In this document: positions 1 to 64,000 of the stretch, one piece after another
Position numbering within the stretch: position 1 is the stretch's first letter
How the letters are laid out: the number at the start of each line of letters is the position of its first letter
Assembly: GCA_030612885.1 (NCBI GenBank)
Contig: JAUWMZ010000003.1
Coordinates: forward strand, 69,578 to 133,577
Direction of reading: 5' to 3'
Length of the DNA: 64,000 bases
Source: Candidatus Nealsonbacteria bacterium
Lineage (GTDB): Bacteria; Patescibacteriota; Minisyncoccia; Minisyncoccales; JAGMDC01
Translations under genes and position numbers: made by a program
The notes under the pieces: generated by a model
What the model was told of the DNA's origin: nothing
Seen by the model: only the letters and a program-made list of their open reading frames with translations
Database searches by the model: none

Positions 1-835
1 CCACTATTAAGCCCTGTTTAATTTCTTTTACTTTTTCTAAGGCAGCGAACATTGCCGCTCCCGAAGACATACCGACAAAAATTCCTTCTTTTTTAACTAA
101 TAATCTAGCCATTTCAAAAGCATCTTTATCTTTAATGTTTATTTTCTCATCTAAATAGTCTTTATTAAAGATGCCTGGTTTATAGGCCTCTTTCATATTT
201 TTTAATCCTTGAATTTTGTGACCCAAAAATGGCTCTATACCTATAATTTGAATTTTGGAATTGTATTTTTTCAATCGTTTTGAGACTCCCATCAAGGTGC
301 CGCTTGTTCCCATACCTGCAATAAAGTGAGTGATTTTGCCGTGAGTATCTTGCCATATTTCTTCGGCCGTACCATAATAATGAGCTTTCCAGTTATCAGG
401 ATTATTAAATTGGTCAGCTAACCAATACTTTTTGTTTTTTCTCGCTATTTCATAAGCTTTTTCAATGGCTCCGTCAGTACCATCTTTAGCCGGGGTGAGT
501 AAGATTTCAGCGCCGAAAGCTTTTAAAATTTTCCTTCTTTCTAAACTTGCTGATTCTGGCATTGTTAAAAACAGTTTATATTTTTTTACCGCGCAAACTA
601 AAGCCAAACCAATTCCTGTATTTCCGCTTGTTCCCTCTAAAATAATCTTATTTTTGTTTAATTCTCCTCTCTTTTCTGCCCCTTCAATCATAGAGAGGGC
701 TACTCTGTCTTTGACTGAACCTCCTGGATTAAAAGACTCAAGTTTAGCAAAAATCCTTACTTTTTTATTAGGATTTAATTCTTTTATTTCCACCAAAGGA
801 GTATTACCAATTAAATTCAAAATATTGGAAGACAT
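1..835 (-). CDS. cysK: Cysteine synthase (PLP-dependent CysK/CysM family); the 3' end runs off the window
   Basis: Not in the ORF track because it is open at the window edge. Reverse-strand translation from the ATG at 835 gives MSSNILNLIGNTPLVEIKELNPNKKVRIFAKLESFNPGGSVKDRVALSMIEGAEKRGEL...LEGTSGNTGIGLALVCAVKKYKL... These are the GNTPL, NPxGSxKDR (PLP lysine) and SGNTG motifs. The listed + ORF 465..854 is its antisense shadow. Confidence 0.85.
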   Translation of the reverse strand, partial: MSSNILNLIGNTPLVEIKELNPNKKVRIFAKLESFNPGGSVKDRVALSMIEGAEKRGELNKNKIILEGTSGNTGIGLALVCAVKKYKLFLTMPESASLERRKILKAFGAEILLTPAKDGTDGAIEKAYEIARKNKKYWLADQFNNPDNWKAHYYGTAEEIWQDTHGKITHFIAGMGTSGTLMGVSKRLKKYNSKIQIIGIEPFLGHKIQGLKNMKEAYKPGIFNKDYLDEKINIKDKDAFEMARLLVKKEGIFVGMSSGAAMFAALEKVKEIKQGLIV

Positions 836-853
836 ACTTTTTTTTACTACTTG

Positions 854-925
854 AGGCCTGGGCGGGAATTGCACCCACGTGTAACTGTTTTGCAGACAGT
901 TGCCTTTCTACTTGGCTACCAGGCC
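854..925 (-). tRNA. tRNA-Cys (anticodon GCA)
   Basis: Reverse complement is GGCCTGG TA GCC..GGC ACTGT CTGCAAA ACAGT ... GTGGG TGCAATT CCCGC CCAGGCC T. It has a 7-bp acceptor stem and a 5-bp anticodon stem with loop CU-GCA-AA. The T-loop reads UGCAAUU, so position 55 is G rather than U. Confidence 0.75.
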
Positions 926-931
926 ATTTTT

Positions 932-1018
932 ATCCCGCACCTTTTGGAACATACCCGACGACTTACAAAGAAATAATCATTGGAAGGAGTTTAATACCCC
1001 TCCCAAAAGGTGCGGGAT
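932..1018. repeat. Palindromic element with 16-bp perfect terminal inverted repeats ATCCCGCACCTTTTGG / CCAAAAGGTGCGGGAT (family PE-2, copy 1)
   Basis: Arms lie at 932-947 and 1003-1018 with a 55-nt spacer. Related copies are at 44413-44480, 45528-45559 and 46401-46469. Confidence 0.8.
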
Positions 1019-1219
1019 TTATAAAAAAATCTCTTTTTGGAAAGAGATTGATTTGACTATTTATATTTATTTTATTCAAAGTTAAACCAGTCCCTTTCTT
1101 AAAGAGATTAAACAACAACAGCAACAAGTTTTTTCATTTTGATAAATCATGTTATATTCTTATAATATCAAACCATCAAACCTTGTCAAGCTCTGATAAC
1201 TTTGATAGTATGAAAGAAC

Positions 1220-1834
1220 ATGAAAAAGACAGATATATTGGCCTCAATTATTATTGCTGAGCTTGATGCTTGGTTAATTATTTTAATTATTAAGAATTTA
1301 GAGAAAGATATCGCTTTTCCGCCTTTAATTTCTCTGTTAATAAAATTCTCGCCTTTAATTCTGCCTGTTTTAGCTGTTTTGGGCCTTTTTGTCGCTTCCT
1401 GGCTAAGAAAGAAGGTTTTATCTCTTTTCCAGCTTTATAAGTTTGTTTTAGCCGGTTCATTGAACACTTTTATTGATATAGGGATTTTAAGCTTGTTAAT
1501 GTATGTTTTTGGAATTTATGCTGGTTTGGGATTTTCTCTTTTCAAAGCCGTTTCATTTATAACAGCAACTACTAATAGTTATCTTTGGAATAAGTTTTGG
1601 ACTTTTAGAAAACCAAAAACAGTTAAGCCAGAAAAAGAATTTTTCCAGTTTTTTATTATAAGTGTTTTTGGTTTTGCAATAAACTTAGGAACGGCTTCTG
1701 TGATAGTTAATGCTATCGGACCCCAATTTAGCTTTTCTCTAGCGGCCTGGGGAATTATTGGAGGAATTGCTGCTTCCTTTGTCGGACTAACCTGGAATTT
1801 TCTCGGCTATAAATTTATCGTTTTTAAAAAATAA
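1220..1834 (+). CDS. GtrA-like family membrane protein
   Basis: 204-aa ORF with multiple TM segments. NSYLWNKFWTFR and NFLGYKFIVF are typical GtrA-family signatures. Confidence 0.7.
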   Translation: MKKTDILASIIIAELDAWLIILIIKNLEKDIAFPPLISLLIKFSPLILPVLAVLGLFVASWLRKKVLSLFQLYKFVLAGSLNTFIDIGILSLLMYVFGIYAGLGFSLFKAVSFITATTNSYLWNKFWTFRKPKTVKPEKEFFQFFIISVFGFAINLGTASVIVNAIGPQFSFSLAAWGIIGGIAASFVGLTWNFLGYKFIVFKK

Positions 1835-1835
1835 A

Positions 1836-2954
1836 ATGAGCTTAGCTTTATATCGAAAATATAGGCCCCAGACCTTTAAAGAAATCGTTGGTCAGGAACA
1901 TATTGTAAAAACCTTAACCAATGCCATTGCTTCAGGAATGATTTCCCATGCTTATTTGTTTTCCGGACCACGCGGCTCTGGAAAAACTTCTATCGCCAGA
2001 ATTTTGGCAAAGGCAGTAAATTGTGAAAATAGAAAAAAAGAAAATTTTGAACCCTGCAATCAATGCTCTTCCTGTTTGGAAATCAAGCAAGGCAAAGCCA
2101 TAGACCTTATTGAGATTGATGCCGCTTCTAATCGAGGAATTGACGAAATGAGAGATTTAAGAGATGGTATCAAGTTCGGGCCGACTAAATCAAAATACAA
2201 AGTATTTATTATTGACGAGGCGCACCAATTAACGCGGGAAGCGGCAAATGCTTTATTAAAAACCTTGGAAGAACCGCCGTCTTACGCTATTTTTATTTTA
2301 GCTACCACAGAAATCCATAAAATGATTCCTACGATTATTTCCCGCTGCCAAAGATTTGATTTTCGCAAGTTAACCATAGAAGAAATTATCAAAAGATTAG
2401 AACTCATTTCTAAAAAAGAAGGCGCCAGGATTGAAAAACCAGCTTTAGAACTAATTGCCTTAAATTCTGAAGGAGCAATCAGGGATGCCGAGAGTTTATT
2501 AGACAGGGTTTTGACTTTTAAATTAGAAACAAAAGAAGAGATAAAAGCAAAAGAAATTAAAAATCTCTTAGGATTAGTAGAAATAAATCAAGTTAGTAAA
2601 TTTGTTGAACTTATCTTACAGAAAAAAGCGGGTGAAGCAGTGGATTTTTTAAACGATATCATTAACAGGGGACAGGATATTCAGGAATTCAGCAGGGCAT
2701 TAGTAAATTATTTAAGGCAGGCATTGATTTTAAAAATAAGCGGAGAAAGAGGAGAGAATAATTCTCTGATTACTGGCTTGACTAAAGAAGAAATCCAGAA
2801 CCTTGAAAAGCAAGCAGGAAAATTTACAGAGCAAGAGCTTCAAAAAATCATAAACCTTTTTTTACAGGCCGAAAACAGAATTAAATACTCATCCATACCC
2901 CAATTGCCCCTGGAATTAGCAATCGTAGAGATAGTCGGAGAAAAACAAAAATAA
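1836..2954 (+). CDS. dnaX: DNA polymerase III subunit gamma/tau (short, gamma-length)
   Basis: Walker A GPRGSGKTS, Walker B IIDEAHQL, Zn module CNQCSSC and sensor ISRCQRF; 372 aa. Confidence 0.95.
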   Translation: MSLALYRKYRPQTFKEIVGQEHIVKTLTNAIASGMISHAYLFSGPRGSGKTSIARILAKAVNCENRKKENFEPCNQCSSCLEIKQGKAIDLIEIDAASNRGIDEMRDLRDGIKFGPTKSKYKVFIIDEAHQLTREAANALLKTLEEPPSYAIFILATTEIHKMIPTIISRCQRFDFRKLTIEEIIKRLELISKKEGARIEKPALELIALNSEGAIRDAESLLDRVLTFKLETKEEIKAKEIKNLLGLVEINQVSKFVELILQKKAGEAVDFLNDIINRGQDIQEFSRALVNYLRQALILKISGERGENNSLITGLTKEEIQNLEKQAGKFTEQELQKIINLFLQAENRIKYSSIPQLPLELAIVEIVGEKQK

Positions 2955-2959
2955 AAGAT

Positions 2960-3033
2960 TGCCGGGTCGTCTAACGGTAGGACAACAGCCCTTGGAGCTG
3001 TCTATTTAGGTCCGAATCCTAACCCGGCAGCCA
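2960..3033 (+). tRNA. tRNA-Gln (anticodon UUG) with encoded CCA
   Basis: TGCCGGG TC GTCT AACGGTA GGAC A ACAGC CCTTGGA GCTGT CTAT TTAGG TCCGAAT CCTAA CCCGGCA G CCA. U1-A72 and G73 fit Gln identity. Positions 33 (C) and 55 (C) are non-canonical, hence the reduced confidence. Confidence 0.65.
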
Positions 3034-3152
3034 CGAAAAGTGGCTTCGCCACCCACGAAAAGGCCCGTGGCCCTCGTGGTTTTACGGGCTCGTGGCAAGC
3101 CGCTTTGAAGTGAGTCCCGAGATGAGCGAAGCGAATTTTTCGGGACTAATCT
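3034..3152. repeat. Cluster of GC-rich mini-hairpins immediately 3' of tRNA-Gln
   Basis: Contains GCCACgaaaaGTGGC, GTGGCttcGCCAC, CCACGaaaaggccCGTGG and GTCCCGA(gatgaGCGAAGCgaatttt)TCGGGAC at 3114-3146. The region is sharply more G+C-rich than its flanks and ends exactly where homology to the NUDIX gene begins. Confidence 0.75.
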
Positions 3153-3355
3153 ACATTGGAGAAACTTATAAATTTAAAGACAATAAAGTAAACAAAACCT
3201 GGATTATTCATCCTGTTTTAGCTGAACTAAAAGAATTACCTGATATAAGGCTAGATTGGGAACATACAGAATATAAATGGATTAAGCCGAAAGAGTTAAA
3301 GAAATTTGATATAGTTACTAATCTTGAAAAAAGTTACGAGAAGGCAATATTATAA
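3153..3355 (+). pseudogene. 3' fragment of a NUDIX hydrolase gene (paralogue of 25465..25965)
   Basis: Encodes ...IGETYKFKDNKVNKTWIIHPVLAELKELPDIRLDWEHTEYKWIKPKELKKFDIVTNLEKSYEKAIL. The full gene has ...IGETYKFIDSQINKTWIIYPVLVGLNRLPEIKLDWEHTEYKWIKPEQLKEFDIVTNLEKSFKKAAL. The two share several perfect 24-32 nt DNA blocks. The Nudix box is missing, and the N-terminus of ORF 3092..3355 is read out of the GC-rich hairpin cluster. Confidence 0.85.
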
Positions 3356-3380
3356 CGGTTGCGATTTTTTGTTTTCGGGC

Positions 3381-3409
3381 TTGACTTATTTTGTTTTTAA
3401 AGTTATTAT
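3381..3409 (+). promoter_or_regulatory. Sigma70-like promoter TTGACT-N17-TATTAT
   Basis: TTGACT at 3381-3386, a 17-nt spacer, TATTAT at 3404-3409. The surrounding 30 nt (gcgattttttgtttt...cttgacttattt) recurs at 21941-21970. Confidence 0.6.
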
Positions 3410-3450
3410 TGAAAATACAGCACAAAACATACAAAAAAAGAGGTGATAAG

Positions 3451-4110
3451 ATGATAAAAGAAATAGGAAAGTTTGTTTTTGGTGGATTGAAGATCGGGAT
3501 AGTAGTGTTTATTGTAATAGGACTGGTAGGTTGGATTATAGGCCTGTTATTAGTGGGGATTAATCTTTTTTTAAGATTTATCCCGAGCTGGCAAAATCAA
3601 GGTTTATTGATAAAAATAACCGTAGTATTTCTGGTTTTAATTACTGCGGGAACGGTTATAAACCTTCTATATCACCACCTAAGTACAAAAACAGATGAAA
3701 GAGAGTCAGTACTGATAGATTGGCTAAAAATTCTGTTTTCTTTCAGGCATATCTCTGAGAATACGAAAAAAGGCATACCCTGTACTGCTGAAATAGGAGG
3801 CGTCTATCTTGTAGGATTTGTTGATGAAGAGTATTTAGACGATCCCGATTTACAGAATGTTCCGGTGTTTGACCCTACTAGTCCAAATATAACTACAGGA
3901 ATTGGCCCGATGGTGCCTAAGGAAAAAATAAAAAAACTTGATATAACCAAAGCGGAGACAATGACTTATGATATGAGCGCAGGGTTTGGGAACACACGTA
4001 AAGTAATAAAAAGCATAAACGACAGCATTGAAGAGTATAAAAGACAGAAGAGTATAAAAGACAAAGAAATGCTTAGAATAAAAAATTCTAAGCTTATTTT
4101 TTTTGATTAA
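3451..4110 (+). CDS. Membrane protein, unknown function
   Basis: ATG at 3451 is preceded by AGGTGA. The TTG start listed at 3391 lies inside the promoter. Two long hydrophobic segments are followed by a soluble C-terminal domain. Confidence 0.55.
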   Translation: MIKEIGKFVFGGLKIGIVVFIVIGLVGWIIGLLLVGINLFLRFIPSWQNQGLLIKITVVFLVLITAGTVINLLYHHLSTKTDERESVLIDWLKILFSFRHISENTKKGIPCTAEIGGVYLVGFVDEEYLDDPDLQNVPVFDPTSPNITTGIGPMVPKEKIKKLDITKAETMTYDMSAGFGNTRKVIKSINDSIEEYKRQKSIKDKEMLRIKNSKLIFFD

Positions 4111-4232
4111 AATTATTAACAATTGACTTGACAGCTATCTCTTTATTTTGATATAGTTAAAATAACTTACTGCAATACAGCCGTCGCTTTTTCTCTGAAT
4201 ACAGCTATTTAAAATGAGAAGGAGTATTTTTA

Positions 4233-4970
4233 TTGGATCATTTTCGTTTACAATATAACTTGAATATGTTTTTTAAAAGAATCCCCAAATTTATCTTAGA
4301 GTGTCTGCCAATTATTTTATTAGCGGGGATATACTTAAATTTTGCTCGGCTGGTTGAATTTTTCAAAAGACCCGATTACGATTGGCTTTTAGCTTCTATT
4401 GATAAGTTTTTATTTCTTGGAGAACAGCCCAGTTTTCTTTTAGAAAAATTTATTTCGCCTTTTTTAACTGAATATATGAATTTCAGTTATGGATTTTATA
4501 TTTTTTTATTCCCTATTATTTTAGGGTTATTTTATTTCCAAAGAAAATATCAGGCGTTTTACTCTTTAAGAAGAGCTTTAATCATAGCCATAATGATCAG
4601 TTTTGCCTTTTATTTAGCAGTTCCTGCAGTTGGCCCATATATTGTTTTTGAGGATTTTTATTCAATTGAATTACAGGGCGGATACATTACTCAAGCCACT
4701 CAGAAATTATTAGATTTGTTTCTTTATAATAGAGGTGAATTTCCCAGCCTGCATGTTGCCCTTAGCGCAATTATTTTATTTTTCAGCTATAAATATTCCC
4801 GCAAGTTATTTATTTTTTATTTACCTTTGATACCCAGTCTTTGGTTTGCCACACTCTATCTTAGGCTTCATTATTTTGTTGATATAATAGCTGGATTTCT
4901 CTTAGCTTTTTTTGCTATCTGGTTAAGTTTAAAAATTCAAAATAGTGATAAAGTTAAAAGAAAAAAATAG
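4233..4970 (+). CDS. PAP2-superfamily (phosphatidic acid phosphatase type 2-like) membrane protein
   Basis: Polytopic membrane ORF with PSLHVA and LRLHYFVDIIAG, which are the C2/C3 PAP2 motifs SxH and RxxxxxHxxxD. Confidence 0.65.
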   Translation: MDHFRLQYNLNMFFKRIPKFILECLPIILLAGIYLNFARLVEFFKRPDYDWLLASIDKFLFLGEQPSFLLEKFISPFLTEYMNFSYGFYIFLFPIILGLFYFQRKYQAFYSLRRALIIAIMISFAFYLAVPAVGPYIVFEDFYSIELQGGYITQATQKLLDLFLYNRGEFPSLHVALSAIILFFSYKYSRKLFIFYLPLIPSLWFATLYLRLHYFVDIIAGFLLAFFAIWLSLKIQNSDKVKRKK

Positions 4971-5031
4971 GGTCAGTTCTATTTTTAAGAAGCAGTGAGT
5001 AATAAAATAAGCATACCTGAAAGGAACTTTT

Positions 5032-6585
5032 TTATTTTAAATAAAGATAATCTCTGTAATTTCCTAAATATTCCTTTAGGTTTTTGTTTTTAATCTCCCA
5101 AATTTTATTGCATGCTTCATTGAGAATATAACGATCATGAGAAACCAAAAGAATTGTGCCCTTATATTCTTTAAGCATATTAGTTACAACTTCTTTGCTT
5201 GGAAGGTCTAAATGATTTGTTGGCTCGTCTAATATAAGAAAATTTGATTTTTGCAGTACCAGTTCAGCCAAAGCCACTTTTGCTCGTTCTCCACCGCTTA
5301 ACTGATCGATTTTTTTAGCGGTTTCATCTTGTGTAAGCAAAAGACAACCCAAAACACTTCTAATTTTTTCTTCATTAGAAATTGTTTTAGACGCAACTTC
5401 TTCCAATATGCTTTTTTGGGGGTCTAATTCCTCGTGCGCTTGCGCGTAATAACCAATTTTCACCCCTTGTCCTATTCTTGCTTCCCTTGTAGTAAGTTGA
5501 TGTTTGTTTATGATAGTTTTTAGCAAAGTTGATTTTCCCGCTCCGTTATCGCCTATAATGCCGATTTTATCTCCCCAGTTTATCTCTATTCTGCCTTCTA
5601 TCTCAAATAAGGGCGATTGCTTGTCGCCAATTATTAAATCATTAATTTCTAAAACTTTTGTGCAAACTTTCTCTATATCATCAAAGGCGATTTTGATATT
5701 ACTGCCTGTTTTCGGATTTTCTAATCGTTCAACTTTTTTTAATTGCTTAATCCTGCCTTGAACTTGCCCGGCTATTGCCGCTTTATATCTGAAACGGTCA
5801 ATAAATTCCTGCTGCTTCTTGAAATGCTTTTGCTGATTTTTGTAATTTTTTTCTTGTATTTCAACGCATTTTTGTTTTTCTTTTATGTATTCAGAATAAT
5901 AGCAATAATATTTTTGCAATCCTTGTTTTGTCAGTTCAAAGGTCTTGTCGCACATTTTGTCCAAAAATAATCTATCGTGAGACACGCATATTATTGTTTT
6001 CTTCCAATTCAATAAAAACTGCTCCAGCCATTCTATTGTCCTTAAATCAAGATGATTTGTTGGTTCGTCTAAAATCAATAAATTTGGCTTAGATACTAAA
6101 ATTTTAGCCAGTGCTAGCTTTGTTCTTTCCCCGCCGCTTAATGTTTTAATTTTCCTTTGTAAAAATTGCTCCGGGAAACCGAAACTCTCTAAAAGATTTT
6201 TTACTAATCCTTCACGACGGCTGCTATTTAATTTTAATCTTTCCATATTGACCGAATATATTTCTTCTAAAAGCGTGCTTTGAAGAGATTTCCAATGAGT
6301 TTCCTGCGGCAGATATCCTATTTTGAGATTTTTGTTTTTGCTGATATATCCTTCGTCTGTTTCTTCTATTCCTATAATTATTTTCAAAAGCGCGCTTTTG
6401 CCTATTCCATTCGCTCCCACAATAGCGATTCTATCATTGGAATTTATTGTTAAATCAACACCTGAAAACAACTCCTCTGCTCCATAGGATTTTGAAATAT
6501 TGCGAGTAACCAATAAAGGGTTTTTAATTTTCTCTGATTGAATCTCGCAAAAAAATCTTGGAATTTTTATCTCATTTTTGTTCAT
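5032..6585 (-). CDS. ABC-F family ATPase (two ABC domains, no TM domain)
   Basis: GANGIGKS / LSGGERTKLALA / LLILDEPTNHLD and GDNGAGKS / LSGGERAKVALA / FLILDEPTNHLD, separated by a charged linker. Confidence 0.9.
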   Translation of the reverse strand: MNKNEIKIPRFFCEIQSEKIKNPLLVTRNISKSYGAEELFSGVDLTINSNDRIAIVGANGIGKSALLKIIIGIEETDEGYISKNKNLKIGYLPQETHWKSLQSTLLEEIYSVNMERLKLNSSRREGLVKNLLESFGFPEQFLQRKIKTLSGGERTKLALAKILVSKPNLLILDEPTNHLDLRTIEWLEQFLLNWKKTIICVSHDRLFLDKMCDKTFELTKQGLQKYYCYYSEYIKEKQKCVEIQEKNYKNQQKHFKKQQEFIDRFRYKAAIAGQVQGRIKQLKKVERLENPKTGSNIKIAFDDIEKVCTKVLEINDLIIGDKQSPLFEIEGRIEINWGDKIGIIGDNGAGKSTLLKTIINKHQLTTREARIGQGVKIGYYAQAHEELDPQKSILEEVASKTISNEEKIRSVLGCLLLTQDETAKKIDQLSGGERAKVALAELVLQKSNFLILDEPTNHLDLPSKEVVTNMLKEYKGTILLVSHDRYILNEACNKIWEIKNKNLKEYLGNYRDYLYLK

Positions 6586-6875
6586 AATTTTTCCGGTTTT
6601 TTTACAATAAAAAAAAACAGGGATTAAATAATTTAACGCGATACAAAAGTCAAAAACATAGTCGTTCTTGACTATTTATAGTTAATTATTTCCCTGCTAA
6701 CACGATCTCATGTATTCTATTGTTTGAACAAACATTTTCGTCACTGTCTACAATATAATACAAACCAAAAATTATGTCAATCGTAATTCTTTTTCTTGCT
6801 TTGAGGACTTTTCTCTCAGGGGCTTGAATTTTTTTCCTTCAAGCCTATACTATAATAAAAGATAAATCTATCCTT

Positions 6876-6916
6876 CCCGAGGCAGCGATATCGCTGCCTT
6901 GGGTTTTTATTTTTTA
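6876..6916 (+). terminator. Strong GC hairpin plus T-run (intrinsic-terminator-like) with no upstream + strand gene
   Basis: CCCGAGGCAGCGAT|ATCGCTGCCTTGGG followed by TTTTTATTTTTT. A possible promoter (TTGAAT 6824-6829, N16, TATACT 6846-6851) lies about 25 nt upstream. Confidence 0.5.
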
Positions 6917-6946
6917 TTGATAAAAACCCAAAAATGAGTTAAATTA
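6916..6946 (+). promoter_or_regulatory. Promoter module ATTGATAAAAACCCAAAAATGAGTTAAATTA (copy 1)
   Basis: TTGATA-N17-TAAATT. A 31-nt perfect duplicate lies at 9513-9543. Confidence 0.65.
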
Positions 6947-6964
6947 GAATAATAAAGAAAAAAT

Positions 6965-7087
6965 ATGACAAAATATTTAACACAGGAAGGTTTGAATAAA
7001 ATAAAAAAAGAGCTGGAGTACCTAGAAAAAGTTAGAAGAAAAGAGGTTTCAGAGGAGATAAAACATACTTCTTCTCAAGGTGATTGA
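6965..7087 (+). pseudogene. greA: N-terminal fragment of transcription elongation factor GreA (40 codons, then stop)
   Basis: MTKYLTQEGLNKIKKELEYLEKVRRKEVSEEIKHTSSQGD* matches the GreA N-terminal coiled coil up to the conserved GD. The usual LSENAEY continuation and the C-terminal domain are absent. Confidence 0.75.
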
Positions 7088-7171
7088 CATTGAATAGATT
7101 GGTGTGTGTTAGACATTGAGTGCTTAATAGGTGTTATCGCAAAAATGGCGGTTTTTTGGTAGAATAAAATA

Positions 7172-7459
7172 ATGAAAATTTACATAGAAAAAAATAAATT
7201 TAATGAAAATTTATATAGCTTTATGAGAGATTGCGGATATATGCCTTTTCATAACAGCTATATAAGGCCTTTGGCTCCAAGCGGTTATCCACGGTTCCAT
7301 ATTTATATAAGCGAAACAGATGAGAAATATATTTTCAATCTGCATCTTGACCAAAAAAAACCAAGTTATGGCAAAGAAAGCGCGCATAGCGGAGAATATG
7401 ACGGACAGGTTGTGGGACAAGAAGCAAGAAGAATACAAAACAACATTGACCAATCTTAA
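7172..7459 (+). CDS. Hypothetical protein (95 aa)
   Basis: ORF starts 6 nt after an extended -10 (TGGTAGAAT, 7158-7165), so it is probably leaderless. No motif recognised. Confidence 0.45.
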   Translation: MKIYIEKNKFNENLYSFMRDCGYMPFHNSYIRPLAPSGYPRFHIYISETDEKYIFNLHLDQKKPSYGKESAHSGEYDGQVVGQEARRIQNNIDQS

Positions 7460-7578
7460 AAATGTTTAAGGCCATGTCTTAAACTATTTAAATTTGACAA
7501 AATTGTACACAACTTGTTGACAACTTTGAATTTTGGGGATACAATAAAGTTGTCAACTAATGTAAAGGTTAAAAAAAT

Positions 7579-8610
7579 ATGGATATAAAAGCATTAATCT
7601 TAAAACACCTAAAAAAGAATAAGAAAGTTAAAGTTGCTGATATAGTTAAAGCAACTGGGTTTTCGCGCGCCTATATCAATAGATTCTTTAGGGAATTAGT
7701 AAATCAAGAAAAAATTGCTTTAATTGGAAAAGCAAACAGGGCTTATTATATTGAAGCTAAAAAGGGTGTTGTCCGAAAAACAAAAAGAGAAATTTTAAGT
7801 ATAAAACGGATTCTTAAGAACAAAAATCTTTCTGAATCTGATATTTTAGACCAAATTAAAAAAGATTGCGGGATATTTTTGGATTTACCAAAAAATATCG
7901 TTTCCATTTTGGATTACGCTTTTACTGAGATGTTAAACAATGCTATTGAACATTCTAATTCAAAAGAAATAGTTGTTATAATGGAAAAAAATAAACTTAG
8001 CGTCAATTTTGAAGTGATTGATTTTGGAATAGGTATTTTTAATAATTTGATGGCAAAAAGAGGATTAAAAAACGAATTAGAAGCAATTCAGGACCTTTTA
8101 AAAGGAAAACAAACCACTGTTCCTAAAGAACATACAGGCGAGGGCATTTTTTTTACTTCAAAAGTAGCTGACAGATTAATTATTAATAGCTCAACCAAGA
8201 AATTGATTATTGACAACCAGCTCAATGATATTTTTATTAAAGACATAAAAGCAATTAAAGGAACAAAAGTGCGGTTTGAAATTGGCAAAAAAGCTATGCA
8301 AAATTTAAATGCTGTATTTAGAAAATTTGCTGGAGATACATTTGAATTTAGTAAAACCGAAGTGACGGTCGACCTTTATCAGATGAATAATGTTTTCATT
8401 TCGCGTTCTCAAGCACGAAGAGTTCTTAGCGGATTGGACAAATTTAGAACAATAATTATTGATTTTAAGAATATTGAGGCCATTGGTCAATCTTTTGCTG
8501 ATGAAGTTTTTAGAGTTTGGCAAAGTCATCATTCAGGGATTGATATTAAGTATAAAAACGCTAATGAAAATGTGCTATTTATGATTAAACGAGCACAGGT
8601 TAAAAATTAA
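7579..8610 (+). CDS. Three-domain protein: N-terminal winged-HTH, GHKL (HATPase_c) ATPase, C-terminal STAS-like DUF4325
   Basis: wHTH: VKVADIVKATGFSRAYINRFFRELV. GHKL N box EMLNNAIEHS, G1 DFGIGIF, G2 GEGIFF. C-terminus SRSQARRVLSGLDKFRTIIIDFKNIEAIGQSFADEVFRVW is typical of DUF4325. Confidence 0.7.
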   Translation: MDIKALILKHLKKNKKVKVADIVKATGFSRAYINRFFRELVNQEKIALIGKANRAYYIEAKKGVVRKTKREILSIKRILKNKNLSESDILDQIKKDCGIFLDLPKNIVSILDYAFTEMLNNAIEHSNSKEIVVIMEKNKLSVNFEVIDFGIGIFNNLMAKRGLKNELEAIQDLLKGKQTTVPKEHTGEGIFFTSKVADRLIINSSTKKLIIDNQLNDIFIKDIKAIKGTKVRFEIGKKAMQNLNAVFRKFAGDTFEFSKTEVTVDLYQMNNVFISRSQARRVLSGLDKFRTIIIDFKNIEAIGQSFADEVFRVWQSHHSGIDIKYKNANENVLFMIKRAQVKN

Positions 8611-8614
8611 GAAC

Positions 8615-8663
8615 CTGCCTCGCTTTGCTCGGCAGAACCTTGATTTCTCGCTTCGCTCGAAAT
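8615..8663. repeat. Two adjacent hairpins with different stems but near-identical loops
   Basis: CTGCC(tcgctttgctc)GGCAG at 8615-8635 and ATTTC(tcgcttcgctc)GAAAT at 8643-8663. The second loop is the complement of GAGCGAAGCGA, which contains GCGAAGC. Confidence 0.75.
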
Positions 8664-8670
8664 TAAAATT

Positions 8671-9216
8671 ATGGAAAATCAAGAAAAAAGAATTTTTCTA
8701 ATCGGGATTTTAGGTGGAATAACGGGAGTGATTTTGGTTTTTGGCGGAATTTTTTTGTTTTTTATTTCAATGGAAAAGCTGCATACTATTCAAGTTAATT
8801 GTCTGCCTGAAAAATCAGTTGAGGCAAGAGATATTAGCTGCGAGATTTTAGAAGTTAAGGAAATGGGAAATATATTAAAAGCAGCAGAAATAGCGTCTCC
8901 GCCTGTTAATGAAGAGGAATTAAAAAGAATAAAGGATTTGAAAACAGAAGGAAAGTTTGTGAAAGTAAAAGTGAAAGTATTGAATAAAAGAAAAGATTCA
9001 ATTAATCTTTCAACTGTTTATTTTATTGACGGAGAAGGAAGAAAATTTATTGCTTCCTATAAGGCCAATTATTGGCTGTCGGAAGAAGAGAAGTTTAGCG
9101 GAAGCATTCTCCCTGATACGGAAAAAGAGTTTGCTAAAATTTTTGAAATTTCAGAAAATTCTGATTTAGCTAAGTTGAAAATAAAATTTCATCGCCAAAG
9201 TATAATATTTGATTAA
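8671..9216 (+). CDS. Membrane-anchored protein, DUF4352-like
   Basis: N-terminal TM helix, then a beta-rich domain (GKFVKVKVKVLNKRKDSINLS...FIDGEGRKF) resembling DUF4352. Confidence 0.45.
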   Translation: MENQEKRIFLIGILGGITGVILVFGGIFLFFISMEKLHTIQVNCLPEKSVEARDISCEILEVKEMGNILKAAEIASPPVNEEELKRIKDLKTEGKFVKVKVKVLNKRKDSINLSTVYFIDGEGRKFIASYKANYWLSEEEKFSGSILPDTEKEFAKIFEISENSDLAKLKIKFHRQSIIFD

Positions 9217-9224
9217 TCAAAAAA

Positions 9225-9455
9225 ATGCTGATTAAGGTCAAGGTTTTCCCAAATTCAAAAAAGAGAGAAATAATTAAAAAATTAGAGGATACTTTTGAGG
9301 TTAAAGTAAAGGAAAAACCAATAAAAGGACAGGCGAATAAAGCAGTAAAAGAAGTTTTAGCTTCTTACTTTAAGATTTCTAAATCAAGAATTAGGTTAAT
9401 TAAAGGGTTTAAGCAAAGAAACAAGGTTTTCTCGCTTTCTTCTAAAACCTTGTGA
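9225..9455 (+). CDS. DUF167 (YggU-like) family protein
   Basis: MLIKVKVFPNSKKREI...VKVKEKPIKGQANKAVKEVLASYFKISKSRIRLIKG matches the YggU/DUF167 pattern. The last 11 codons are read through a 10-bp-stem hairpin at 9421-9453. Confidence 0.8.
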   Translation: MLIKVKVFPNSKKREIIKKLEDTFEVKVKEKPIKGQANKAVKEVLASYFKISKSRIRLIKGFKQRNKVFSLSSKTL

Positions 9456-9474
9456 AAAAAGGAAAATTTCCTGG

Positions 9475-9501
9475 AGCGAAACTATTAAGTTTCGCTTTTT
9501 T
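9475..9501 (+). terminator. Rho-independent terminator
   Basis: AGCGAAAC-tattaa-GTTTCGCT followed by TTTTTTG. Confidence 0.7.
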
Positions 9502-9512
9502 GTTGTTAGAAA

Positions 9513-9543
9513 ATTGATAAAAACCCAAAAATGAGTTAAATTA
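9513..9543 (+). promoter_or_regulatory. Promoter module ATTGATAAAAACCCAAAAATGAGTTAAATTA (copy 2)
   Basis: Identical to 6916-6946. The -10 TAAATT ends 6 nt before the ATG at 9549, which implies a leaderless transcript. Confidence 0.65.
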
Positions 9544-9548
9544 AAGTA

Positions 9549-11363
9549 ATGGAGGAAAAGAAAAACAGAATAAAAGACTTACCTAAAATAGAACGACCTA
9601 GAGAAAAATTTCTCAAAAAAGGACCGGAGGCACTTTCAAAAAGTGATCTTTTAGCAATTTTGCTTGGAAGTGGAGTAAAGGGTAAAAATGTTCAAAAACT
9701 TGCGCAACAAATAATCAAAAAATTCGGCAAGGCTTTTTTGAACATTACAGTTGATGATTTGCTGAAAATTTCAGGTATTGGCCAAGTTAAAGCATTGCAA
9801 ATTGCATCAGCAATTTCTTTAGTAAAAAGATTTTATGAAGAAGAAAAAGGGAATGAAATTGTTATAAAAAATTCAAAGGATGTTATTTCTTTGACTTATG
9901 ATTTACGGGACAAGAAAAAGGAATATCTAATCTGTTTATATTTGAATGCAAGAAATGTTTTGATCAAAAAAGAAACAATATCAATCGGCACTCTTGATAA
10001 AAGTTTATTGCACCCAAGAGAGATTTTTTATCCAGCCGTTGAATTGAATTCCGCAAGTATTATTTTGGTACATAATCATCCCACAGGAGACCCAACTCCA
10101 AGCAAAGAAGACAACACAATTGTTGAAAAAATTGTTCAGGCCGGTGAAATAATGGGAATTTCTGTTATAGATTTTATTATTACTGCAAAGAACGGAAATT
10201 ATAGTTTTCATGAAGTCTTAAGAGGGGTTGATGAAAACATAGATTATGTTGCTGAAGGCGTTCAAGTAGGTTTGTTTGACTTTCTCGAAATCAAGAAACC
10301 AACATACGAAATAGATGCAAAAAAAATTAAGGAAAATTATTTTTATATTCCGCAAGTAAAACAAAATCATATTCAATTGCATAATCGTAGGTATATTGGC
10401 AGTAAACATAAATTAATAGAATGGATTTTTTCTGTTATCAATAAAGAGTGCGGAGGAGATTCTTTTGCTGATGTTTTTGCAGGAACGGGAATTGTGTCAG
10501 CTATAGCTACAAAACATTTTAAAAAAATTATACTAAACGATTTTCTTTATTCTAATTATGCAATATACCAAGCTTTTTTTGGAAATGGCGAATGGAATAA
10601 AAATAAAATAGACAACATTATCAAAGATTATAACAATATTTATGGAGAGGATTTAGAAGACAATTATTTTTCTAATTATTTTGGTGGTAAATATTTTAGC
10701 TATAATTCATCAAAAATTATTGGTTTCGTCAGGGAGAATATAGAGAAAAATAAAAATAATTTAACAAGCAGAGAATATTATATGCTTATTGCATCTTTGT
10801 TATATACGGTCGATAAAATTGCTAATACTGTCGGACATTACGATGCATATTTTAAAAAAGATTCTATAAATGATGATTTCTTTATGAAACCGATTGACCC
10901 TGTTAATGTTGATGAAATATCTATTTTTAGAGAAGATACGAACCTTTTGGTAAAAAAAATAAAAGCAGATGTAGTTTATATTGATCCGCCCTATAACTCC
11001 AGACAATATAGCCGGTTTTATCATGTACTTGAAACACTTACTAAATGGGATAAACCAAAATTACATGGAGTTGCATTAAAACCAGATCCAGAAAATATGA
11101 GTGATTATTGTAGAATCAATGCAAAGACTAGGTTTGCGGAACTTGTAAGGTATATTGATGCTCGGTATTTGGTTGTTTCATATAATAATACATATGACTC
11201 CAAAAGTAATTCATCAAAAAATAAAATTACGCTTCAAGAAATTGAAAAAATCTTACAGAGGAAAGGCAAAACTAAAGTCTTTGAAAAGGATTATAAGTAC
11301 TTTAACGCTGGAAACACAAATTTTAATAACCACAAAGAATATTTATTTGTCACTAAAGTTTAA
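9549..11363 (+). CDS. Fusion protein: full-length RadC-like JAB/MPN domain (about aa 1-225) plus a D12-class N6-adenine DNA methyltransferase
   Basis: RadC part: HhH ISGIGQVKALQI and JAMM motif LVHNHPTGDPTPSKED. MTase part: RRYIGSKHKL, FAGTGIVS (AdoMet site) and VVYIDPPYNSRQYSRFYH (DPPY catalytic motif). The frame is continuous across the junction. Confidence 0.8.
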   Translation: MEEKKNRIKDLPKIERPREKFLKKGPEALSKSDLLAILLGSGVKGKNVQKLAQQIIKKFGKAFLNITVDDLLKISGIGQVKALQIASAISLVKRFYEEEKGNEIVIKNSKDVISLTYDLRDKKKEYLICLYLNARNVLIKKETISIGTLDKSLLHPREIFYPAVELNSASIILVHNHPTGDPTPSKEDNTIVEKIVQAGEIMGISVIDFIITAKNGNYSFHEVLRGVDENIDYVAEGVQVGLFDFLEIKKPTYEIDAKKIKENYFYIPQVKQNHIQLHNRRYIGSKHKLIEWIFSVINKECGGDSFADVFAGTGIVSAIATKHFKKIILNDFLYSNYAIYQAFFGNGEWNKNKIDNIIKDYNNIYGEDLEDNYFSNYFGGKYFSYNSSKIIGFVRENIEKNKNNLTSREYYMLIASLLYTVDKIANTVGHYDAYFKKDSINDDFFMKPIDPVNVDEISIFREDTNLLVKKIKADVVYIDPPYNSRQYSRFYHVLETLTKWDKPKLHGVALKPDPENMSDYCRINAKTRFAELVRYIDARYLVVSYNNTYDSKSNSSKNKITLQEIEKILQRKGKTKVFEKDYKYFNAGNTNFNNHKEYLFVTKV

Positions 11364-11365
11364 AT

Positions 11366-12271
11366 ATGGATAGCAAAATCAAAAGATCCCCGCTATTCTA
11401 TGTCGGAGATAAATACAAGATAATGAGACAGATTAAAAATTTATTTCCTAAAGAAATAAATAATTTTTACGAGCCTTTTGTTGGTGGTGGTACTGTGTTT
11501 TTGAATATTGAGGCCAAAAAGTATTATCTAAATGATATAGATAAAAACCTTATTAATATACACAAGTTTTTAATTAAAAATTCAAGCAATCCAAATGAAT
11601 TTTTCAGAAGTATAAAAAAAATAATACGTAAATACAAATTATCTAGATCATATGAAGAGGATATAATTCCGGCTCGACTAAAGAAGAAATGGAAAAAAAC
11701 CTATTTTGCTAGATTCAACAAAGAAGGTTATGGAAAATTGAGGGAATGTGTCAATAAAAATAAAAAGAACGACCACTTAATTTTGTATGTTTTGCTTATC
11801 TACGGCTTTAATAGAATGCTGAGATTTAATGGCGGAGGTAAATTTAATCTTCCCGTGGGCAACGTTGATTTTAATAAAAACGTTGTTAATGCTCTAAATA
11901 ATTATTTTGATTTTGTGCATGGTAAAAAAATATCATTTTGCTCAAAAGATTTTAGAGGTTTTTTTTCTGGAAGAAAATACCTGAAAAACGATTTTGTTTA
12001 TTTGGATCCACCTTATTTAATTTCAGCAAGTGAATATAATAAATTTTGGGATAAAAAAGCTGAATATGATTTATTAAGTTCGATTGACGACTTGAATAAA
12101 AAAAGCGTTAAGTTTGCGTTGTCGAATATAACTCATTATAACGGGAATAAAAATAACTTGTTGATTAAATGGATGAAAAAATATAAAGCATATAAAATAA
12201 ATAGTAATTATATTAGCTATCACGACAATAAGAAAAAGAAAATCAAAGAGGTGTTAATTACTAATTCTTAA
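11366..12271 (+). CDS. Dam-family (D12 class) N6-adenine DNA methyltransferase
   Basis: FYVGDKYKIM..., FYEPFVGGGTVF (motif I) and FVYLDPPY (motif IV). Starts 2 nt after the preceding stop. Confidence 0.85.
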   Translation: MDSKIKRSPLFYVGDKYKIMRQIKNLFPKEINNFYEPFVGGGTVFLNIEAKKYYLNDIDKNLINIHKFLIKNSSNPNEFFRSIKKIIRKYKLSRSYEEDIIPARLKKKWKKTYFARFNKEGYGKLRECVNKNKKNDHLILYVLLIYGFNRMLRFNGGGKFNLPVGNVDFNKNVVNALNNYFDFVHGKKISFCSKDFRGFFSGRKYLKNDFVYLDPPYLISASEYNKFWDKKAEYDLLSSIDDLNKKSVKFALSNITHYNGNKNNLLIKWMKKYKAYKINSNYISYHDNKKKKIKEVLITNS

Positions 12272-12274
12272 CTT

Positions 12275-13813
12275 ATGGAGAAACGCCAGTCAGAATATAA
12301 GCCTTTATTATTCACAACGACACTTAGAAATCCCGAAAGATTGAAGTGGTTTTTAGGAGTGTTTAAAAATTATGATGGTAAAATTCTTACTAATGATTTA
12401 GCGAAAGAAATTGCTGGAGAAATAATAAGAATTGGATTGTATACTCCAACAAACTTGAGTGCATCTATAAAAAACAAAATAAAATCAAAAGAGCTTTTAA
12501 CTAATGAAGAAGTTTTAAAAGTTCTAAAAGATAATCCTCAAAATCATAAAGAAGCGGGTTTTAGCAAAGGATGGCCATCTAGATTTGATACTTGGTTCAA
12601 AATAGCAAAAGAATTGGGTTTCGTTTATTACAGGATTGGAGAAAAAATTAAATTTTCTGAGATTGGCTTAAAACTCATTAATAACAAGCATCCCGAATTT
12701 GAACAACAAGCATTCCTCAATGCTTTTGTAAAATATCAAAGCAATAATCCACTTAGACGCACATTAAATGAAAATGTCCCATTAATACTTCTACTTGAGG
12801 TAATTTCAAGATTGAATAAAGATAAAAATTTCAACGGAAGTGGTATCTCAAAATTAGAATTGCCATTAGTCATCTTTTGGAAAAATAATAATTCAGAAAA
12901 ATTATATCAATTAATAAAGGAGATAAGGAAAAAATACAGCTATAATCCAAGCTGGGAAGTAATCGTTGATATTTGTCTTAATCGAATCATGGAAGGTAAA
13001 TTTAAGAAATTCAATCATAAATCAATTATGATCGATTATCCGGATGAATTTATAAGAAAGATGAGACTCACGGGGTTAATTTCTTTAAGGGGCGGTGGTC
13101 GTTTTATTGATATCAACAAAAATGAACAGAAAAAAGTCAATTATGCTCTTAAAAATTATTCTAAATATAAGAAATACAAAACAGAAAAGGAATATTTTGT
13201 GTACATGGCAAGAATTGATAAGAGTTTGATTTTATCTGCAGCTAAGCCGGTAAGCGCGGATGAGAGAGACAAGTTTTTAGCTAAATGGATTAGTGTTTAT
13301 TCTTGGACTACGATTAAAGAAGAAATAATCAACTTGGCTAGAAAAAAATTAACAAAAGATGATATTCTAAAATATCTTTCAAATCCGATACGATTGGAAT
13401 TTCTTGTTGCCTTAGCAGTTAAATCCAAATTTTCAAATATAAAGGTTATACCTAATTATCCTTATGACGATGAGGGATTGCCGACCTCAACTGCTGGCGG
13501 TATAGGCGATAAAGGTGATATTGAATGCTACGAGGACATCAATAGAATTTTAATTGAGGTAACTATGTCCGAAGGAAGAACGCAAACAGTTATGGAGATA
13601 TGGCCCATAACCAGACATTTGGAAGAATTTAGTAAAAATAATGAGAACTCCATGTGTTATTTTGTTGCACCTAGTATATTTAAGGACTCGCAGAGACAAA
13701 TTGAATACGTGAAAGATAAAGAAAATCTTTTTATTCTGCCGAAAACTATTGAAGAATTTTTGAAACATATAAGTAACAGAGAAAAATTATTTTGTACCAT
13801 TAGTTCAAAATAA
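12275..13813 (+). CDS. Putative type II restriction endonuclease (possibly AlwI-like family)
   Basis: 512-aa ORF 3 nt downstream of two MTases. The C-terminal AGGIGDKGDIECYEDINRILIEVTMSEGRTQ has a D...E-x-T/K nuclease-like core. The AlwI-family assignment is from memory of the family pattern only. Confidence 0.5.
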   Translation: MEKRQSEYKPLLFTTTLRNPERLKWFLGVFKNYDGKILTNDLAKEIAGEIIRIGLYTPTNLSASIKNKIKSKELLTNEEVLKVLKDNPQNHKEAGFSKGWPSRFDTWFKIAKELGFVYYRIGEKIKFSEIGLKLINNKHPEFEQQAFLNAFVKYQSNNPLRRTLNENVPLILLLEVISRLNKDKNFNGSGISKLELPLVIFWKNNNSEKLYQLIKEIRKKYSYNPSWEVIVDICLNRIMEGKFKKFNHKSIMIDYPDEFIRKMRLTGLISLRGGGRFIDINKNEQKKVNYALKNYSKYKKYKTEKEYFVYMARIDKSLILSAAKPVSADERDKFLAKWISVYSWTTIKEEIINLARKKLTKDDILKYLSNPIRLEFLVALAVKSKFSNIKVIPNYPYDDEGLPTSTAGGIGDKGDIECYEDINRILIEVTMSEGRTQTVMEIWPITRHLEEFSKNNENSMCYFVAPSIFKDSQRQIEYVKDKENLFILPKTIEEFLKHISNREKLFCTISSK

Positions 13814-13861
13814 TTTTAAGGTATTATTTAAGCAATACAATTAAAATAAATTATCTTAAAA

Positions 13862-14725
13862 ATGTCATATCCTAAAACAATTAAAATTTATCTTGTTGAT
13901 GGTAAACCTGATGGAATTAAGACAGCAGAATTAAGTAATTGGGTGGGTAAAGCTATTGCTATACCGAGAAATAAGTTGAAAGATGTTAAAGAAAGAAAAG
14001 AATGTAATCAACCATCAATTTATTTTCTATTTGGTAAAGAAGACGAAAAATCTGTTTTGCCATATGTTTATATTGGTGAAGCTGAAATTTTATGGAAAAG
14101 ATTGATAACCCATGAAAGTAGCAAAGATTTTTGGCAAATGGCTGTTGCTTTTGTAAGTAAAGATAATAATTTAACTAAAGCTCATATTAAATATTTGGAG
14201 AGTTGTTGTTTGGGTATAGCAAAGTCAATATCTCGTTGTCTTTTGCAAAACACTTCTGAAAGTGCCTTGCCAAATCTTTCAGAATCCGACGTCTCTGAAA
14301 TGCAAGAATATTTGGATAATTTAAAAATCCTTTTAGCCAGTTTGGGATACCCTATTCTGCAAGAACCTGCGACAAGACAAGATAGAGACGTTGGAGTATT
14401 GCTTTATTGCCGAAGGAAAGGAGCCATAGGGATAGGTAGAATGACTAATGAGGGATTTATAGTTTATAAAAGTTCAACTGCCAGTACACAAATTAGTGAT
14501 GCTGTTAGAAAAAGAAATGAACACATTATTTCCTCTTTATTGCAATCCGGTCATATTAGTGAAATTTCAGATAAATTATTTAAGTTTGAAAAAGACTATC
14601 TTTTTAATAGTCCAAGTGCGGCTTCGGATTTAATAACGGGTAATTCTACGAGTGGCTGGGTATTATGGAAAACCAAACAAGGTAAAATTTTAAGGGAAGT
14701 AGAAAAGGATAAATTGAAAAATTAA
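13862..14725 (+). CDS. GIY-YIG nuclease domain protein with C-terminal DUF4357
   Basis: N-terminal SIYFLFG...YVYIGEAEILWKRL is GIY-YIG-like. C-terminal FNSPSAASDLITGNSTSGWVLWKT is typical of DUF4357. Confidence 0.7.
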   Translation: MSYPKTIKIYLVDGKPDGIKTAELSNWVGKAIAIPRNKLKDVKERKECNQPSIYFLFGKEDEKSVLPYVYIGEAEILWKRLITHESSKDFWQMAVAFVSKDNNLTKAHIKYLESCCLGIAKSISRCLLQNTSESALPNLSESDVSEMQEYLDNLKILLASLGYPILQEPATRQDRDVGVLLYCRRKGAIGIGRMTNEGFIVYKSSTASTQISDAVRKRNEHIISSLLQSGHISEISDKLFKFEKDYLFNSPSAASDLITGNSTSGWVLWKTKQGKILREVEKDKLKN

Positions 14726-14729
14726 AAAA

Positions 14730-14807
14730 ATTGACCAGTTAGTTTATAAACTTTATGGATTAACGAAAGAGGAGATTAAAATTGTTAGAAAAGAGTATGG
14801 TAAATAA
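14730..14807 (+). pseudogene. Remnant: last 25 codons of a type IIG / N6-MTase-type R-M gene
   Basis: IDQLVYKLYGLTKEEIKIVRKEYGK* is the stereotyped C-terminal tail (lVyxLYgLTeeEI) of Eco57I/TaqI-like and PglX-like enzymes. No upstream body is present. Confidence 0.6.
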
Positions 14808-15630
14808 AAAAACATATATCAATGAGCAGAAAATTTATTGGGACATTGAGGCCCCGATTCTTTATGATTATGTAAATTTTGCCAACCGACTACGGCCGTT
14901 ACAGATTCTTGATAATCAACATAAAAAGTATGGCATGCGGCAAGATGTCAAAAGAATGTATCTTGTGTTGTTTACCGAATTATATCAAAAGAGCCTTGAG
15001 GATTTAGCTGTTATTTTGCTCGCATTATACCGACGCTTTAATACTGATATGGCTTGTACATATCAGAAAAAGTTTAAGCAAAAAACTACGCCGGTTACTT
15101 ACACACTTATTAATTATAAAATAAAAGAAGCCACAATAAAAAATATTACTGATAAGTGTGTTTCAGAAAATGATTTTATTGGCAAACTACACATAGATGA
15201 TTTGGCTACACTTAATATAAATCTGTTATTGCCCCTTTTGGATATTCACGCATTTTACAGCGAACTTTATCAAAATATTCTCGCTTGGAAAAATGATCAA
15301 GAAAAGAGATTCCGAATTTATAACAAAATCAAACACGGAGCCGCTGTGGTGGGTAGTGCAAAAATTCTCAATAGTAAAAACGAGAATGCGCCAGCAGTAA
15401 TCTATGCGGATAAGGATGCGAATCTGACAGATCATCCGTTAATAGTTCATAGTCTTCATTTCATAAAAGACGAGTTTATTTTGCTCCAAAATGGGGTAGT
15501 GAAAGTCAGTGATTGTATTAGGGACCTTTTGGCTATTTATCTTTGCAAAAATTACCCAGACTTTTTAAAGAAACAAGGTTTTTCGTCGCCGTTGTTATTC
15601 TTTCAACAACGAAGACCATCTAATTCATAG
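14797..15630 (+). CDS. Hypothetical protein with a possible HEPN-like Rx6H motif
   Basis: ATG at 14797; the TTG start listed at 14782 overlaps the remnant. Contains KRFRIYNKIKHGAAV. No firm family assignment. Confidence 0.45.
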   Translation: MVNKKTYINEQKIYWDIEAPILYDYVNFANRLRPLQILDNQHKKYGMRQDVKRMYLVLFTELYQKSLEDLAVILLALYRRFNTDMACTYQKKFKQKTTPVTYTLINYKIKEATIKNITDKCVSENDFIGKLHIDDLATLNINLLLPLLDIHAFYSELYQNILAWKNDQEKRFRIYNKIKHGAAVVGSAKILNSKNENAPAVIYADKDANLTDHPLIVHSLHFIKDEFILLQNGVVKVSDCIRDLLAIYLCKNYPDFLKKQGFSSPLLFFQQRRPSNS

Positions 15631-15746
15631 AGGGAGGGAAAAAATATATTGGATTAATTCTATTTTCTGACACCACCCGAATTGAATCTGAGGGAATTTT
15701 AACTAAGTAATCAATTTTAGATAAAGCATTTAAAAAAATAAAAAAT

Positions 15747-16520
15747 ATGAGTCCTAATATTTTAATGGCTATAGCTACTGGAGTTATGGCGATATTTACA
15801 GTTTTAACTTTTTATTTAAATTATTGGCAACAGAAACAATTTAAAAATCCTGTTCCTCAAATTTATTTTTCAGAACCCCAAATAATGGCTATTTCCAAAA
15901 CGGAAGATAAAAAGATTTTAATAAATTTTCTAGTTTATTTTCTTAATTCAGGAACATCACCAATTATAGGATCTGGAATCGAGCATAGAATTAGCAATAT
16001 AGAAACTGGAGAAAAGTATAAATTTGGCAAAACAAGATTTTTCGGAGACCAAGATAAACCTTTCGGCGTGACAATTCCAGAACTTTATAAGCTCTTACCG
16101 AGAATTAAAAAAATCCAAGATTTTTATGGCTTTGAGCAAATGTTTAAAATTTTTTATGGGGAAATTATGGAAAAATACGGTATCGAAATATTTAGTCCAT
16201 ATCCTATGCAAAAAGTCGAAGATTTATGGTCACTAAAGGGACAAACCCTGAAAGAAGATTATATTTCAGAAACAGAACTAGATTCTTATTGGGTGATCTC
16301 GCCGTACAAATTAAAGATAAAAAGGTATTATATTAAAGTGCCGTATAGTAAAGAAAAATATTACTCTTTCAAAGTAAAATTAATACTACATTATTATTGC
16401 GGAAGTAAAGCAAACGAAATTTTGAGATCTAAAGAATTTAAAATTAAACCAGTGATAATTGGTAAAAGTTTATGTTTTTATGAAAATGAACTAAAAACAA
16501 GGAAAGTATCTCACGAGTAA
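15747..16520 (+). CDS. Hypothetical protein with an N-terminal TM helix
   Basis: MSPNILMAIATGVMAIFTVLTFYL is followed by a soluble domain. No motif recognised. Confidence 0.45.
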   Translation: MSPNILMAIATGVMAIFTVLTFYLNYWQQKQFKNPVPQIYFSEPQIMAISKTEDKKILINFLVYFLNSGTSPIIGSGIEHRISNIETGEKYKFGKTRFFGDQDKPFGVTIPELYKLLPRIKKIQDFYGFEQMFKIFYGEIMEKYGIEIFSPYPMQKVEDLWSLKGQTLKEDYISETELDSYWVISPYKLKIKRYYIKVPYSKEKYYSFKVKLILHYYCGSKANEILRSKEFKIKPVIIGKSLCFYENELKTRKVSHE

Positions 16521-16619
16521 TAAATTTTAACCAATCAATTTTAGCTAAAGTGAAAAAAATAGTGTCAACTCTATTTTTAGAAGTCAAATAAAAGGTCAAA
16601 GAAATAATTAAATAAAATT

Positions 16620-17102
16620 ATGGAGAAAGCAGAATTTATATTAGCAGTGAAAAATATATTCAATAGTTGCCGGAATCTATCTAAACTTTCGGGCGGGGTA
16701 CGCAAATTTACTCCTGACGGCAGGATGGTTGGTGATATCGGAGAGGTAATAGCTAGTGTTTTTTATCGAGTTAACTTACATAACGTGGGTCGTCATGATT
16801 GGGATGGTGTCTATAACAGTAAAAACGTACAGATAAAAGCAACTGGTGGAGATAGTACATATCTTAGAGAACCGCCTAAAGATGGTTTTGCTGATGGTTT
16901 ATTGATGGTATTTAAGATTGATCGAGAAAGTGGTAAATATGAACTTATTTACAACGGGGATATTCAACGCGTTTGGGATGCGTTAAATAGCATAAATACC
17001 GATAGGACTGGCTCTAAGATGATTTCGTTAAATCGTCTTAGAAAATTACAAAAATTTGTCTATCCTGAAAATATTATTCCAGTCAGGCAAAAAATGGGTT
17101 AA
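16620..17102 (+). CDS. Small PD-(D/E)xK-like (restriction-endonuclease-fold, DUF6998-like) protein
   Basis: GDIGEVIA ... HDWDG ... VQIKAT resembles an E / D / (E/Q)xK arrangement. The gene is visibly more G+C-rich than its neighbours. Confidence 0.4.
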   Translation: MEKAEFILAVKNIFNSCRNLSKLSGGVRKFTPDGRMVGDIGEVIASVFYRVNLHNVGRHDWDGVYNSKNVQIKATGGDSTYLREPPKDGFADGLLMVFKIDRESGKYELIYNGDIQRVWDALNSINTDRTGSKMISLNRLRKLQKFVYPENIIPVRQKMG

Positions 17103-17202
17103 TGGGGTCAGGAGCCTTTTTATAAATTAATGGATGCTAAAGAGTTAAAAGCCAAACAAAAAGTCGAAAAATTAATTGAGAAATAATAAATATAAATAAT
17201 TT

Positions 17203-17643
17203 ATGGCTCAAGATATACATATTTGGGAAAAAGAAATATATGATTGGGGAGAGTTAATGAAATTAAATCGCAGAGAAGGTGAGATTAAAAATAATAAAGA
17301 AGAATTTTATCCTTTTGGTAACTTCTCTCAACTTGAGGGAAGTTTGGCACACACAGAAGATTTTGAATTAAAATACTGGATTTTTCAGAAAAATAAAAAT
17401 GCATGTCATGATGAAAAGAAACAGAAAAAATCTACAGAGTATACCTTTCTTATAAAAGGTAGGGTTAAGGGATGGATAAAAAATAAGGTAGGAAAGAAAG
17501 AGGAAATTAATATGAATTCAGGGGATTGTATAATAATAAAACCTGGTTATTGTAGTAATTTAGTAGAAGAGGTTATAGAGGATTCTGAAGGAGTTACAAT
17601 AAAAGTTCCTAGTGACCCTAAAGATACTAAGAGACCGTGTTGA
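17203..17643 (+). CDS. Hypothetical protein, possibly cupin-like
   Basis: 146-aa ORF. Beta-rich C-terminal half (YTFLIKGRVKGWI...GDCIIIKPGY...GVTIKVP). Confidence 0.4.
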   Translation: MAQDIHIWEKEIYDWGELMKLNRREGEIKNNKEEFYPFGNFSQLEGSLAHTEDFELKYWIFQKNKNACHDEKKQKKSTEYTFLIKGRVKGWIKNKVGKKEEINMNSGDCIIIKPGYCSNLVEEVIEDSEGVTIKVPSDPKDTKRPC

Positions 17644-17725
17644 GAAAAAATAGGAGTCAGCTCTGTTTTTACAAACAGAAAGTTGAACTCTCTTTCGTTG
17701 AAACTACGGACGGGCAGGGGATTAA
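17644..17725 (+). repeat. Intergenic module, copy 1 (left block GAAAAAATAGGAGTCAGCTCTGTTTTT, right block AAACTACGGACGGGCAGGGGATTAA)
   Basis: The same two blocks, with a different 27-31 nt centre, recur at 18534-18609. The right block ends 4-6 nt before an ATG in both copies. Confidence 0.85.
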
Positions 17726-17731
17726 TTAATA

Positions 17732-17911
17732 ATGGAAAATAAACAATATAAATGTAAAAAATGTGGTTGCAAAATGAAAAAGAGTGGCCCTTATTTGCCA
17801 CGGAAAGAAGAGGGCGAACCAGCGCATAAAGGACATTTACCAGTTTATTATTGTTGTATGAATGAAAATTGCGATAATTTTATGAAAAGCATTGGAGTAT
17901 TAGAGAAATAA
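17732..17911 (+). CDS. Small zinc-ribbon protein (59 aa; below the ORF-track cutoff)
   Basis: MENKQYKCKKCGCKMKKSGPYLPRKEEGEPAHKGHLPVYYCCMNENCDNFMKSIGVLEK* with CxxC ... CxxxxC. GGGGA lies 11 nt upstream. Confidence 0.5.
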   Translation: MENKQYKCKKCGCKMKKSGPYLPRKEEGEPAHKGHLPVYYCCMNENCDNFMKSIGVLEK

Positions 17912-17915
17912 ATCT

Positions 17916-18533
17916 ATGAAAGAAAAAATCAAGAGATGGTTTAGTTGGCTTTGGAAAAAATTTTTGGGGAAAAAGGAAATTAAGAAATTATCAAATGAAG
18001 AATTCAAGCTTCTTGTTGGTACTTTAAGCTTTACTTATCGGCAATTCTGTTTTAATAAAATTGGGCATAAAAAAATTGACGATAAACCTTGGGAAAATTT
18101 TAAAGACATATGGAGTCATATTCTTATTAGTTGGCGACATTACTATTTAATAAATTTAGCAAAAATTTTTGATAAAAAATCCTATAATACGAGGAATGGC
18201 AAGAAAATCACTCTTTCTATTTTTCGTGCTATACCCAAATCTAAATTTAGTGCAGACGATAAGGAAACTATTAAAAAAATTATGCGAGTTCGGAATGAAA
18301 TGTTAGCTCATCTTGAAGCAGAAAAAGTATTACAGGGAAAAAGGAACGAAGAAGCTTACGGATTGGACTTTGAAGGCAAGCAGATTGAATCTCTAATTGG
18401 CAACACTTTTAAATTGCTTAATCAGATAAGATGGGATTATGGCTTTCCTTATGAATTAAATCAACGCCAACAAAAAAATGATGCTGAAAAAGAATTTGAT
18501 AAGTGGTATAAGGTTTTTAAAGAAGCACAATAG
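17916..18533 (+). CDS. HEPN-like (AbiU2-type) protein candidate
   Basis: MRVRNEMLAHLE contains the Rx4-6H HEPN signature (R-N-x-x-x-A-H). Alpha-helical, 205 aa. Confidence 0.4.
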   Translation: MKEKIKRWFSWLWKKFLGKKEIKKLSNEEFKLLVGTLSFTYRQFCFNKIGHKKIDDKPWENFKDIWSHILISWRHYYLINLAKIFDKKSYNTRNGKKITLSIFRAIPKSKFSADDKETIKKIMRVRNEMLAHLEAEKVLQGKRNEEAYGLDFEGKQIESLIGNTFKLLNQIRWDYGFPYELNQRQQKNDAEKEFDKWYKVFKEAQ

Positions 18534-18609
18534 GAAAATAGGAGTCAGCTCTGTTTTTTAGAGCAAATCAAACCCCAGTAGTATAAACTACGGACGGGCA
18601 GGGGATTAA
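18534..18609 (+). repeat. Intergenic module, copy 2
   Basis: GAAAATAGGAGTCAGCTCTGTTTTTT ... AAACTACGGACGGGCAGGGGATTAA; see copy 1. Confidence 0.85.
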
Positions 18610-18613
18610 AATT

Positions 18614-19339
18614 ATGGAAAACAAAAAGAATTTATTAAAGAATTTGTTAGGGTTGTTTATTGGATTTTTGGTTGTTTTATTTTATCTGTTTGGAGTAGAT
18701 TTTTATCAGGACCAGTCATATACTTTGGAGACAGAAGAGGTTGAAGTCCAGGTAGAAAGAGTAATTGACGGAGACACAATCCAAGTTAGGGAACTTCAAA
18801 GTGATGAGGTTTTTAATGTTCGCTATTTGGGAATTGATACTCCAGAGCTTGAGGGTCAGGATTATGAATCTTGCTTTGCGTCACAGGCGACAGAGAGAAA
18901 TGAGGACCTGGTTTTAGATAAAAAAGTGATTTTGGAATTTGATATTGATAAATATGATAGATTTGGCAGAACCCTGGCTTATGTTTATACTTTAGATGAA
19001 TTTGGCGAAAAGCAAACCTTTGTTAATCTTGAACTTTTGCAAGAAGGTTATGCCAGATTTTATCTTGATAAACAAAATACTCTTTATCAGGATGAATTTG
19101 TTCAAGCAGTTCTCACAGCTCAGGAAGATTTTTTAGGGATTTGGGGTTCTTGCGGGGAAGCAAGTTTTGACGTAAAATGTATGATTAAGGGTAATATAGA
19201 TCGTCTGGGTCAAAAATATTATCATCTTCCTGGAGATAAATATTATTCTTCTACCAAAATTAATCCCCTTAAAGAGGACCACTGGCTCTGTACCATTGAA
19301 GAGGCAGAGGCCAAAAACTTCCATAGAGCCCTTCAATGA
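18614..19339 (+). CDS. Membrane-anchored thermonuclease (SNase/micrococcal nuclease family)
   Basis: N-terminal TM helix. VIDGDTIQV, YLGIDTPE and DRFGRTLAYVY are SNase motifs. The C-terminal CMIKGNIDRLGQKYYHLPGDKYYSSTKI...WLCTIEEAEAKNF is the conserved Cys-containing tail. Confidence 0.9.
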   Translation: MENKKNLLKNLLGLFIGFLVVLFYLFGVDFYQDQSYTLETEEVEVQVERVIDGDTIQVRELQSDEVFNVRYLGIDTPELEGQDYESCFASQATERNEDLVLDKKVILEFDIDKYDRFGRTLAYVYTLDEFGEKQTFVNLELLQEGYARFYLDKQNTLYQDEFVQAVLTAQEDFLGIWGSCGEASFDVKCMIKGNIDRLGQKYYHLPGDKYYSSTKINPLKEDHWLCTIEEAEAKNFHRALQ

Positions 19340-19500
19340 GGAAAATAGAAAGAAAATAGTGTTAAATATATGTCTTTTCTATTTAAAAGAATAAAAATTA
19401 AGTGGTGGCTGGCAATTTTGATTTACCTTCTTTTTACTAGTTTAATTATTTTATTAGAAGTTTTGATAATAAAATAATTGAGAATTTTAACTAAAAAAAT

Positions 19501-19992
19501 ATGAACAAAAATATTATAATAATCATAGTAATTATTGCTGTTGCAGGCGCTGGCTTTTGGTTTTATAACTGGCAGAGTCAGGACGAAAATCAGAGCCAAA
19601 ACCAGGATCAGAATCAGAACCAAGAGACAGAAGAAGAGCAAAACGAAACAAAAGAGGAAGGGGAAAAAGGACAACTCAAAATAGAGATTTTAGAACAAGG
19701 AACCGGCGAATTAGCTGATGTTGGCAATACAGTAGCTGTTCATTATACAGGCACATTTGAGGATGGAACAAAGTTTGATTCAAGTTTGGACAGAGGACAG
19801 CCGTTTATTTTTAAATTGGGACAAGGACAAGTGATAAAGGGCTGGGAGCAGGGGATTTTAGGAATGAAAGTCGGCGAAAATAGAAAATTAACAATTGGTC
19901 CGGATTTAGCTTACGGAGAGATGGGAATACCAGGAGCGATATTGCCAAATGCAGTTTTAATCTTTGAAGTAGAGCTTTTAGAAATTCAATAA
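19501..19992 (+). CDS. FKBP-type peptidyl-prolyl cis-trans isomerase, membrane anchored
   Basis: TM helix, Q/N/D/E-rich linker, then [16 protein letters not shown]...[18 protein letters not shown]...LIFEVELL. Confidence 0.9.
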
Positions 19993-19994
19993 TT

Positions 19995-20846
19995 ATGAAA
20001 AAATCTATTTATGTAATTAATTTCAGAGGGGAAAGAAAGCCGTTTTCTTTAAGGAAAGTTTACCGGGGAGCCAGGAAAGTGGGCGCTTCAAAGAAATTGG
20101 CTCAAGAGATTAGCCAAGTTATTCAAATGGAGGCCTATCCCGGTATCAAAACCTTAGAGATTTTTAAGAGGATAAAAGAACTTTTAAATCGCGAATCCCT
20201 TAAATTAGGAATAAAATTTTCTTTAAAAGAAGGAATGAAAAAATTGGGGCCCAGCGGTTTTCCCTTTGAGAAATTTATTGGAGAAATTTTCTTCAGACAG
20301 GGATATGAGGTTAAATTAAATCAATATCTTCAGGGCGATTGCTTGAAATATGAAATTGATTTTTTAGCCAAAAAAGGAAATTTGCTTTATGTCGGCGAGT
20401 GCAAATTCAGACATTTATTGGAAGAAGGGCGGGTTCATTCAGAAACTGCTTTGGCTTATTTGGCTAAAACTTTAGATATAAGGAAAGGAAATGTACTTAA
20501 GAGAAAAGAGTTTAATGGCTTTGATGTAAGGCCTATTTTGGTTACTAACGCTAAATTTACCAAGTCAGCGGCTAAATATTCAAGATGCGCAGGGATTGAG
20601 CTTCTGGGCTGGAAATGTCCTAAATCAGGAGGCCTGGAATATATAATTGATAAAAACGGTTTTTATCCTATAACTATTTTGCCTTCTTTAAAGAAAGATT
20701 TAGCTGAGGTTTTTATCAAGAGAAAAATGGTTTTAGCAAAAGATGTTTTAAAAATTAATCCTCAAAAATTTTCAGAGCAAACAGGAATCCCTGAAAAAAA
20801 CTTAAATTCTTTAATAAAAGAAGCTAAAATTTTATTTGAAGCATAA
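19995..20846 (+). CDS. ATP-cone domain fused to an Mrr-like restriction endonuclease domain
   Basis: N-terminal ATP-cone-like YVINFRGERKPFSLRKVYRGARKVG. Centre GFPFEKFIGEIFFRQGYEV...YEIDFLAKKGNLLYVGECKFR is a D...E-x-K core. Confidence 0.65.
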   Translation: MKKSIYVINFRGERKPFSLRKVYRGARKVGASKKLAQEISQVIQMEAYPGIKTLEIFKRIKELLNRESLKLGIKFSLKEGMKKLGPSGFPFEKFIGEIFFRQGYEVKLNQYLQGDCLKYEIDFLAKKGNLLYVGECKFRHLLEEGRVHSETALAYLAKTLDIRKGNVLKRKEFNGFDVRPILVTNAKFTKSAAKYSRCAGIELLGWKCPKSGGLEYIIDKNGFYPITILPSLKKDLAEVFIKRKMVLAKDVLKINPQKFSEQTGIPEKNLNSLIKEAKILFEA

Positions 20847-20856
20847 TTAAAAATAT

Positions 20857-21876
20857 ATGGAGGAACAACAAAGAATTCAAAGGTTTTTACAAGAATTTTC
20901 TAAAAAATTAGCAGAAAAATTTAATAAAGATTTGGATTTTATTTTGCTGTTTGGCAGTGCGGCAAGAGGGGAGTGGAAAAGAGGAATAAGCGATGTGGAC
21001 TTGATAATTCAGGTCAAAAAACTGGAATCAGTGAAAGAGGTAAAAGAATATACAGACAAGATATTTTGGAAATTAGATGAGAAATATGATACTAAACTCA
21101 AAGAATCCTGCTCTGTAGGCGATAAAAAAGATGAAGTTAAAAAGGTATTAGAAAAGACCAAACTTTATGTCCCATATGAAATTTTCGGGCCAGCAGACAT
21201 AGATTGGGTAAACGGCAAAATAAAGAGGAAGGACTTATCACTGGGAGCAAAGTTAGTGGCTCCCCAATCTATGCTCTTTAAGAAAATGAAATACGAGGGC
21301 AAGATTTTATGGGGAAGGGATGTAAGAAAAATAATTCAGGCTAAGGCAAACTGGTGGGAGAAATTCAAAGCCATTTTAATACCATACCATATCGCCCTTT
21401 CTTCTGTTTTAGGGGCTTTATTTGTTCCAAAAATTTGCTTGAAAATGGCTGATAAAGCGGCTATTTACTCCATAGAATCTGTTTTGTTCTTTTTAGACAA
21501 ACCAATTGGAGGGGGCATAAAAAAAGCTACAGAAAAAATAGAAAAAGAAATAAAGAGAAAAGTTAGATATAGGCATAGTTTCTTGGGAACTATGGAAATT
21601 GATTTAGTATTAAATTTTGATTATCAAAAATTATTGAATTTTAATTTTGCAAAAGAAGCTATAGAGCTTAAATACAACTGGGTAGAGCAATCCAAAAAAT
21701 TTGACAGATGGAAAACCTTGAAATTTTGCTGCAGGTCTCTGCTTTTCGTGAATACTATGAACTGGTATGCTATATTCAAAGCAGACAGACATCGTATAAC
21801 CTTAAAGCTGTTATTTGTTTTTAGGACAATCCTATTGTTTTTAATAATCTGGTTGTATTTTCGTTATTTTAGATAA
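20857..21876 (+). CDS. Minimal (MNT/KNTase-type) nucleotidyltransferase with a helical, membrane-associated C-terminal region
   Basis: LLFGSAARGEWKRGISDVDLII has the GS...RG...DxD polymerase-beta NTase motif. The C-terminus has hydrophobic helices (LLFVFRTILLFLIIWLYF). Confidence 0.7.
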   Translation: MEEQQRIQRFLQEFSKKLAEKFNKDLDFILLFGSAARGEWKRGISDVDLIIQVKKLESVKEVKEYTDKIFWKLDEKYDTKLKESCSVGDKKDEVKKVLEKTKLYVPYEIFGPADIDWVNGKIKRKDLSLGAKLVAPQSMLFKKMKYEGKILWGRDVRKIIQAKANWWEKFKAILIPYHIALSSVLGALFVPKICLKMADKAAIYSIESVLFFLDKPIGGGIKKATEKIEKEIKRKVRYRHSFLGTMEIDLVLNFDYQKLLNFNFAKEAIELKYNWVEQSKKFDRWKTLKFCCRSLLFVNTMNWYAIFKADRHRITLKLLFVFRTILLFLIIWLYFRYFR

Positions 21877-21927
21877 TCACGGTAAAATAAAATGGGGTCA
21901 ACTCTGAATTCAAAAACAATTTTAAAT

Positions 21928-21955
21928 AATCGCCAAAGAGGCGATTTTTTGTTTT
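21928..21955 (+). terminator. Rho-independent terminator
   Basis: AATCGCC-aaaga-GGCGATT followed by TTTTTGTTTT. Confidence 0.7.
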
Positions 21956-21958
21956 GCC

Positions 21959-21986
21959 TTGACTTATTTAAACAGCATTGTAGGAT
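21959..21986 (+). promoter_or_regulatory. Putative promoter TTGACT-N16-TAGGAT
   Basis: The same cttgacttattt block occurs at 3380-3391. Confidence 0.45.
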
Positions 21987-22015
21987 ATTATATTACAAGT
22001 TCTTTTAGAAAATTT

Positions 22016-22080
22016 AGGTATCCCAATGTGTTTGTCAGTCCTTCAATAAACTCAGGATTGGCAGATAGATTGGAATACCT
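22016..22080 (+). ncRNA. Structured 5' leader (long irregular hairpin) upstream of the radical-SAM operon
   Basis: Outer stem AGGTATCCCAAT / ATTGGAATACCT (12 bp, one mismatch). Inner stem TGTCAGTCCT / AGGATTGGCA (10 bp with two G-U pairs), 11-nt loop. It lies between the promoter and the AGGAGG RBS at 22108. Confidence 0.45.
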
Positions 22081-22122
22081 AAAAAATAATGGTAGACCAC
22101 TAAAAAAAGGAGGTAAAGAAAG

Positions 22123-23076
22123 ATGGATGTGATATGGAATTTGACGAAAGTTTGTCCATGGGATTGTGTAGTCTGTTCTGTCTCCGCTCTCCATGTTTGT
22201 GATACAACTGCGGACTATGTCTATTTAAAGCAGAAAGAAGAGGGTAAAGAACTTACTCTTGCCGAAAAGCTAATAGTGTTGAAATCCTTAGTTGATAGGG
22301 ATTTTAGCATCGATTTTTCCGGTGGGGATCCATTGTATTATAATGAGGATTTTCGAATAGTAGAACAAGCTACTCGTTGGTTGCCATCGCAAAAAATCAG
22401 TGTTAGTATGACAGGTAGTAATCTTACCGATGCCAAGTTAGAACTTCTAAAGAAAGTTGGTGCAGTAGAGTTTACCTTGGATAACCTTTTAGGAACAGAG
22501 AACCCTTTTCGGCCTCGCGGGTATAATCTTGCCTCAATGATGGCAATGAAAAAGTGTATTGCAGTAGGAATAAAAGTTCGAGCCATTACAGTTCTCTATC
22601 AAACTACAATATCTCAAGAGAATCTTGAAGATGTATACCATTGGTTATGTGAAAGTGCCATTTCAGAATGGGAACTATTGAGATTTTATCCAGTGGGAAG
22701 GAGCGTTGAACTTTCAAGACTTACTCCTTCTAATTCAGAATATCTGAGTACAATGAAGTTTTTGCGAGGATTACATGGATCTACTAAAATTTTCTTCCAG
22801 CATTCACTTAGAATACTAAAAGAAGGTATAAAATGTCCTGCAGTTGTAGAATCTATTGGCATTCTTCCGGGCGGAGAAGTAACGGCTTGTGCTTGGGCGA
22901 TGGATGATAATACGCGACCATTTAAAGAATTTTATCTTGGTAAATTACCGGAGGATGATTTAGGTGAAATTATTGATAGAGCACGGAGAATTCCAGAATA
23001 TTCTGAGAGAGTAAAATTTTGTCGAACAATTGCATATATTGAGAAAAAACACAAGAAAAGGGAGGGAACAATATGA
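22123..23076 (+). CDS. Radical SAM enzyme with a Cys-containing C-terminal (SPASM/twitch-like) region
   Basis: CPWDCVVC (CX3CX2C), FSGGDPL, C-terminal CPAVVES...VTACAWA. Visibly more G+C-rich than the surroundings. Confidence 0.75.
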   Translation: MDVIWNLTKVCPWDCVVCSVSALHVCDTTADYVYLKQKEEGKELTLAEKLIVLKSLVDRDFSIDFSGGDPLYYNEDFRIVEQATRWLPSQKISVSMTGSNLTDAKLELLKKVGAVEFTLDNLLGTENPFRPRGYNLASMMAMKKCIAVGIKVRAITVLYQTTISQENLEDVYHWLCESAISEWELLRFYPVGRSVELSRLTPSNSEYLSTMKFLRGLHGSTKIFFQHSLRILKEGIKCPAVVESIGILPGGEVTACAWAMDDNTRPFKEFYLGKLPEDDLGEIIDRARRIPEYSERVKFCRTIAYIEKKHKKREGTI

Positions 23077-23873
23077 AAATCAAAACAATACAATGTAAAA
23101 GCCTTTTAGGTAAGAGTAGATTACCAGAAGCAGATTATTGCATTAATCCCTACATAGGTTGTCTACACGGCTGTATCTATTGTTATTCTCGGTTTATGAA
23201 GCGATTTACGGGTCATACTGAAAGATGGGGTGAGTTTGTGGATGTGAAAATAAATGCTCCAGAAATTTTAGAGAAAGAACTATTACGAGGTTCCAAGAAA
23301 GGCATGGTGGTATTATCAAGCGTAACAGATCCATACCAGCAAGTTGAAGAAAAATATAAGATTACACGAGGTATCCTAGAAATTCTATTGAAACACGATT
23401 TTCCAATTTCCATTCTCACCAAATCAGATTTAGTGCTCAGAGATATAGACCTGTTGAAACAATTTAGTGATTGCGAAGTTGGGCTCACAATTACAACTCT
23501 AGACGAGAGGGTGGCAAGAGATTTTGAACCTCATTCTTCGTTTCCTCAGCAGAGAGTAAACGCTCTTGAAACACTTCACAAAGAAGGAATAAGGACATAT
23601 GGTTTTATTGGACCCATTCTTCCGAGATTGACCGAACTTCAGCCAATTTTCGCTGCTTTACAAGGAAAAGTCGATTTTGTGATGGCAGAAAATCTTAATA
23701 TGAAATGTGGAAATTGGAGAGATATTCAAGAGGTTCTAGGAAAAAACTACCCCTATTTATTGCCACTCTATCGTGCCAGATTCGATCAAAAATATTGGAA
23801 TACGGTGGAGAAAGAATTAGAAAGACTGACTGAGGAATTCAATATACCGCTGAAAGGATTCTATCAACATTAA
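23073..23873 (+). CDS. Radical SAM enzyme, SplB/COG1533-like (DNA photolyase-like family)
   Basis: CINPYIGCLHGCIYCYSRFM is the CX3CX2C with context typical of the SPL-family group. A 4-nt ATGA overlap with the upstream gene suggests translational coupling. Confidence 0.7.
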   Translation: MKIKTIQCKSLLGKSRLPEADYCINPYIGCLHGCIYCYSRFMKRFTGHTERWGEFVDVKINAPEILEKELLRGSKKGMVVLSSVTDPYQQVEEKYKITRGILEILLKHDFPISILTKSDLVLRDIDLLKQFSDCEVGLTITTLDERVARDFEPHSSFPQQRVNALETLHKEGIRTYGFIGPILPRLTELQPIFAALQGKVDFVMAENLNMKCGNWRDIQEVLGKNYPYLLPLYRARFDQKYWNTVEKELERLTEEFNIPLKGFYQH

Positions 23874-23992
23874 TAGAGAGCAAAAATAAATTTATACTGC
23901 TGACTGTTTAACTAAGTTAGCAGATTTTTTTTCTTTACAAGAATAGTAATATTTGATATTTTTAATATAGGAGTAATTAAAACATTTTTATT

Positions 23993-24457
23993 ATGTATAC
24001 AAAACAGTTAGACAAATTTTTAGTAAAAGCAAAGATTAATACCTATGCTTCGGTTGGAGAAAAAAAAGAGAAAATTCTGGCTGATGGAAGCAAGGAATTA
24101 ATCTTTCAAGAAAAAGAATTTAAATACAGAGATAGGTATTTTGGTTTTAATCCTTTTATTGGTCAAGAAATTGTTTTCCATAATGAAAAGACGATCTGGG
24201 GGATGAATTATTACGGAAAGGTTGTTTCAGAAGTTATTCCAGCAAAAAAGATTTATCAATTTCTTCAAGAGGCGTTAAGAAAAGTAACTGAAGATAAGCC
24301 ATTTAGAGGACAGGATAGTTTCAGAAAAGATGATTTTGAATACGTAAATAATGTAAATGGAAAAATCAAAGGATTTGAGGGGTATGAAACTATTTTTTAC
24401 AAAAAGGAATTAGTATATAAACTGAATTATCATGGTGGATTAGTGGCAATTTCTTAA
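23993..24457 (+). CDS. DUF5680-like hypothetical protein
   Basis: FLVKAKINTYAS...YRDRYFGFNPFIGQEIV...WGMNYYG pattern. Assigned from memory of the family. Confidence 0.45.
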   Translation: MYTKQLDKFLVKAKINTYASVGEKKEKILADGSKELIFQEKEFKYRDRYFGFNPFIGQEIVFHNEKTIWGMNYYGKVVSEVIPAKKIYQFLQEALRKVTEDKPFRGQDSFRKDDFEYVNNVNGKIKGFEGYETIFYKKELVYKLNYHGGLVAIS

Positions 24458-24657
24458 CCAAATAATAGGTCTAATGGGCAGATTGTAAGATATCCAGAAA
24501 TAGTGAGTAGTAGGGTAGAATCTGATATAATAATTTTAGGTTTGTGGCCTTAAATCTGTGATGTAAATATATTTATTTGACTGTTGAATTATGATTCCAA
24601 TATTGTTCATGATGGTCTGTTTCTTTTAGCGCAGTTCGAGAGGCCAATTCGTATAAC

Positions 24658-24687
24658 GAAAAAGACCTTAAATTTAAGGTCTTTTTC
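24658..24687. terminator. Bidirectional hairpin terminator
   Basis: GAAAAAGACCTTAAATTTAAGGTCTTTTTC is a perfect palindrome with A-run and T-run flanks. Confidence 0.65.
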
Positions 24688-24714
24688 GTTGAATCCTTAG
24701 ATGTCTACTTAACT

Positions 24715-24890
24715 GGATAAACTTGTTCTCCGGCTATGATTAGTTTTTCTAATTCCCAACTTTTTGAGTCAGCATCGTCTCCTCCTAGATATTTTAACAC
24801 CGCAGTATAATCGTTTCTAATCATTGCTCCAAAACTATTTTGAGAATCTACATAAGAATTAATTTGATGTTTCAAAAAACTTGTTGATGT
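24715..24890 (-). pseudogene. Possible C-terminal gene fragment
   Basis: The reverse frame reads ...LKHQINSYVDSQNSFGAMIRNDYTAVLKYLGGDDADSKSWELEKLIIAGEQVYPVK*. An in-frame TGA lies just upstream and no credible start exists. It sits in an otherwise non-coding 600-bp gap. Confidence 0.3.
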
Positions 24891-25073
24891 TTGATATCAA
24901 CAAGTCTTATCGCCACCTTGGTGATTTTTTATTTGACAAAATTTATTAGTATGATATGATATTATTAGTTCGTTGAAAGATTTGGATGGCCTAATTTGTT
25001 TATCAAAAAATAGTAGATAAATTAGGCTATCCAAAGGATAGACCGAATAGAATAGGAAAAGAGGTGAACGAAT

Positions 25074-25346
25074 ATGCCAAATGTAGAAATTCACGGAGAA
25101 GCCCCGTGGAAAGCGGAAGACTTAAGCAAGGAAATTTTTGAATTGTTTGCAGACAAGCCCTATGTCGAAGAAATGGTTGTGACTATTTACGGAACCATTG
25201 TAACGGATTTTAAGGGGAATATCCAGCCATTTATTAGGCTTGTTAACTCTTGCCAAGAACACTCGGAGGAGATAATTGAAAGACTGAAAATTTTAGGGAT
25301 AGATATTGAACATCTCAAAATGGAGTCTTTTATTCCGAAAGAGTAA
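25074..25346 (+). CDS. Hypothetical protein, possibly tautomerase-like (N-terminal Met-Pro)
   Basis: 90 aa beginning MPNVEIHG. RBS GAGGTGA lies 6 nt upstream. Confidence 0.4.
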   Translation: MPNVEIHGEAPWKAEDLSKEIFELFADKPYVEEMVVTIYGTIVTDFKGNIQPFIRLVNSCQEHSEEIIERLKILGIDIEHLKMESFIPKE

Positions 25347-25464
25347 CAGCTGTTGCAGACAGATTGAGTGTTTTCGTTCAAATTTTGAAAGCCGAAAAGT
25401 ATTTATACCAAGTAGGCGTTTTTTTTATTTCCAAAACAACGGTTTTTTGGTAGAATAAGATAAT

Positions 25465-25965
25465 ATGTATAGCAAAGAAGAAAAAATTTTAAACACAATC
25501 AGAGAATTTGCTGAAAAGTTGCCAAAGTTTCAAGACGGAAGAATTGATTATTCAAATTCTGATATTGCTCCAGTGATAACTGTTTTTATAAAGTATGAAT
25601 ATAAAATTCTTTTATTGAAGCGAAGCAATAAAGTCAGAACTTATCAAAGAAAGTGGAATGCTATTGCTGGTTATTTAGACGAATTAAAACCAATTCGTGA
25701 AAAAGCGATAGAAGAAATTCAAGAAGAAACGCAAATCAACAGAGATAATATTTTATCCTTTCACATTGGAGAAACTTATAAATTTATAGATTCTCAAATA
25801 AATAAAACTTGGATTATCTATCCTGTTTTAGTTGGATTAAATAGGTTGCCAGAGATAAAATTAGATTGGGAACATACAGAATATAAATGGATTAAACCAG
25901 AACAATTAAAAGAATTTGATATAGTTACTAATCTTGAAAAAAGTTTTAAAAAAGCAGCACTATAA
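25465..25965 (+). CDS. NUDIX hydrolase
   Basis: AGYLDELKPIREKAIEEIQEETQI is a Nudix-box-like segment. Extended -10 TGGTAGAAT lies at 25449-25456. Confidence 0.7.
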   Translation: MYSKEEKILNTIREFAEKLPKFQDGRIDYSNSDIAPVITVFIKYEYKILLLKRSNKVRTYQRKWNAIAGYLDELKPIREKAIEEIQEETQINRDNILSFHIGETYKFIDSQINKTWIIYPVLVGLNRLPEIKLDWEHTEYKWIKPEQLKEFDIVTNLEKSFKKAAL

Positions 25966-25967
25966 AA

Positions 25968-27095
25968 ATGGAACCTTTAGCTTCAAAAATACGGCCAAAA
26001 ACATTAGAGGAATTTGTCGGGCAGGAACATTTAGTAAGGGAAGGAAAACCCTTAAATGCTGCTATAAAACAAAAGCATCTGTTTTCTTTTATTCTTTGGG
26101 GTCCTCCGGGAACAGGGAAGACTACTTTAGCAAAAATATATGCTAATAGTGTAAGGGCACGTTTTTACGAGCTATCTGCTGTTTCTGCTGGAAAAGCAGA
26201 TATTAGAAAGATAATAGTTGAAGATGCTGGAGAGGAATCCAAAATTTTATTTTTAGATGAAATTCACCGTTTCAACAAATCCCAGCAGGACTTCCTGCTT
26301 CCGCTTATAGAAAGAGGAGAGATAACCCTTATCGGAGCTACTACAGAAAACCCAAGTTTTGAAATAATTCCGCCCCTGCTTTCACGCTGTAGAGTTTTTG
26401 TTTTAAATGAGCTTTCAGAAAAAGAAATGATAGCTATTATTAAACGAACTGGATTTAAAATAGACAAAAAAGCAAAGGACTGGCTGGTTGCTATGGCAAA
26501 TGGAGATGCAAGACAGGCCATTACAATGTTAGAAAGCGCGTCCCAGCTTTATAATGAAATTACCATAGAAAGTTTGAAAAACACTCTTCAGTCAAAGTTT
26601 TTAAGGTATGATAAGAAAGGAGAAGAACATTACAATACTATTTCAGCTTTTATTAAAAGCATGAGAGCTTCCCAGCCAGATGCTGCTTTGTATTATCTGG
26701 CTAGGATGATTGATTCTGGAGAGGATCCTAAATTTATAGCAAGAAGAATGGTTATTTTTGCTTCTGAAGACATCGGGGTAGCTCAGCCAACAGCTTTAGT
26801 GGTGGCGAATGACGTATTTAGGGCAGTAGAGACAATTGGACTGCCAGAGTGCGGTATTAATTTAGCTCATGGCGCAGTGTATTTGTCTAAAAGCAAGAAA
26901 GACAGAAGTGCTTATAGCGCTTATGTATCTGCAATGGAAGATGTAAAGAAATATGGAAACCTGCCAATCCCTTTATCTTTGCGAAATGCTCCGACAAAGT
27001 TTATGAAAAAATTGAATTATGGAAAAGGATATGAGAGGTACACTAAAGAAGATTTACTTCCAGATAAATTAAAGGGGAAGAAATATCTAAAGTAA
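25968..27095 (+). CDS. rarA: Replication-associated recombination protein A (RarA/MgsA)
   Basis: GPPGTGKTTLA, LFLDEIHRFNK, TENPSFEIIPPLLSRC and the C-terminal MgsA domain (DALYYLARMI, GEDPKFIARR). Confidence 0.95.
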   Translation: MEPLASKIRPKTLEEFVGQEHLVREGKPLNAAIKQKHLFSFILWGPPGTGKTTLAKIYANSVRARFYELSAVSAGKADIRKIIVEDAGEESKILFLDEIHRFNKSQQDFLLPLIERGEITLIGATTENPSFEIIPPLLSRCRVFVLNELSEKEMIAIIKRTGFKIDKKAKDWLVAMANGDARQAITMLESASQLYNEITIESLKNTLQSKFLRYDKKGEEHYNTISAFIKSMRASQPDAALYYLARMIDSGEDPKFIARRMVIFASEDIGVAQPTALVVANDVFRAVETIGLPECGINLAHGAVYLSKSKKDRSAYSAYVSAMEDVKKYGNLPIPLSLRNAPTKFMKKLNYGKGYERYTKEDLLPDKLKGKKYLK

Positions 27096-27109
27096 TTGGA
27101 AATAAAATA

Positions 27110-30070
27110 ATGGCATTGGATTTAGAAAAATTAAACAAGGAGCAGAGAGAAGCTGTGGTTCATGGCAATGGGCCGCTTTTGATTGTTGCTGGCGCTGGAA
27201 CAGGAAAAACAACTGTTATTACCCAGAGAATTGTTTATCTAATAGAAAAAGGGAAAGCTAAGGCAGAAGAAATCCTGGCTGTCACTTTTACCGAAAAAGC
27301 AGCCGAGGAGATGGAAGAAAGGGTTGATAAACTTCTGCCTTACGGTTATGTGGACTTATGGATTTCCACTTTTCATTCTTTCTGTGAAAGAGTTTTAAGA
27401 GACCACGCCTTGGATATCGGCTTGCCTGCTGATTTTAAAATTTTAGACAATACAGCCGGTTGGCTTTTGGTTTATCGAAATTTAGACAAATTTGAGCTGG
27501 ATTATTACAAGCCCTTGGGCAACCCGACAAAATTTATCAGGGCGCTGATGTCTCATTTTTCTCATTGTAAAGACCAGGCAATCTACCCGGAAGATTATTT
27601 AAAATACGCCGAGGAGCTGAAAACTAACCTTACTGACTTGCCGGAAGATAATGAATCGGAAAGAATAAAAGAAGTCGCTAATGCATATCATATTTATCAG
27701 CGCTTGCTTTTAGAAAACAGTTCACTGGATTTTGGCGATTTGATTAATTATTGCTTAAAGCTTTTTCAGAAAAGGCCGCTAATTTTGAAAAAATACAGGG
27801 AAAAATTCAAATACATTTTAGTTGATGAATTTCAGGATACCAATTTTGCGCAGTATGAGCTGATTAAAATTCTGGCAGCACCGAAAAATAATTTAACCGT
27901 TACGGCTGACGATGACCAAGCTATCTATTTATGGCGTTCGGCCTCTTTCAACAACATAATTCAATTTAGCAAAGATTTTCCAAAAGCTGAAGAAATTTCT
28001 TTAGTTAAAAATTACAGATCTAGCCAGAACATTTTAGACTTGGCTCACAAATTCATAAAAGCCAACGATCCTGACCGGCTTGAATATGTAAATAAAATTA
28101 ATAAAAAACTGATTGCCCAGAAAAAAGAAAGCGGAACAATTGAACACATTTTTGCCAAAAGTTTGGACCAAGAAGTTGAAAAAACAGTAAAGAAAATTTT
28201 AGAGATTCTTAAAATGGATAGGGACGCTGCCTATAACGATTTCGCGATTTTAGTAAGGGCAAATAATGCGGCAAATCTTTTTACCAAGGCGTTGGAGCGC
28301 GCTGGTTTGCCCTATCAATTTTTAGCTTCAAAGGGACTTTATTCCAAGCCAGTGATTTTAGACATTATTTCGTATTTTAAGCTTTTGGATAATTACCACG
28401 AAAGCACGGCTCTTTACAGAATTTTGAATATGCCGTTTTTGGAAATCTTGCCGCAAGATATAATAAAACTTACGCAATACAGTCATAAAAAGACAAAATC
28501 GCTCTATGAAGCGATGGAAGAGCTTCCTTTAATTCCAGGAATTTCCCAAAAGACGCAGGAAAAAATCGCTTTTGTTTTGAGTTTAATTAAAAAACACAGT
28601 GTCCTTGCGCAGAAAAAAACGGTTTCAGAAATACTGGTGGCTTTTCTTGAAGATTCAGGTTATCTGAAATATTTAGTGAACAAAGAAAACAAAGAACAGC
28701 TTGATTTCCTTAATCAATTTTATAAAAAAGTAAAGAATTTTGAAGAAACAACAATAGAGCCGTCTTTAAATAATTTTATGCTGGAAATAAATCTGGAAAT
28801 AGAATCAGGTGAAGAAGGAAAGCTTGAATTTGATCCGGAACAGGGCCCTGATATGATAAAAGTGATGACTATTCACGGAGCCAAGGGCTTGGAATTCAAA
28901 TATGTCTTTTTAGTTAATATGGTAGATAAAAGATTTCCGACTATTGAAAGGAAAGATTTGATTGAACTTCCCGAAAATTTGATTAAAGATATAAAGCCCT
29001 CTGGCGATATCCATCTGCAGGAAGAAAGGCGTATCTGTTATGTGGCAATGACCAGGGCTAAAAAAGGTCTTTATTTCTTTTCAGCCGAAAATTACGGAGG
29101 AACGAGAAAAAAGAAATTGTCGCGCTTTTTAACAGAAATGGGCTATAAAGATAAACCCGAAATCCGAAGCCCGAAATCCGAAAACGGTTTGCTTACGGAA
29201 AAACCTGTTTTCATTAAAACTTCGGCGAATGGGAAAATTATTAAACATTTGCCAGAACATTTTTCTTTTTCGCAATTGGCTGCTTTCAAAAAATGCCCTC
29301 TGCAGTATAAATTCGCTTTTATCTTAAAAATTCCTATAAGAGGCAAGGCAATGTTTTCATTCGGAAAAACAATGCACAACACTTTATATGCTTTTTTAAA
29401 ACAAGCAAATGAAAACAATAAAAGCAAGCAAAGCAATTTATTGGAATTTGCCGTCTCTTCCGCTGGAGAGACGAGCCTCCAACCCGAAATACAAGGGGAA
29501 AATAAGTTGGGTTTGGACGATTTGATGGAAATTTACAAAAAAAACTGGATTGACGAATGGTATGAAAATAAAAAACAGAAACAGGAATATTACAAGCTCG
29601 GCAAAAAAATAGTTAAAGATTTTTATAGCGAATTTTCTAAAAATCCGCCGAAGGTTTTAAAAATCAACAATGTTTTGGCTTTGGAAATTCCGTTTAGTTT
29701 AAAAATAGGGGATAATATTTTACGCGGCAGGATAGACAGAATTGATGAAAAACAAGGGGGAATAGTGATTATTGATTACAAAACAGGAAATTCAAAAGAA
29801 AAATTAGCTTTAGATGATAAAGAGCAACTATTAATTTATCAGATAGCAGCTGAAGAGATTTTCAAAATAAATCCAAAAGAACTGGTCTATCATTATCTAA
29901 ACAACAACAAAAAAGCGTCTTTTCTTGGTTCTGAAAAAGAAAAAAACAAAATGAAAGAAAAAATAATTCAGGAAATTGAGGAAATAAAAAAGAGCGATTT
30001 TAAGCCAACGCCCGGCTGGCAATGCGCTTTTTGCGACTTCAAAGACATCTGCGAATTCGCCCAGAGATAA
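27110..30070 (+). CDS. UvrD/PcrA-type superfamily 1 helicase fused to a C-terminal Cas4/AddB-like PD-(D/E)xK nuclease with a Cys cluster
   Basis: GAGTGKT, VDEFQDTN, NYRSSQNIL, TIHGAKGLEF, VAMTRAKKGL. Nuclease part: FKKCPLQYKF, GRIDRID, IIDYKTG, CAFCDFKDIC. Confidence 0.9.
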   Translation: MALDLEKLNKEQREAVVHGNGPLLIVAGAGTGKTTVITQRIVYLIEKGKAKAEEILAVTFTEKAAEEMEERVDKLLPYGYVDLWISTFHSFCERVLRDHALDIGLPADFKILDNTAGWLLVYRNLDKFELDYYKPLGNPTKFIRALMSHFSHCKDQAIYPEDYLKYAEELKTNLTDLPEDNESERIKEVANAYHIYQRLLLENSSLDFGDLINYCLKLFQKRPLILKKYREKFKYILVDEFQDTNFAQYELIKILAAPKNNLTVTADDDQAIYLWRSASFNNIIQFSKDFPKAEEISLVKNYRSSQNILDLAHKFIKANDPDRLEYVNKINKKLIAQKKESGTIEHIFAKSLDQEVEKTVKKILEILKMDRDAAYNDFAILVRANNAANLFTKALERAGLPYQFLASKGLYSKPVILDIISYFKLLDNYHESTALYRILNMPFLEILPQDIIKLTQYSHKKTKSLYEAMEELPLIPGISQKTQEKIAFVLSLIKKHSVLAQKKTVSEILVAFLEDSGYLKYLVNKENKEQLDFLNQFYKKVKNFEETTIEPSLNNFMLEINLEIESGEEGKLEFDPEQGPDMIKVMTIHGAKGLEFKYVFLVNMVDKRFPTIERKDLIELPENLIKDIKPSGDIHLQEERRICYVAMTRAKKGLYFFSAENYGGTRKKKLSRFLTEMGYKDKPEIRSPKSENGLLTEKPVFIKTSANGKIIKHLPEHFSFSQLAAFKKCPLQYKFAFILKIPIRGKAMFSFGKTMHNTLYAFLKQANENNKSKQSNLLEFAVSSAGETSLQPEIQGENKLGLDDLMEIYKKNWIDEWYENKKQKQEYYKLGKKIVKDFYSEFSKNPPKVLKINNVLALEIPFSLKIGDNILRGRIDRIDEKQGGIVIIDYKTGNSKEKLALDDKEQLLIYQIAAEEIFKINPKELVYHYLNNNKKASFLGSEKEKNKMKEKIIQEIEEIKKSDFKPTPGWQCAFCDFKDICEFAQR

Positions 30071-30155
30071 AAAAGGAAAATTTGGCTTGATTTTTTTTCG
30101 GCATTAGAAAACCTGCGTTTACAAAAAATTTACAAAATGGTATTATTAAACAGCA

Positions 30156-30692
30156 ATGGAACAGATTCAATTATTTATCATTAATATTATTAAAACCTAC
30201 GGAATAAGCGTTATTTGGATTCTGGTCTTGTTTTTTGGAGCCAGAATTGTTTTGAAAAGGATAGTCAAGAGGATGATTGGGTTGGTTAAAGACGAAGATA
30301 AAGAAAAGAAATCAGATTTGGAAAAGAGAGCCCAGACCCTGGGAGGTATCATTGTTACCACCGGTAATATTATCATCTACATCGTTGTTCTTTTAATGGT
30401 TTTAAGGCTTTTTGGCGTAGATATCACGCCAATTTTAGCTGGCGTAGGAATTATTGGCTTGGCAGTGGGTTTTGGCGCCCAATCTCTGGTTAAGGATTTT
30501 GTTTCGGGATTATTTATCTTAATTGAAAACCAGTATAGTATCGGAGACAAAGTAAAAATAGGAAGCTTTGAGGGTCGGGTAAAAAAAATCACAATGCGTT
30601 CTACTATTCTTCAAGACGATGAAGGTAAAACTTTTCATATCTCTAACGGTTTAATTAAGGATGTAGTGAATTTTTCTCAGAGGAAGCAATGA
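30156..30692 (+). CDS. Small mechanosensitive channel (MscS family)
   Basis: TM helices plus GAQSLVKDFVSGLFILIENQYSIGDKVKIG, the MscS pore and beta-domain signature. Confidence 0.8.
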   Translation: MEQIQLFIINIIKTYGISVIWILVLFFGARIVLKRIVKRMIGLVKDEDKEKKSDLEKRAQTLGGIIVTTGNIIIYIVVLLMVLRLFGVDITPILAGVGIIGLAVGFGAQSLVKDFVSGLFILIENQYSIGDKVKIGSFEGRVKKITMRSTILQDDEGKTFHISNGLIKDVVNFSQRKQ

Positions 30693-30721
30693 AAATAAAG
30701 AAGTGACAAAAAGAAAAAAAA

Positions 30722-30745
30722 CAGAGAATGATTCTCTGCTTTTTT
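30722..30745. terminator. Bidirectional terminator between convergent mscS and efp
   Basis: CAGAGAA-tga-TTCTCTG with an A-run before and a T-run after. Confidence 0.7.
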
Positions 30746-30760
30746 GTTTATTTAAATCTT

Positions 30761-31330
30761 TTACTCTTTTCCTACTCTTTGGACATATTTGCCTGTTTTA
30801 GTGTTTATCACAATTACATCTCCTTCTTTAATAAATAAGGGAGTACTAACTTTTGCTTTAGTCTCTAATATTACTGTTTTTGTGCCTGGTTGGGAGCGGC
30901 TGCCTTGAACTCCGGGAGGCGCCTCAATTACTTTCAAATTCAGTTTTATAGGTAAAGAGATATTGATAACTTTATCTTGAAACAATAAGGCCTCAATAAT
31001 TGTTTGGTGTGTCAAAAATTTACTGCTTTCTCCGATATTTTTTTCTATCAGAGAAAATCTAAAAGAGGGGTCATTTTCTTTGGTAAAGAAAAACTGGTCG
31101 CGGTGAGAAAACAAAAATTTTGCTTTAAATATTTTAATCTCGACTTCTTCAAATGTATCTGAAGGATGAAACGTCTTTGGAACAATAGCTCCGGTAATCA
31201 GGTTTTTTATTTTCACCTGTAAAACAGACTGGCCTCTTCCTTTGAAAAGGTGAAAGGACTCTAAGACTTCATACGGTTGCTTGTCTATAATAATATTTGT
31301 TCCTTTTTCTAATTCATTAAAATTAAGCAT
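30761..31330 (-). CDS. efp: Elongation factor P
   Basis: Start trimmed to the ATG at 31330 (MLNFNELEKGTNIIIDKQPYEVLE...). The longer listed ORF overlaps the upstream gene. The loop reads FKGRGQSV, with Arg where Lys34 normally sits. Confidence 0.88.
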   Translation of the reverse strand: MLNFNELEKGTNIIIDKQPYEVLESFHLFKGRGQSVLQVKIKNLITGAIVPKTFHPSDTFEEVEIKIFKAKFLFSHRDQFFFTKENDPSFRFSLIEKNIGESSKFLTHQTIIEALLFQDKVINISLPIKLNLKVIEAPPGVQGSRSQPGTKTVILETKAKVSTPLFIKEGDVIVINTKTGKYVQRVGKE

Positions 31331-31331
31331 A

Positions 31332-32000
31332 TCATTTAACAATTTTCCACTCAATTTTTGATTCTTTATCAGCAAACTCCAGCCATTGGCCGTCTTTGTC
31401 AATAACATACCATTTTCTTTTTGACGCTGACCAGACCATTGGGTCGTCTCTGTAAAACGGTTTTTTAACAACCTCTTTTGGCTTTAACTTATCTAATTCC
31501 AGCCATTTCTTAAATACTGTCTCAATGGCATAATCCAGATTTCTGGATTTTGCCCATTCAGCGACCGTAGAAATGGCTTTTTTCGCTTTTTCCATTGAAC
31601 CGGCTAAGTCCAGAAGCTGTTTTGCCGGCTTGGTAAACCTGGAATAAACAATCTTTCTTTTTTTAGCATTTCGTTTGAGCTCGCCTAAGCTTAGCCCTTT
31701 GGTCTGAAAGTAATAAGTAACAATCTGGCGGACAGCAGTTTCTTGTTTTAATTTCTCATAGTATTTAATCTTGCCTTTTTTTAGATATTCTTCAATTTTA
31801 TCGGCAATACTTTTTCCAACGCCTTGGATTTCTTTCAAGCCATTGACGCCTTTTTCCTTGTAAATATCAGCTATATCCTCTTTTAAATTTTCCAGAGTTA
31901 AAGCGGCTCTATGATAAGCACTCGGTTTAAAAGACACCCCTTTTATTTTCAATAATTCCTCTATTTCGTATAATATTTTAGCGATTTTTTGATTTGTCAT
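31332..32000 (-). CDS. Helix-hairpin-helix protein resembling the N-terminal region of family X DNA polymerases, with an unknown C-terminal domain
   Basis: IAKILYEIEELLKIKGVSFKPSAYHRAALTLENL...LKEIQGVGKSIADKIEEYLKKGK matches the Pol X 8-kDa/HhH pattern. No polymerase catalytic domain is present. Confidence 0.55.
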   Translation of the reverse strand: MTNQKIAKILYEIEELLKIKGVSFKPSAYHRAALTLENLKEDIADIYKEKGVNGLKEIQGVGKSIADKIEEYLKKGKIKYYEKLKQETAVRQIVTYYFQTKGLSLGELKRNAKKRKIVYSRFTKPAKQLLDLAGSMEKAKKAISTVAEWAKSRNLDYAIETVFKKWLELDKLKPKEVVKKPFYRDDPMVWSASKRKWYVIDKDGQWLEFADKESKIEWKIVK

Positions 32001-32009
32001 TTCAAAATT

Positions 32010-32040
32010 GGGCGAAGTCCGTCCTCGCCCAATTTGGGCG
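32010..32040. repeat. REP-like GC hairpin, copy A (GGGCGAAG-TCCGT-CCTCGCCC plus AATTTGGGCG tail)
   Basis: The stem extends to AAATTGGGCGAAG / CCTCGCCCAATTT. Same family as 44588, 60086, 60672, 60909 and 61993. Confidence 0.85.
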
Positions 32041-32065
32041 AGGTTGGGTCTTTTTTGGTTTTTGG

Positions 32066-32647
32066 CTATCGCTCAAATTTTTCAACTGTAAATTTGTAAA
32101 TTATTATTTTTTCTGTATCAGGGTTAATATTTCCTTTCTGGCAGGCAATGGAGATTTGCTTTTCAACAGTATCCACTCCTTCTAAATCAGGCAAAAGCAG
32201 TCCTGATTTAAAATGAGTTCTTAGCGCAGGTTCAAAAATAACGTCAGAGCCGGGAGAAAAGGACTGGGATTTTACAAGGATGCCGTATTTTTTCGGATCT
32301 AATTCTTTTGTGCTCTTTATTTGTTCTGGTTTATTTAAAACATACACAGTATAAGAAAGCTCGGGAAGTTCCTGTTTCTGAATAGGGGAGAAGCGATAAT
32401 CCTCAGTTGCCGCGGCAATGGCATTATGAATAATTTCCTGGGCAATATTTTCTTTTGTCGGCAAGTAAGTACCAATACAGCCACGAAGTTTTCCTTGATT
32501 TTCAATAGTAACAAAAACACCTGCTTTACGAAAAAACTCTTTAGTTAGATTTTCAGGGGCGGAAATCATCCTTCCTTCTTTAAGATATACTTCCACCGCC
32601 TTTTTAGCAAGTGAGCTATATTGGTTCATAAAAAGTGTATTAAACAC
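32066..32647 (-). CDS. AMMECR1 domain protein (AmmeMemoRadiSam system protein A-like)
   Basis: LRGCIGTYLPTKENIAQEIIHNAIAAATEDYRFSPI is the canonical AMMECR1 core. Confidence 0.88.
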   Translation of the reverse strand: MFNTLFMNQYSSLAKKAVEVYLKEGRMISAPENLTKEFFRKAGVFVTIENQGKLRGCIGTYLPTKENIAQEIIHNAIAAATEDYRFSPIQKQELPELSYTVYVLNKPEQIKSTKELDPKKYGILVKSQSFSPGSDVIFEPALRTHFKSGLLLPDLEGVDTVEKQISIACQKGNINPDTEKIIIYKFTVEKFER

Positions 32648-32988
32648 CTGTAAATTCTTGCCTCTGGTTTTATTCTACAATGATTTGAGCAATAAAAAAA
32701 GAGGAGAAATTGTTCTCCTCGTCATATGTTTTCTGAAGAATATAGTTTTCTAGACAGATACCGATTTGTCAGAAGAAAGAAAGTAAATGGGGCGATAAAT
32801 ACTACGATAGCAAAGTAGACGAGAGAATCTGAATTACAAATCAATCCAGTTGCTGCAAACATTAATCCAAATAGTATTCCAATTATATCGGTATTCCTGT
32901 TATACTTTTTTTGGATTCTTCAAGTATTCTTTCCATTTTTTTATTTCACGTCCTAAACATTTTGTAAAACAACTATAAAAGAATTGTG

Positions 32989-33051
32989 TGCTCGAGGAGG
33001 AAATCCTCCACTTCTACCTGGTTGAGCAGCGTGCGCTTACACCGTCGAGCA
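32989..33051. repeat. GC-rich 63-nt structured element in an AT-rich gap
   Basis: Outer stem TGCTCGA / TCGAGCA encloses GGAGGAaaTCCTCC and a GC-rich segment (gagcagcgtgcgcttacacc). It is too short and irregular to be a tRNA. Confidence 0.5.
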
Positions 33052-33091
33052 TTATTAAAGATAGCAATTTGCGTTATTTTTGTCAAGAAAA

Positions 33092-33703
33092 TTATCCTAA
33101 TTTGAAATTTACGACTAAATAGCCGACACCAAAGGGGTATTCGTAGGATAGAATCTCTGGCTGCCAGTCAATACCTGAAGCGTCTAAAATTCCTAAAAGA
33201 AAAGAAAAAGAACGCAGACCGCATTCGCCGGCTTCAGGAAAATATTCGTCTAATTTCAAAAAGTTTTTAATATCCTTTTTCTTTAGATATTCAATCAATG
33301 CCTTGTCAAATTTCGGACCGTCAGGATGAAGACCATAAGGACCGTCTTCTTTTAAGCAGTGAGACATATCACCAGAAGCGATCAAGGCATATCTCTTTTC
33401 TTTTTCCAATTTATTAGAAAACTTTTTTCCCCGCTGAAAATAAAAATCCGGGCTTTTATCAGGAATAAGTAATTGCCGGTTTGGAATACGTTGTTCAGGA
33501 TCCAAAAAATAAAGTGGAACATTAAAACCCCAATCAGGATGAGGAGAAGAAATAATAATATTGTCAGGATTAGATTCCTTTAATTTCTTTCCTAAAAATT
33601 CCAAATTTTCAATTGTTTTTTTAACTTTCTCTCTATCCTCTGAAGAGCCAACTTCAGGCAAAAGCAAGGGAGGATGAGGAGAGAAGCAAGCGAAAGAAAT
33701 CAT
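33092..33703 (-). CDS. Class III extradiol dioxygenase subunit B-like (LigB/Memo-fold) protein
   Basis: MISFACFSPHPPLLLPEVGS...IIISSPHPDW...ASGDMSHCL shows the His-rich pattern of the LigB/Memo superfamily. It sits between the AMMECR1 and radical-SAM genes. Confidence 0.6.
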   Translation of the reverse strand: MISFACFSPHPPLLLPEVGSSEDREKVKKTIENLEFLGKKLKESNPDNIIISSPHPDWGFNVPLYFLDPEQRIPNRQLLIPDKSPDFYFQRGKKFSNKLEKEKRYALIASGDMSHCLKEDGPYGLHPDGPKFDKALIEYLKKKDIKNFLKLDEYFPEAGECGLRSFSFLLGILDASGIDWQPEILSYEYPFGVGYLVVNFKLG

Positions 33704-33704
33704 T

Positions 33705-34739
33705 TTAACATATTAACATTTTAACATTTTGTATGATATCAATTTTTTCATTACATTTTGGGCATTTGCCGTTTTTGTCAAAACGTTTGATAGTGTAGCC
33801 GAGCCGCTCAATTGCTAAGGTCCCGCATTTTGGGCAATAAGTGTTTTCGCTTTCTAATCCAGGCACATTGCCAGTATAAACATATTTTAAGCCGGCTTTT
33901 TTACCAATTTCATAAGCCATTTTTAAGGTCTTGACCGGTGTATCAGGCAAGTGCTGTAATTTCCAGGAAATTGCTCCGGAAAATTGAGAAATATGCCAGG
34001 GTGTTTCAGCTCCTAAGTCCTGCTTAATAAAATTAGCAATATTTTCAAACATTTTTTTAGAATCAGTTAAACCAGGAATGGCTAAGGTGGTTACTTCCAG
34101 CCAAATTTTCGCTTTTTTTATTCGTTTTAAAGTATCTAAAACCGGTTGGACACGGCCGCCGCAGTATTTTCTGTAAAATGCGTCATCAAAACTTTTTAAG
34201 TCAATATTAGCAGCATCTAAATAGGGTGAGATTAAGTCAAAAAGTTCTTTTGACCAAAAACCATTGCTAACCCAGACATTTTTTATGCCTTGTTTTTTGG
34301 CTAATTTCATTGTATCTAAAGCGTATTCAGAAAAAATAGTAGGTGAAGTATAGGTATAAGCAATAGAGGGTAAATTATTCTCTTTGGCAATTTTAACAAT
34401 TTCTTCTGGAGGTAAATCTTCTCCTTCAATTTTTCCGGTTAGTTGGGGCACTTGAGAAATATCATAGTTTTGGCAATTTGCGCATCTAAAATTACAGCCA
34501 ACTGTGGCAATAGATAGGGATTGAGTGCCGGGCAGAAAATGAAAAAATGGCTTTTTCTCAATAGGGTCAATATTACAGGCAATTGCTTTTCCATAATTTA
34601 GAGCATAAAGTTTTCCATCAATATTTTCTCGGACCCCGCAAATTCCTCTTTTCCCTTGTTCAATAACACAATGATGAGCGCAATTCTGGCACTGAACTTT
34701 TTTTTCCGCAAGTTTTTTGTATAATATGGCTTCTTTCAC
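33705..34739 (-). CDS. AmmeMemoRadiSam-system radical SAM enzyme (PflA-like activase family)
   Basis: N-terminal Cys cluster CQNCAHHCVI...GICGVREN and radical-SAM CNFRCANCQN. C-terminal Zn ribbon CPKCG...CPKC. Confidence 0.85.
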   Translation of the reverse strand: MKEAILYKKLAEKKVQCQNCAHHCVIEQGKRGICGVRENIDGKLYALNYGKAIACNIDPIEKKPFFHFLPGTQSLSIATVGCNFRCANCQNYDISQVPQLTGKIEGEDLPPEEIVKIAKENNLPSIAYTYTSPTIFSEYALDTMKLAKKQGIKNVWVSNGFWSKELFDLISPYLDAANIDLKSFDDAFYRKYCGGRVQPVLDTLKRIKKAKIWLEVTTLAIPGLTDSKKMFENIANFIKQDLGAETPWHISQFSGAISWKLQHLPDTPVKTLKMAYEIGKKAGLKYVYTGNVPGLESENTYCPKCGTLAIERLGYTIKRFDKNGKCPKCNEKIDIIQNVKMLIC

Positions 34740-34744
34740 TATTT

Positions 34745-35104
34745 TTATCTTATCATTATCTTAAAGAATAAAAAAGAGGGGCGGAGATACCCCTTTTGAA
34801 TAAACTTTGTTTTTTTCTCTCTTTTTTCTGCTTTTTCTAATAATGACTTTTCTGCTTTTATCCTCTTTTCTTCAGTAATTATCAGATTATTGGGTCTTTG
34901 ATGATTATTAGCTCTCTGCAAAATCCTATTATAGACATGTTCCAATTCTTTTTTTGTTTTGATTTCTTTAGTTTTTTCTTCGGACAAAAAATGAGCAAAA
35001 TGCTCACTTCTTAATATGCGCCGAAGAACTTCCGCATTTTGTTCTGACGTAAACCCAGAGTAATAAAATTCTTCAAAACTCAAACTCAAAGATTCTTCAG
35101 CCAT
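34745..35104 (-). CDS. Hypothetical charged protein (119 aa)
   Basis: ORF with upstream TTGACA-N17-TAATAT on the minus strand (about 35165-35193). Its C-terminus is read through the hairpin AGGGGtatctccgCCCCT. Confidence 0.4.
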   Translation of the reverse strand: MAEESLSLSFEEFYYSGFTSEQNAEVLRRILRSEHFAHFLSEEKTKEIKTKKELEHVYNRILQRANNHQRPNNLIITEEKRIKAEKSLLEKAEKREKKTKFIQKGYLRPSFLFFKIMIR

Positions 35105-35270
35105 ATCTTTCTTGCCTCCTTTTTTTACTTTTTCTTTCCGCCTTTTATAAAAAGAACTATATTAAAATATTACAACAAAAAAATAATTTTGTCAAAAAAA
35201 ATAGAGGAAATTAATCCTCATTTTTGTTTTTTGTCCAGAATTATAAAAGAAATATATCTATGTTCAACTC

Positions 35271-36164
35271 CTACAATTCTCTACACCTATTCCTAATTGT
35301 AACCTCGGTCACACCAGTAATCTTAGATATTTCTCTTTGTTTTCGCCATACACCGCCTGCTATCGCAGCGATATAAATAGCTGCAGCCGCTATTCCTATC
35401 GGTCCTCGCCCGTTGGTTAGTTCCGCTTCTTCTGCTTTTATTGTAATCTCTATTGCTTTTTGTCTTATACTATCATTTAATCCAAGTTCAGAACAGAAAC
35501 GCGGTATGTAATCAACAGGAGAGGCAGGTGAAACTTTCAAATCAAGGTCTCTGATTAGAAATTTTCTAGCTCTACTTATTTCTTTTTCTCCAACTCTTGA
35601 TACGTCTCTCATTTCTTCCAGTGTTCGTGATACGCCATATTGTCTGCAGGTAATATACAATAGCGCGGTAGTTATACCCTCTATGCTACGCCCGCGGATT
35701 AGCCGCTTATCCATTGCTTCGCGGTATAATATAGACGCTGCCTCCCTGATATTCACAGGCAGTTTAAGCGCGGATGCCATCCGATCAATCTCGGAGAGCG
35801 CGAAGATGAAACTCCTTTCGGTTGTGCTTACAATGTGAGTCCGCCGTTGCCATTTCTGTAATTTATATTCTCCCGAACTCCGACCTGAACCTGACGAGAT
35901 AACTGTACTCAAACCTTTGTCGTGTATTCGATAAGTCATTGGTGCACCCGTCCTCGCTTTAGCGGCCGCTTGCCCAGGGTCAAAAGCGCGCCATTCAGGA
36001 CCAAGGTCAACAATTTTCTCATCTATTACCATACCGCAATCAGCGCAGTAAATTTCCGCTTTACCATAATCACATATCAAACATTTAGAGCCGCATTCTG
36101 GACATTTTGTTATTTCTTCAGTTTTTAATGGACAATTATTTTCTTTTTCTTTCATTTTTCCCAT
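35271..36164 (-). CDS. tfb: Archaeal-type transcription initiation factor B (TFB/TFIIB homologue), full length
   Basis: Zn ribbon CPECGS-x15-CADCG, B-reader/linker DLGPEWRAFD, two cyclin-like repeats (ALKLPVNIREAASILYREA...IRGRSIEGITTALLYITCRQ and ELGLNDSIRQKAIEITIKA...GRGPIGIAAAAIYIAA) and a C-terminal HTH ISKITGVTEVTIRNRCREL. The gene is markedly more G+C-rich than its flanks. Confidence 0.9.
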   Translation of the reverse strand: MGKMKEKENNCPLKTEEITKCPECGSKCLICDYGKAEIYCADCGMVIDEKIVDLGPEWRAFDPGQAAAKARTGAPMTYRIHDKGLSTVISSGSGRSSGEYKLQKWQRRTHIVSTTERSFIFALSEIDRMASALKLPVNIREAASILYREAMDKRLIRGRSIEGITTALLYITCRQYGVSRTLEEMRDVSRVGEKEISRARKFLIRDLDLKVSPASPVDYIPRFCSELGLNDSIRQKAIEITIKAEEAELTNGRGPIGIAAAAIYIAAIAGGVWRKQREISKITGVTEVTIRNRCREL

Positions 36165-36205
36165 TTCCAGTTTTTAAATAACTGTTGATTTATCTAACCA
36201 GTTTA

Positions 36206-36234
36206 TTGATAAAAAGTCAATGTTTTGCTATGCT
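36206..36234 (+). promoter_or_regulatory. Promoter TTGATA-N17-TATGCT for thpR (leaderless arrangement)
   Basis: The -10 ends 6 nt before the ATG at 36241. Confidence 0.5.
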
Positions 36235-36240
36235 AAACTA

Positions 36241-36804
36241 ATGATGAAAAGGATTTTTATTGCTGTAAATCTGCCTGAAAGAATAAAAGAAGAACTTCTA
36301 CTTTATCATGAAAAATGGCCAGATTTACCTATTAAATGGGTAAAGCCGGATAATCTTCATATTACTCTAATTTTTCTTGGCAATATCAACGACCAGGAGA
36401 TTTTAGAGATTGATAGGGCTGTTAAAGAAATTACTGCGCGATATCAATCCTTTTCAATAAATTTGAATAGAATTTGCTACGCTCCTCCTAAAAAAATACC
36501 ACCGCGAATGGTCTGGGCAGAAGGACAAAAAGTAGAAAAATTAGCTAATCTAAAACAGGATTTAGAAAAATCTTTAATTAATTCTGGGATTAACTTCTCT
36601 TTGGAAAACAGGGATTTTAGGCCGCATATTACTTTAGGTAGAATTAAAGCTTGGGAATGGAAAAAAATAGAACCAGAAGAAAGACCGGAAATAAATGAAG
36701 ATATTTCCTTATCTTTTAATGTAAATTCAATTGAAGTAATGGAAAGCGAATTAAAACGTGCAGGTCCTAAATATACTGTATTAGAATCAATATCATTAAA
36801 ATGA
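36241..36804 (+). CDS. thpR: RNA 2',3'-cyclic phosphodiesterase (2H family, ThpR/LigT)
   Basis: Two HxT motifs: LHITLIFLG and PHITLGRI. The start at 36241 (MMKRIFIAVNLPE) is preferred over 36220, which lies inside the promoter. Confidence 0.88.
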   Translation: MMKRIFIAVNLPERIKEELLLYHEKWPDLPIKWVKPDNLHITLIFLGNINDQEILEIDRAVKEITARYQSFSINLNRICYAPPKKIPPRMVWAEGQKVEKLANLKQDLEKSLINSGINFSLENRDFRPHITLGRIKAWEWKKIEPEERPEINEDISLSFNVNSIEVMESELKRAGPKYTVLESISLK

Positions 36805-38162
36805 AAATTCACTTTATCGGAATTGGCGGGATTGGCGTTTCTGCTTTAGCTCAATATTATTTAGCAAAAGGCGAGCAAGTTTCTGGCTCTGATTTAGCAT
36901 CTTCTGAAATCACAGAATTACTTAAAAGAAAGGGTGCTAAAATTATTATAGACCAAAACGCAAAAAATATAACCAAAAATATAGATTTAGTAATTTATAG
37001 TCCGGCAGTCAAAGAAGATAATCCGGAATTAAAAGAAGCGAAAAATTTAGGTATTAAATGTTTGTCTTATCCAGAGGTATTAGGAGAATTGACAAAAAAA
37101 TACTTTACTATTGCCATAACCGGCACTCATGGTAAAAGCACAACCACAGCAATGGTTGCTCTGCTCTTAATAAAAGCCGGTTTTGACCCGACAGTAATTG
37201 TCGGAACAAAATTAAAAGAATTCAATAATTCAAACTTCAGAATGGGCAAAAGCAAATACTTAATTATTGAGGCCTGCGAGCATGAAGAATCATTTTTAAA
37301 TTATTGGCCTAAGGCTGCTGTTATTACTAATATTGAGAAAGACCATCTTGATTATTATAAAAATTTGAATAATATTTTGAAAGCATTTAAAAAGTTTATT
37401 TCGCATTTGCCAAAAAATGGAGTGTTGATAACTAACAAAGATGACAAAAATATTGCTCAAATTTTAATATCCAAGGCCAAAAAATACACAGGTCAGACCT
37501 GTGTATTTTCGTTAAATCAAAAGAGAGAGGCAGAGAAATTAAGAAAGATTCTAAGAATTCCTGGAGAGCATAATATTTATAATGCTTTGGCAGCATTAAC
37601 AGTAGCCAGGGTCTTGAAAATTCCAGATAAGATTAGTTTTAAGGCATTATCAGAATACAAAGGCGTTTGGCGTCGTTTTGAAATAAAAAAGTCAATAGTT
37701 AATGGTCAACAGTTAATAGTAATTTCGGATTATGCTCATCATCCAACAGAAGTAAAAGCAACATTAAAAGCTAGTAGAGAAAAATTTGCGAGGCAAAAAA
37801 TCTGGTGTGTTTTTCAGCCGCATCAATATCAAAGAACATATTATTTATTTAATGATTTCGTCAAAGTTTTTAAAGAGGCATTAGACGAGAACTGGATTGA
37901 TAAGTTAATTATTACTGATATTTATGATGTGGCTGGCAGGGAAGATAAAGAGATTAAAAAGAAAGTAAGTTCTAAAAAGCTAATTAAAGAAATAAAAGAA
38001 AACTTGAAAAATTTTGCTATGGCAAGAAATGTCAAACATATTTCATCTATTAAGCAAACAGCAAATTATTTAAAGAAAAATCTGGAGGACAAAGAAATTC
38101 TAATTATAATGGGAGCAGGGGATATCTATAAATTAAGTTTTCCACAGGTAGCTATTGTTTGA
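36801..38162 (+). CDS. murC: UDP-N-acetylmuramate--L-alanine ligase
   Basis: HFIGIGGIGVSALA, ITGTHGKSTTT and the Mur ligase middle and C-terminal domains. A 4-nt overlap with thpR. Confidence 0.92.
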   Translation: MKIHFIGIGGIGVSALAQYYLAKGEQVSGSDLASSEITELLKRKGAKIIIDQNAKNITKNIDLVIYSPAVKEDNPELKEAKNLGIKCLSYPEVLGELTKKYFTIAITGTHGKSTTTAMVALLLIKAGFDPTVIVGTKLKEFNNSNFRMGKSKYLIIEACEHEESFLNYWPKAAVITNIEKDHLDYYKNLNNILKAFKKFISHLPKNGVLITNKDDKNIAQILISKAKKYTGQTCVFSLNQKREAEKLRKILRIPGEHNIYNALAALTVARVLKIPDKISFKALSEYKGVWRRFEIKKSIVNGQQLIVISDYAHHPTEVKATLKASREKFARQKIWCVFQPHQYQRTYYLFNDFVKVFKEALDENWIDKLIITDIYDVAGREDKEIKKKVSSKKLIKEIKENLKNFAMARNVKHISSIKQTANYLKKNLEDKEILIIMGAGDIYKLSFPQVAIV

Positions 38163-38267
38163 CAAGCTGGTATGGTGTTATAATAGGATAATAAAATAAT
38201 TGATTTGGGCAGATAGGGAAGCCCTTAAAAAGGTCGTCGAGTTTATTAAATAACGAGCTTAATTAAT

Positions 38268-38411
38268 ATGGAAATACTTATTTTGATAATTTTGATTCTT
38301 GTAGTAGTAGCAGCTGCCGGAGTTGTTTTAATGAAAAAAAAGAAAGGCGGAGGTTTACCTCAAAAACCTATAAGCGGTCCAGAAGGCGGTTCATCAACTC
38401 CTGAAGTGTAA
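38268..38411 (+). CDS. Small membrane protein (47 aa; below the ORF-track cutoff)
   Basis: MEILILIILILVVVAAAGVVLMKKKKGGGLPQKPISGPEGGSSTPEV*. A terminator follows. Confidence 0.45.
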   Translation: MEILILIILILVVVAAAGVVLMKKKKGGGLPQKPISGPEGGSSTPEV

Positions 38412-38431
38412 ATTTTAGTCAGAACTCTCTT

Positions 38432-38464
38432 AAAGCCCTGCTTGAAAGGCAGGGCTTTAATTTT
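38432..38464 (+). terminator. Rho-independent terminator
   Basis: AAAGCCCTGC-ttgaaag-GCAGGGCTTT followed by AATTTT. Confidence 0.7.
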
Positions 38465-38506
38465 AATAATAAATCTGATATAGTAAAAAATGTTTAAGTG
38501 GAAAAG

Positions 38507-38529
38507 CTGTTGATGTCAAACATCAACAG
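38507..38529. promoter_or_regulatory. Palindrome CTGTTGATG-tcaaa-CATCAACAG, 8 nt upstream of the ABC exporter ATG
   Basis: 9-bp perfect stem. A related GATGTCAGACATC-centred palindrome lies at 43872-43898. Confidence 0.4.
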
Positions 38530-38537
38530 TCCATAAT

Positions 38538-40271
38538 ATGGAAATTATACAGGAATTCAAAATTATTTGGGGATATTTAAGAAAATATAAAAAAACAGTT
38601 ATAAAAACTGCTGTTTTAGCTATGGTCGGCGCAACTATTACTGCCATTATTCCCTATATTTATGGACGGTTAGTAGATGCTGTTTCTATTGAAGTATTTA
38701 GTTTGGATTTTGTTTTGGCGCTTTTAGGAATTTGGGTTTTGATGAGTTTATGTTCTGCTATCTTAAAAAGAATGATTTCTGTAAGCGCGAGCTTCACATC
38801 TATTAATGTTTCTAATGATTTAATGTGTGAAAGCTCTGAGCATATTATAAATCTTCCATTAAGTTTTCATAAGGAGAAAAAGGTTGGTGAAATTTTGTCT
38901 AAAATCGTTCGCGCAGGCGAACGTTTACGAGAGATTATTGGGTATATGGCTTTTTGGGTACTTCCACAATTTTTTACCGTTCTTGTAGGAATAACTATTT
39001 TATTTTTTGTGGATTGGCGCTTATCTTTTGGAGCATTAATTATTTTTCTTGCTTCTGTGGTAATTACTATTTATAGAACACCTTTAATTTTAGAATCCTC
39101 AAAAAAATTAAATGAAAAATTTGACAAAGGTTTAGGAGTTTTAAGTGACTCTTTATTGAATGTTCAAGCAATTAAATCGTGTGCAGCAGAAAAATTCCAG
39201 CAAGAGAAAATTGATTTCTCGTATAGGAAAGAAGTTGCTTTGGCTTTTAGAAAAATTATTATTCTCTGGCATAATACTACTTTATTTCAACAAACAATTC
39301 TCTCTTTAGGTTTTTTGATAATTTTTGGTTATGCAATTTTTCTTTTGAAAATTAATCAAATTTCAAGCGGTGAACTGATAATGTTTTTAGGATATTTAAA
39401 CCTTGTTCAAGCACCTTTATCCGACCTTCTTTATCAATGGATTTCTTTTCAACAAGGAATGACTATTATTAAAAGAGTGAGAGAACTTTTAGCAATAAAA
39501 CCGGAAAATTATAATCCATCAGGCGAAATATTAAAAGAGACAAAAGGAGAAGTAGAATTTAAAAATATTAGTTTTGGATATAAAAAGAAGAATTTGATTT
39601 TGACAGATATTAATTTCTCTGTTCCTGCCGGTCAGAAAATCGCTATTGTCGGCGGAAGCGGAGAAGGAAAAACAACTCTGGTTGATTTGATTTCTTTATA
39701 TTTTATTCCTACTCAAGGCAAAATTTTGGTTGACGGCGTAGATATTAAAAAATTAAATCTTTCGTTTTTAAGAAGAATTATTGCTTATGTGCCGCAAGAA
39801 ATAATTTTATTTAATGACACGATTAAAAACAATATTCAATATGGAAAACCAGACGCAACTGACCAAGAAATTATAGAAGCAGCCACAGCTGCTAATGCCC
39901 ACCCATTTATAGAGAGCTTTCCTAAAAAATATGAGCAATTAGTAGGGGAACGGGGGATAAAACTTTCTACTGGCCAGAAACAGCGGCTGGCTATTGCCCG
40001 GGCTTTGATTCGCGACCCTAAAATTTTGATTTTAGATGAAGCCACCTCCTCATTAGATACAGAGTCAGAAAGATTAGTCCAAAAAGCATTGGAAAAGTTG
40101 ATAAAAAATCGAACGACTTTTATTATTGCCCATCGCTTGAGCACTGTCCGAAATGCTGATAAAATTCTGGTTTTAGAAAAAGGAAAAATTATTGAACAGG
40201 GAACCCATAAGGAGCTTATCGCCAAAAAAGGCGCTTATCACAAGTTTTATTCGCTTCAATTTCGGAAATGA
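38538..40271 (+). CDS. ABC exporter, fused permease/ATPase (MsbA-like, type I)
   Basis: Six-TM N-terminal domain, then GGSGEGKTT, LSTGQKQRLAIARAL and ILILDEATSSLD. Confidence 0.92.
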   Translation: MEIIQEFKIIWGYLRKYKKTVIKTAVLAMVGATITAIIPYIYGRLVDAVSIEVFSLDFVLALLGIWVLMSLCSAILKRMISVSASFTSINVSNDLMCESSEHIINLPLSFHKEKKVGEILSKIVRAGERLREIIGYMAFWVLPQFFTVLVGITILFFVDWRLSFGALIIFLASVVITIYRTPLILESSKKLNEKFDKGLGVLSDSLLNVQAIKSCAAEKFQQEKIDFSYRKEVALAFRKIIILWHNTTLFQQTILSLGFLIIFGYAIFLLKINQISSGELIMFLGYLNLVQAPLSDLLYQWISFQQGMTIIKRVRELLAIKPENYNPSGEILKETKGEVEFKNISFGYKKKNLILTDINFSVPAGQKIAIVGGSGEGKTTLVDLISLYFIPTQGKILVDGVDIKKLNLSFLRRIIAYVPQEIILFNDTIKNNIQYGKPDATDQEIIEAATAANAHPFIESFPKKYEQLVGERGIKLSTGQKQRLAIARALIRDPKILILDEATSSLDTESERLVQKALEKLIKNRTTFIIAHRLSTVRNADKILVLEKGKIIEQGTHKELIAKKGAYHKFYSLQFRK

Positions 40272-40273
40272 GG

Positions 40274-40320
40274 TATAGCAAATCAGAGATTTGGTATATC
40301 AGACTAAAGTCTGTTATAAT
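40274..40320 (+). promoter_or_regulatory. Stereotyped promoter module, copy 1 (TATAGCAAATCAGAGATTTGGTATATCAGACTAAAGTCTGTTATAAT)
   Basis: TTGGTA-N18-TATAAT. Near-identical copies lie at 44337-44383 and, for the 3' 32 nt, at 47761-47792. Confidence 0.65.
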
Positions 40321-40353
40321 AAAATAAAGTTAAAAATTTAGAAAATTTATTAA

Positions 40354-41742
40354 ATGAAAAGAATACTATCTATCGATACAACAAAATACATCGGCGAGCA
40401 AGTTAAGTTAGCCGGTTGGATTAACTCGCGGAGAGACCACGGCAAGATTATTTTTATTGACCTCCGGGACAGCTCGGGATTAATACAAATGGTATTTGGA
40501 CAGGAATTTGAAAAAGACATTGTAGCTCAAGAAATGAGGCCGGAATGGATAATTGAAATAGAGGGCATTGTAAGTAAAAGACCAAAAGGAATGGTAAATC
40601 CTAAACTGGCTACTGGAAATATAGAAATAAAAGTAAAAAAATTAAAAGTTTTATCTAAGGCAAAAACCCTGCCTTTTTCTATTGAAAATGACGGCTATGA
40701 AATAAATGAAGAAAAGCGGTTAAAATACCGTTATTTGGATTTAAGGAGAGAACGATTACAGAATAATTTAAAAACTCGCCAAAAAGTAATTCATTTTATG
40801 AGAAATTATCTTATAGAACAAGGTTTTACAGAGATTGAGACACCGCTTTTAACAAAATCAACACCAGAAGGAGCCAGGGATTTTTTGGTGCCGGCTCGCT
40901 TACAGCCCGGAAAATTTTATGCTTTGCCTCAAAGTCCTCAGCAGTATAAGCAGCTTTTAATGGTAGCAGGAATTGAAAAATATTTTCAAATCGCCAGATG
41001 TTTAAGAGATGAAGACCAAAGAGCAGACAGGCAGGCAGAACATACTCAATTGGATATTGAAATGGCATTTACTAATCAGGAAGAAATTTTAAATTTAATA
41101 GAAAAGCTATATATTGACTTAATTAAAAAAATGTTTCCGGAAAAAAGAATTACTAAAATTCCTTTTATTAAAATGACTTATAAGAAAGCGATGGAAAAAT
41201 ACAAAACTGACAAGCCAGACCTTCGGAGGAATAAAAAAAACCCGGATGAATTAGCTTTTGCTTTTATCACTGACTTTCCAATGTTTGAATGGCACCCAGA
41301 GAATAAAACCTGGGGAGCCCAGCATCATCCTTTTACCAAGCCACAGACAGAAGATATCAAAAAAATAAAAAATAATCCAGAGAAAATTTTAGCTTTTCAA
41401 TATGATTTTGTGTTGAATGGCTATGAGATTGGCGGAGGAAGTATCAGAACCACAGATTTAGATATTTTAACTGCTGTTTTTGAAGTTTTAGGTCATAAAA
41501 AACCAGAAATTAAAAAGAAATTCAAAAATTATTTTGAGGCATTTAGCTATGGAGTGCCGCCTCATGGAGGAATTGCTCCAGGAATTGACAGATTCTTGGC
41601 AGTGGTTTTAGACGAACCAAATATTCGGGAAGTAATAGCTTTTCCCAAAACAGGCGATAATCGTGATTTAATGATGGATATTCCCAGCGATGTTACTAAT
41701 GAACAGTTAAAAGAACTACATATTAAAACAACAAAAAAATAA
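40354..41742 (+). CDS. aspS: Aspartate--tRNA ligase, bacterial-type sequence without the GAD insertion domain
   Basis: RRDHGKIIFIDLRDSSGLIQMVF, QSPQQYKQLLMVAGIEKYFQIARCLRDEDQRADRQAEHTQLDIEMAF and GGGSIR...GIDR. Only 462 aa. Confidence 0.92.
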   Translation: MKRILSIDTTKYIGEQVKLAGWINSRRDHGKIIFIDLRDSSGLIQMVFGQEFEKDIVAQEMRPEWIIEIEGIVSKRPKGMVNPKLATGNIEIKVKKLKVLSKAKTLPFSIENDGYEINEEKRLKYRYLDLRRERLQNNLKTRQKVIHFMRNYLIEQGFTEIETPLLTKSTPEGARDFLVPARLQPGKFYALPQSPQQYKQLLMVAGIEKYFQIARCLRDEDQRADRQAEHTQLDIEMAFTNQEEILNLIEKLYIDLIKKMFPEKRITKIPFIKMTYKKAMEKYKTDKPDLRRNKKNPDELAFAFITDFPMFEWHPENKTWGAQHHPFTKPQTEDIKKIKNNPEKILAFQYDFVLNGYEIGGGSIRTTDLDILTAVFEVLGHKKPEIKKKFKNYFEAFSYGVPPHGGIAPGIDRFLAVVLDEPNIREVIAFPKTGDNRDLMMDIPSDVTNEQLKELHIKTTKK

Positions 41743-42791
41743 TGAAACTAAAAATCTTTTTAATATCACTTTTGTTGAGTCTGCCTTTTTGGTGGGGGAT
41801 AAATGTTTTAGCAGGAAATTTAGAAAATGTTTTTTTCTTGGAATTTACTAAAAATAATCCTGAACTTTATATTGCCCAGGTATCTCAATATCCTCCTCAA
41901 GACATAGAAAGAGAAAATGAGAAATTACCAGAACAAGAACCAAAAGAAGAATTATCAGAAAACGAGGAATTATTGAAACAAGAATCAGAAAATTCAGAGA
42001 TTAGCGCTCAATCAATTATCTCTGTTTTAACTGACTCTCAAGGCATGGAAGAAATCATTTTTGAAAAAGATGTTTCTAAAAAACTACCCATTGCCAGTTT
42101 AACTAAATTAATGACTGCTTTAATAGTTTTGGAAACCTATGATATGGACCAAGAGGTAATAATAAGCAAAAAAGCAATGGAACAGCCGGAAGAAAAAGGA
42201 ATGTTAAGCCCGGGAGAAAATCTTTCAGTAGAGAATCTTTTACATATTATGCTCATTGAATCAAGCAATGACGCTGCCTATGCTTTAGCTGAAGGAAGCA
42301 TTGTGGGCCAAGAAAAATATATAGGAGAAGAAAAATTTGTGGAAATGATGAATCTCAAAGCAAAGGATTTATGCCTTGAAAATACTAATTTTTTTAATCC
42401 CACTGGCATAGACGAAGACAAACCGGAAAATTATTCAAAACACTATTCCACCAGTCAAGATTTGGTAAAGCTGTCTAAATATATATTTAACAATTATCCC
42501 CGAATTTTTGAAATAAGCAGAAAACAATCTTATGAAGTTTTAAATTCCGATGGTTCTATCCATCATTTTATCGCGTCTAATACTAATAAGCTTTTAGACC
42601 TTCCTACCAAAGAATGGTGGGGGATAGAGATAATTGGCTGTAAAACCGGCTGGACTCCGGAAGCTCAGGGCTGTCTTCTTTTAGTGATGGAAAAAGAAAA
42701 TCAAGATGGTTATTTAATTAATGTAATCTTAGGTTCAGAAGACAGGTTTGAAGAAATGAAAAAATTAATATATCAAACAGTTTCTCTATGA
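41742..42791 (+). CDS. D-alanyl-D-alanine carboxypeptidase (S11, PBP5/6-like)
   Basis: SxxK ASLTK, SxN ESSND, KTG CKTGWT. N-terminal signal/TM segment. Confidence 0.88.
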   Translation: MKLKIFLISLLLSLPFWWGINVLAGNLENVFFLEFTKNNPELYIAQVSQYPPQDIERENEKLPEQEPKEELSENEELLKQESENSEISAQSIISVLTDSQGMEEIIFEKDVSKKLPIASLTKLMTALIVLETYDMDQEVIISKKAMEQPEEKGMLSPGENLSVENLLHIMLIESSNDAAYALAEGSIVGQEKYIGEEKFVEMMNLKAKDLCLENTNFFNPTGIDEDKPENYSKHYSTSQDLVKLSKYIFNNYPRIFEISRKQSYEVLNSDGSIHHFIASNTNKLLDLPTKEWWGIEIIGCKTGWTPEAQGCLLLVMEKENQDGYLINVILGSEDRFEEMKKLIYQTVSL

Positions 42792-43849
42792 CTCTTTTTA
42801 CTTTCAGTGTAGTTAAAATTTTTCTTATCTCCTCGTTCACAGCAATTATTGCCATTTTTTTGGCTCCTTTTTTAATTAAATTTCTATACAAAATCAAATT
42901 TTGGAAAAAAGAAGCCAGAACTAAAACTATCACCGGAGATAAGGCAGAAGTTTTTTATTCCCTGCATAAGGATAGGGAAGTGAGCGTACCCAGGGGCGGC
43001 GGTTTGATAATTTGGTTCTCGGTTTTAATCGTAATTCTTATCTTTTATTTAGTGAGCAAATTCTCTGACATCTGGTGGCTGAAATCCCTCAATTTTTTAT
43101 CACGAGGGGAAACCTGGCTGCCTCTGTTTACTTTAATAACCGCTTCTTTAGTTGGCTTAACAGATGACATTTTACAGGTTTTTGGAAAAGGGAAGTATAT
43201 TGCCGGCGGTCTGGCTTTTAAAAAACGAATGCTGATGGTGATTTTAATTGGAACAATCGGCGCTTGGTGGTTCTATGGCAAGCTGGGCTGGGATTCTATG
43301 CATATTCCTTTAGTGGGCGATTTTTCTTTAGGAATTTGGTATGTTCTTTTGTTTATTATCACTATGTTGGCTTGCTGGAGCAGCGGAGTGGTTGACGGAA
43401 TAGACGGTTTGGCTGGCGGGGTTTTTGCTTCCATTTTTGGCGCTTTTGCCATTATTGCTTTTTCACAAGGAAGAGTAGATTTAGCTGCTTTTTGTATTGC
43501 TATTACCGGAACATTGTTTGCATTTTTATGGTTTAATATCCCGCCAGCCAAATTCTATATGGGAGAAACAGGAATATTGGGCTTAACCACTACTTTAACT
43601 GTTGTCGCTTTTCTGACTGACTCTTTAATTGTCCTGCCGATAATTGGAGGTCTTTTGGTAATTGAATCCGGTTCTGTTATTTTACAGCTTTTGTCCAAAA
43701 AATTTCGAAAAAAGAAAATCTGGCTATGCACTCCAATTCATCATCACTTTGAAGCAAAAGGCTGGCCGCCTTATCGAGTGACAATGCGTTTTTGGATTAT
43801 CGGAGTTGTTTTAGCAATCATCGGCACTGCCATCCGATTACTGGGCTAA
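42788..43849 (+). CDS. mraY: Phospho-N-acetylmuramoyl-pentapeptide transferase
   Basis: GLTDDILQV, VVDGIDGLAGG, NIPPAKFYMGETG, PIHHHFE. Confidence 0.92.
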   Translation: MTLFTFSVVKIFLISSFTAIIAIFLAPFLIKFLYKIKFWKKEARTKTITGDKAEVFYSLHKDREVSVPRGGGLIIWFSVLIVILIFYLVSKFSDIWWLKSLNFLSRGETWLPLFTLITASLVGLTDDILQVFGKGKYIAGGLAFKKRMLMVILIGTIGAWWFYGKLGWDSMHIPLVGDFSLGIWYVLLFIITMLACWSSGVVDGIDGLAGGVFASIFGAFAIIAFSQGRVDLAAFCIAITGTLFAFLWFNIPPAKFYMGETGILGLTTTLTVVAFLTDSLIVLPIIGGLLVIESGSVILQLLSKKFRKKKIWLCTPIHHHFEAKGWPPYRVTMRFWIIGVVLAIIGTAIRLLG

Positions 43850-43871
43850 TCATCCTATCAAAGGGACGTAG

Positions 43872-43898
43872 ATGTGTAGATGTCAGACATCTACACAT
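43872..43898. repeat. Palindrome ATGTGTAGATG-tcaga-CATCTACACAT
   Basis: 11-bp perfect stem immediately downstream of mraY. Confidence 0.6.
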
Positions 43899-43979
43899 AA
43901 CTATTGATTAATTCTCCAAGATTTGCTAAAAAGAAAACAACGATGAGAAAATCTCATCAACTTAAAAAAAGAATAGGGG

Positions 43980-44237
43980 GTGATTATTGTGAAATATGAA
44001 GTACTTTTAGAAGAACAAGGGAGCAAGAAAACATTACAAATTGAAGCTAAAGACGATATCGATTTATTTAAAGTTTTGGTAGACCAAACAAATCCATTTT
44101 TTCCACCAGTGATAAAAGCTTGGTGTGTTATTGACAAGAAGAAAAGAGAAATTCCACCAGAATCAATTGAATGGTTACATCAAGTATTCGATAATGCCCA
44201 TTACGAGAGTCAATATGCAGCTATAGGAAGTATTTAA
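43980..44237 (+). CDS. Hypothetical protein (85 aa) inserted in the mur/dcw cluster
   Basis: GTG start preceded by GGGGG. A hairpin plus T-run follows at 44283-44316. No motif recognised. Confidence 0.35.
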   Translation: MIIVKYEVLLEEQGSKKTLQIEAKDDIDLFKVLVDQTNPFFPPVIKAWCVIDKKKREIPPESIEWLHQVFDNAHYESQYAAIGSI

Positions 44238-44282
44238 TAATCGGGTAGCATTTGCGCGAGCAAAAAATCAAATAGAAATCAA

Positions 44283-44316
44283 GCTGGGTTGGTTCAATCC
44301 AGCCATTTTTTTTTTG
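44283..44316 (+). terminator. Terminator-like hairpin plus long T-run
   Basis: GCTGG-gttggttcaat-CCAGC followed by CATTTTTTTTTTG. Confidence 0.55.
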
Positions 44317-44336
44317 ATTTCAGGCGAATTTTAGAA

Positions 44337-44383
44337 TATAGCAAATCAGAGATTTGATATATTAAACTAAAGTTTGTTATAAT
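44337..44383 (+). promoter_or_regulatory. Stereotyped promoter module, copy 2
   Basis: TATAGCAAATCAGAGATTTGATATATTAAACTAAAGTTTGTTATAAT. The TATAAT ends 8 nt before the ATG at 44392. Confidence 0.65.
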
Positions 44384-44391
44384 AAAAAAAC

Positions 44392-46104
44392 ATGAAAAAA
44401 GTTGATAGTTTACCCCGCACCTTTTCTGGACAGAAGCCGAAGGCTTCAAAAATGCAAAAAAGTGCAGAAAAGGTGCGGGGTTTAAGAAAAAAATATCCGA
44501 AATTTGTTTACGAAAGTTATTTTTACGAAATCTTTAAAAATGATTTAAAGATTTCTTTTGATTTTAAGATATACACAAAAGGAGATAGGGCGAGGACGGA
44601 CTTCGCCCAATCTCACATTATTCATTTTCAACCAAAAATTGTAATAAAAAACATTGATAAAAAACGATTAGCAGAAATAGGCCCGCCTGCATCGGCTACG
44701 CCTGCTCGCAGCGATGCAGCAACTTCGGGCAAGCCGAAGGCGTTGCGGGCAGGGGACAGGGTATTAGATAATCTTGTTTTTCATTTGGGTTTAATGGAAA
44801 TTCCCAGTTATTGGAAAACGACTTGTTCGCCAGAAATTGAAATCAAAGCCGGATATTTAGATAAACAGCAAATAAAATGGTGGAAAGATTTTATCCTTAA
44901 TGGAATGGGTCAATTCTTTTATGAAAATAAAATTGATTTTACTAAATCAAATTTTCTAAAAATTACTTCAGTAGCGGAGAACAGTTCTCCGCTAAAATTG
45001 GCGGAGAACAGTTCTCCGCAATCTTTAACAAAGAATTTTTTAATCCCAATGGGCGAGGGCAAGGATTCAATTGTTACTTTAGAGTTGCTCAAAAAATTTG
45101 ACAAGATTAGCGTAGGCAAAAAAAGTCAAATAGATTGCTTTGTTGTTAATCCCACGAAAGAGCATTTTAAAATTTTAAAGATTGCTAAAATTAAAAATCC
45201 AATCATTGCCCAAAGAAAGATAGATCCTGTTTTATTAGAATTAAACCGAAAAGGATCCTACCCTGCCTGCCCTGAGCGAAGTCGAAGGGAGCTCGCCGAA
45301 GGGTTTTTGAATGGACACACGCCAATTACAGCTGTAATTTCTAATTTAGCAGTTTTTTGTGCGGTTTTATTTGGGTTTAAGAGTGTAGTTATGTCCTGTG
45401 AAAGAAGCTCAAATGAAGGCAATGTGAGGTATTTAAAAAAAACAATAAACCATCAGTGGTCAAAAAGTTTTGAATTTGAAAACAAATACAGAAATTATGT
45501 TAAAAAATATTTAGTTAAAGACATAAACCCCGCACCTTTTATGCACAGAAGGTGCGTGGTAAACTATTTTAGTTTTCTAAGGCCTTTGTATGAAATCCAG
45601 ATTGCTAAAATTTTTTCCAAATTTTCAGAATATTTTCCTGTATTTTTAAGCTGTAATGAAGCAAGAAAAACAAATTCCTGGACTAAAAAACCAACAGGCA
45701 AATGGTGCGGGAGATGCTCAAAATGCCTGTTTATTTGGACAATTTTATATCCTTTTGTAAAAGAAAAAGAATTAATAAAAATCTTTGGCAAAAATCTTTT
45801 TAAAGATAAAAAACTAATTCCAATAATGAAAGAACTAATAGGAAATGATAAATATAAGCCATTTGAATGCGTTGGCACTAAAAAAGAAACTCTGATTGCT
45901 TTTTACTTGTCATACAAAATTTACATAGGTGACACCTATGTAAATTTACCGCTTTTATTGAGGTATTTTGAAAAAAAAGTTTTGCCAAAATACTCAAAAT
46001 TAAAATTAGAGCAGGACTCAAAAAAGATATTAAGCTCATGGAATAAGCAAAATAACTTACCAAAAGAATTTGACAAAGCTTTAAGAAAGTTATATTTTAA
46101 ATAA
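44392..46104 (+). CDS. Uncharacterised dcw-cluster protein with a PP-loop-like GEGKDS motif and C-terminal CGRCSKC (possible MurL-type epimerase), carrying six in-frame GC-rich palindromic insertions
   Basis: Continuous 570-aa frame located between mraY and murD. The MurL assignment rests only on position next to murD and vague recall of the family. Insertions are listed as separate repeat features. Confidence 0.6.
   Translation: MKKVDSLPRTFSGQKPKASKMQKSAEKVRGLRKKYPKFVYESYFYEIFKNDLKISFDFKIYTKGDRARTDFAQSHIIHFQPKIVIKNIDKKRLAEIGPPASATPARSDAATSGKPKALRAGDRVLDNLVFHLGLMEIPSYWKTTCSPEIEIKAGYLDKQQIKWWKDFILNGMGQFFYENKIDFTKSNFLKITSVAENSSPLKLAENSSPQSLTKNFLIPMGEGKDSIVTLELLKKFDKISVGKKSQIDCFVVNPTKEHFKILKIAKIKNPIIAQRKIDPVLLELNRKGSYPACPERSRRELAEGFLNGHTPITAVISNLAVFCAVLFGFKSVVMSCERSSNEGNVRYLKKTINHQWSKSFEFENKYRNYVKKYLVKDINPAPFMHRRCVVNYFSFLRPLYEIQIAKIFSKFSEYFPVFLSCNEARKTNSWTKKPTGKWCGRCSKCLFIWTILYPFVKEKELIKIFGKNLFKDKKLIPIMKELIGNDKYKPFECVGTKKETLIAFYLSYKIYIGDTYVNLPLLLRYFEKKVLPKYSKLKLEQDSKKILSSWNKQNNLPKEFDKALRKLYFK
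44413..44480. repeat. PE-2 family palindromic element, copy 2, in frame inside the CDS
   Basis: CCCCGCACCTTTTCTG ... CAGAAAAGGTGCGGGG (16-bp perfect arms). It encodes LPRTFSGQKPKASKMQKSAEKVRGL. Confidence 0.85.
44588..44608. repeat. REP-like GC hairpin, copy B, in frame inside the CDS
   Basis: GGGCGAGG-ACGGA-CTTCGCCC is 21 nt (7 codons) and encodes (D)RARTDFAQ. Confidence 0.85.
44681..44750. repeat. 70-nt GC-rich two-hairpin element closed by an outer stem, in frame inside the CDS
   Basis: GCCCGC [CTGCATCG..17 nt..CGATGCAG] caa [CTTCGGgcaagCCGAAG] gcgtt GCGGGC. It encodes PPASATPARSDAATSGKPKALRAG. Confidence 0.8.
44974..45019. repeat. Tandem pair of the 19-nt palindrome GCGGAGAACAGTTCTCCGC (27-nt period), in frame inside the CDS
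   Basis: Copies lie at 44974-44992 and 45001-45019 and encode AENSSPLKL-AENSSPQSL. Confidence 0.85.
45253..45303. repeat. GC-rich insertion with CCCT(GAGCGAAGTCGA)AGGG hairpin and CGAAGGG direct repeat, in frame inside the CDS
   Basis: Encodes GSYPACPERSRRELAEG. The loop is related to the GAGCGAAGCGA loops at 3124-3134 and 8648-8658. Confidence 0.75.
45528..45559. repeat. PE-2 family short hairpin, copy 3, in frame inside the CDS
   Basis: CCCCGCACCTT-ttatgcacag-AAGGTGCGTGG encodes NPAPFMHRRCVV. Confidence 0.8.
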
Positions 46105-46118
46105 AAGAGGTGATAGAA

Positions 46119-46352
46119 ATGGGAGAAGAAGTAAAGATAGCAACAAAAGACCGAATAAAAAGGCAAATACTGCAAACTCTGAATTTGTTAGAAATATATG
46201 GAGCTAATAATATTGCTGAAGTTATAGAATGGGCCCACAGGGAAGACTTATTAAATCTTGAACTGAGAGTTGGTCTAATTGGCGAATTTCCAATGCTTAC
46301 AGACAAAGGCAGGGAGTGGTTAGAAAAGCAAAAAATAAAAGATGGGAACTAA
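46119..46352 (+). CDS. Small hypothetical protein (about 77 aa), possibly wHTH-like
   Basis: ATG at 46119 is preceded by AGAGGTGA. KRQILQTLNLLEIYGANNIAEVIEWA resembles a winged-helix core. It sits between the MurL-like ORF and murD. Confidence 0.4.
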   Translation: MGEEVKIATKDRIKRQILQTLNLLEIYGANNIAEVIEWAHREDLLNLELRVGLIGEFPMLTDKGREWLEKQKIKDGN

Positions 46353-46400
46353 ATAGTTCCTCTTTTTTTTGACCTTTGGGTGATTTTGGGGTATGATAAA

Positions 46401-46469
46401 TCCAGCACCTTTTTGATAGGATATTAAACCCCACCAAGGAAAGGTAGATTATTCTAAAAAGGTGCTGGA
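46401..46469. repeat. PE-2 family palindromic element, copy 4 (variant arms TCCAGCACCTTTTT / AAAAAGGTGCTGGA)
   Basis: It lies directly upstream of murD. The listed GTG start at 46462 falls inside its right arm. Confidence 0.8.
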
Positions 46470-46476
46470 TAAAAAA

Positions 46477-47766
46477 ATGAAGTTAGAAGAATTAAAAAAC
46501 AAAAAAATACTTATTTTAGGTTTAGGGAAAGAGGGAATGGATAACTTCAAATTTTTGAGAAGGCTATTTCCGAATAAAGTTTTGGGATTGGCTGACAGAA
46601 AAGAATTTTCAAAACTAATAAAAAAAGATAAGAAAATTAGATTACATTTGGGAAAAAATTACCTCAAAGCCATAAAAAAATACGATGTAATAATAAAATC
46701 TCCTGGCATTCCTATTCTTTTGCCAGAGGTTGAAAGGGCTTTAAAACAAGGAAAGATAACTTCGCAGACAAAAATATTTTTTGAAAATTGTCCTGGAACA
46801 ATTATTGGTATCACTGGCACAAAAGGGAAAAGCACTACTGCTGCCTTAATTTACAAAATACTAAAAGACGCTAAATTAAAAACTCATTTAATTGGAAATA
46901 TTGGAAAACCAGTTTTATCTTATTTGGGCAACCCATTCGACAAACTCAGGGCGAGAGCAAAAGAAAATGATATTTTTGTCTATGAATTATCCTGCCATCA
47001 ATTATACAATCTTAAAAAACCTGCCGGCAGGCAGGCAGGAGTCCCTTATATTGCTGTTCTCTTAAATATCTATCCTGAACATCTTGATTATTACAAAAGT
47101 TTTAAAGAATATATAAAAGCAAAAGCAAATATCACTCGCTGGCAAACCAAAAATGATTATTTAATTTTTAATTCCCAGGATAAAATTGTCAGAGAAATTG
47201 CTAAAAACACAAAGGCAAAAAAAATTCCGATTAAAGGAAAATTTAATCTCTTAAATGTATCTGCTGCCAAAGAAGTAGGAAAAATATTCAAGATTTCTTC
47301 TAAAGAAATTGCCAAGTCAATTAAAAGCTTTAAACCTTTGCCGCACCGATTAGAGTTTGTTGGTATCTATAAAGAAATCAAATTTTACAATGATTCTTTG
47401 TCTACTATTCCAGAAACCACTATTGCTGCCTTAGACGCTTTAGGGAAAGATGTTCAGACATTAATTTTGGGCGGCTATGATAGGGGATTGGATTTTAAAA
47501 AACTGGGCAAAAGAATAGCGAGAAGTAAAGTAAAAACATTGATTTTATTTCCAGAAACCGGTAAAAAAATTTGGATTTCTGTTACTTCTAAAAAACGATT
47601 TAAAGCTTTTTTTGTGAATAATATGAAAGAAGCAATAAAATTTGCCTATCAGCACACTGAAAAAGGAAAAATTTGTTTATTATCGCCGGCTTCACCAAGT
47701 TTTGGTATTTTTAAAGATTATAAGGAAAGAGGAAATTTATTTAAAAAGTACATTTCAGGAATTTGA
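46477..47766 (+). CDS. murD: UDP-N-acetylmuramoyl-L-alanine--D-glutamate ligase (MurD family)
   Basis: ATG at 46477 ([20 protein letters not shown]). [10 protein letters not shown] and Mur ligase domains. Two short GC-rich in-frame patches lie at 46926-46957 and 47010-47028. Confidence 0.88.
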
Positions 47767-47792
47767 TATATTAGACTAAAATTTGCTATAAT
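47761..47792 (+). promoter_or_regulatory. Stereotyped promoter module, copy 3 (overlaps the murD stop)
   Basis: ATTTGATATATTAGACTAAAATTTGCTATAAT. The TATAAT ends 7 nt before the ftsW ATG at 47800. Confidence 0.6.
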
Positions 47793-47799
47793 AACAATA

Positions 47800-48939
47800 A
47801 TGAAAGAGGGTAATATCCAACGTCCTGATTATATTCTTTTGGGAACAATAATTACTTTAATAACTTTAGGAATTTTAATTCTGGCTGATATTTCCGCTTC
47901 TCTTTCTCAAGAAAGATTTGGCAATAGTACCTATTATTTAATTCATCAAATCAAATATGGATTAATACCGGGAATTATATTGGGTTTCTTAGCTTATAAG
48001 GTTTCTTTATCTTTTTTAAGAAAATGGTCCTTGGCTCTGCTTTTGTTAAATTTAATCTTTTTAGGATTAGTTTTCCTGCCAGGAATCGGCTCTAATATAA
48101 GTGGAGCCTCCCGCTGGGTAAATTTAGGATTCATTTCTTTCCAGCCATCAGAATTTTTAAAGGTGAGTTTTATCATCTACCTGGCTGCCTGGTTAAGCCG
48201 TTCTGGTATTAAAACAGAATATCAAAAAAAGAAAACAAAAAAAATAATTAGTGAGAAAATATCCGAAAGATTAGCTCCTTTTTCAATAATTATTGGTTTG
48301 ATAAGCTTATTCTTAATCCTTCAACCAGATATAAGCACTTTAGGTATTATTGTTTTAGCGGCTATTATAATGTATTTCTCTATAGGAACCCCTTTTTGGC
48401 ACAGTGTTTTTATAGTTTTGGCTGGTTTATCGGCTTTAGCGCTTTTAATAAAAACAGCTCCTTATAGGTTTAATCGAATTTTAGCTTTTTTAAAGCCAGA
48501 GATAGATCCTATGGGAATAAGCTATCAAATAAAACAATCCCTGATAGCTATTGGCTCTGGAGGAATATTCGGATTAGGCCTGGCAATGTCTTATCAGAAG
48601 TTCGGATTTCTGCCTCAATCAATGTCAGATTCAATCTTTTCCATATATGCTGAAGAAACCGGTTTGATTGGAAGTTTATTTTTGATTCTCCTTTTCTTAT
48701 TTTTCTTTTGGCAAGGATGCAGGCTTTTCAAAAAAAACTCAGATGATTTTTCCCGGCTTTTAACTTTAGGAATTTGTTCCTGGATCAGTATTCAGGCCTT
48801 GATTCATATCAGCTCAATGATTGCTGTTTTTCCTTTAACTGGCATTCCTTTGCCTTTTATAAGTTACGGCGGTTCACATCTTCTGGCTGAAATGATTGGA
48901 GTAGGACTGCTGTTAAATATTTCTAAAAATACATTATGA
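47800..48939 (+). CDS. ftsW: SEDS-family peptidoglycan polymerase FtsW/RodA
   Basis: Ten-TM ORF with SRWVNLGFISFQPSEFLK and PLTGIPLPFISYGGS. Confidence 0.9.
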   Translation: MKEGNIQRPDYILLGTIITLITLGILILADISASLSQERFGNSTYYLIHQIKYGLIPGIILGFLAYKVSLSFLRKWSLALLLLNLIFLGLVFLPGIGSNISGASRWVNLGFISFQPSEFLKVSFIIYLAAWLSRSGIKTEYQKKKTKKIISEKISERLAPFSIIIGLISLFLILQPDISTLGIIVLAAIIMYFSIGTPFWHSVFIVLAGLSALALLIKTAPYRFNRILAFLKPEIDPMGISYQIKQSLIAIGSGGIFGLGLAMSYQKFGFLPQSMSDSIFSIYAEETGLIGSLFLILLFLFFFWQGCRLFKKNSDDFSRLLTLGICSWISIQALIHISSMIAVFPLTGIPLPFISYGGSHLLAEMIGVGLLLNISKNTL

Positions 48940-50066
48940 AGATACTCTTTACTGGTGGTGGCACTGGAGGTCATATTTTTCCAATAATTGCCATTACTAG
49001 AGAAATTAAAAAAGTCCACAGGAATGAAAAATTAACTTTTCATTACATTGGTCCAAAAGATGATTTTGGTTTCTCTTTGCTTGCCAAAGAAGGAATTCAA
49101 GTCAAGACCATAACGGCTGGCAAAATTAGAAGATATATAGGAATAAAAAGTTTTTTTCAAAACATAATAGACGTTTTATTTAAAATTCCTATTGGAATTT
49201 TTCAGTCATTTTGGTATATTTTTATTCTTGCTCCCGACCTTATTTTTAGCAAGGGCGGCTACGGCTCAATTCCTGGAGTATTTGCCGGTTGGTTTTTGCG
49301 AGTACCGATTTTTCTACACGAATCTGATATAGCAGCCGGGCTAGCTAATCGAATCTTAAGTAGATTTTCTTTGGAAATCTTTGTTTCTTTTCCAGTTAAA
49401 AAAACCAAACCTTTTCCTAAAGAAAAAATGATTTCAGTTGGAAATCCTGTTAGAACTGAAATTTTAGAAGGAAAAAAAGAAGAAGCAGAAAAATCATTAA
49501 GGCTAAGCGGGACAAAACCAGTGGTTCTAATTGTGGGCGGTTCCCAGGGAGCTCAAAGAATTAATGATAAAATTTTACAAATTTTGGCTGACCTTTTAAG
49601 AAATTTTGAAATTATTCATCAAACCGGTTCTAAAAATTTCAAAACTGTTCAATCTGAATCTAAGGTAGTAATTCCTAAAGGATTAGAAAAATATTATCAT
49701 CCTTTGCCTGTTTTAGATGAAAAAACCCTGAAAAGCGCTTATGCCGCTTCAGATTTTATTGTTTCCAGAGCTGGCTCTGGTTCTATCTTTGAAATTGCCG
49801 CTTTAGGGAAACCTTCCATTTTAATCCCTTTGCCGGAAGCAGCTCAAGACCATCAACTCAAAAATGCTTATTGTTTTGCTGAAAGCGGCGCTTCTATTGT
49901 TATAGAAGAATCAAATTTCACACCCCATTTCTTTTTGGAAAAATTAAAATATTTATTTTTTCAAAGACAGGATATAAAAGATATGGCTGAGAAAGCAAAA
50001 AAATTCTCTAAACCAAAAGCAGCCAGAATCATTGCCGAATATCTTGTGGAGTATTTAAAACAGTAA
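48936..50066 (+). CDS. murG: Undecaprenyldiphospho-muramoylpentapeptide beta-N-acetylglucosaminyltransferase
   Basis: TGGGTGGHIFP, GGSQGA, RAGSGSIFE. A 4-nt overlap with ftsW. Confidence 0.92.
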   Translation: MKILFTGGGTGGHIFPIIAITREIKKVHRNEKLTFHYIGPKDDFGFSLLAKEGIQVKTITAGKIRRYIGIKSFFQNIIDVLFKIPIGIFQSFWYIFILAPDLIFSKGGYGSIPGVFAGWFLRVPIFLHESDIAAGLANRILSRFSLEIFVSFPVKKTKPFPKEKMISVGNPVRTEILEGKKEEAEKSLRLSGTKPVVLIVGGSQGAQRINDKILQILADLLRNFEIIHQTGSKNFKTVQSESKVVIPKGLEKYYHPLPVLDEKTLKSAYAASDFIVSRAGSGSIFEIAALGKPSILIPLPEAAQDHQLKNAYCFAESGASIVIEESNFTPHFFLEKLKYLFFQRQDIKDMAEKAKKFSKPKAARIIAEYLVEYLKQ

Positions 50067-50076
50067 TTAATGATTA

Positions 50077-51621
50077 ATGATTAATAGTCAATCAAATAAA
50101 ATCCGTGTTCGTATAGCTCCTTCGCCAACAGGTCTTTTGCATATCGGCACTACCAGAACTGCTCTTTTTAATTATATTTTCGCTAAGAAATTTCAGGGAA
50201 ACTTCATTTTAAGAATTGAAGACACTGATTTAGAAAGGTCAAAAAAAGAATATGAAAAAGATATTGTGGAAAGTCTGGACTGGTTAGGAATAAAATGGGA
50301 TGAATATTATAAACAAAGTGAGCGAATGGATATTTACGAGAAATATATTAAAAAACTGTTAAAGGAAGATAAGGCATATTACTGCTTTTGCACAGAAGAA
50401 GAATTAGAAGCCCAAAAACAATACCAAATTTCTATTGGTCAAGCAGCTCATTATTCAGGCAAGTGCAGGGGACTGTCTAAAGATGAAATCAATGAAAATT
50501 TAAAAGAAAAAAAACCTTTTGTTATTAGGTTTAAAATTCCTGATTCTTCTAAGAAAATAGTCTTTGATGATTTAATCAGAGGAAAAATTGAATTTGACCC
50601 CGAGTTAATTGGGGATTTCATTATTAGCAAGGGCCTAAAAAAACCTTTTTATAATTTTGCTGCTGCTGTAGATGATTTTGAAATGAAAATTTCTCATGTC
50701 ATAAGAGGAGAAGATCATATTTCCAATACACCCAAACAAATTCTCATTCAAGAGGCCTTAGGATTTTCCCAACCAAAATATGCTCATTTGCCTCTAGTCT
50801 TAGGTCCAGACAAGAGTAAATTAAGCAAAAGGCATGGAGCAACCGCTATTTCCGAGTATATAGAGAAAGGTTATCTGCCAGAGACCTTAATTAATTTTAT
50901 GGCTTTTTTGGGCTGGAACCCTGGCACAGAAAGAGAAATATATAATATTGTTTCTTTAATTAAAGAATTTTCTTTAGAAAATATTCAAAAAGGAGGGGCG
51001 GTTTTTAACGTCAAACGGTTAGATTATTTAAACGGCTTTTACATCCGCCAGAAATCAGATAAAAAAATAACAGAATTATGTATTCCATATTTAATAAAAG
51101 CTGATTTAATAGAGCCGCTCAATGGTGATTGTCCGGATGGAGTTCATTGTCCTGAAACCGTTTCTTTGTTTGAAGAAGAAAAGCCGGAATTCAAAATAAA
51201 GGAAAGCAATGAAATCATTGATTTTGATTATTTAAAGAAAGTTGTAAAAACGTATCAGGAGCGATTAAGATATTTATCAGAGATTGCTGAATTAACTGAT
51301 TTCTTTTTTAAAGCTCAATTAGAGTATGATAAAGATTTATTAAAATGGAAAGATATGGATGATAAGCAAGTTTTTGATACTCTTGACAAATTAGAGAAAA
51401 TATTGTCTAAAACAGAATCTAAAGATTTTAATAAAGAAAACTTAGAAAAGGTTTTAATGCTTGAAGCCGGAAAAGCAGGGGATAGAGGAAAGCTTTTATG
51501 GCCGTTGAGAGTGGCTCTGACCGGCAAAAAGGCCTCTGCCGGGCCTTTTGAAATAGCAGAAATTTTAGGCAAAGAAAAGTGCCTTAAAAGAATAGGGGAA
51601 GCAAAGGAATTAATGAAATAA
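50077..51621 (+). CDS. gltX: Glutamate--tRNA ligase
   Basis: RIAPSPTGLLHIGT (HIGH) and KLSKRHG (KMSKS). Confidence 0.95.
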   Translation: MINSQSNKIRVRIAPSPTGLLHIGTTRTALFNYIFAKKFQGNFILRIEDTDLERSKKEYEKDIVESLDWLGIKWDEYYKQSERMDIYEKYIKKLLKEDKAYYCFCTEEELEAQKQYQISIGQAAHYSGKCRGLSKDEINENLKEKKPFVIRFKIPDSSKKIVFDDLIRGKIEFDPELIGDFIISKGLKKPFYNFAAAVDDFEMKISHVIRGEDHISNTPKQILIQEALGFSQPKYAHLPLVLGPDKSKLSKRHGATAISEYIEKGYLPETLINFMAFLGWNPGTEREIYNIVSLIKEFSLENIQKGGAVFNVKRLDYLNGFYIRQKSDKKITELCIPYLIKADLIEPLNGDCPDGVHCPETVSLFEEEKPEFKIKESNEIIDFDYLKKVVKTYQERLRYLSEIAELTDFFFKAQLEYDKDLLKWKDMDDKQVFDTLDKLEKILSKTESKDFNKENLEKVLMLEAGKAGDRGKLLWPLRVALTGKKASAGPFEIAEILGKEKCLKRIGEAKELMK

Positions 51622-51647
51622 AAAAGAGAGGACTTAAAAAAGTGTCC

Positions 51648-51908
51648 TCATAAACTTTTATTATTTTTTATCGTCTGAAGTAGAAATATACTACATGCTA
51701 TTGCTACAAGTGCACCTATAACAATAGTTATTACTCCAATAGTCATTACTCCTATAAATATTTTAAGTCCCATAGCGTCACTTACACTTATCTGTATTAT
51801 CTTCATTCCTATGTAGCAAAACACCATGCCAGCGATTGCTGCGAATGAAAATACAATCACTAATAGTCCTTTTATTATTCTATCCAGCATATATTCTTTT
51901 TCTGTCAT
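51648..51908 (-). CDS. Small membrane protein (86 aa)
   Basis: Three hydrophobic helices. A strong RBS AGGAGGTG lies 5 nt upstream. Confidence 0.5.
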   Translation of the reverse strand: MTEKEYMLDRIIKGLLVIVFSFAAIAGMVFCYIGMKIIQISVSDAMGLKIFIGVMTIGVITIVIGALVAIACSIFLLQTIKNNKSL

Positions 51909-51918
51909 TTTTCACCTC

Positions 51919-52050
51919 CTAACAGAGTTTGATATAGCCCATTGTTGCTAAAACTATAACAATGATTGCAATGGCTATACTTATCATTATACTTACTATA
52001 CTTCCTCTTATACTTCCTTTTCTTCCGTTTCTATCTTCTTCTGTTTCCAT
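51919..52050 (-). CDS. Small membrane protein (43 aa; below the ORF-track cutoff)
   Basis: METEEDRNGRKGSIRGSIVSIMISIAIAIIVIVLATMGYIKLC*. RBS AGGAGA upstream. Directly upstream of 51648..51908 on the same strand. Confidence 0.4.
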   Translation of the reverse strand: METEEDRNGRKGSIRGSIVSIMISIAIAIIVIVLATMGYIKLC

Positions 52051-52072
52051 TTTTTTTACATTCATCTCCTAA

Positions 52073-52591
52073 ATGAACTACTTAAGATTATACAAAACTA
52101 TAATGATATTGTCAAGTCTTGTAGTGATAAGCGGCTTGATTTTGCCAAGTTTTTGTTTTGCCCAGACAGGAGTTGAAGTTCCGAGTACTTTTGGAGAAGC
52201 AAAAGATTTTATAATAAGATTGGTTAAACCCTTGCCTAATATAATGAAGGATATCTGGCAAAACGAAGTTTTACCTTTTTGGCGGCAAATGGCAGAAAAA
52301 GTATCTAATTGGTGGAAAACATCGGTTTTGCCATGGCTAAAGAGTATTTTTTCCACCCTTAAATCCTGGTTTAATGAGGCAGTAGACTGGTTTTCAGGTA
52401 TTTGGTATGAAACTATTAAACCCTGGATTAGCAATTTATTGGATAAAATAAAAGGTCTCTTGGGTCAAGAAATTACAGAAAGAAAACCAGTTATTGAACA
52501 AGAATTTGAAAAAGAAAAACAAGAAATGAAACAAGAAATCCCTGAAGTTAGCAAAGGATTATGGCAAAAACTTAAAGAGCTTTTTAAGTAG
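52073..52591 (+). CDS. Secreted hypothetical protein, Trp-rich helical repeats
   Basis: Signal peptide ...LILPSFCFAQTG, then a repeated W-containing helical pattern (WxxxVLPWLKS, WFNEAVDWF, WYETIKPWI). Confidence 0.5.
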   Translation: MNYLRLYKTIMILSSLVVISGLILPSFCFAQTGVEVPSTFGEAKDFIIRLVKPLPNIMKDIWQNEVLPFWRQMAEKVSNWWKTSVLPWLKSIFSTLKSWFNEAVDWFSGIWYETIKPWISNLLDKIKGLLGQEITERKPVIEQEFEKEKQEMKQEIPEVSKGLWQKLKELFK

Positions 52592-52705
52592 CTAATAAGA
52601 CATAAATATCCACAGGGGGAGGATTGACACAGCTATTTGGCTGTTATATTATTAATATAGGAAAGTTCGCATAATTATACTTAAGAGTTTATTAATATAA
52701 CAAAC

Positions 52706-53662
52706 ATGGAGAAAAGCTCAATACCAATAATTCAATATTTACCAGATTTCTTGGATTGGCTTGATATAGAAAAAGGATTATCATCTAAATCTCAAGAAAA
52801 TTATACAAGATTTCTAAAAAAATTTTGGGATTGGCTTAAAATAAATAAATTAGAAAATATAAAACCTTATGAACTTACTCCGGACCATATTTGGAAATAT
52901 CGTGTCTTTCTTTCTAGACAATATATTTCAAAAAGAAAAAAAACATTAAAAAAATCTACCCAGAATTATTATTTAATAGCTCTTAGATCTCTTTTAAACT
53001 ATTTTGCCGAGCGTGATATTCTGTCTTTGCCGGCAGAAAAAATAAAATTAGCAAAAAATAAAGAGGAAACACAAGTCCGCTTTCTTACATTAGAACAGTT
53101 AGAAAAGTTATTCTCCATACCTAATATATCTAAAGATCAAGGTTTACGTGATAGAGCTATTTTAGAAGTGCTTTTTTCTACTGGAATGAGAATAGCAGAA
53201 TTAGTCGCTCTTGATAGAAATCAGATTAAAATAAAAACTGGCATGAAAGAATTAGAACTTGGAATTGTTGGCAAAGGAGAAAGGGCTCGAACAGTTTATT
53301 TCTCAGAAAGAACATTGTTCTGGTTAGATAAATATCTTAAAAATCGTAATGATAAAGCAGATGCTTTGTTTATTAATTATCGTAGAAAAAAAGGGACGTC
53401 TTCACGATTGACCGCTCGTTCAATAGAAAAAAAAATAAAGAAGCACGCCCTACTTGCTGGTCTACCAATAACAACTACGCCACATGTAATGCGACACAGT
53501 TTTGCCACAGATTTGCTTAACCAAGGAGTCGATTTAAGAACAATCCAAGAATTTTTAGGACATAAGAGTATTAGCGCTACTCAAATATACGCTCACGTTA
53601 CTTCAAAAAAACTTCGTGAAATTCATCGCCAATTTCACAGTGGTAAAAGACTAAAAGAATAA
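52706..53662 (+). CDS. Tyrosine recombinase XerC/XerD family
   Basis: RDRAILEVLFSTGMRIAEL, HVMRHSFATDLL, LGHKSISATQIYAHV (R-H-R-Y catalytic set). Confidence 0.9.
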   Translation: MEKSSIPIIQYLPDFLDWLDIEKGLSSKSQENYTRFLKKFWDWLKINKLENIKPYELTPDHIWKYRVFLSRQYISKRKKTLKKSTQNYYLIALRSLLNYFAERDILSLPAEKIKLAKNKEETQVRFLTLEQLEKLFSIPNISKDQGLRDRAILEVLFSTGMRIAELVALDRNQIKIKTGMKELELGIVGKGERARTVYFSERTLFWLDKYLKNRNDKADALFINYRRKKGTSSRLTARSIEKKIKKHALLAGLPITTTPHVMRHSFATDLLNQGVDLRTIQEFLGHKSISATQIYAHVTSKKLREIHRQFHSGKRLKE

Positions 53663-53745
53663 AAAAAACAAGGGCTAAATCCCCTGTTTTTTTATTTTAA
53701 ACCCGTCACAAAATAGAACGATCGTACTGATTTGTAGTGAAACAT

Positions 53746-54417
53746 TCATTTTCCGAAGCGGCGAAGGTGATTAGAATATTCATTAAGGGCTTTGTCTAAC
53801 TCCTTTTCAGTAAAATCAGGCCAATATTTATCAAAAAAGAAAATTTCAGAATAGGCTGCCTGCCAAATTAAAAAATTAGAAATCCGTTTTTCCTTGCCGG
53901 TCCTGATGATTAAGTCAAGATCAGATGTCCAAAGATTTTTGGAAATTACATCTTCATTAATCTTTTTTAAAGAAATTTTCTTTTTAATTATATTTTTTAT
54001 TGCTTCAACAATTTCCGCTCTGCCGCCATAGCTTAAAGCAATATTTAAAATCATTGCTTTATTATTTTTAGTCCTATTTTCAACGTCTTTTATCGCCTTT
54101 TGAACGTCTCTATATAATCTGTCCCTTTGACCAATAATTATAACCCTAATTCCGTATTTGTCAAACTCCGCAATATCCTTAATGCTTTTAATAAGATCCA
54201 TTAAATAATTAATTTCTTTTTTTGTTCTTTTCCAGTTTTCAGTGGAAAAAACAAATAATGTTAAAACTTTTATTCCTCTTTTTTTACAGGCCTTAATAAT
54301 TTTTTTCACCTTTTCCATGCCCTTTTTATGGCCCTCAAAAACAGGCAGGTTTTTTTCTTTTGCCCATCTTCTATTTCCATCTAAAATAATGCCTAAATGA
54401 TTTGGTATATTTTTCAT
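53746..54417 (-). CDS. uppS: Isoprenyl transferase (undecaprenyl diphosphate synthase)
   Basis: HLGIILDGNRRWA, FSTENWKR, RTGKEKRISNFLIWQAAYSE. Confidence 0.95.
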   Translation of the reverse strand: MKNIPNHLGIILDGNRRWAKEKNLPVFEGHKKGMEKVKKIIKACKKRGIKVLTLFVFSTENWKRTKKEINYLMDLIKSIKDIAEFDKYGIRVIIIGQRDRLYRDVQKAIKDVENRTKNNKAMILNIALSYGGRAEIVEAIKNIIKKKISLKKINEDVISKNLWTSDLDLIIRTGKEKRISNFLIWQAAYSEIFFFDKYWPDFTEKELDKALNEYSNHLRRFGK

Positions 54418-54432
54418 AATCTGACTATTTTT

Positions 54433-55365
54433 TTAAAATAAAAAATCCCCTTCTATCTTATTCTCTTTTGGCAGAAGCCAGGGAAAATTTTTTCCAGAGA
54501 AATAAACTGTTTTTTTAACTATTTTTGAAAAAATAGTCTTTGGCAGGAAAAATTTATTGACTTCCTTTTTATATTTTATAAAATCTGGAAAATTTTTCAA
54601 GAGAATATCAGCTGATATTAAAGACCATATCACTCCCCCGCCGGACCAGGGTTTGGTAAGGCCGGCTGCATCGCCGCAAAGAGTGATTTTAGAATTTTTA
54701 GGAATTATCGGTATTAAGGTTTGAGGAATTACAGCTGTTTTTTTTCTTAGAAGATAAATTTTCTTTTCTTTTAAAAATCTATCAAAATAATTCTTTGCTT
54801 TTTTAAAATCCTCCATTATCCCATATTCTATATTTTCTCCTCGAGGAATTCTCCAAATAAAACCAGAATCAGTTGCCCATGTTTCTATATGATTAGAATT
54901 ATCTTCTTTCTCTAAAAATCCTTGAATAGCTAAGAAAAATCGCGGTTCTGAAAGGTTAAGCTTCTTTCTAATAACAGAATTTGCTCCGTCGCAGCCAATA
55001 AGCTTATCAAATTCTTTTGGAAAATTATCTATCTTATGGTTTAAAATAATTTTCGCTCCTGAATTTTGAGCTAGATGGGCCACTAAATTATCTAATTTAT
55101 AATGATCTATTACGAAAAAACTTTTTTTAAAAATAATCTTTGAAGTTTTTCTGGGAAAGTGAATCAATACTTCTTTGATTTCATTTTGAATTAATTTCTT
55201 GCTTTCTGGAATAAAGTCAAGGATTCTTTCGCTAAAAAGGCCTGAACAGGCTTCTTTTCCTATTTTTCCTTTTTTTTCAAAAACAGTTACCTCCTCGCCT
55301 TTTTGAGAAAATTTCCAGGCAAGATATAATCCTGCAATACCTGCTCCAACAATGACAATTCTCAT
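54433..55365 (-). CDS. FAD-dependent oxidoreductase (geranylgeranyl-reductase-like)
   Basis: MRIVIVGAGIAGLYLA...VTVFEK dinucleotide-binding motif and CGDAAG. Confidence 0.75.
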   Translation of the reverse strand: MRIVIVGAGIAGLYLAWKFSQKGEEVTVFEKKGKIGKEACSGLFSERILDFIPESKKLIQNEIKEVLIHFPRKTSKIIFKKSFFVIDHYKLDNLVAHLAQNSGAKIILNHKIDNFPKEFDKLIGCDGANSVIRKKLNLSEPRFFLAIQGFLEKEDNSNHIETWATDSGFIWRIPRGENIEYGIMEDFKKAKNYFDRFLKEKKIYLLRKKTAVIPQTLIPIIPKNSKITLCGDAAGLTKPWSGGGVIWSLISADILLKNFPDFIKYKKEVNKFFLPKTIFSKIVKKTVYFSGKNFPWLLPKENKIEGDFLF

Positions 55366-55556
55366 AAGTTATTATTAGTTTTTATTTGTTCAAACTGAAT
55401 TGGTTCTTTTTCTTGTTGTTGAGCTATTATGTATCCCATAGCAAAAGAAAGTAAAGAAATTAAGATAACACCAATGAGGAGAACCATATCTTCTTTGTCA
55501 ATCTTGAGCTTGCCGAATGGATTGACAAACTGTGATAATTTTGATAGCATATACAA
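55362..55556 (-). CDS. Small membrane protein (64 aa)
   Basis: One TM helix. A 4-nt overlap with the downstream reductase gene. Confidence 0.4.
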   Translation of the reverse strand: MYMLSKLSQFVNPFGKLKIDKEDMVLLIGVILISLLSFAMGYIIAQQQEKEPIQFEQIKTNNNL

Positions 55557-55561
55557 TCATA

Positions 55562-55624
55562 CTAAACATATTAACATACTAACATACTAACAAAAGATAA
55601 AATCAAAAATGTTAATATGTTTAG
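55562..55624. promoter_or_regulatory. 16-bp perfect inverted repeat in the rpmA leader
   Basis: CTAAACATATTAACAT (55562-55577) and ATGTTAATATGTTTAG (55609-55624). The right arm abuts or overlaps the AGGTG Shine-Dalgarno of rpmA. Confidence 0.55.
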
Positions 55625-55640
55625 GTGTTTAAATGATTTC

Positions 55641-55919
55641 ATGGCAAAGACAAAAGCTACTGGCGCAACAAAATTAGGAAGGGACTCCCAACCAAAATAT
55701 TTAGGAGTTAAGCTAACAGATGGTCAAAAAGTAAAAGTAGGAAATATTATCATCCGTCAACGCGGAACAAAGTTTCTTCCTGGAAAAAATGTTAAAAAAG
55801 GTAAAGATGATACTCTCTATGCTTTAAAAGAAGGGATTATTAAGTTTGCTACAAGAAGAAAAAGAAAATTCGACAAAAGCCAAAGAATCGCTAAAGTCGT
55901 TAATGTAGAGATGCCTTAA
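55641..55919 (+). CDS. rpmA: 50S ribosomal protein L27
   Basis: ATG at 55641: [51 protein letters not shown]. The last 20 nt overlap the convergent pyrG. Confidence 0.9.
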
Positions 55920-57519
55920 TAAACTCTTTAAATAAAGGATGAGGTTTTAAAAACCTTGACTTAAATTCTGGATGAAACTGCACCCCGATAAAGAAAGGGT
56001 GTTTTTTTAGTTCTATAATCTCTACCAAATCCTTTTCTGGGTTTATACCAGCTATTATCATACCTTTATCTTCTAAAACATTCCTAAACTCATTATTTAG
56101 CTCGTAGCGGTGCCTATGACGCTCAAAGGTAATTTTATTCCTTCCGTATGCCCTCCAGCTCTTAGTACCTGTTTTCAGCTCACATTTATAGGCACCCAGT
56201 CGCATGGTTCCGCCGTATTTTTTTTCTTTCAAAAGAGCTTTTTGTTCCGGCATTACATCAATTACTGGTATTCGACAATTGGCTGAAAATTCAGTGGAGT
56301 TAGCTTTTTTTAAACCGCAAACATTCCTGGCAAATTCAATCACAGCCAACTGCATACCGAGGCAAAGTCCTAAAAAAGGAATTTTTTCTTCTCGGCAAAA
56401 TTGGATAGCTTTTATTTTTCCTTCCACTCCCCTGTTCCCAAAGCCACCAGGAACAATAATACCATCATAATCTTTCAACTCTTTTAGAAATCGAGAATCC
56501 TTCTCAAATTTTCCTGCTGATAACCAATAAATCTCTGGCTTCTTTTTATAAAACCAAGCAGCGTGCTTAACTGCTTCAATTACTGAAATATATGAATCCA
56601 TTAAAGTAAATTTTCCTGTTTCAAAGTATTTTCCTACGATACCAATTCTAATCGGCTTTTTTTTCTTTTTTATTACCTTTACCAACTTTTCCCATTTTTC
56701 TAAATTGCTTTTTTTTGAATTCAAGTCAAATTTTTTCAAAATTCGGTTGCCTAAATTTTCTTTCTCAAAATTAATCGGAACTTCATAAATGGATTTAATA
56801 TCAGGGGCAGAAATAATATCTCTAATATTTACATTACAGAAAATAGAAATTTTCTTTTTTCTTGGTCTATCTAAAAGAGAGGAAGAACGACCTAAAATAA
56901 TATCTGGTTGAATTCCTGCCTCATTTAACATTCTCACCGCATTTTGGGTTGGTTTTGTCTTCATTTCACCAATCATTTTAGGAACTGGTAAATAACTCAC
57001 CAAAATAAAAAGAACATCTCCTGGATATCTAATCTTCATCATTCTGGCTGCTTCCAAAAACAACATATTCTGATACTCACCTACTGTTCCGCCTATCTCA
57101 ATTAAAACAAAATCAGCTCTATTTTTTTTAGCTGATTTTAATATTCTGGCAATTGCCTCATCAGGAATATCAGGAACAACTTCTACGCATCTTCCTCCAT
57201 ATCCCAAATTTCTTTCTCTGTTTATTACTGCCTGATATACTCGGCCAGTGGTAATGTAATTAATGGTTGATAAACTTTCATCTAAAAATCTTTCATAGTT
57301 TCCAAGGTCTTGGTCACATTCTACTCCGTCATCGGTAACAAAAACTTCTCCATGCTCAATGGGATTCATAGTCCCGGCATCAACATTAATATAAGGGTCG
57401 ATTTTGACTGCTGTTATTTTAAATCCTTTGCTCTGTAATATTTTTCCTATTGAGGCGGTAGCTACTCCTTTGCCGATACCAGACATTACGCCACCAGCAA
57501 CAAAGATAAATTTTGGCAT
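55900..57519 (-). CDS. pyrG: CTP synthase
   Basis: [20 protein letters not shown] (Cys nucleophile), HRHRYE. Confidence 0.95.
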
Positions 57520-57523
57520 ATTA

Positions 57524-57970
57524 CTACTTTTCTTCCGTTACTATTACTCTTACTTCTGCTTCTAAATTATGTTCAAATTTTATTTTTATCGGAAATTCAC
57601 CAGTTTCTTTAATTGGTTCATTTAAATCAATTTGTGTTTTTTTAATTTCAAAACCAAATTCTTTTAATTTTTCAGAAATTTTCTGAGAAGCTATTGATTC
57701 AAAAAGCTGTCCTTCTTTGCCAATTTTAACTGGAATACTTAATTCTAACCCATCTATTTTTGTAGCTATATCTTGAATATCTTTTAAATCTTTTTCTGAT
57801 TCTTTCTTTATTGTCTCTTTTTGATTTTCCAGCCACTTAAGATTTTTTTCTGTTGCTATCTTAACCAAATCTTTAGGAATAAGAAAATTCCTGGCATAGC
57901 CATCAGATACATCCTTAATGTCATGCTTTTTCCCAAGTTTATCTATGTCTTGTAAGAGTATTATACGCAT
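57524..57970 (-). CDS. rplI: 50S ribosomal protein L9
   Basis: MRIILLQDIDKLGKKHDIKDVSDGYARNFLIP. Confidence 0.9.
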   Translation of the reverse strand: MRIILLQDIDKLGKKHDIKDVSDGYARNFLIPKDLVKIATEKNLKWLENQKETIKKESEKDLKDIQDIATKIDGLELSIPVKIGKEGQLFESIASQKISEKLKEFGFEIKKTQIDLNEPIKETGEFPIKIKFEHNLEAEVRVIVTEEK

Positions 57971-57983
57971 ATTAATTATTATA

Positions 57984-59174
57984 CTACATTTCCTTTAAAA
58001 TTTCAATTGCTTTTTCTAATTGAGGATCTTTTTCTTTTTCATAATCTTCTTTGGTCATCTCTATCTCAATATCCGGCTCTAAACCTTTATTGTTTAAAAC
58101 TTCACCATTTGGAGTTAACCAATTAGCTATGGTAATTTTTAAACTGCCTTCTCGTAATTCTTCTAATACTTGAACTGTTCCTTTTCCAAATGACCTTTCA
58201 CCGATTAATTTCACTCCCCTATTGTCTCTTAAAGCACCAGCCAAAATTTCAGAGCCAGAAGCTGAACCCTGATTAATTAAAACTACCACTGGATAGGATA
58301 AAAATTTCTCTGTACCTCTTGCTTTGTAAAATTCTTGTTCTTTGTTTTCGCCGAAATCTTCAATAGCTACAATTTGTCCTTTTTCCAAAAACCATCCAGC
58401 GATATTCTGAGCTACTCCTAAATAACCGCCGGGATTATTTCTCAAGTCCAGAATTATTTTTTCCGCAGATGAATTTAAAATTTCCTCGGAAGCTGTTTTA
58501 AAATCAAAACTTGCTTTCTCAGAAAACTGATAAAGTTTGATGTAAGCAATGTCATCATCCAGTAATTCCCAATCTAATGAAGGTATTTCTATTACGCCTC
58601 TAATAATTTTTATTTCTTTTGTCTCTTTCCAATCTTCTCTATAAATAGTAAGGGAGACCTCTGTTCCTTTGGGACCTCTGATAAGTTTTACTGCTTCATC
58701 TATGCTTATATCAACAGTTAAAGTATCATCTATTTTCATAATCTTATCTCCGGCTCTTAATCCTGCTTTTTGGGCAGGAGTTTCTTCTAAAGGCGCGATA
58801 ACAGTTAGCTGTCCGCTTCTTAATCCTATTTCCATGCCTACTCCTTCAAATACTCCTTTGACATCCTCTTCAAATATTTTTGCTTCTTCAGGATCAAAAA
58901 AAACAGTATAAGGATCTTCTAAACTTTCCACCATCCCGGATATGGCTCCGTAAATTATTTTTTGAGAATCAAAATCTTCTGGATGAACATACTTTTCTTG
59001 AAGAGTGTGATAGACCTCCCAAAATAAAGAAAAATCTAATTCATTAGAAGGAGAAACCATTCTCTTTCCTTCAATTTCGCCAAAATAATATCCAAACCCA
59101 AAACCAATCAATACAGCAATGATTAACAAAAAAAGAATTATTGATTTTCTAATTCCTGATTTTAAAAAAAACAT
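57984..59174 (-). CDS. ctp: S41-family carboxy-terminal processing peptidase with PDZ domain
   Basis: TM anchor, PDZ GLRAGDKIMKIDD, LINQGSASGSEILAGAL (Ser nucleophile) and GTVQ. Confidence 0.9.
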   Translation of the reverse strand: MFFLKSGIRKSIILFLLIIAVLIGFGFGYYFGEIEGKRMVSPSNELDFSLFWEVYHTLQEKYVHPEDFDSQKIIYGAISGMVESLEDPYTVFFDPEEAKIFEEDVKGVFEGVGMEIGLRSGQLTVIAPLEETPAQKAGLRAGDKIMKIDDTLTVDISIDEAVKLIRGPKGTEVSLTIYREDWKETKEIKIIRGVIEIPSLDWELLDDDIAYIKLYQFSEKASFDFKTASEEILNSSAEKIILDLRNNPGGYLGVAQNIAGWFLEKGQIVAIEDFGENKEQEFYKARGTEKFLSYPVVVLINQGSASGSEILAGALRDNRGVKLIGERSFGKGTVQVLEELREGSLKITIANWLTPNGEVLNNKGLEPDIEIEMTKEDYEKEKDPQLEKAIEILKEM

Positions 59175-59221
59175 AATTCCAATAATATTGTATCAAATTT
59201 TTCAAAAAAAATCCACCTCTA

Positions 59222-59506
59222 TTATTCAAATTTGAACTTTTTCCGTATAGCTAATATCACAAACCCATATTTATCTATTTCTTTCTTTGTATGAAATTTA
59301 TTCATCTTTTTTGTATTGAATTTGTACAACACCTCACATTTTGCTTCTTTGCCAGTAAGTTTTTTTGTTCCTTGTTTCTGCTCTTTCAATACAAGAATAT
59401 CACCAGGTTTGCATTTAAAATCCGCTAATCGAACCTCAAAACGCTTTTTGCCTTCTGTCACTGCCTTGAAATATTCCTGTTGAACTTTCTTTTTAATTAT
59501 CGCCAT
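59222..59506 (-). CDS. ASCH/DUF3850-like small protein
   Basis: YFKAVTEGKKRFEVRLADFKCKPGDILVLKE fits the DUF3850 (ASCH-fold) pattern. Confidence 0.6.
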   Translation of the reverse strand: MAIIKKKVQQEYFKAVTEGKKRFEVRLADFKCKPGDILVLKEQKQGTKKLTGKEAKCEVLYKFNTKKMNKFHTKKEIDKYGFVILAIRKKFKFE

Positions 59507-60074
59507 ATTTTTCCAATTCTTTTTTTAGCCAAACAATTGCTTTTTTAACATAATATTCCTTGTCCTGCTCAACTTTTTTGAGAATTTTCTTAATATTTTT
59601 TTTGAGGTTTTTATCCTTCTTAAAGTTTATCAACAAAACCAACCCGAACCGTCTCTGCCAAAAATTTTTAGATAAAACTAATTTTTTAGATAATTCAAAA
59701 ATTTCTTTTTGTTTAATTTTAGTGATTTTTCTTATTCCTTGGGTAGCTAAAGTATCACAAACTGCCCAGTCAGAAATATCCTTGCTAAATTTTTTAATTA
59801 ACTTTAGTGTTTTTTCTGCATCTTTTTTGCAAATTCTGCCTAAAATTTTTGTTGCTAATAATCTTTCTTCAAAAACTCCACTTTTCCATAACTTTTCAAC
59901 CAAATCAAAATCCGGCTCTTTAATCCTTTTAGCAATATCATTCAACGTTGGAACCTTCACTCCATAAATTCTTTGAGATGAAGGCACAAATTTTTGATAA
60001 TTTTCTTTTACTTTTTCCTTTATTTCCCTTTTGAATATTTTCCGAATTTCCAAAATTTCCATAAGCAAGTACAT
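59493..60074 (-). CDS. DNA alkylation repair protein (AlkD/AlkC-like HEAT-repeat family)
   Basis: VPTLNDIAKRI...EERLLATKILG...ISDWAVCDTLA...FWQRRFGLVLL. The start is trimmed to 60074 or 60062 because the listed N-terminus (to 60131) is read through REP copy C. Confidence 0.75.
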   Translation of the reverse strand: MYLLMEILEIRKIFKREIKEKVKENYQKFVPSSQRIYGVKVPTLNDIAKRIKEPDFDLVEKLWKSGVFEERLLATKILGRICKKDAEKTLKLIKKFSKDISDWAVCDTLATQGIRKITKIKQKEIFELSKKLVLSKNFWQRRFGLVLLINFKKDKNLKKNIKKILKKVEQDKEYYVKKAIVWLKKELEKYGDN

Positions 60075-60085
60075 TGGATGAAGCT

Positions 60086-60116
60086 GGGCGAAGACGGACT
60101 TCGCCCAAATTTGGGC
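60086..60116. repeat. REP-like GC hairpin, copy C (GGGCGAAG-ACGGA-CTTCGCCC plus AAATTTGGGC)
   Basis: 3' flank of the RAYT-like gene. Its loop is in the opposite orientation to copy E on the 5' flank. Confidence 0.9.
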
Positions 60117-60155
60117 AAAATCCGCCCTCACTTTTTTATCTATTTTTTTATTCTT

Positions 60156-60899
60156 TTACTCTAAAACAAAATTGGAAAATTTTTTTATTTCTCCTTTGTA
60201 TTTTACCCAATTTTCAATAAAATCTTTACATCCCTGTTCTCCTCCCATTGCTTTTAGCATGGAGTTCCTTTCGGTCACTGAAGGAAAATTCTTTTTTCCG
60301 AGATAATCAGAATAACTAGACCATTTATAATTTTTTAAAAACTCAATTACTTTTTCCATATTCTTTATACCTATTTCTTTCCATTTTGGCTCTATAAGAG
60401 ATATAGGATTAGTATGGATATAGACAAATACAATTTTTAATTGTCTATCGGTTTTGATATGAATTGTCTTAAATCGTCCTTGAAAAAGGTAGCCCTTCCG
60501 ATTATATTTTTTATTGAAATAATTAGCATATCCTGTACCGAACTTTCTCATAAATTTAGTGATTCCTTCATCTTTAGTTTGTTTAATTAATAAATGGATA
60601 TGATTCGGCATAAAACAAAAAGTAAAGATTTCTACTAATAAATCTCTTTTGTCAGGAATATTAACTGAAATAGGCGAAGACGGACTTCGCCCGGCTTGTT
60701 CTCTGGATAATTTTTTTATGGTTTGAATCTCACGACGTCTTTTACCAATATTTACTGAATTAATATTATTAAATTCATAAAGAGAAAAAATGCCTCTATA
60801 GTAATCGTTAATGTCTTTGAAAATTAAGGAATCGCCAACTCCTCTGAGCACAATATGATAGATTTCGTTATTTATTAATTCTTGTTGTCTAATGGGCAT
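60156..60899 (-). mobile_element. IS200/IS605-family Y1 HUH transposase homologue of the REP-associated (RAYT-like) type
   Basis: HUH motif FMPNHIHLLIK, GYLFQGRFK, catalytic-Tyr motif VYIHTNPIS, KWSSYSDYLG. There is no TnpB partner, and it is flanked by inverted REP-like hairpins. Confidence 0.8.
60672..60692. repeat. REP-like GC hairpin, copy D, in frame inside the RAYT-like gene
   Basis: AGGCGAAG-ACGGA-CTTCGCCC encodes (E)QAGRSPSSP on the minus strand. Confidence 0.85.
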
Positions 60900-60908
60900 A
60901 ATTTAGCC

Positions 60909-60952
60909 GGGCGAAGTCCGTCTTCGCCTGATTTTATCTTCGCCTGATTTTA
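60909..60952. repeat. REP-like GC hairpin, copy E, followed by a 16-bp perfect tandem duplication of its 3' half
   Basis: GGGCGAAG-TCCGT-CTTCGCC, then TCTTCGCCTGATTTTA twice (60921-60936 and 60937-60952). Confidence 0.9.
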
Positions 60953-61374
60953 CTTAAATCCCCGTAAAGAACAATGGGACTCATAGCCTCTATTTCTTCC
61001 TTATAATTTATGCCAGGAATGGGATTTAATAAAAATATCTTTTTACCTAAAACATAAGCAAATCCCATTTCTAAAAAAGTATTGCCTCCAATATAATTTT
61101 TGATGTCATTTTTATCAAAATTCAAAACTAAAACTGCATCACTATTCTTTATTCTTTCTATATGTTCATCAATCAATGATTTCTTGAGTTTCAATAAATC
61201 TTCTGTGAGATCGTTTTTTCTCATTGCGTGAAAATCCTTCATAGATACAGTATCACCCTTCACTCCAATTTCTGGTGACCAGATAAAAACAAGATGGTTT
61301 TTTCTTTCTAATTCTTTCTTGATTTCATAACATTCTTTTGTAAAAAATGCTGATGAACAAATTGTTATTTTCAT
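60934..61374 (-). CDS. Nucleoside 2-deoxyribosyltransferase-like protein
   Basis: Start at 61374 (MKITICSSAFF...). Contains SDAVLVLNFDKNDIKNYIGGNTFLEMGFAYVLGKKIFLL. The last codons (KIRRR*) are read from the duplicated REP half-site. Confidence 0.5.
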   Translation of the reverse strand: MKITICSSAFFTKECYEIKKELERKNHLVFIWSPEIGVKGDTVSMKDFHAMRKNDLTEDLLKLKKSLIDEHIERIKNSDAVLVLNFDKNDIKNYIGGNTFLEMGFAYVLGKKIFLLNPIPGINYKEEIEAMSPIVLYGDLSKIRRR

Positions 61375-61384
61375 AATTAAAGAT

Positions 61385-61972
61385 TTAAACTTCCTTTTTA
61401 TAGCCGATTTCAGGAAACATTTCAACTATTGTTTCCAAGGGAATACCTCCTAAAAGATTGTAATAACTTCCTTCTATTCTTTTAACAAATGACGAACTGG
61501 AATGCCTTAAAGGGTCATAACCCAAAGCAAAGGTATTGAAACGAGGATCTTCGTCAAGATATTTCTCAATTTCTTTATCTGAAAGTTTTCTCATAAATAC
61601 CTCTGTTTTGACAACTTTTGAAACTACTTTATCCAAAGATGTATTAATCATATAAATTCCTGTATAAAATTGATGGTTATTTCCTGAAAGAGATTGTAGT
61701 CGCTGAAATTCCTCTTCTTTTGATTTTGGCTTTTCCAGAATTTGATTATTAAAATACCCGACTGAATCCATCCCAATTACAATAGCATCAGAATAATTTT
61801 TGGCAACTGCTTCAGCTTTTAATTTTGATAGTGTTTTAACTAATTCTTCGGGATTATTTCTCTCTACTTGAGATTCATTAACATTACTCCCTTCTATTTC
61901 AAAATCAATTCCTAAACATCCAAATGCTTCTTTGCGATAAGGAGAGGTTGTAGCTAAAATTATTTTAGTCAT
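61385..61972 (-). CDS. maf: Maf-like nucleoside triphosphate pyrophosphatase
   Basis: IILATTSPYRKEAF..., VIGMDSV, GAFALGYDPL-type motifs. Confidence 0.8.
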   Translation of the reverse strand: MTKIILATTSPYRKEAFGCLGIDFEIEGSNVNESQVERNNPEELVKTLSKLKAEAVAKNYSDAIVIGMDSVGYFNNQILEKPKSKEEEFQRLQSLSGNNHQFYTGIYMINTSLDKVVSKVVKTEVFMRKLSDKEIEKYLDEDPRFNTFALGYDPLRHSSSSFVKRIEGSYYNLLGGIPLETIVEMFPEIGYKKEV

Positions 61973-61992
61973 AAAAATAAATTGGTGAGATT

Positions 61993-62010
61993 GGGCGAAG
62001 TCCGTCTTCG
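61993..62010. repeat. REP-like GC hairpin, copy F (3' truncated)
   Basis: GGGCGAAG-TCCGT-CTTCG then diverges. It is intergenic. Confidence 0.75.
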
Positions 62011-62020
62011 TATATTTATT

Positions 62021-63070
62021 TTATCTAAAATTTTTCAGGAGAGTGATGAATTTTTGAAGAATTGTTCCTATTTTTTCGGTTAAAGTTTTTATCTCAAAGT
62101 GAATCAGTAAAAGAATGCCTAATCCAGCCATAATTAAACTAAAACATCTTACTATCAAACTAAAAGCAATCCCTGTATTTAAATTTAAACCAAAAATATC
62201 AAAAATCAATGCCTGGCTCCATTCAAAACTTCCTAAGGCAGCTGGAATAGGTATAAAATAAACCAAATCTATTAAAGCATTTATTGAAATAATCTCTCCA
62301 ATGCCCAATTTATCGCCTAAAAATAATATTATCAGCCAATAAGATAAAATTAAAAGTAAAATCTCGAGCAGGGTTAAAAAAGAAACTATTATTAATTTAG
62401 CTTTTTGATGTTTGAAAAAATAAAAAATTTCTGTTTCAATGTCAGCAATCTTTGTTTTCACTCCATTTATTAGACCTAGTCTATCTAAACGGAGGAACTC
62501 AATAAAGAATGTGAAAAATCCCTTTTTATCCGGAGATTTTCTAATTATGCGGGAATAAAAAAGACAAAATATAAGGAAGCAAAAAAAAGTTATTCCAGAA
62601 ATTATAATTTCAAAAATAAAAGGTAAATTAAAAGAAAGAAATAAAAACAATACCCCTAAAACAATAAAGAAAAATAATATACTTAGAAAAACAGCTTCGC
62701 TTATAATAATGGAAATAATAATTTTATCTAAAGAGGCCTTTGTTCTTTCTTTAATAATATATGCTTTAAACGGCTGGCCTCCGGCAAAAATAATCGGAGT
62801 CAAATAATTAATAGCAAAACCAACAGTTCGAGCTATTAAAACATCTAAAAAGGAAATTTTTTCAGATAATTGAGTTTTTAATATAATTTTTAGCCGCAGA
62901 GTCCCAGCTAAAAAACTAAAGACAATAACTCCAAACACAAAAAAGAACTGTGTTATTGAAATATTGGAAAGAGCAGAAACTATATTTTCAAGCCCTATTT
63001 TTTTAAAGGCAATAAAAAAAAGGATTAAACCTATTAATAAAGATAAAGAGAAAAATATAATCTTTCTCAT
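62021..63070 (-). CDS. Polytopic membrane protein, lysylphosphatidylglycerol-synthase-TM-region/flippase-like (UPF0104)
   Basis: 349 aa and about 8 TM helices, with the N-terminal pattern typical of UPF0104. Confidence 0.5.
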   Translation of the reverse strand: MRKIIFFSLSLLIGLILFFIAFKKIGLENIVSALSNISITQFFFVFGVIVFSFLAGTLRLKIILKTQLSEKISFLDVLIARTVGFAINYLTPIIFAGGQPFKAYIIKERTKASLDKIIISIIISEAVFLSILFFFIVLGVLFLFLSFNLPFIFEIIISGITFFCFLIFCLFYSRIIRKSPDKKGFFTFFIEFLRLDRLGLINGVKTKIADIETEIFYFFKHQKAKLIIVSFLTLLEILLLILSYWLIILFLGDKLGIGEIISINALIDLVYFIPIPAALGSFEWSQALIFDIFGLNLNTGIAFSLIVRCFSLIMAGLGILLLIHFEIKTLTEKIGTILQKFITLLKNFR

Positions 63071-63084
63071 AAAGCTAAGAGAGT

Positions 63085-63972
63085 TTATTCAAAAAATATT
63101 TTCTTGATTTTATTCTGATAAACTTTTATTCTATTCTCGTAAATCACATTCGGTAAAAGCAACCCTTCCATAAATCTGTCTTTGATTTTCTCTTTTCCAA
63201 GCTGCCTGATTAATTTAAACGGAAGCCACCAAAATATTAAAAGTAATAAAGCAGAATAAAAAAACCACAGTTGAGCATTTGAATAATATTTCAATATTAT
63301 TATTTCAAACAATAATAAAGCAATAATTAAAAAAATAAACAGTAATAAATAACTTCTTTTCTTGCCGATTTTAATCACAGTTGTCTTTGTATTGCCTAAA
63401 TCTTCTTCATAATCCATTATTTGATGCGCTAAAAGAACATTGGCGCTCAATATAGTGAACAAAAATGAAATTGCCAATAAAGGCATACTAATCATTTCTT
63501 GAGACAGGAACACTCCGGTTAAAAAAAGAAAAGGGCCGAATACAACGCCATGGCTTACTATATCAACAATATTTCTTTCTTTAAGACGGATATAAGACAT
63601 TGAATAAAGAGTAGCGCCAAAAATAGATAATAAAACAAAAATAAATCCAATAAAATTCATAAATAAGGATAAAGAAATAGGAATGAGCAATAATATTCCT
63701 GAAAGAGTTAAAACACCTTTCTTGGTCACAAGTCCTTGAGCCAATGGATTGCTTTTTGAATTGATTTTCTTTGAATTTTTCTTATCTATTTCTACGTCAA
63801 AATAATTATTTATTACAAAAGCATAAGAAACAGTGCAGAAAGAAATAACAGCAATGAGAACAAAATTATTTAAAGAAACATTGGTTAATATTGCTCCAGC
63901 AAGCGGAATCCAGAAAAAAAATTTAACCGTATCTTTAATTCTTAACATTTTAAAATAGTTGGAGTTTTTCAT
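63085..63972 (-). CDS. UbiA-family prenyltransferase
   Basis: Asp-rich motif NNYFDVEIDKKN (NxxxDxxxD) and a second motif HQIMDYEED. Nine TM helices. Confidence 0.8.
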   Translation of the reverse strand: MKNSNYFKMLRIKDTVKFFFWIPLAGAILTNVSLNNFVLIAVISFCTVSYAFVINNYFDVEIDKKNSKKINSKSNPLAQGLVTKKGVLTLSGILLLIPISLSLFMNFIGFIFVLLSIFGATLYSMSYIRLKERNIVDIVSHGVVFGPFLFLTGVFLSQEMISMPLLAISFLFTILSANVLLAHQIMDYEEDLGNTKTTVIKIGKKRSYLLLFIFLIIALLLFEIIILKYYSNAQLWFFYSALLLLIFWWLPFKLIRQLGKEKIKDRFMEGLLLPNVIYENRIKVYQNKIKKIFFE

Positions 63973-64000
63973 TTTTGATTTAAAATTTGTGATTTATAGC

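Follow-up and report, generated by a model that had tools for sequence, protein, structure and literature searches.

A short GC-rich hairpin that recurs in the window (the whole 64-kb stretch of DNA that was analyzed) is probably the cognate DNA palindrome of an adjacent RAYT-like Y1 (HUH) transposase, and the hairpins and the gene together would represent a REPtron-like unit in a genome of the Candidate Phyla Radiation (CPR). We assign a probability of about 70% to this reading. By analogy with related enzymes, the transposase would bind, cleave and mobilize the hairpins.

The hairpin has the form GGGCGAAG-N5-CTTCGCCC. A pattern search that allowed up to two mismatches located five full copies in the window, at 32010, 44588, 60086, 60672 and 60909, none with more than one mismatch. 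The truncated copy at 61993 (GGGCGAAGTCCGTCTTCGtat), which completed the six copies of the preliminary description, is also real. The loop reads TCCGT at 32010, 60909 and 61993 and ACGGA at 44588, 60086 and 60672, as had been described for all six. In 100 dinucleotide-preserving shuffles of the window not a single copy was found, which confirms that copies of a single GC-rich hairpin are scattered through 30 kb, in either orientation and in intergenic as well as coding DNA, far above chance. About 10 kb beyond the window, reached via edge proteins, contained no further copies. In the resulting ~74 kb of genome six copies were observed and none expected, so that the copy number in this part exceeds the compositional null model by which the preliminary description had proposed to judge the full genome. 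The dispersal it described therefore stands, but its view of an anonymous repeat overlooked the context, as four of the six copies are located at most 1.2 kb from the Y1 transposase gene. The element is a low-copy one and not a classic high-copy REP. Folded as single-stranded DNA, the five full copies reached -8.1 to -11.3 kcal/mol (z = -3.4 to -5.6) and the truncated copy -4.3 kcal/mol (z = -2.3); all copies fold as stable single-stranded DNA hairpins. A covariance model derived from the hairpins of other genomes alone recovered all five full copies (E = 1e-4 to 5e-3) and four extra superfamily hairpins in the window, at 44971, 44998, 37483 and 43873. Scans with Rfam at gathering thresholds and for tRNAs yielded only two tRNAs in the window. 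CRISPR repeats were dropped as an explanation because there is no array, and HIP1-like short words were considered and dropped.

Table 1. Positions of the transposase gene, its hairpins and related hairpins in the window.
Feature	Position	Strand	Remarks
RAYT-like Y1 (HUH) tyrosine transposase gene	60156..60899	-	247 aa; Pfam, motifs and fold match
Upstream hairpin of triad	60909..60929	.	9 nt before RAYT ATG; 4 nt after stop of upstream ORF
16-nt tandem duplication, TCTTCGCCTGATTTTA x2	60921-60936 / 60937-60952	.	3' half of hairpin plus flank
Internal hairpin of triad	60672..60692	.	in frame in RAYT CDS, codons 70-76, peptide GRSPSSP
Downstream hairpin of triad	60086-60106 (site 60086..60129)	.	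49 nt after RAYT stop
Truncated copy	61993..62010	.	20 nt before Maf gene ATG; 10 nt after stop of LPG-synthase-like gene
Coding copy	44588..44608	.	in frame in MurL-like CDS, codons 66-73, RARTDFAQ
Intergenic copy	32010-32030 (site 32010..32043)	.	9 nt before ATG of HHH_8 gene (31332..32000, -)
Second hairpin family of the same superfamily, GCGGAGAACAGTTCTCCGC x2	44974..45019	.	in frame in MurL-like CDS (AENSSPLKLAENSSP)
Third type, AATACACAGG-TCAGA-CCTGTGTATT	37483..37507	.	in frame in Mur-ligase CDS 36801..38162
Third type, TGTGTAGATG-TCAGA-CATCTACACA	43873..43897	.	intergenic, start of a 465-nt insert absent from L182

The three copies nearest to the transposase gene form a triad before, inside and after it (Table 1). 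The upstream hairpin belongs to a subfamily AGGCGAAG..CCCGGCT, and the orthologous locus L094 carries the same hairpin, likewise 9 nt before the ATG. In an AF2 model the internal hairpin falls in a loop of low confidence, with an extra helix on one side and, on the other, the strand ahead of the HuH strand; in L094, whose orthologue is 85% identical, the hairpin is inverted in place within identical flanks. The idea that 60672 and 60909 delimit an invertible segment was dropped, as the upstream-internal orientation is not conserved across loci. The downstream hairpin is followed by a 6-nt spacer and a decayed inverted partner at 60113-60129, and a DNA-alkylation-repair gene probably starts 11-23 nt beyond the site. 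A comparable structure is present at 32010, where AATTT follows the copy and leads into the first half of another (32036-32043). The tail CCCAA(A)TTTGGGC that had been noticed at both 32010 and 60086 is real, and the comparison with L094 shows that a second copy, inverted and decayed, begins there; both sites are decayed doublets. The 13-bp stem reported for 32010 does comprise 13 positions (extended stem 32005-32035), but one of them is an A.C mismatch (AAATTGGGCGAAG / CCTCGCCCAATTT). The copy at 44588, with an extended palindrome at 44582-44614, is the reverse complement of the 32010 copy in 21/21 positions, including the same G.T position, and given this identity the two copies probably share a recent common origin. 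A flank, AATCTCAC, is common to the copies at 61993 and 44588.

Three ORFs had been regarded as artefactually extended by reading through hairpin copies, and in two of these cases the hairpin does disturb an ORF end, in support of the annotation hazard pointed out in the preliminary description. The N-terminal extension of 59493..60131 is plausible: its Pfam domain does not begin until residue 30, and in L094 the orthologue was called with 23 codons fewer and a start that lies after the hairpin. The C-terminus of 60934..61425 is altered as well, but by the 16-nt tandem duplicate and not by a full copy; its last five codons, KIRRR*, are recoded by the duplicate, and the L094 orthologue ends ...KIEES*. 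The third ORF, 31994..32185(+), is mostly antisense to the well-supported AMMECR1 gene (32066..32647) and is most likely spurious as a whole instead of being extended by a hairpin. Both copies described as lying in a CDS, at 44588 and 60672, are translated in-frame parts of real genes. The coding copies are no annotation artefacts; they represent in-frame insertions or segments in variable protein loops.

The 247-aa protein was assigned to Pfam Y1_Tnp with E=1.4e-10 and 41.8 bits versus a cut-off of 23. It also matched NCBIfam REP_Tyr_transpos (NF047646) with E=1.1e-10, and the score of 41.5 bits, being under the curated cut-off of 80, marks it as a relative and not an equivalog of the proteobacterial RAYT. 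Its HuH motif NHIH is formed by residues 99-102, and the catalytic Tyr160 is located within YIHTNP (Y---NP). The residues N99, H100, H102, Y160, H162 and N164 are invariant in 120 homologues, and a C-terminal extension of ~80 aa with WSSY is conserved. The AF2 model, based on a 120-sequence alignment, had a pTM of 0.71. Its best PDB match in Foldseek was 4ER8_A, the E. coli TnpA-REP bound to a REP hairpin (E=6.4e-6, prob 1.00), and matches 2-24 were IS608, ISDra2 and IS200 transposases; sequence searches of the PDB gave weak ISDra2 matches only. These features show that the product of the gene is an intact Y1 HUH enzyme. Its homologues number more than 2,200, most of them unnamed, and the few named ones all belong to Candidatus Parcubacteria. 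Among the family neighbourhoods, the order LigA-RAYT-FtsW was seen in ~10 loci and type IV pilus clusters in ~9, and L127 and L131 each harbor two divergent paralogues. The gene context in the window is shared with L094, and neighbourhoods recur across genomes at about 60-85% protein identity. The gene looks domesticated rather than mobile, because it is present as a single copy in the window, its neighbourhoods are conserved and it retains 60-70% identity across many lineages.

The triad was also analyzed in 85 homologous loci. A motif scan detected a hairpin upstream of the gene in 45/73 loci, inside it in 40/82 and downstream in 53/77, and all three positions were filled in 20/68; in 626 kb of shuffled loci it produced only two matches versus hundreds observed. 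A strict hairpin scan of the 85 loci gave 46/77, 43/85 and 54/80 for the same positions, at a background of 0.044 per 100 nt. The internal hairpins are in frame, at codons 61-75, and the median gap between hairpin and gene amounts to 19 nt upstream and 12 nt downstream. The three hairpins of a locus have the same sequence, and this lineage-specific palindrome differs between loci around a conserved core, GAGG-NCYGN-CCTC. About 80% of the family hairpins have NCNGN at their center. In the stem, +-5 and +-6 hardly vary and co-variation is seen at +-7 to +-10, in a set whose percentage of paired positions is inflated by construction because the hairpins were picked by a hairpin finder. Palindromy often continues 13-20 bp into AT-rich flanks, which differ between the copies of one locus. 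In L127 the two paralogues, 9 kb apart and ~55% identical, each possess their own distinct triad. The upstream and downstream hairpins are inverted relative to each other in 23 pairs, as in the window, and in the same orientation in 14, counts that are blurred by in-place loop flips between orthologues; the related pairs for loop-flip comparison were too few for a rate estimate. Inverted doublets were found in L013, L123, L151 and L174, and decayed doublets in the window.

Outside the triads the cognate hairpin is rare: among 37 other loci whose flanks cover 3 kb or more, it was almost never found more than 1.2 kb from the gene. Superfamily hairpins with other stems occur at 0.044 per kb in the homologous loci. 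The two hairpins at 44974..45019 were recovered by the covariance model trained on other genomes with E=4.7e-5 and 8e-4, and the RAYT loci L111 and L173 have the same core as their cognate hairpin. The hairpin at 37483 is part of 33 nt with 100% conservation in the syntenic relative L182, whereas the flanks of this stretch diverge. At 44588 the window is 21 nt longer than L182, but L182 and many homologues bear a shorter hairpin, CGAGGACAGACCTCG ('EDRPR'), at the equivalent site. The possibility of a recent insertion of this copy is weakened by the hairpin already borne by relatives, and the copy may instead be an old site rewritten in place. Inserts in CDS relative to L182 are all multiples of three (21, 24, 36, 48 and 72 nt), and the MurL-like protein is ~85 aa longer than most homologues among the matches listed (typically 450-515 aa). 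A scan of the genome collection for GGCGARGACGGACTTCGCC returned 92 matching stretches; the 80 listed are nearly all single chance matches in high-GC genomes, and among them only L013, a Parcubacteria MurL-like gene, bears an inverted doublet.

A mechanism can be proposed in which a dimeric enzyme would bind the hairpin in single-stranded DNA, for instance at the replication fork, and would recognize it via the conserved loop and inner stem. It would cut and rejoin DNA at the hairpin, as TnpA of IS200/IS605 and TnpA-REP do, and this activity could keep the three local copies identical by concerted evolution, in-place flipping and doublet formation. Copies elsewhere, preferentially nearby, might occasionally be seeded or overwritten. 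The sites seeded would be short spacers just before start codons or tolerant protein loops, and only in-frame coding copies would survive there. A variant of this scheme, which we consider unlikely, is that the hairpins occupy fixed ancient sites (three at the transposase gene, others in loops of essential cell-wall genes and just ahead of start codons), whose sequence is kept rewritten by a domesticated Y1 enzyme; enzyme-driven concerted evolution would then consist of in-place inversion, replacement and palindrome extension. If this were true, each paralogue would be a self-addressed module of a gene plus three substrates, the in-frame internal copy would serve autoregulation or self-targeting, and CPR proteins would regularly acquire in-frame loop insertions from such hairpins.

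Other explanations of the hairpins and the gene have to be weighed against the cognate-palindrome reading. The gene and its outer hairpins might constitute an autonomous IS200-like insertion sequence with the hairpins as its ends, in which case the solitary copies would be end remnants or footprints. A Y1 transposase, the subterminal hairpins known from IS200/IS605 elements, the same orientation of upstream and downstream hairpins in 14/37 related pairs and the presence of two paralogues in some genomes fit such an element. We nevertheless regard it as improbable, since only one gene copy is present in the window, the same hairpin flanks the gene on both sides, inverted in the window, and paralogues in one contig are ~55% identical with different hairpins instead of near-identical copies. 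Moreover, the motif is Y---NP (class 2) versus Y---Q of IS200 (PMC6006769, Table 1), the protein has 247 aa with a conserved C-terminal extension versus ~150 aa for IS200 transposases, and gene neighbourhoods are retained between genomes whose proteins are about 60-85% identical. There is an equally small chance that the hairpins act mainly at the level of RNA or transcription, as terminators, mRNA-stabilizing 3' hairpins or 5'-UTR control elements, with an autoregulatory or incidental link to the transposase. All intergenic copies occupy very short spacers that separate co-directional genes, with a start codon 9-23 nt away, a consensus scan marks some copies as terminator-like, and effects of REPs on mRNA decay and termination are known from E. 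coli. However, the terminator-like T-runs are antisense to the local genes, save for the copy in the RAYT CDS, where they are on the sense strand, and a terminator reading was rejected on this ground. Mismatches in the sense-strand stem show no preference for G.U over A.C (14 vs 23, p=0.19), hairpin orientation relative to the gene is variable, and one member of the triad lies within coding sequence. The paralogue-specific hairpins and the conserved loop motif fit recognition by a protein better than a generic RNA structure.

Recognition by a protein could also take place in double-stranded DNA, if the palindromes were operators for a dimer, either of the transposase-like C-terminal domain or of another regulator, without extrusion or cleavage. 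The 8+5+8 quasi-palindrome with its conserved inner core, the sites at the promoter-proximal end of the gene and the HTH-like C-terminal tails reported for a subclass with similar motifs (PMC6006769) would suit an operator, but Pfam detected no HTH domain in the C-terminal tail of the window protein. The outer stem stays complementary while its sequence varies freely among 60-70% identical proteins, and intrastrand pairing is the simpler account of complementarity that is kept despite sequence change. Palindromy that extends, often for 13-20 bp, into AT-rich flanks differing between the copies of one locus, and copies inside unrelated coding sequences, also speak against operators. The invariance of the HuH and Tyr residues in 120 sequences argues for retained nuclease chemistry. 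We regard the operator as the least probable of the biological alternatives. That the repeat is a chance or compositional artefact has a negligible probability. GC-rich words are conspicuous in a genome with a GC content of 32%, but nothing else favors an artefact, which is ruled out by the empty shuffles of the window, by the near-empty shuffles of the homologous loci and by the independent covariance model that recovers the copies.

The cognate-palindrome reading would extend biology of the REP/RAYT type to the CPR, whose tiny streamlined genomes are not where selfish or domesticated DNA is expected. A regular layout of three hairpins, combined with paralogue-specific hairpins and a loop motif, would provide a natural system for studying hairpin recognition by Y1 HUH enzymes. 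It would also allow testing why hosts keep RAYT genes, an open question for domesticated transposases. In addition, it could account for in-frame insertions rich in GC and for displaced ORF ends among the gene calls of Parcubacteria, such as 'GR..SP'-type peptides and the MurL-like protein.

In the literature searched, none of the papers among the matches listed refers to REP/RAYT in combination with Parcubacteria, Patescibacteria or CPR. The closest known systems are the REP/RAYT 'REPtrons' (E. coli yafM/TnpA-REP 4ER8; Pseudomonas REPINs; PMC2817692; PMC3116915), in which a Y1 HUH gene likewise lies between GC-rich palindromes. As in REPtrons, the palindromes recur elsewhere in the genome, a hairpin family is private to each gene, inverted doublets occur in several loci, the protein has the Y---NP motif and 4ER8 is the best fold match. 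TnpA-Y1 class 2 is defined by HuH plus Y---NP (PMC6006769), REPs have been described as flanking tnpA-REP genes and even as lying in frame inside them (PMC6006769), and REPs within coding regions are known (PMC3733652). Unlike in REPtrons, the 5' GT[AG]G foot is absent here (0/6 in the window; in the family 2/129 directly at the foot and 13/129 within 6 nt), and the conserved part consists of the loop and the inner stem. REPtrons typically comprise more than 100 copies per genome, mostly extragenic, whereas six copies were found here in ~74 kb, two of them coding, and family loci usually have only three local copies within +-10 kb. Further differences from REPtrons are the regular third, in-frame copy inside the gene, its position N-terminal to the HuH motif (codons 61-75 vs 99-102), which departs from classic REP/RAYT, and a longer protein (247 aa) with FQ in place of the WQ/WE motif.

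Two subclasses of TnpA-Y1 share features with the window protein. Subclass 2.4, or Bertels group 4, also has a cognate REP in frame within the transposase gene, in a peripheral loop, and both proteins have NH[IFV]H as their HuH motif (PMC6006769). However, REPs of subclass 2.4 are long or 'double foot' with GT[AG]G...C[TC]AC, while the window hairpins lack GT[AG]G and the insert here precedes the HuH motif, and its proteins have WQ, YIxNNP and a median of 194 aa in contrast to FQ, YIHTNP and 247 aa (PMC6006769). The motifs of subclass 2.1, or TIRYT (NHxH, FQ and Y[IV]HxNP; PMC6006769; PMC3733652), match by eye only, and so do its size of ~238 aa and its C-terminal tail with a conserved SS (PMC6006769). 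This subclass was reported without REP-like hairpins (PMC6006769), which are the rule here. TIRYT genes are flanked by GGGGWSAS inverted repeats (PMC3733652), and none of these occurs within 15 kb of the window gene. With IS200/IS605 elements (IS608, ISDra2 and IS200) the system shares the Y1 HUH fold and would also share single-strand chemistry and the ability to recognize subterminal DNA hairpins. Their Y---Q motif, their size of ~150 aa, their occurrence in multiple near-identical copies and their left and right ends, which differ on one strand, were not seen here.

Rickettsia palindromic elements (RPEs) have a length of roughly 100-150 bp. RPEs and intragenic REPs (PMC3733652) resemble the present hairpins in that palindromes are tolerated in frame, within variable loops of functional proteins. 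RPEs are CGTC-tagged and have no dedicated transposase (PMC3733652), whereas here an element of 21-35 nt is accompanied by a cognate Y1 gene. In comparison with all these systems, the hairpins and the gene probably represent a REPtron-like system in Parcubacteria (CPR), with REP-like repeats of a known type in an unusual layout before, inside and after the gene.

The hairpin repeat of this AT-rich window (29-36% GC) is real and shows more structure than the preliminary description suggested. A search with the pattern GGGCGAAG-N5-CTTCGCCC, permitting up to two mismatches, located five full copies with 0-1 mismatch each (32010, 44588, 60086, 60672 and 60909), compared with no match in 100 dinucleotide-preserving shuffles, and a sixth copy is 3'-truncated. 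Orientation can be read from the 5-nt loop, ACGGA or TCCGT, and both forms are present among the copies, as had been claimed. Folding of the full copies as single-stranded DNA yielded energies between -8 and -11 kcal/mol, with z-scores of -3.4 to -5.6. Based on their flanks the copies sort into three pairs (see the table), one of which bears the common tail that had been noted earlier. The copies at 32010 and 44588, which are reverse complements, agree at 21 of 21 nucleotides, including the G.T position.

The ORF 60156..60899(-) encodes a protein of 247 aa that exceeds the curated cut-off for the Pfam domain Y1_Tnp (IS200-like), and it matches the NCBI model of REP-associated tyrosine transposases (RAYT), albeit below the cut-off of that model. 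Its HuH motif is NHIH and the tyrosine lies within YIHTNP; Y---NP is the signature of class 2 TnpA-Y1 proteins (PMC6006769). For an AlphaFold model with 120 homologues as input (pTM 0.71, core pLDDT 80-90) the top PDB fold match was 4ER8, the E. coli REP-associated tyrosine transposase with a bound REP hairpin, followed by the IS608, ISDra2 and IS200 transposases. Three hairpins, here called the triad, are located upstream of, within and downstream of this gene. The peptide encoded by the internal hairpin forms a low-confidence loop preceding two central strands of the model.

More than 2,200 relatives of the protein were found at E<=1e-3 (90% clusters). The best 120 of these share 59-85% identity with it and measure 228-286 aa, and all named members among them are Candidatus Parcubacteria; a 50% cluster library contained 179 representatives at E<=1e-30. 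The family alignment shows a single variable linker, which often resembles a translated GC palindrome (GR..SP, RGRVS, GGSPPSS and similar). When 85 homologous loci were scanned for GC-rich hairpins, a strict scan detected an upstream hairpin (<=100 nt) in 46 of 77 loci, an internal one (gene nt 150-260) in 43 of 85 and a downstream one (<=100 nt) in 54 of 80, with a background of 0.044 per 100 nt. A motif-based scan gave 45/73, 40/82 and 53/77, respectively, with the full triad in 20 of 68 loci and two matches in 626 kb of shuffled loci, and a covariance-model search added weaker members at loci not caught by the strict scans. In homologous loci with an internal hairpin, it occupies codons 61-75 without exception. 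The hairpins of a triad have one sequence per locus; across loci the outer stems vary and the centre is kept (consensus CGGAGG-yCyGw-CCTCCG). The loop C and G occur in ~80% of hairpins, and stem positions +-5 (A:T) and +-6 (G:C) are nearly invariant. At +-7 to +-10 pairing is kept despite changes on both sides, where the set was chosen by the hairpin finder and the diversity of pair types, not the percentage paired, is informative. The strongest evidence for a specific match between a gene and its hairpin comes from L127, a metagenomic contig with two RAYT-like paralogues that are 9 kb apart and ~55% identical. Upstream, internal and downstream positions of one paralogue all carry GCGGAAG-yCCGT-CTTCCGC, and those of the other GGCAACG-TCCGA-CGTTGCC. 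A distant second RAYT paralogue (30% identity) was also seen in locus L131.

The orthologue at L094 (85% identical) lies in the same context, between a 146-aa ORF and a DNA-alkylation-repair gene, and has the same triad, except that the internal hairpin is flipped in place while its flanks are identical (GRGRTSP vs GRSPSSP in the window). At L103, compared with its 85% relative, the downstream hairpin is swapped for two copies with other stems, and inverted or tandem doublets occur at L013, L110, L123, L151, L155 and L174. Palindromy often reaches beyond the core into AT-rich flanking sequence not shared by the copies of one locus, with stems of up to 17-20 bp; growth by fold-back or template-switch extension is our guess. 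Dispersal is limited: the six copies are spread over ~74 kb (the window and ~10 kb of contig beyond it, where no additional copy was found), and four of them lie within 1.2 kb of the RAYT gene. Among 37 other loci offering 3 kb of flank or more, no hairpin of the locus's own type was seen past 1.2 kb from the gene. The density of related hairpins with different stems is 0.044 per kb in other loci and 0.082 per kb in the window, versus 0.003 in shuffles.

Coordinates of the hairpins and other features (window positions unless a locus is named)
Feature	Position	Details
Upstream triad hairpin	60909	ends 9 nt 5' of the RAYT ATG
Internal triad hairpin	60672	in frame, RAYT codons 70-76, peptide GRSPSSP
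Downstream triad hairpin	60086	49 nt past the RAYT stop; decayed inverted partner next to it
Truncated copy	61993	1.1 kb upstream of the RAYT gene, ahead of the Maf gene
Flank pair	44588, 61993	common flank ...CCCAATCTCAC
Flank pair	32010, 60086	common flank ...CCCAA(A)TTTGGGC
Flank pair	60672, 60909	common AGGCGAAG...CCCGGCT
Extended palindromes (examples)	L165 2535-2559, 2804-2828, 3356-3380; window 32005-32035, 44582-44614	
RAYT-like paralogues	L127 10001-10720, 19215-19934	
Second RAYT paralogue	L131 7782-8399	
Second-family doublet	44974-45019	in frame, MurL-like gene
Inverted doublet of window hairpin	L013 3918-3975	related Parcubacteria genome, JAGMAD010000001.1; in frame, MurL-like gene
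GCACCTTTT...AAAAGGTGC repeats	44408-44479, 46399-46470, 45524-45559	
GC-rich in-frame inserts	44679-44750, 45251-45298, 46929-46952, 47019-47039	72, 48, 24, 21 nt
Insert between MraY-like and MurL-like genes	43857-44321	465 nt; hairpin 43873-43897 at start
TCAGAGATTTGATATATTAAACTAAAGTTTGTTATAATAAAA module	40283-40325, 44346-44388, 47755-47797	directly 5' of start codons of three cell-wall or aminoacyl-tRNA genes
TTATCGCAAAAATGGCGGTTTTTTGGTAGAATAAAATAAT module	7134-7173, 25425-25464 (also 24907, 36203)	intergenic

Copies had been described in intergenic and coding DNA, and those in coding sequence (44588 and 60672) are real in-frame segments. The MurL-like protein (44392..46104) comprises 570 aa, versus typically 450-515 aa among the relatives listed, and its alignment contains at least six lineage-specific in-frame segments, including the 44588 hairpin (RARTDFAQ) and the doublet of a second hairpin family. 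The region 36.1-52.7 kb is syntenic with L182, a locus of a related genome (79% nucleotide identity over 15.2 kb), and all inserts within coding sequence between the two are multiples of three (21, 24, 36, 48 or 72 nt). At 44588 the window is 21 nt longer. Because L182 and many homologues already harbor a shorter hairpin there (CGAGGACAGACCTCG, 'EDRPR'), the site is old and its sequence lineage-specific. In the homologous proteins P0125 and P0128 (= L013) a hairpin of the window type occupies the loop that hosts the second family in the window. MurL-like loops are recurrent hosts of hairpins. Window and L182 are identical at the 37483 hairpin, with diverged flanks.

Further repeats were observed in this region. 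The L013 doublet is positioned in the loop that holds the GCGGAGAACAGTTCTCCGC doublet in the window. The arms GCACCTTTT...AAAAGGTGC define another palindromic family. A 72-nt copy and a 36-nt short form are in frame within the MurL-like CDS, and a second 72-nt copy is intergenic; all three are missing from L182, and they resemble RPEs or MITEs. Compared with L182, the MurL-like and MurD-like genes also contain other in-frame inserts, which are GC-rich (54-76% GC); one codes for 'PACPERSRRELAE' and one is ACCTGCCGGCAGGCAGGCAGG. The 465-nt insert, where the L182 spacer measures 35 nt, contains only short, unsupported ORFs. The ~43-nt promoter-like module TCAGAGATTTGATATATTAAACTAAAGTTTGTTATAATAAAA combines a TGnTATAAT-type -10 element with a small hairpin, and L182 lacks all or part of it at each of the three sites, and the repeated module TTATCGCAAAAATGGCGGTTTTTTGGTAGAATAAAATAAT resembles a terminator hairpin joined to an extended -10 promoter. 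Elsewhere, a GC-rich, strongly structured stretch (3012-3107, about -44 kcal/mol as RNA) directly follows tRNA-Gln (2960-3033) and reaches into the beginning of ORF 3092..3355, of which 203 nt (3153-3355) are 81% identical to 25763-25965. The GC skew switches sign at ~52000-56000, where gene orientation is convergent (+ genes to 53662, - genes from 53746). Some 7 kb away from the RAYT gene, this region may mark a replication terminus or the breakpoint of a rearrangement. At 30.7-36.2 kb lies a locally inverted block whose skew is negative.

We consider the hairpins and the RAYT-like gene to form a REPtron-like unit in this CPR genome, with a probability of about 0.7. A role of the hairpins mainly at the RNA level is improbable, as mismatches in sense-strand stems show no preference for G.U over A.C (14 vs 23) and terminator-like T-runs are antisense to local genes, save at the copy inside the RAYT CDS, where they are sense. 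It is just as doubtful that gene and hairpins constitute an autonomous IS: the window holds one gene copy only, the 247-aa protein has the Y---NP motif, paralogues are divergent and gene neighbourhoods are conserved. Beyond the observed enzyme family, fold, motifs, triad, specificity, concerted identity of the three copies and in-place inversion, the enzyme of the REPtron-like unit would bind the hairpin in single-stranded DNA via the conserved loop and inner stem. By analogy to TnpA-REP and IS608 TnpA, it would cut and rejoin DNA at the hairpin, which would homogenise local copies and now and then seed copies nearby or elsewhere.

The nearest known system is that of the REP/RAYT 'REPtrons'. 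Among the papers listed by full-text literature searches, none mentioned REP/RAYT together with Parcubacteria, Patescibacteria or CPR. In contrast to tnpA-REP with an inserted REP (Quentin et al., PMC6006769), the insert here is N-terminal to HuH. Judged by eye from its motifs, the protein looks closest to subclass 2.1 / TIRYT of Quentin et al. (NHIH, FQ, YIHTNP, SS-containing tail, about 240 aa), which reportedly lacks REPs and has GGGGWSAS repeats on its flanks (PMC6006769, PMC3733652); no such repeats were found near the RAYT gene. REPs and RPEs in frame within other genes are already known (PMC3733652). GT[AG]G at the hairpin foot was present in only 2 of 129 hairpins of the family, and copy number is low, whereas REPs in Proteobacteria number hundreds. 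Distinctive are the arrangement of three hairpins, one of them in frame within the gene and ahead of HuH, the low copy number and a presumably loop-centred recognition in place of the GTAG foot. A REPtron-like unit would account for unusual GC-rich insertions that keep the reading frame, and for artefactual ORF ends, in these genomes; it represents no new principle but a clean, widespread natural system in an unexpected lineage.

Follow-up and report, generated by a model that had tools for sequence, protein, structure and literature searches.

A TFB gene between bacterial genes

We analysed a stretch of 64,000 nucleotides (hereafter the window) from a contig of Candidatus Nealsonbacteria. On its minus strand, the ORF at 35271..36164 encodes a protein of the TFB/TFIIB family, 297 amino acids long and ended by a TAG stop at 35271-35273; NCBI places the start at the second ATG (36155), which gives 294 aa. 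An earlier note on this DNA had claimed that all TFB modules are present, in order and with no frame disruptions, and had proposed a profile search for the TFIIB repeat and the Zn ribbon. That search gave significant Pfam matches to both: the TFIIB repeat twice (PF00382, E 9.7e-42) and the Zn ribbon once (PF08271, E 8.2e-15, residues 20-61). The best sequence matches in PDB were human TFIIB (1.6e-55) and Pyrococcus TFBc (7e-50). Against the NCBIfam model for TFB (PRK00423) the protein covered profile positions 6-302 of 312 and scored 370.6 bits versus a cut-off of 384, a shortfall consistent with a missing C-terminal tail. The core of the AF2 model had a pLDDT of 92-98, and Foldseek superposed it on P. 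woesei TFBc (1d3u_B) with an rmsd of 1.2 Å over 186 columns (TM 0.87). Sigma domains (PF04542 and PF04545; sigma-70 regions 2 and 4) were absent from the protein at E <= 0.1. The ORF is thus a genuine, structurally complete and essentially intact archaeal TFB, and the modules follow one another as claimed.

The translation contains the motifs CPECGS...CADCG, DLGPEWRAFD and TEVTIRNRCREL. The Zn ribbon (36015..36107, minus strand; residues 20-50) matches PF08271 and forms three beta strands in the AF2 model, and its four cysteines (C21, C24, C40 and C43) are invariant in an alignment of 52 sequences. Alignments place the B-reader and B-linker (DLGPEWRAFD ... GAPMTYRIHDKGLST) at 35829..36014, residues 51-112. 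The first cyclin-like repeat (35547..35828, residues 113-206) was delimited with Pfam; it lies within the well-modelled core and superposes on 1d3u_B. The second repeat, with the C-terminal HTH, occupies 35274..35546 (residues 207-297), according to the alignment with human TFIIB and the comparison with orthologues.

The claim of an undisrupted frame stood for these modules and failed at the very end of the gene, where the TAG at 35271-35273 cuts the protein ~10-13 residues short of the C-terminus seen in all orthologues. A remnant of the lost tail, ELNIDIFLL*, can be translated in frame beyond this premature stop (35241..35270, minus strand); we compared it with orthologue tails ending in ...ELSEELVIEELNIFL and ...EMSKELAIEEIDTFL. 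The same TAG is found in an independent assembly (L146), and the last helix of the window protein carries the changes Y294C/K295R, which together with the tail loss could reflect decay in the window lineage. The residues of the HTH that contact the BRE are presumably the counterparts of human V283 and R286 (Lagrange et al. 1998). In our TFIIB alignment these correspond to V288 and R291 of the window protein, both intact. The BRE-contacting Arg is replaced by Gly or Val in five orthologues (L002, L058, P0045, P0046 and P0056), which suggests that canonical promoter recognition is not kept uniformly among them. The replacement fits a decoy role, and equally drift or a new DNA specificity.

Genomic setting and authenticity

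The neighbours of the gene had been described as bacterial, and NCBIfam models agree. Divergent from TFB are thpR (probable start 36241) and murC, at 36220..38162 on the plus strand (TIGR02258 and TIGR01082), an arrangement identical in all orthologous loci. On the other side lies an AmmeMemoRadiSam cluster (32066..34739, minus strand) composed of rSAM (33705-34739), a LigB-like gene (33092-33703) and AMMECR1 (32066-32647), and efp is also nearby. Markers across the 64 kb include L27, L9, DnaX, MurC/D/G, MraY, FtsW, EF-P and others. A short lineage-specific ORF of 119 aa (34745..35104, minus strand), downstream of TFB, is a shortened and diverged counterpart of an orphan gene of 201-231 aa in sister loci. 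It matched no Pfam family and had only 4 homologues among 5.8 billion proteins; on these grounds, and because it is shortened in the window and missing from L001 and L082, we discarded it as a TBP-like partner. An LPG-synthase-like gene of the window was likewise discarded as a second transfer from ANME-1, at 23% identity.

A chimeric or mis-binned contig, or one that is truly archaeal (e.g. DPANN), has to be considered here, and many TFB contigs in public MAGs are indeed mis-binned, with ANME-1-type ones labelled Desulfobacteria, Nitrosotalea or Bathyarchaeia. Against such an artefact, assembly L146, from another sample, matches window positions 34801-37377 at 99.88% identity and spans both junctions. 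A TFB gene sits at the same site in at least 7 further assemblies (NCBI, ENA, JGI and Logan), on contigs of up to 330 kb. The window carries bacterial-only markers (L27, L9, EF-P, DnaX and the Mur pathway), and the GC3 of TFB is shifted toward the bacterial value. The chimera about which the earlier note had cautioned is excluded by the independent assembly and the shared synteny; the artefact reading as a whole appears refuted as far as sequence data allow, and we give it a negligible chance.

TFB occupies the slot between thpR and rSAM in L001, L002/L003, L004/L005, L006/L007, L010, L058, L082 and L120. The slot is empty in 37 of 61 informative related loci, where rSAM directly abuts thpR with a gap of 17-160 bp. 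In a tree of thpR and murC the TFB-bearing genomes, variously labelled Minisyncoccales, Nealsonbacteria or Parcubacteria, form a clade with 100% support. One such protein is already in GenBank, as [quoted passage not shown]. Many unrelated cargos occur in this slot, which is a general hotspot. In three related lineages (L108, L115 and L121) it is filled by sigma-70-family genes with regions r2, (r3) and r4. That these sigma genes share the TFB promoter, as after displacement in situ, was not supported; only L121 has a loosely similar motif, and its spacing is wrong.

Bacterial expression signals

A bacterial-style promoter had been proposed upstream of the gene from the window sequence. It is of sigma-70 type and lies at 36192..36220 (minus strand), with a -35 box TTGACT (36215-36220), a 17-nt spacer and a -10 box TTAGAT (36192-36197). 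Judged on the window sequence alone the promoter is not significant: the -10 hexamer lacks the key A at position 2 and is weak, and promoter-like matches in the region are no commoner than in shuffles (8 vs 7.0 +/- 2.3). What makes the promoter credible is its conservation across 8 orthologous loci, in which TTGAC is invariant and is followed, at a fixed N17, by the -10-like hexamers TTAGAT, TATGAT, TAGAAT or TTAGGT. A palindrome, ATTGA-N7-TCAAT, overlaps the -35 box.

The orthologue alignment also revealed a conserved 5' leader element, GTTATTTAAAAAC (36170..36182, minus strand). In ANME-1 TFB genes the promoter, CTTTATATA, lies about 35-40 nt before the ATG. The leader is not convincingly homologous to it, and we rejected the leader as a retained archaeal TATA/BRE promoter. 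An annotation artefact, due to an ATG that lies in frame within the conserved leader, probably explains the N-terminal extension common to L001 and L010. By these comparisons a bacterial promoter, conserved in its turn, has taken the place of the archaeal one.

The terminator that had been read downstream of the gene proved sound. A terminator scan located it at 35194..35219 (minus strand), with the hairpin GAGGA-TTAATT-TCCTC (35204-35219) followed by a T-run (35194-35203). The hairpin folds at -7.7 kcal/mol (z = -2.6), and compensatory changes keep the stem in orthologues (AGGGA/TCCCT, GGGAA/TTCCC, GGGGG../..CCCCC). A separate promoter, TTGACA-N17-TAATAT (35167..35195, minus strand), conserved in the window, L002, L004, L006 and L010, serves the downstream genes, and TFB therefore forms its own transcription unit.

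Origin from ANME-1

Acquisition from an archaeon had been suggested on the basis of base composition; homology confirms it and identifies the donor as ANME-1 (Methanophagales), of whose main TFB the gene is a copy. The best hits are ANME-1 proteins, at 73-79% amino-acid identity; for the window TFB and that of ANME-1 GoMg1 the values are 79% in amino acids and about 80% in nucleotides. The B-linker carries a deletion of ANME-1 type, common to the bacterial copies, and DLGPEWRAFD and GAPMTYRIHDKGLST match the ANME-1 consensus. The window protein further resembles ANME-1 TFB1 (e.g. GoMg1; contigs L011-L015, L018) in family and domain order, in the invariant residues of the Zn ribbon and B-reader, and in the BRE-recognition helix. 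The surroundings of the ANME-1 genes are archaeal and conserved (RNase HII - TFB - NucS), with TATA/BRE promoters, whereas the window gene belongs to a bacterial genome, has a sigma-70-type promoter and an intrinsic terminator, and encodes a protein with a shorter N-tail and a truncated C-tail. We found no close viral relative in the IMG/VR viral contigs, and a viral origin of TFB was rejected on that ground.

Different bacterial lineages are nearest to different living ANME-1 subgroups. The window copy and L006 are nearest to the GoMg1 group (about 80-82% nucleotide identity, dS 0.76-0.80), and L001 and L010 to the L018/L038 group (77-83%, dS 0.72-0.95). The bacterial copies share only 68-75% nucleotide identity with each other, with the exception of the L006/L002/L058 group (80-98%). 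Forcing bacterial monophyly to the exclusion of GoMg1 costs 24.8-40.8 lnL in a simple custom ML code (KH p 0.018-0.004, anti-conservative values since the tree was chosen a posteriori), and NJ trees with bootstrap do not settle, owing to long branches, whether the bacterial copies are monophyletic. For several genome pairs the dS of TFB is below that of the flanks, and the alleles are mosaics in which identity to ANME-1 genes reaches 91% in some segments. Since the nearest subgroups differ between lineages, ANME-1 alleles probably entered the slot at least twice, as a first filling or as a replacement; TFB alleles move between bacterial lineages as well. The greater closeness of the bacterial copies to ANME-1 than to one another could arise in part from a slow clock in ANME-1 and fast branches in the bacteria; the two different nearest donors would not be explained in this way.

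Base composition and selection

The G+C excess of the gene over its surroundings is real (0.426 vs 0.326 for the window, with the maximum of the window, 0.468, in the bin 35501-36000), but it had been overstated: it arises mainly at codon positions 1 and 2. GC3 is only 0.33, intermediate between the flanks (0.22-0.29) and the ANME-1 TFB genes (0.42-0.50), so that the gene is partly ameliorated with respect to its donor.

The proposal to estimate dN/dS across related genomes was carried out, and the values for TFB (0.13-0.29) indicate purifying selection. They compare with 0.08-0.19 for murC, rSAM and ligB and with a median of 0.09 for ANME-1 TFB pairs, so that the constraint on the bacterial gene appears about twice as relaxed as in ANME-1. 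Substitutions fall on 9-24% of the sites that are invariant in ANME, against 40-57% of the variable sites. The B-reader is the most conserved segment across the bacterial copies (77-78% mean identity), and 17 of its 22 ANME-invariant sites are retained in all six copies confirmed by context. We know of no role for the B-reader other than inside the RNAP cleft.

These data bear on whether the gene does anything at all. A nearly neutral passenger would arise if host DNA were constantly taken up, a TFB fragment landed in the recombination hotspot, and repeated gene conversion from the ingested DNA kept a functionless gene alike to its ANME-1 source. The variable cargo of the slot, the mosaic alleles, the premature stop of the window copy and a dN/dS roughly double the values for the neighbours and for ANME-1 TFB would all fit such a history. 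Yet all the copies seen are in frame over their full length, in a clade with a flanking-gene dS of 0.7-2.0, dN/dS lies far below 1, and substitutions avoid the ANME-invariant sites. The swap of the archaeal promoter for a conserved bacterial one and the compensatory changes in the terminator stem also speak against a passenger, and small streamlined genomes do not usually retain a useless gene of 0.9 kb. We regard this history as quite improbable. That the gene derives from ANME-1, is fixed in one bacterial clade and is under selection is, in our view, close to certain.

Possible functions

Partners for an archaeal initiation factor were sought in the bacterial loci. A tblastn search of the 64-kb window and of ~1 Mb of fetched loci with an approximate P. 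woesei-like query gave no TBP match, and the Pfam annotation of the window contained no archaeal RNAP subunit; in this the window gene differs from ANME-1 TFB1.

TFB may have been repurposed inside the bacterium, as a sequence-specific DNA-binding regulator or as a sigma-like factor for the bacterial RNAP. The conserved bacterial promoter and terminator and the purifying selection would be expected of such a gene. The protein has a highly charged N-terminus in which we saw no obvious signal peptide, and we found no secretion or injection system linked to the gene, so that no export signal is evident, as this reading would have it. In several lineages the divergence of the BRE-recognition helix would accord with a change of DNA specificity; the conserved palindrome over the -35 box could be an operator; and sigma-70-family genes fill the same slot in related lineages. 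On the other side, the Zn ribbon and the B-reader are the best conserved parts, and their known partners are only the dock and the cleft of archaeal or eukaryotic RNAP; a mere DNA-binding regulator would need neither. TFB is a poor DNA binder when TBP is missing, and none was found in the window or the fetched loci. Repeated arrival of fresh ANME-1 alleles is hard to square with co-adaptation to bacterial partners, and in a general hotspot the sigma genes may be a coincidence. Repurposing is, on this balance, unlikely. Its narrower form, in which TFB works with the bacterial RNA polymerase in place of sigma, has the sigma-70 genes in the slot of sister lineages as its only hint. Sigma-70 factors are functional analogues that position RNAP on promoters, but the window protein has another fold and no sigma domains. 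We consider this form very improbable.

The explanation that we favour as a whole is an ANME-1-derived, selected TFB that acts on host transcription (probability roughly 0.45). The bacteria would live in physical association with ANME-1, as the gene transfer and the shared data sets suggest, and would make TFB to act on the transcription machinery of the host as a mimic or competitor of the host TFB. By engaging host RNAP and/or TBP, the protein would depress or redirect host transcription, in analogy to the presumed action of TFB homologues of archaeal viruses. This host-directed mechanism, taken by itself, is put forward tentatively, at somewhat less than even odds. The failure to find an export signal or a linked secretion system weighs against it, as do the lost tail of the window copy and the replaced BRE-contacting Arg in some orthologues. 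From the sequence comparisons, interference with an archaeal host appears better supported than a repurposed regulator, given that the RNAP-facing B-reader is the best conserved segment and that the alleles track ANME-1 sublineages.

ANME-1 is indicated as the putative host by the repeated transfer from ANME-1 to the bacteria, by shared cold-seep data sets and by the archaeal parasitism of Minisyncoccia. The TFB-bearing clade comes partly from cold seeps, and the TFB-bearing MAGs CSMAG_2115 and CSMAG_2101 belong, together with several ANME-1 relatives of the donor, to the same global cold-seep catalogue (PMC10491686). Known parasites of methanogens occur among the relatives of these bacteria within their own order. 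Minisyncoccia, including Nealsonbacteria, Yanofskyibacteriaceae and Minisyncoccus, have been described as parasites of methanogenic archaea (PMC13293708). Parasites of archaea are also known to carry comparable proteins: there are TFB homologues in rudiviruses, and RIP, a viral protein (ORF145 of Acidianus two-tailed virus), blocks archaeal RNAP by B-linker mimicry (PMC9501531). In both cases a TFB-like protein or B-linker mimic of an archaeal parasite is presumed or shown to act on host RNAP, which would make the resemblance to the window TFB a functional analogy only. The viral proteins act inside the infected cell, whereas a bacterial carrier would need delivery across two envelopes.

A more specific version of the favoured explanation, doubtful though conceivable, takes the thpR|rSAM slot as a "host-factor cassette". 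The clade would repeatedly re-sample TFB from whichever ANME-1 archaeon is its host at the time, express the allele from a fixed bacterial promoter and deliver the protein into the host cell, where transcription would be shut down or reprogrammed.

Implications

TFB/TFIIB is regarded as a hallmark of archaea and eukaryotes. It even serves as an archaea-only marker in metagenomics (e.g. PMC12869995). In the literature searched, TFB/TFIIB is not reported from Patescibacteria, CPR, Parcubacteria or Minisyncoccota, and we found nothing on a link between Patescibacteria and ANME-1. Here TFB is a selected gene with bacterial expression signals, fixed in a bacterial clade. Gene transfers between archaea and CPR are described as recurrent, RuBisCO being one example (Wrighton et al. 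2016, cited in PMC13293708; also a 2026 preprint). Form II/III and form III RuBisCO resemble TFB in having crossed between archaea and Patescibacteria; they are, in contrast, metabolic enzymes that can work in any cytoplasm, while TFB is informational, and bacteria lack its known partners, TBP and archaeal RNAP. Of all cargo that may cross between domains, an informational gene that finds no partners in its recipient is the least to be expected.

As a practical warning, taxonomy calls based on TFB and contamination filters for MAGs will mislabel contigs that carry such genes. The natural TFB variants, some with altered BRE-recognition residues, may be dominant competitors of the archaeal pre-initiation complex and useful probes for archaeal transcription. 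Host assignment becomes testable for a lineage of the CPR, most of whose hosts are unknown, as does the possibility that anaerobic methane oxidation is subject to a new kind of control, through parasitism on ANME-1. If the cassette described above were true, a general transcription factor would for the first time be known as a cellular effector across domains, and there would be a direct genomic marker of patescibacterial parasites on ANME-1, the key uncultured methane oxidiser.

Identity and genomic setting of the TFB

The ORF at 35271..36164 (-) encodes a 297-residue protein in which Pfam models detect the TFIIB zinc ribbon (E 8.2e-15) and, twice, the TFIIB cyclin repeat (E 9.7e-42). The NCBIfam TFB model PRK00423 aligned over positions 6-302 of 312 with 370.6 bits (cut-off 384), and PDB sequence matches included human TFIIB (1.6e-55) and the Pyrococcus TFB core (7e-50). 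In an AlphaFold model (input alignment of 52 sequences), residues ~112-297 were predicted at pLDDT 92-98 with a three-stranded ribbon, and the reader/linker was disordered, as expected for unbound TFB; the modelled core fitted the TFBc of P. woesei (1d3u_B, 186 columns) with an rmsd of 1.2 Å. Given these matches and the fit of the core, the product is a real TFB, as the earlier note had proposed, and by sequence it qualifies as a new family member. GenBank pipelines already name such proteins [quoted passage not shown]; full-text literature searches returned no paper discussing TFB in Patescibacteria/CPR, nor any tying these bacteria to the methane-oxidising archaea ANME-1.

The gene had also been described as free of frame disruptions, which overlooked a premature TAG: the conserved tail is lost from the protein, and its remnant, ELNIDIFLL*, is still in frame beyond the stop (TAG and remnant together 35241-35273, (-)). 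All orthologues continue for 10-15 residues beyond ...KEL. The TAG is identical in contig L146, the sole other assembly found of the window lineage. At the opposite end, the annotated TFBs of loci L001 and L010 (369 and 350 aa) have long N-terminal extensions, which start within conserved promoter/leader sequence (L001 10001-10060, L010 1910-1960); these are probably over-extended gene calls, a later Met being the likely true start.

Annotation of the whole window with NCBIfam and Pfam confirmed that the neighbours are bacterial: thpR, murC, murD, MraY, MurG, FtsW, a D-Ala-D-Ala carboxypeptidase, UppS and EF-P are encoded, together with ribosomal proteins L27 and L9, DnaX, CTP synthase, GluRS, AspRS, an AddA-like helicase, restriction-modification genes and tRNAs. 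Neither TBP nor an archaeal RNAP subunit was found in the window. A defence-type island at 9549-18533 (+) encodes two D12 methyltransferases (one an adenine methyltransferase with a fused RadC-JAB domain), an AbiU2-type HEPN protein, an AlwI-family restriction endonuclease, DUF4357 and DUF6998. We saw no link between the TFB site and either the tyrosine recombinase (XerC/D-like or phage integrase family) at 52706-53662 (+) or the IS200/Y1-transposase-like ORF at 60156-60899 (-).

A chimeric assembly, a possibility raised from the start, is excluded, as is mis-binning. L146, which is 2.6 kb long and comes from another ENA sample, reproduces window 34801-37377 at 99.88% identity, including murC, thpR, the TFB and the gene after it. 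At least seven more assemblies carry the TFB at the identical position, with thpR-murC transcribed away from it on one side and the AmmeMemoRadiSam genes downstream on the other. Loci with this arrangement are L001 (135-kb contig, GCA_049642725.1), L002 (165-kb contig), L003 (Logan contig), L004/L005 (GCA_030643485.1), L006/L007 (GCA_030630045.1; sister protein on a 330-kb contig), L010, L058, L082 and L120. The labelled orthologous contigs are all Patescibacteria/Minisyncoccota, filed as Minisyncoccales bacterium, Candidatus Nealsonbacteria bacterium or Candidatus Parcubacteria bacterium.

An ANME-1 donor and probable repeated transfer

The closest proteins to the window TFB are those of ANME-1/Methanophagales (73-79% identity; carriers include ANME-1 GoMg1/GoMg2, Methanophagales MAGs and Methanospirareceae), and the bacterial copies have the ANME-1-specific B-linker deletion. 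The ANME-1 gene, TFB1, lies in L015 and L018 in the order thioredoxin-reductase-like gene, RNase HII, TFB, NucS/EndoMS (Endo_dU); L008 and L009 share with these the downstream Endo_dU gene alone and have SecDF upstream. In all four, archaeal CTTTATATA promoters are found ~35-40 nt 5' of the ATG. Since the ANME-1 genes have a conserved archaeal context with CTTTATATA promoters, the sequences indicate transfer from archaeon to bacterium, bearing out the suspected archaeal acquisition and naming ANME-1/Methanophagales as the donor lineage. GC3 is 0.33-0.36 in the bacterial copies, 0.42-0.50 in ANME-1 and 0.19-0.29 in the bacterial flanks.

ANME-1 genomes also encode a second TFB paralogue group (~300 aa; matches P0123-P0175), 50-57% identical to the L082 query; the TFB1 type alone appears to have been taken up by the bacteria. 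Public MAGs include ANME-1-type TFB contigs (L028, L039, L042) under the names “Desulfobacteria bacterium”, “Nitrosotalea sp.” and “Bathyarchaeia archaeon”, probably reflecting mis-binning. The database protein P0040 is labelled Methanophagales (1.4-kb contig), yet groups with bacterial type-A TFBs.

At the nucleotide level, most bacterial copies are nearer to an ANME-1 gene than to each other. The window TFB is 79.8% identical to L013 (GoMg1 group) and at most 74.9% to other bacterial copies; the corresponding values are 83.3% (L018; 91% over a 180-nt stretch) and at most 73.6% for L001, and 77.0% (L038) and at most 72.7% for L010. The L006 copy is 82.3% identical to L013, 81.5% to L002, and 69.7-74.4% to those of the window, L004, L001 and L010. 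Synonymous distances agree on the nearest ANME-1 group: dS to GoMg1 (L012) and to L018 is 0.80 and 1.10 for the window, 0.76 and 1.25 for L006, 1.70 and 0.72 for L001, and 2.05 and 0.95 for L010. For L004 and L002 the nearest group is ambiguous.

We built a TFB tree of 35 taxa and 287 columns with custom ML code, using a reversible model derived from BLOSUM62 and four gamma categories. In the best tree, one bacterial group (window, L004, L006, L002, P0040, P0045, P0046) intermingled with the GoMg1 group or was its sister, L001 and L010 adjoined L018, and L082/P0122/P0066 fell at the base of crown ANME-1. Constraining the window-type and L001/L010 groups to one clade without GoMg1 cost 24.8 lnL units (KH p 0.018), and forcing all bacterial TFBs together without GoMg1 cost 40.8 (KH p 0.004), both p-values being anti-conservative because the best tree was picked from the same data; trees with GoMg1 inside or beside the bacterial TFBs were not rejected by the KH test.

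Allele types were also discordant with the genome tree, in which L001 is close to the window and L006, and L010 to L004. TFB dS was 0.81 between the window and L004 (flanks 1.1-2.0), 0.70 between L002 and L006 (flanks 1.1-1.85; thpR alone 0.61) and 0.03 between L002 and L058 (flanks 0.16-0.47). The TFBs of this last pair (L002 10001-10894, L058 1182-2087) are 98% identical while the thpR proteins are just 69.5% identical, which suggests a recent sweep or exchange between strains. On these sequence comparisons, more than one transfer from ANME-1 probably took place; most simply, the expression slot was conserved while ANME-1 DNA replaced its ORF on at least two occasions and the ORF was also exchanged among bacterial lineages.

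The insertion site

Scanning JGI metagenomes with a thpR alignment retrieved 80 related loci (L066-L145; equivalent of window 34740-36240), with both borders visible in 61. The slot was empty in 37 of these (rSAM-thpR distance 17-160 bp) and occupied in 24, with a TFB only in L082; L120 also has a TFB but lacks the rSAM border and so falls outside the 61. The other cargos are mutually unrelated and include a 530-aa PEPCK-like protein (L072/74/75), an HMG-CoA-synthase-like protein (L102), Cys-rich proteins of 180-236 aa (L099-L103), membrane proteins, and inteins/LAGLIDADG-like inserts within the rSAM gene (L079, L092). The rSAM|thpR junction is an insertion hotspot. Three loci (L108, L115, L121) carry a sigma-70-family gene (289-309 aa; regions 2, (3), 4) in the same slot (window 35105-36219) and in the TFB orientation; two kinds of initiation factor at one site could be a coincidence within a hotspot.

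In a thpR+murC tree the window, L006, L001, L002 and L004 formed a clade (100% bootstrap) separate from all TFB-less relatives, and the TFB-bearing L082 and L120 were nested among empty-slot lineages. Most clade loci have an orphan gene of 201-231 aa after the TFB (L002 11033-11653, L004 9070-9765, L006 9048-9653, L010 3104-3781); its window counterpart (34745-35104, (-)) has diverged and, at 119 aa, is shorter. The gene matched no Pfam family and had just four homologues among 5.8 billion proteins.

Bacterial expression signals and selection

A bacterial promoter and terminator had been claimed for the TFB. From the window sequence alone the promoter is unconvincing, since A is missing from position 2 of its -10 box and shuffled sequence yields as many promoter-like matches, but both elements are conserved across orthologues. 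The -35 TTGAC is invariant in 8/8 loci, followed after 17 nt by TTAGAT, TATGAT, TAGAAT or TTAGGT and then a conserved leader. The 3' hairpin and T-run are maintained via compensatory stem changes, and beyond them the following genes have their own promoter, TTGACA-N17-TAATAT. Together, these conserved elements and the separate downstream promoter indicate that the TFB is a bacterial-style transcription unit of its own, preserved by selection. A palindrome overlapping the -35 box (ATTGA-N7-TCAAT, window 36205-36221, (-)) reads CTTGA-N7-TCAAG in orthologues, the outer pair being altered on both sides, and could serve a dimeric regulator as its operator.

Nei-Gojobori dN/dS was 0.13-0.29 for the bacterial TFBs, with a median of 0.09 for ANME-1 TFB pairs, 0.08-0.19 for the flanking murC, rSAM and ligB, and 0.19-0.43 for thpR. 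The bacterial TFBs are altered at 9-24% of ANME-1-invariant sites (defined on 45 ANME-1 sequences) versus 40-57% of variable sites; conservation is highest in the B-reader, intermediate in both cyclin repeats and the ribbon, and lowest in the linker and N-tail. These dN/dS values, the constraint at specific sites and the conservation of the bacterial regulatory elements contradict the view of the gene as a passenger lacking function whose similarity is maintained by gene conversion.

Possible function

What these bacteria carry is an archaeal gene that is fixed, under selection, furnished with bacterial expression signals and subject to allele turnover. Its carriers may be physically associated with ANME-1: two of the MAGs that bear the TFB come from a global cold-seep catalogue (PMC10491686), as do several close ANME-1 relatives, and related Minisyncoccia live as ectoparasites on methanogens (Nealsonbacteria, Yanofskyibacteriaceae, Minisyncoccus; PMC13293708, PMC12281837). 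The bacterial TFB would then act on the machinery of an ANME-1 host, competing with the host TFB or redirecting it. We favour such a host-directed action, since the most constrained modules would make sense only against an archaeal-type RNAP and TBP, and since alleles were repeatedly refreshed from ANME-1. The loss of the BRE-contacting Arg in one TFB sublineage would fit a decoy still binding RNAP/TBP. An internal role, as a regulator or sigma-like factor, is possible, but explains poorly the conservation of RNAP-facing modules and the re-acquisition from ANME-1.

For host-directed action, the closest analogy is found in archaeal viruses, with rudivirus TFB homologues and RIP, which mimics the B-linker (PMC9501531). 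The arrangement would represent a variant of host-factor mimicry, in which a selected and recurrently refreshed archaeal general transcription factor is expressed by a bacterium.

Follow-up and report, generated by a model that had tools for sequence, protein, structure and literature searches.

Short GC-rich repeats lodged in frame in a murL homologue of a Parcubacteria-type bacterium

Introduction

How does one 1.7-kb gene of an AT-rich, gene-dense genome come to carry six sharply GC-rich patches within a single continuous reading frame? The gene in question lies in a 64-kb stretch of DNA, the whole of which is called the window below, and encodes a 570-amino-acid homologue of MurL. It sits between mraY (42788-43849) and murD (46462-47766), the place assigned to it by a preliminary description made from the DNA letters alone. 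Minimal genomes are widespread among bacteria of the candidate phyla radiation (CPR), whose proteins frequently contain lineage-specific insertions of unexplained origin. A search of the literature on CPR, Patescibacteria or Parcubacteria found nothing relevant on in-frame mobile-repeat insertions.

The explanation favored here, to which we give a probability of roughly 0.7, is that mobile repeats insert and that selection retains those copies that are in frame and in tolerant loops. Direct evidence on the side of insertion comes from family relations among the elements, duplications at their ends, and a transposase gene nearby. On the side of tolerance it comes from gaps in homologues, the location of the elements in loops, and the conserved core of the protein. 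The features discussed are collected in Table 1.

Table 1. Elements, genes and insertions in the window (fold z is the RNA folding score of the segment against 200 shuffles)
Feature	Coordinates	Strand	Fold z	Remarks
murL homologue, 570-aa ORF	44392-46104	+		NCBIfam NF041275, Pfam MurL_N/MurL_epimerase_C, residue conservation, AlphaFold
ins1, long F1 form, 68 nt	44413..44480	+	-7.35	terminal inverted repeats CCCCGCACCTTTTCTG; TTTA at 44409-44412 and 44481-44484; -41.3 kcal/mol
ins2, REP (F2)	44582..44614	+	-7.55	core GGGCGAGGACGGACTTCGCCC at 44588-44608, with GAGAT/ATCTC stem extension
ins3, 72-nt element, 69% GC	44680..44751	+	-1.58	closed by GCCCGC/GCGGGC
ins4, palindrome GCGGAGAACAGTTCTCCGC twice, 27 nt apart	44974..45019	+	-11.0	long hairpin, inter-domain linker
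ins5, 48-nt insertion of F5 repeat	45253..45303	+	-0.04	core CCTGAGCGAAGTCGAAGGG at 45271-45289
ins6, short F1 form, 31 nt	45529..45559	+	-4.76	TAAAC direct repeats at 45524-45528 and 45560-45564
F1 copy, intergenic	933..1017		-6.75	terminal repeats TCCCGCACCTTTTGG, TTTA flanks
F1 copy	46401..46469		-6.41	terminal repeats TCCAGCACCTTTTT, TAAA flanks
In-frame 24-nt insertion in murD	46927..46950	+		GNPFDKLR; reverse-complement relative of F5 unit
In-frame 21-nt insertion in murD	47023..47043	+		AGRQAGV; CCTGCCGGCAGGCAGG; from alignment
REP copy, intergenic	32010..32030			
REP copy	60086..60106			50 nt past 3' end of transposase gene
RAYT-like Y1 (HUH) transposase gene	60156..60899	-		Pfam Y1_Tnp, NCBIfam REP_Tyr_transpos
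REP copy, in frame within transposase gene	60672..60692			peptide QAGRSPSSP
REP copy	60909..60929			10 nt upstream of transposase start; loop inverted relative to copy 60086
REP copy, degenerate, intergenic	61993..62013			3' flank AATCTCAC, as in ins2

The host gene

The tentative MurL assignment of the preliminary description stands at the level of homology. The NCBIfam model for MurL (NF041275) matches residues 126-565 of the protein with E = 1.6e-67 and 228 bits, which is under the 700-bit equivalog cut-off of that model. The Pfam families MurL_N and MurL_epimerase_C are precomputed on a protein identical to the window MurL and on all of its homologues, and a Pfam profile search with the window protein itself gave no match. 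The ORF is thus best regarded as a MurL homologue and as a possible functional equivalent. MurL converts ATP to AMP, and the enzyme from Xanthomonas carries out a one-way L-to-D epimerisation that depends on this ATP-to-AMP conversion (PMC8788868). The idea that the window protein is related to PP-loop proteins gains weak structural backing, as the best Foldseek matches of its model among solved structures are the PP-loop ATPases TilS/MesJ and NAD+ synthetase at E about 0.02; none reaches E <= 0.001, and a sequence search of solved structures gave no match. A GxGKDS motif is also present in the protein.

Judged by its conservation, murL appears to be intact and working, in a Parcubacteria-type genome that is rich in AT and dense in genes. 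Its frame is open over 1713 nt, and it retains 174 of the 177 alignment columns that are conserved at >= 90%, which is more than the family median. The order mraY-murL-murD is kept in related loci, the murD start lies 360 nt downstream so that the gene partnership with a MurD-type ligase is present, and one homologue (P0016) is a 909-aa fusion of MurL with a Mur ligase. A promoter-like site precedes murL, and no sense-strand intrinsic terminators were found within it. Window positions 43669-46120 recur with 100% identity in an independent Logan assembly made from run SRR12623520.

Six in-frame insertions

The six patches amount to 315 nt at 58.4% GC, and the remaining 1398 nt of the ORF have 27.1% GC. 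The patches are located where the preliminary description had placed them, and its statement that none introduces a stop codon or frameshift is borne out: each of the six keeps the frame free of stops and adds a multiple of three nucleotides, for which P = 0.0014 if length were free. Stop codons are absent from 26 of the 36 reading frames of the insert sequences, compared to 41% for random window segments of equal lengths. The element architecture was also described correctly, with perfect 16-bp arms in ins1, a 19-nt unit at a 27-nt period in ins4, arms in ins6, and the REP hairpin core in ins2. Other parts of that description need revision. The elements were called six different ones, but they make up five families, because ins1 and ins6 have the terminal repeat CCCCGCACCTTTT in common. 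They were also said to be palindromes or hairpins throughout, and this holds for ins1, ins2, ins4 and ins6, which fold better than shuffled sequences, but ins3 is marginal and ins5 has no such structure. Rfam searches of the murL-murD region (E <= 1) and of 12 F5-carrying loci returned nothing beyond tRNAs and a chance match to a miRNA, so none of the elements belongs to a known RNA family or to the known ribozymes or riboswitches.

Alignment with 119 homologues, a check that had been suggested, reveals ins1, ins3, ins5 and ins6 as clean gaps in most of them and ins2 as a variable loop that many homologues fill with some sequence. The notion of ins4 as a private insertion fails, since several relatives have this very palindrome pair at the identical site. 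The positions of all six insertions are recurrent insertion sites in these homologues, which together carry 160 rare insertions with a roughly two-fold excess of the residues G, A, P, R and S.

All six insertions are predicted to lie in coil or loops of low confidence within an otherwise confident AlphaFold model (a single model with the inserts included; pLDDT 82.9, pTM 0.86), in line with the structure check that had been proposed. The segments with pLDDT < 50, residues 1-13, 100-121, 202-209 and 289-307, correspond to ins1, ins3, ins4 and ins5. The blocks for ins2 and ins6 are modeled as coil with pLDDT 67 and 62, ins2 in a variable beta-hairpin loop at residues about 63-76 and ins6 between a helix and the strand 391-394.

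The MITE-like family F1

Two of the insertions, ins1 and ins6, are MITE-like members of one family with TTTA target duplications. The first directly follows the conserved N-terminal MKKVD and, with its duplication, is a net insertion of 72 nt (24 codons); the second is a net insertion of 36 nt (12 codons). Both are unique to the window among the 119 homologues, of which at least 20 have other insertions at the ins6 site. Two further F1 copies are present, one of them between a murD promoter-like site and the murD start. All four elements have terminal inverted repeats with TTTA/TAAA direct repeats, which is the mark of a MITE, and the terminal repeat has 9 matches compared to 0.96 expected. 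The genic copies add 72 and 36 nt, whereas the intergenic copies, counted with their duplications, add 89 nt (933..1017) and 73 nt (46401..46469), neither of which is divisible by three. The inner sequences of the four copies are mutually unrelated, and no autonomous partner or parent insertion sequence for F1 was found in the 64-kb window. The peptide signature LPRT...VRG in other homologues was considered as a guide to additional F1 elements and rejected, because the DNA of L207 and L208 contains different hairpins that have only CCCCG...CGGGG ends in common with F1 and do not have the TTTA duplication.

A REP and a nearby transposase

The second insertion, ins2, is a REP. Six copies of this palindrome occur in the 64-kb window, compared to 0 expected in shuffles, and ins2 has the 3' flank AATCTCAC in common with copy 61993. 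Related murL genes have other hairpins at the ins2 site. A transposase gene 15 kb downstream of ins2 matches Pfam Y1_Tnp (E = 1.4e-10, 41.8 bits, cut-off 23 bits) and NCBIfam REP_Tyr_transpos (E = 1.1e-10, 41.5 bits, under the 80-bit cut-off), and its HxH and Y-IH-N residues, the latter from the catalytic tyrosine region, are invariant in the homologue alignment. The gene lies between inverted REPs (60086 and 60909), as expected for such a system, and harbors another REP in frame that is missing from homologues P0195, P0205 and P0219. REPs are known within genes, sometimes two per ORF, and a GTAG/CGTC tag at one end of the palindrome serves to define them (PMC3733652). No terminal tag of this kind was found among the aligned flanks of the six copies, which have no terminal tetranucleotide in common, CGTC occurring only in the loop on one strand. 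We infer that the nearby RAYT-like transposase moves these REPs.

Across a set of 83 loci, exact-pattern counts found almost nothing, and a mismatch-tolerant scan found F2 only in L001. In L001 and L206 the murL linker carries an inverted REP doublet that is REPIN-like. The literature search returned no report of REP-RAYT-type intragenic insertions in Parcubacteria or the CPR. The preliminary description had passed over this machinery in the window, namely the transposase flanked by the ins2 REP, the further F1 copies, and the murD insertions.

Recurrence of ins3 and ins5

In the related locus L081, which derives from another sample and represents a non-sister lineage, a 36-nt version of ins3 and a copy of ins5 occupy junctions identical to those in the window. 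Among the 119 homologues, ins3 and ins5 are present only in the window and in P0002. They are missing from L073, although its grouping with L081 has 100% bootstrap support, and from the nearest relatives of the window. For both elements, the similarity between the window and L081 exceeds that of the flanking DNA. This distribution requires re-insertion at the same site, repeated precise loss, or constraint on the elements; neutral hitch-hiking alone does not predict it.

The fifth insertion is a GC-rich repeat rather than a hairpin. At least 120 metagenome contigs and 53 viral contigs contain its F5 core, and a closing stem around the core, assessed in 119 copies from metagenomes, shows no more than a slight excess over shuffles. 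A hammerhead-like reading of F5 and 3113 loops was discarded, since the core proved a misfit on inspection, and Rfam agrees. No second copy of ins3, ins4 or ins5 was found in the 64-kb window, which counts against the mobile-repeat reading for these elements.

The linker hairpin ins4

The palindrome of ins4 occurs at the identical place in relatives L082, L008, L081 and L073 and is common to a subclade; it is therefore old or recurrent. The mismatch-tolerant scan of the 83 loci found F4 only in murL linkers. In five lineages, 94% of the stem cells are paired and 6 of 20 pairs are changed on both sides, and a covariation score of 0.27 compared to 0.15 in shuffles, obtained from five sequences only, was reached by 3 of 500 shuffles. 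Pairing thus seems to be kept through compensatory changes, which counts against regarding hairpins of this type as passengers only. Moreover, the palindrome is conserved as DNA despite a different reading frame in L008 and L081.

A linker hairpin with z <= -3 is found in 14 of 53 loci, nearly all of them close relatives of the window. Distant murL genes have an unstructured 57-nt linker (median z = -0.5). Even among relatives the hairpin turns over: it is decaying in L082, half of it is deleted in L002 and L204, and sister lineages carry unrelated linker hairpins, as in L205 compared to L008 and in the REP doublet noted above.

Insertions in murD and the local hotspot

Examination of neighboring genes by the same alignment test revealed no insertions in aspS, mraY, ftsW or murG and two in murD, which break its profile match into two stretches. 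A similar element is present in L007 at the site of the second. In the window, murL is a local insertion hotspot, with 5 of the 12 intragenic GC-rich stable patches in an ORF that contributes 3% of the coding sequence (P = 1.7e-5, binomial). Such patches are under-represented in coding DNA overall, with 12 of 17 in a sequence that is 88.7% coding (P = 0.035), which speaks for selection against copies within genes. A universal hotspot in murL was considered and rejected, as murL has 0.27 patches per kb and its neighbors 0.33 in 44 other AT-rich loci, which marks the extreme load as a peculiarity of the window's lineage. Selection for in-frame insertions and an insertion hotspot had been offered as alternative causes, and both apply: only in-frame copies in loops are seen, and the same loops are hit by other elements in other lineages.

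Weighing the explanations

By the favored explanation, five families of short GC-rich mobile repeats would have entered murL. For at least two of these families a way of moving can be recognized: the REP of ins2 would be moved by the RAYT-like single-strand DNA transposase, and ins1 and ins6 are miniature inverted-repeat elements that duplicate TTTA. Insertions presumably land widely, and purifying selection would remove most of them in a genome that is ~89% coding. The survivors would be those with a length divisible by three, no stop codon, and a position in loops or linkers where the fold tolerates them; GC-rich DNA is readily stop-free. The inserted peptides would probably be translated as disordered surface decorations of no benefit to the enzyme.

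It is very improbable that the GC-rich segments belonged to MurL from the start and were lost in most homologues. An ins4-like sequence shared by several relatives and the occupied ins2 site in many homologues could suggest as much, but ins1 and ins6 are confined to the window and bear target duplications, ins3 and ins5 are known only from the window and P0002, and 30 of the 119 homologues have no rare insertion while 49 have exactly one. The preliminary description had linked this ancestry to homologues with the same segments in AT-rich codons; the gaps, a composition of 58% GC in a gene of 27% GC, and the family members in intergenic DNA already largely refute it. The complete open frame in a 27% GC background, the retention of conserved residues, the confident AlphaFold core, the identical Logan contig, and the matching ins3 and ins5 junctions of L081 in another sample make a decaying pseudogene or assembly artefacts hardly credible as the source of the patches, despite the unusually heavy load of repeats, which are able to lead assemblers astray. 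Another proposal is that the insertions go untranslated, either because they are cut out of the mRNA or because the ribosome passes over them. Structured GC-rich segments within AT-rich coding sequence have a superficial resemblance to bypass systems, of which the GC-rich elements of Magnusiomyces mitochondria and the gap in phage T4 gene 60 are known cases. However, neither removal nor bypass would require six stop-free insertions in multiples of three, the intergenic F1 copies do not keep to such multiples, and no Rfam match was found in the region, making this proposal most improbable.

Quite unlikely, though with more in its favor, is the possibility that some hairpins, ins4 above all, are kept as useful nucleic-acid structures rather than carried as passengers. 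A translational pause between domains, a site of mRNA stability or processing, or a protein-binding site in the DNA are possible uses. Nearly every murL of the window's subclade has a stable linker hairpin, the stem is paired and covaries beyond most shuffles, its DNA is preserved across reading frames, and ins3 and ins5 are more conserved than their flanks. Against this stand the unrelated hairpins of sister lineages, the decay and half deletions, the short unstructured linkers of distant murL genes, and the small set of five sequences behind the covariation. Furthermore, arm-to-arm correction by template switching can keep palindromes perfect in the absence of selection.

Implications

If insertion by mobile repeats followed by selection for tolerated copies is the correct explanation, the murL locus offers a concrete source for the lineage-specific insertions of CPR proteins, with GC-rich mobile repeats, a transposase nearby, and selection that filters by loop. 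The locus also shows that Parcubacteria possess a system of the REP/RAYT type, whose transposase has thousands of relatives. The recurrent junctions of ins3 and ins5, together with the turnover of the linker hairpin, provide a natural test of fold tolerance and of the choice of targets by the elements. As a practical matter, homology or structure analyses of AT-rich metagenome-assembled genomes should begin with the masking of GC-rich patches, because unmasked patches lengthen ORFs, split domain matches as in murD, and may depress model scores.

A broader idea can be entertained tentatively, although the odds are against it. In ultra-small Parcubacteria whose genomes are ~90% coding, REP- and MITE-type hairpins might live mostly inside coding genes, in frame and confined to certain tolerant loops that they re-enter repeatedly and in which they replace one another. 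Some of them, such as the murL linker hairpin, might persist as nucleic-acid structures through compensatory change. If so, coding loops would be a regular niche for such repeats, which would continually supply CPR proteins with peptide insertions specific to single lineages.

Comparison with known systems

The F1 elements resemble bacterial MITEs in their 13-16-nt terminal inverted repeats, 4-bp TTTA target duplication, multiple copies and lack of coding capacity. They differ in their length (31-85 nt compared to the usual 70-300 bp), in their unrelated interiors, and in the absence of a parent insertion sequence from the window. Similarly, ins2 is like the elements of REP-RAYT systems (REPtrons, REPINs) in being a repeated 21-nt imperfect palindrome accompanied by a Y1 HUH gene between inverted copies. 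Unlike those systems, the transposase here has 247 aa, a conserved C-terminal extension outside the Y1_Tnp match, a score under the RAYT cut-off, and a REP in frame within its own gene, and the terminal GTAG/CGTC tag is not evident.

GC-rich or palindromic inserts in genes of AT-rich, compact genomes are also known as the GC clusters and bypass elements of yeast mitochondria and as the coding palindromes of Nematomorpha mitochondria. The yeast bypass elements disrupt the frame, and the ribosome jumps over them; the murL inserts, by contrast, are all in frame and stop-free. No transposase like that of the Y1 gene in the window is known from the organelle cases.

The closest parallel in behavior is found in the Rickettsia palindromic elements (RPEs), which are palindromic mobile repeats of several families that reside in frame in functional genes and are translated as extra surface peptides (PMC3733652, PMC10969869). 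This likeness had been proposed in the preliminary description and is backed by the gaps at ins1, ins3, ins5 and ins6. As with RPEs, the murL elements are in frame in a functional gene of a small, AT-rich, gene-dense genome, and several families coexist. The resemblance is one of behavior and not of sequence family. RPEs are roughly 100-150 bp long and the elements here, at 21-72 nt, fall short of that size and are strongly GC-rich relative to their host. The host also differs, being a member of the Parcubacteria within the candidate phyla radiation, and six insertions of five families share one gene of 1.7 kb. Overall, these findings extend the Rickettsia phenomenon to Parcubacteria-type bacteria, at an unusually high density.

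Host gene and its neighborhood

The 570-aa ORF is longer than most of its nearest relatives (465-490 aa), and the closest homologs are labeled Candidatus Parcubacteria, Minisyncoccales or Nealsonbacteria. Pfam MurL_N and MurL_epimerase_C are precomputed matches on the identical protein and on every close homolog, and the NCBIfam MurL score falls below the 700-bit equivalog cut-off. Window MurL retains 174 of 177 columns conserved at 90% or more, with a lower family median. Conversion of ATP to AMP has been described for the known enzyme MurL (PMC8788868). In a Foldseek comparison of the AlphaFold model with solved structures, the top matches were weak ones to PP-loop ATPases (E about 0.02), and a sequence search of solved structures with window MurL gave no homolog. 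Among scored candidates, 4916 proteins, many from Parcubacteria, match the MurL family at E <= 1e-10; a 2021 review describes the MurD2/MurL pathway as confined to a few genera (PMC8788868).

A promoter-like site (11/12 matches) lies upstream of murL, terminator-like sites bracket the unit of murL and an 80-aa ORF (ORF80), and no sense-strand terminator-like site occurs within murL. ORF80 (46110-46352), between murL and murD, has no family match and is apparently conserved in the related locus L081, where the region is continuous with the murL frame and gives the L081 protein, P0002, a long C-terminus. In some genomes, MurL and Mur ligase domains are combined in a 909-aa protein (P0016), and loci L058, L059 and L067 carry murL ORFs of 759-775 aa. 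These lengths and domains suggest MurL-MurD fusions, which, if true, would back a functional link between the two proteins.

Coordinates of the murL patches and associated features (in the window unless a related locus is named)
Feature	Positions	Strand	Remarks
mraY	42788-43849		upstream neighbor of murL ORF
murL ORF	44392-46104	+	570 aa, flanked by mraY and murD
ins1	44413-44480		MITE-like family F1
ins2	44582-44614		REP family F2
ins3	44680-44751		
ins4	44974-45019		
ins5	45253-45303		repeat family F5
ins5 core 19-mer	45271-45289		CCTGAGCGAAGTCGAAGGG
ins6	45529-45559		MITE-like family F1
murD	46462-47766		downstream neighbor of murL ORF
murD insertion 1	46927-46950		in frame, GC-rich; GNPFDKLR
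murD insertion 2	47023-47043		in frame, GC-rich; AGRQAGV
Y1 HUH transposase	60156-60899	-	Pfam Y1_Tnp E = 1.4e-10, above cut-off
REP copies either side of transposase gene	60086 and 60909		loops inverted
REP in frame inside transposase gene	60672-60692		QAGRSPSSP; some homologs without REP
L205 murL linker hairpin	667-759		19-bp stem GAAGGAAGCCCGCCTTCCTC
L001 murL linker	4409-4464		inverted REP doublet
L206 murL linker	817-915		inverted REP doublet

Composition, folding and density of the patches

All six GC-rich patches located by a preliminary description were borne out. Together they comprise 315 nt with 58.4% GC, compared with 27.1% for the other 1398 nt of the ORF; the whole window has 32.6%. 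Each had been taken for a palindrome or hairpin, and scoring against 200 shuffles upholds this for ins1, ins2, ins4 and ins6 (z = -7.4, -7.6, -11.0 and -4.8), while ins3 reaches only -1.6 and ins5, at -0.04, is not a hairpin. Nor are the elements six different ones: ins1 and ins6 have the same terminal repeat, leaving five families.

The murL ORF is a hotspot within its own window, one of two possibilities raised beforehand. Of 17 stable GC-rich patches (GC >= 50%, deltaG <= -14 kcal/mol), 12 are intragenic, and five of these lie within murL (P = 1.7e-5). An alignment-based control counted window-specific GC-rich insertions in nearby genes, finding none in aspS, mraY, ftsW or murG, two in murD and four in murL, where it missed ins1 (ambiguous N-terminus) and ins4 (common to relatives). 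Stable patches are somewhat depleted in coding DNA (12/17 versus 88.7% coding; P = 0.035), which fits selection against most genic insertions.

Insertion versus ancestral sequence

An assembly artifact is ruled out by a Logan contig from run SRR12623520 that is identical to the window over 43669-46120. Alignments with 21 and with 118 homologs, together with codon alignments with seven related loci, gave the clean gaps expected of insertions at ins1 (24 codons, after conserved MKKVD), ins3 (24 codons), ins5 (16) and ins6 (12). The ins2 patch occupies a hypervariable loop, and ins4, an element shared with relatives, the inter-domain linker. Judged from these alignments, the patches are insertions rather than ancestral sequence.

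The alignment of 119 MurL proteins contains 160 rare insertions of at least 5 aa, with G, A, P, R and S enriched about two-fold. No such insertion occurs in 30 proteins and a single one in 49; the highest load, six, is reached by the window protein, P0002 and P0044. All six window positions coincide with recurrent insertion sites of the family, in which residues 61-65 are occupied in about 35 proteins and residue 378 in about 21.

The AlphaFold model (pLDDT 82.9, pTM 0.86) places pLDDT below 50 at residues 1-13 (ins1), 100-121 (ins3), 202-209 (ins4) and 289-307 (ins5); ins2 and ins6, where block pLDDT is 67 and 62, form coil between secondary-structure elements. Of the 36 possible reading frames of the inserts, 26 contain no stop codon, versus 41% of frames for length-matched random window segments, and an open frame is therefore likely whenever the inserted length is divisible by three.

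Element families

The terminal repeat CCCCGCACCTTTT is common to ins1, ins6 and copies at 933-1017 and 46401-46469, and has nine matches in the window versus 0.96 expected. Flanking direct repeats are expected of miniature transposable elements, and TTTA/TAAA repeats border all four F1 copies, which add 72 and 36 nt in genes and 89 and 73 nt between them. One F1 copy separates the murD promoter-like site from the murD start codon (region 46369-46473). Another hairpin element (CCCCGTTAGAAAT...) occupies this place in L081 (about 5400-5520) and upstream of murD in L001, and the MurL homolog P0090 contains an in-frame member of that family (NPVRNPEFLNGV).

The ins2 element is a REP; its core, GGGCGAAG-ACGGA-CTTCGCCC, is present six times in the window versus 0 expected. 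The top NCBIfam match of the transposase is REP-associated tyrosine transposase (RAYT), below the model cut-off. An alignment of the transposase with 15 homologs shows no variation in the HxH and tyrosine motifs, and at least 2845 proteins belong to its family at E <= 1e-5. The in-frame REP occupies a loop that is hypervariable among homologs, and a conserved C-terminal extension of the 247-aa protein lies outside the Pfam match.

The ins5 core 19-mer, often preceded by GGAGCCTGC, forms no hairpin alone and matches no Rfam family. At least 120 metagenome contigs (GC 0.32-0.70) and 53 IMG/VR viral contigs contain it (loci L084-L203 and L209-L261). The 19-mer is apparently a short repeat of very wide distribution; on one unrelated contig (L142), a near copy of ins5 shows similarity reaching past the 19-mer. 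The FDKLR insertion in murD is a reverse-complement relative of this repeat. A near-identical PACRQAG element stands at the second murD site in L007. In L081, murD contains a long perfect hairpin, in frame, and is called as two pieces because of a scaffolding gap (a run of N at about 6150-6250 with duplicated flanking sequence). Elsewhere in the window, tRNA-Gln (2960-3033) is immediately followed by a 120-nt GC-rich hairpin cluster (deltaG -56 kcal/mol, z = -5.8; region 2960-3150), one loop of which, GATGAGCGAAGCGAA, resembles the F5 core.

Recurrence at identical sites

Both ins3 and ins5 are confined to the window and L081, where their junctions are identical; L081 has a 36-nt version of ins3, and the window 36 nt more inside. 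In a neighbor-joining tree (460 core columns), P0002 groups with P0007 of L073 (100% bootstrap) and the window with P0003, P0005 and P0008; the L081 flanks resemble L073, not the window. The shared parts are more similar than the surrounding DNA: ins5 is identical at 45 of 51 nt, and the 5' and 3' portions of ins3 present in L081 align without a difference (about 33 nt, counted by eye), compared with 77.8% identity for the gene core. A simple insertion model does not explain this pattern, which points to recurrent insertion of conserved family members at one tolerated site, repeated precise excision, or constraint on the element.

The palindrome pair ins4 is also found in L082, L008, L081 and L073, and 94% of pairing is kept over five lineages, with six pairs altered on both sides, as might suit a functional hairpin. 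At that spot, sister lineages bear a REP doublet or perfect hairpins of unrelated sequence, and no hairpin is present there in distant murL genes. The comparison shows rapid turnover of linker hairpins at one site, and turnover with palindrome self-correction accounts for the pattern at least as well as function. The close relative L003 also has an unrelated perfect hairpin in the murL linker.

Comparison with known systems

The resemblance to Rickettsia palindromic elements noted in the preliminary description is sound. Palindromic repeats that sit in frame within genes have precedents in those Rickettsia elements and in intragenic REPs of several phyla, at times two per ORF (PMC3733652, PMC10969869). 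What is new here is the lineage, for which the literature searched holds no report of such in-frame repeats, the density of six insertions from five families in a single gene, and the presence of a REP and its transposase within the same window.
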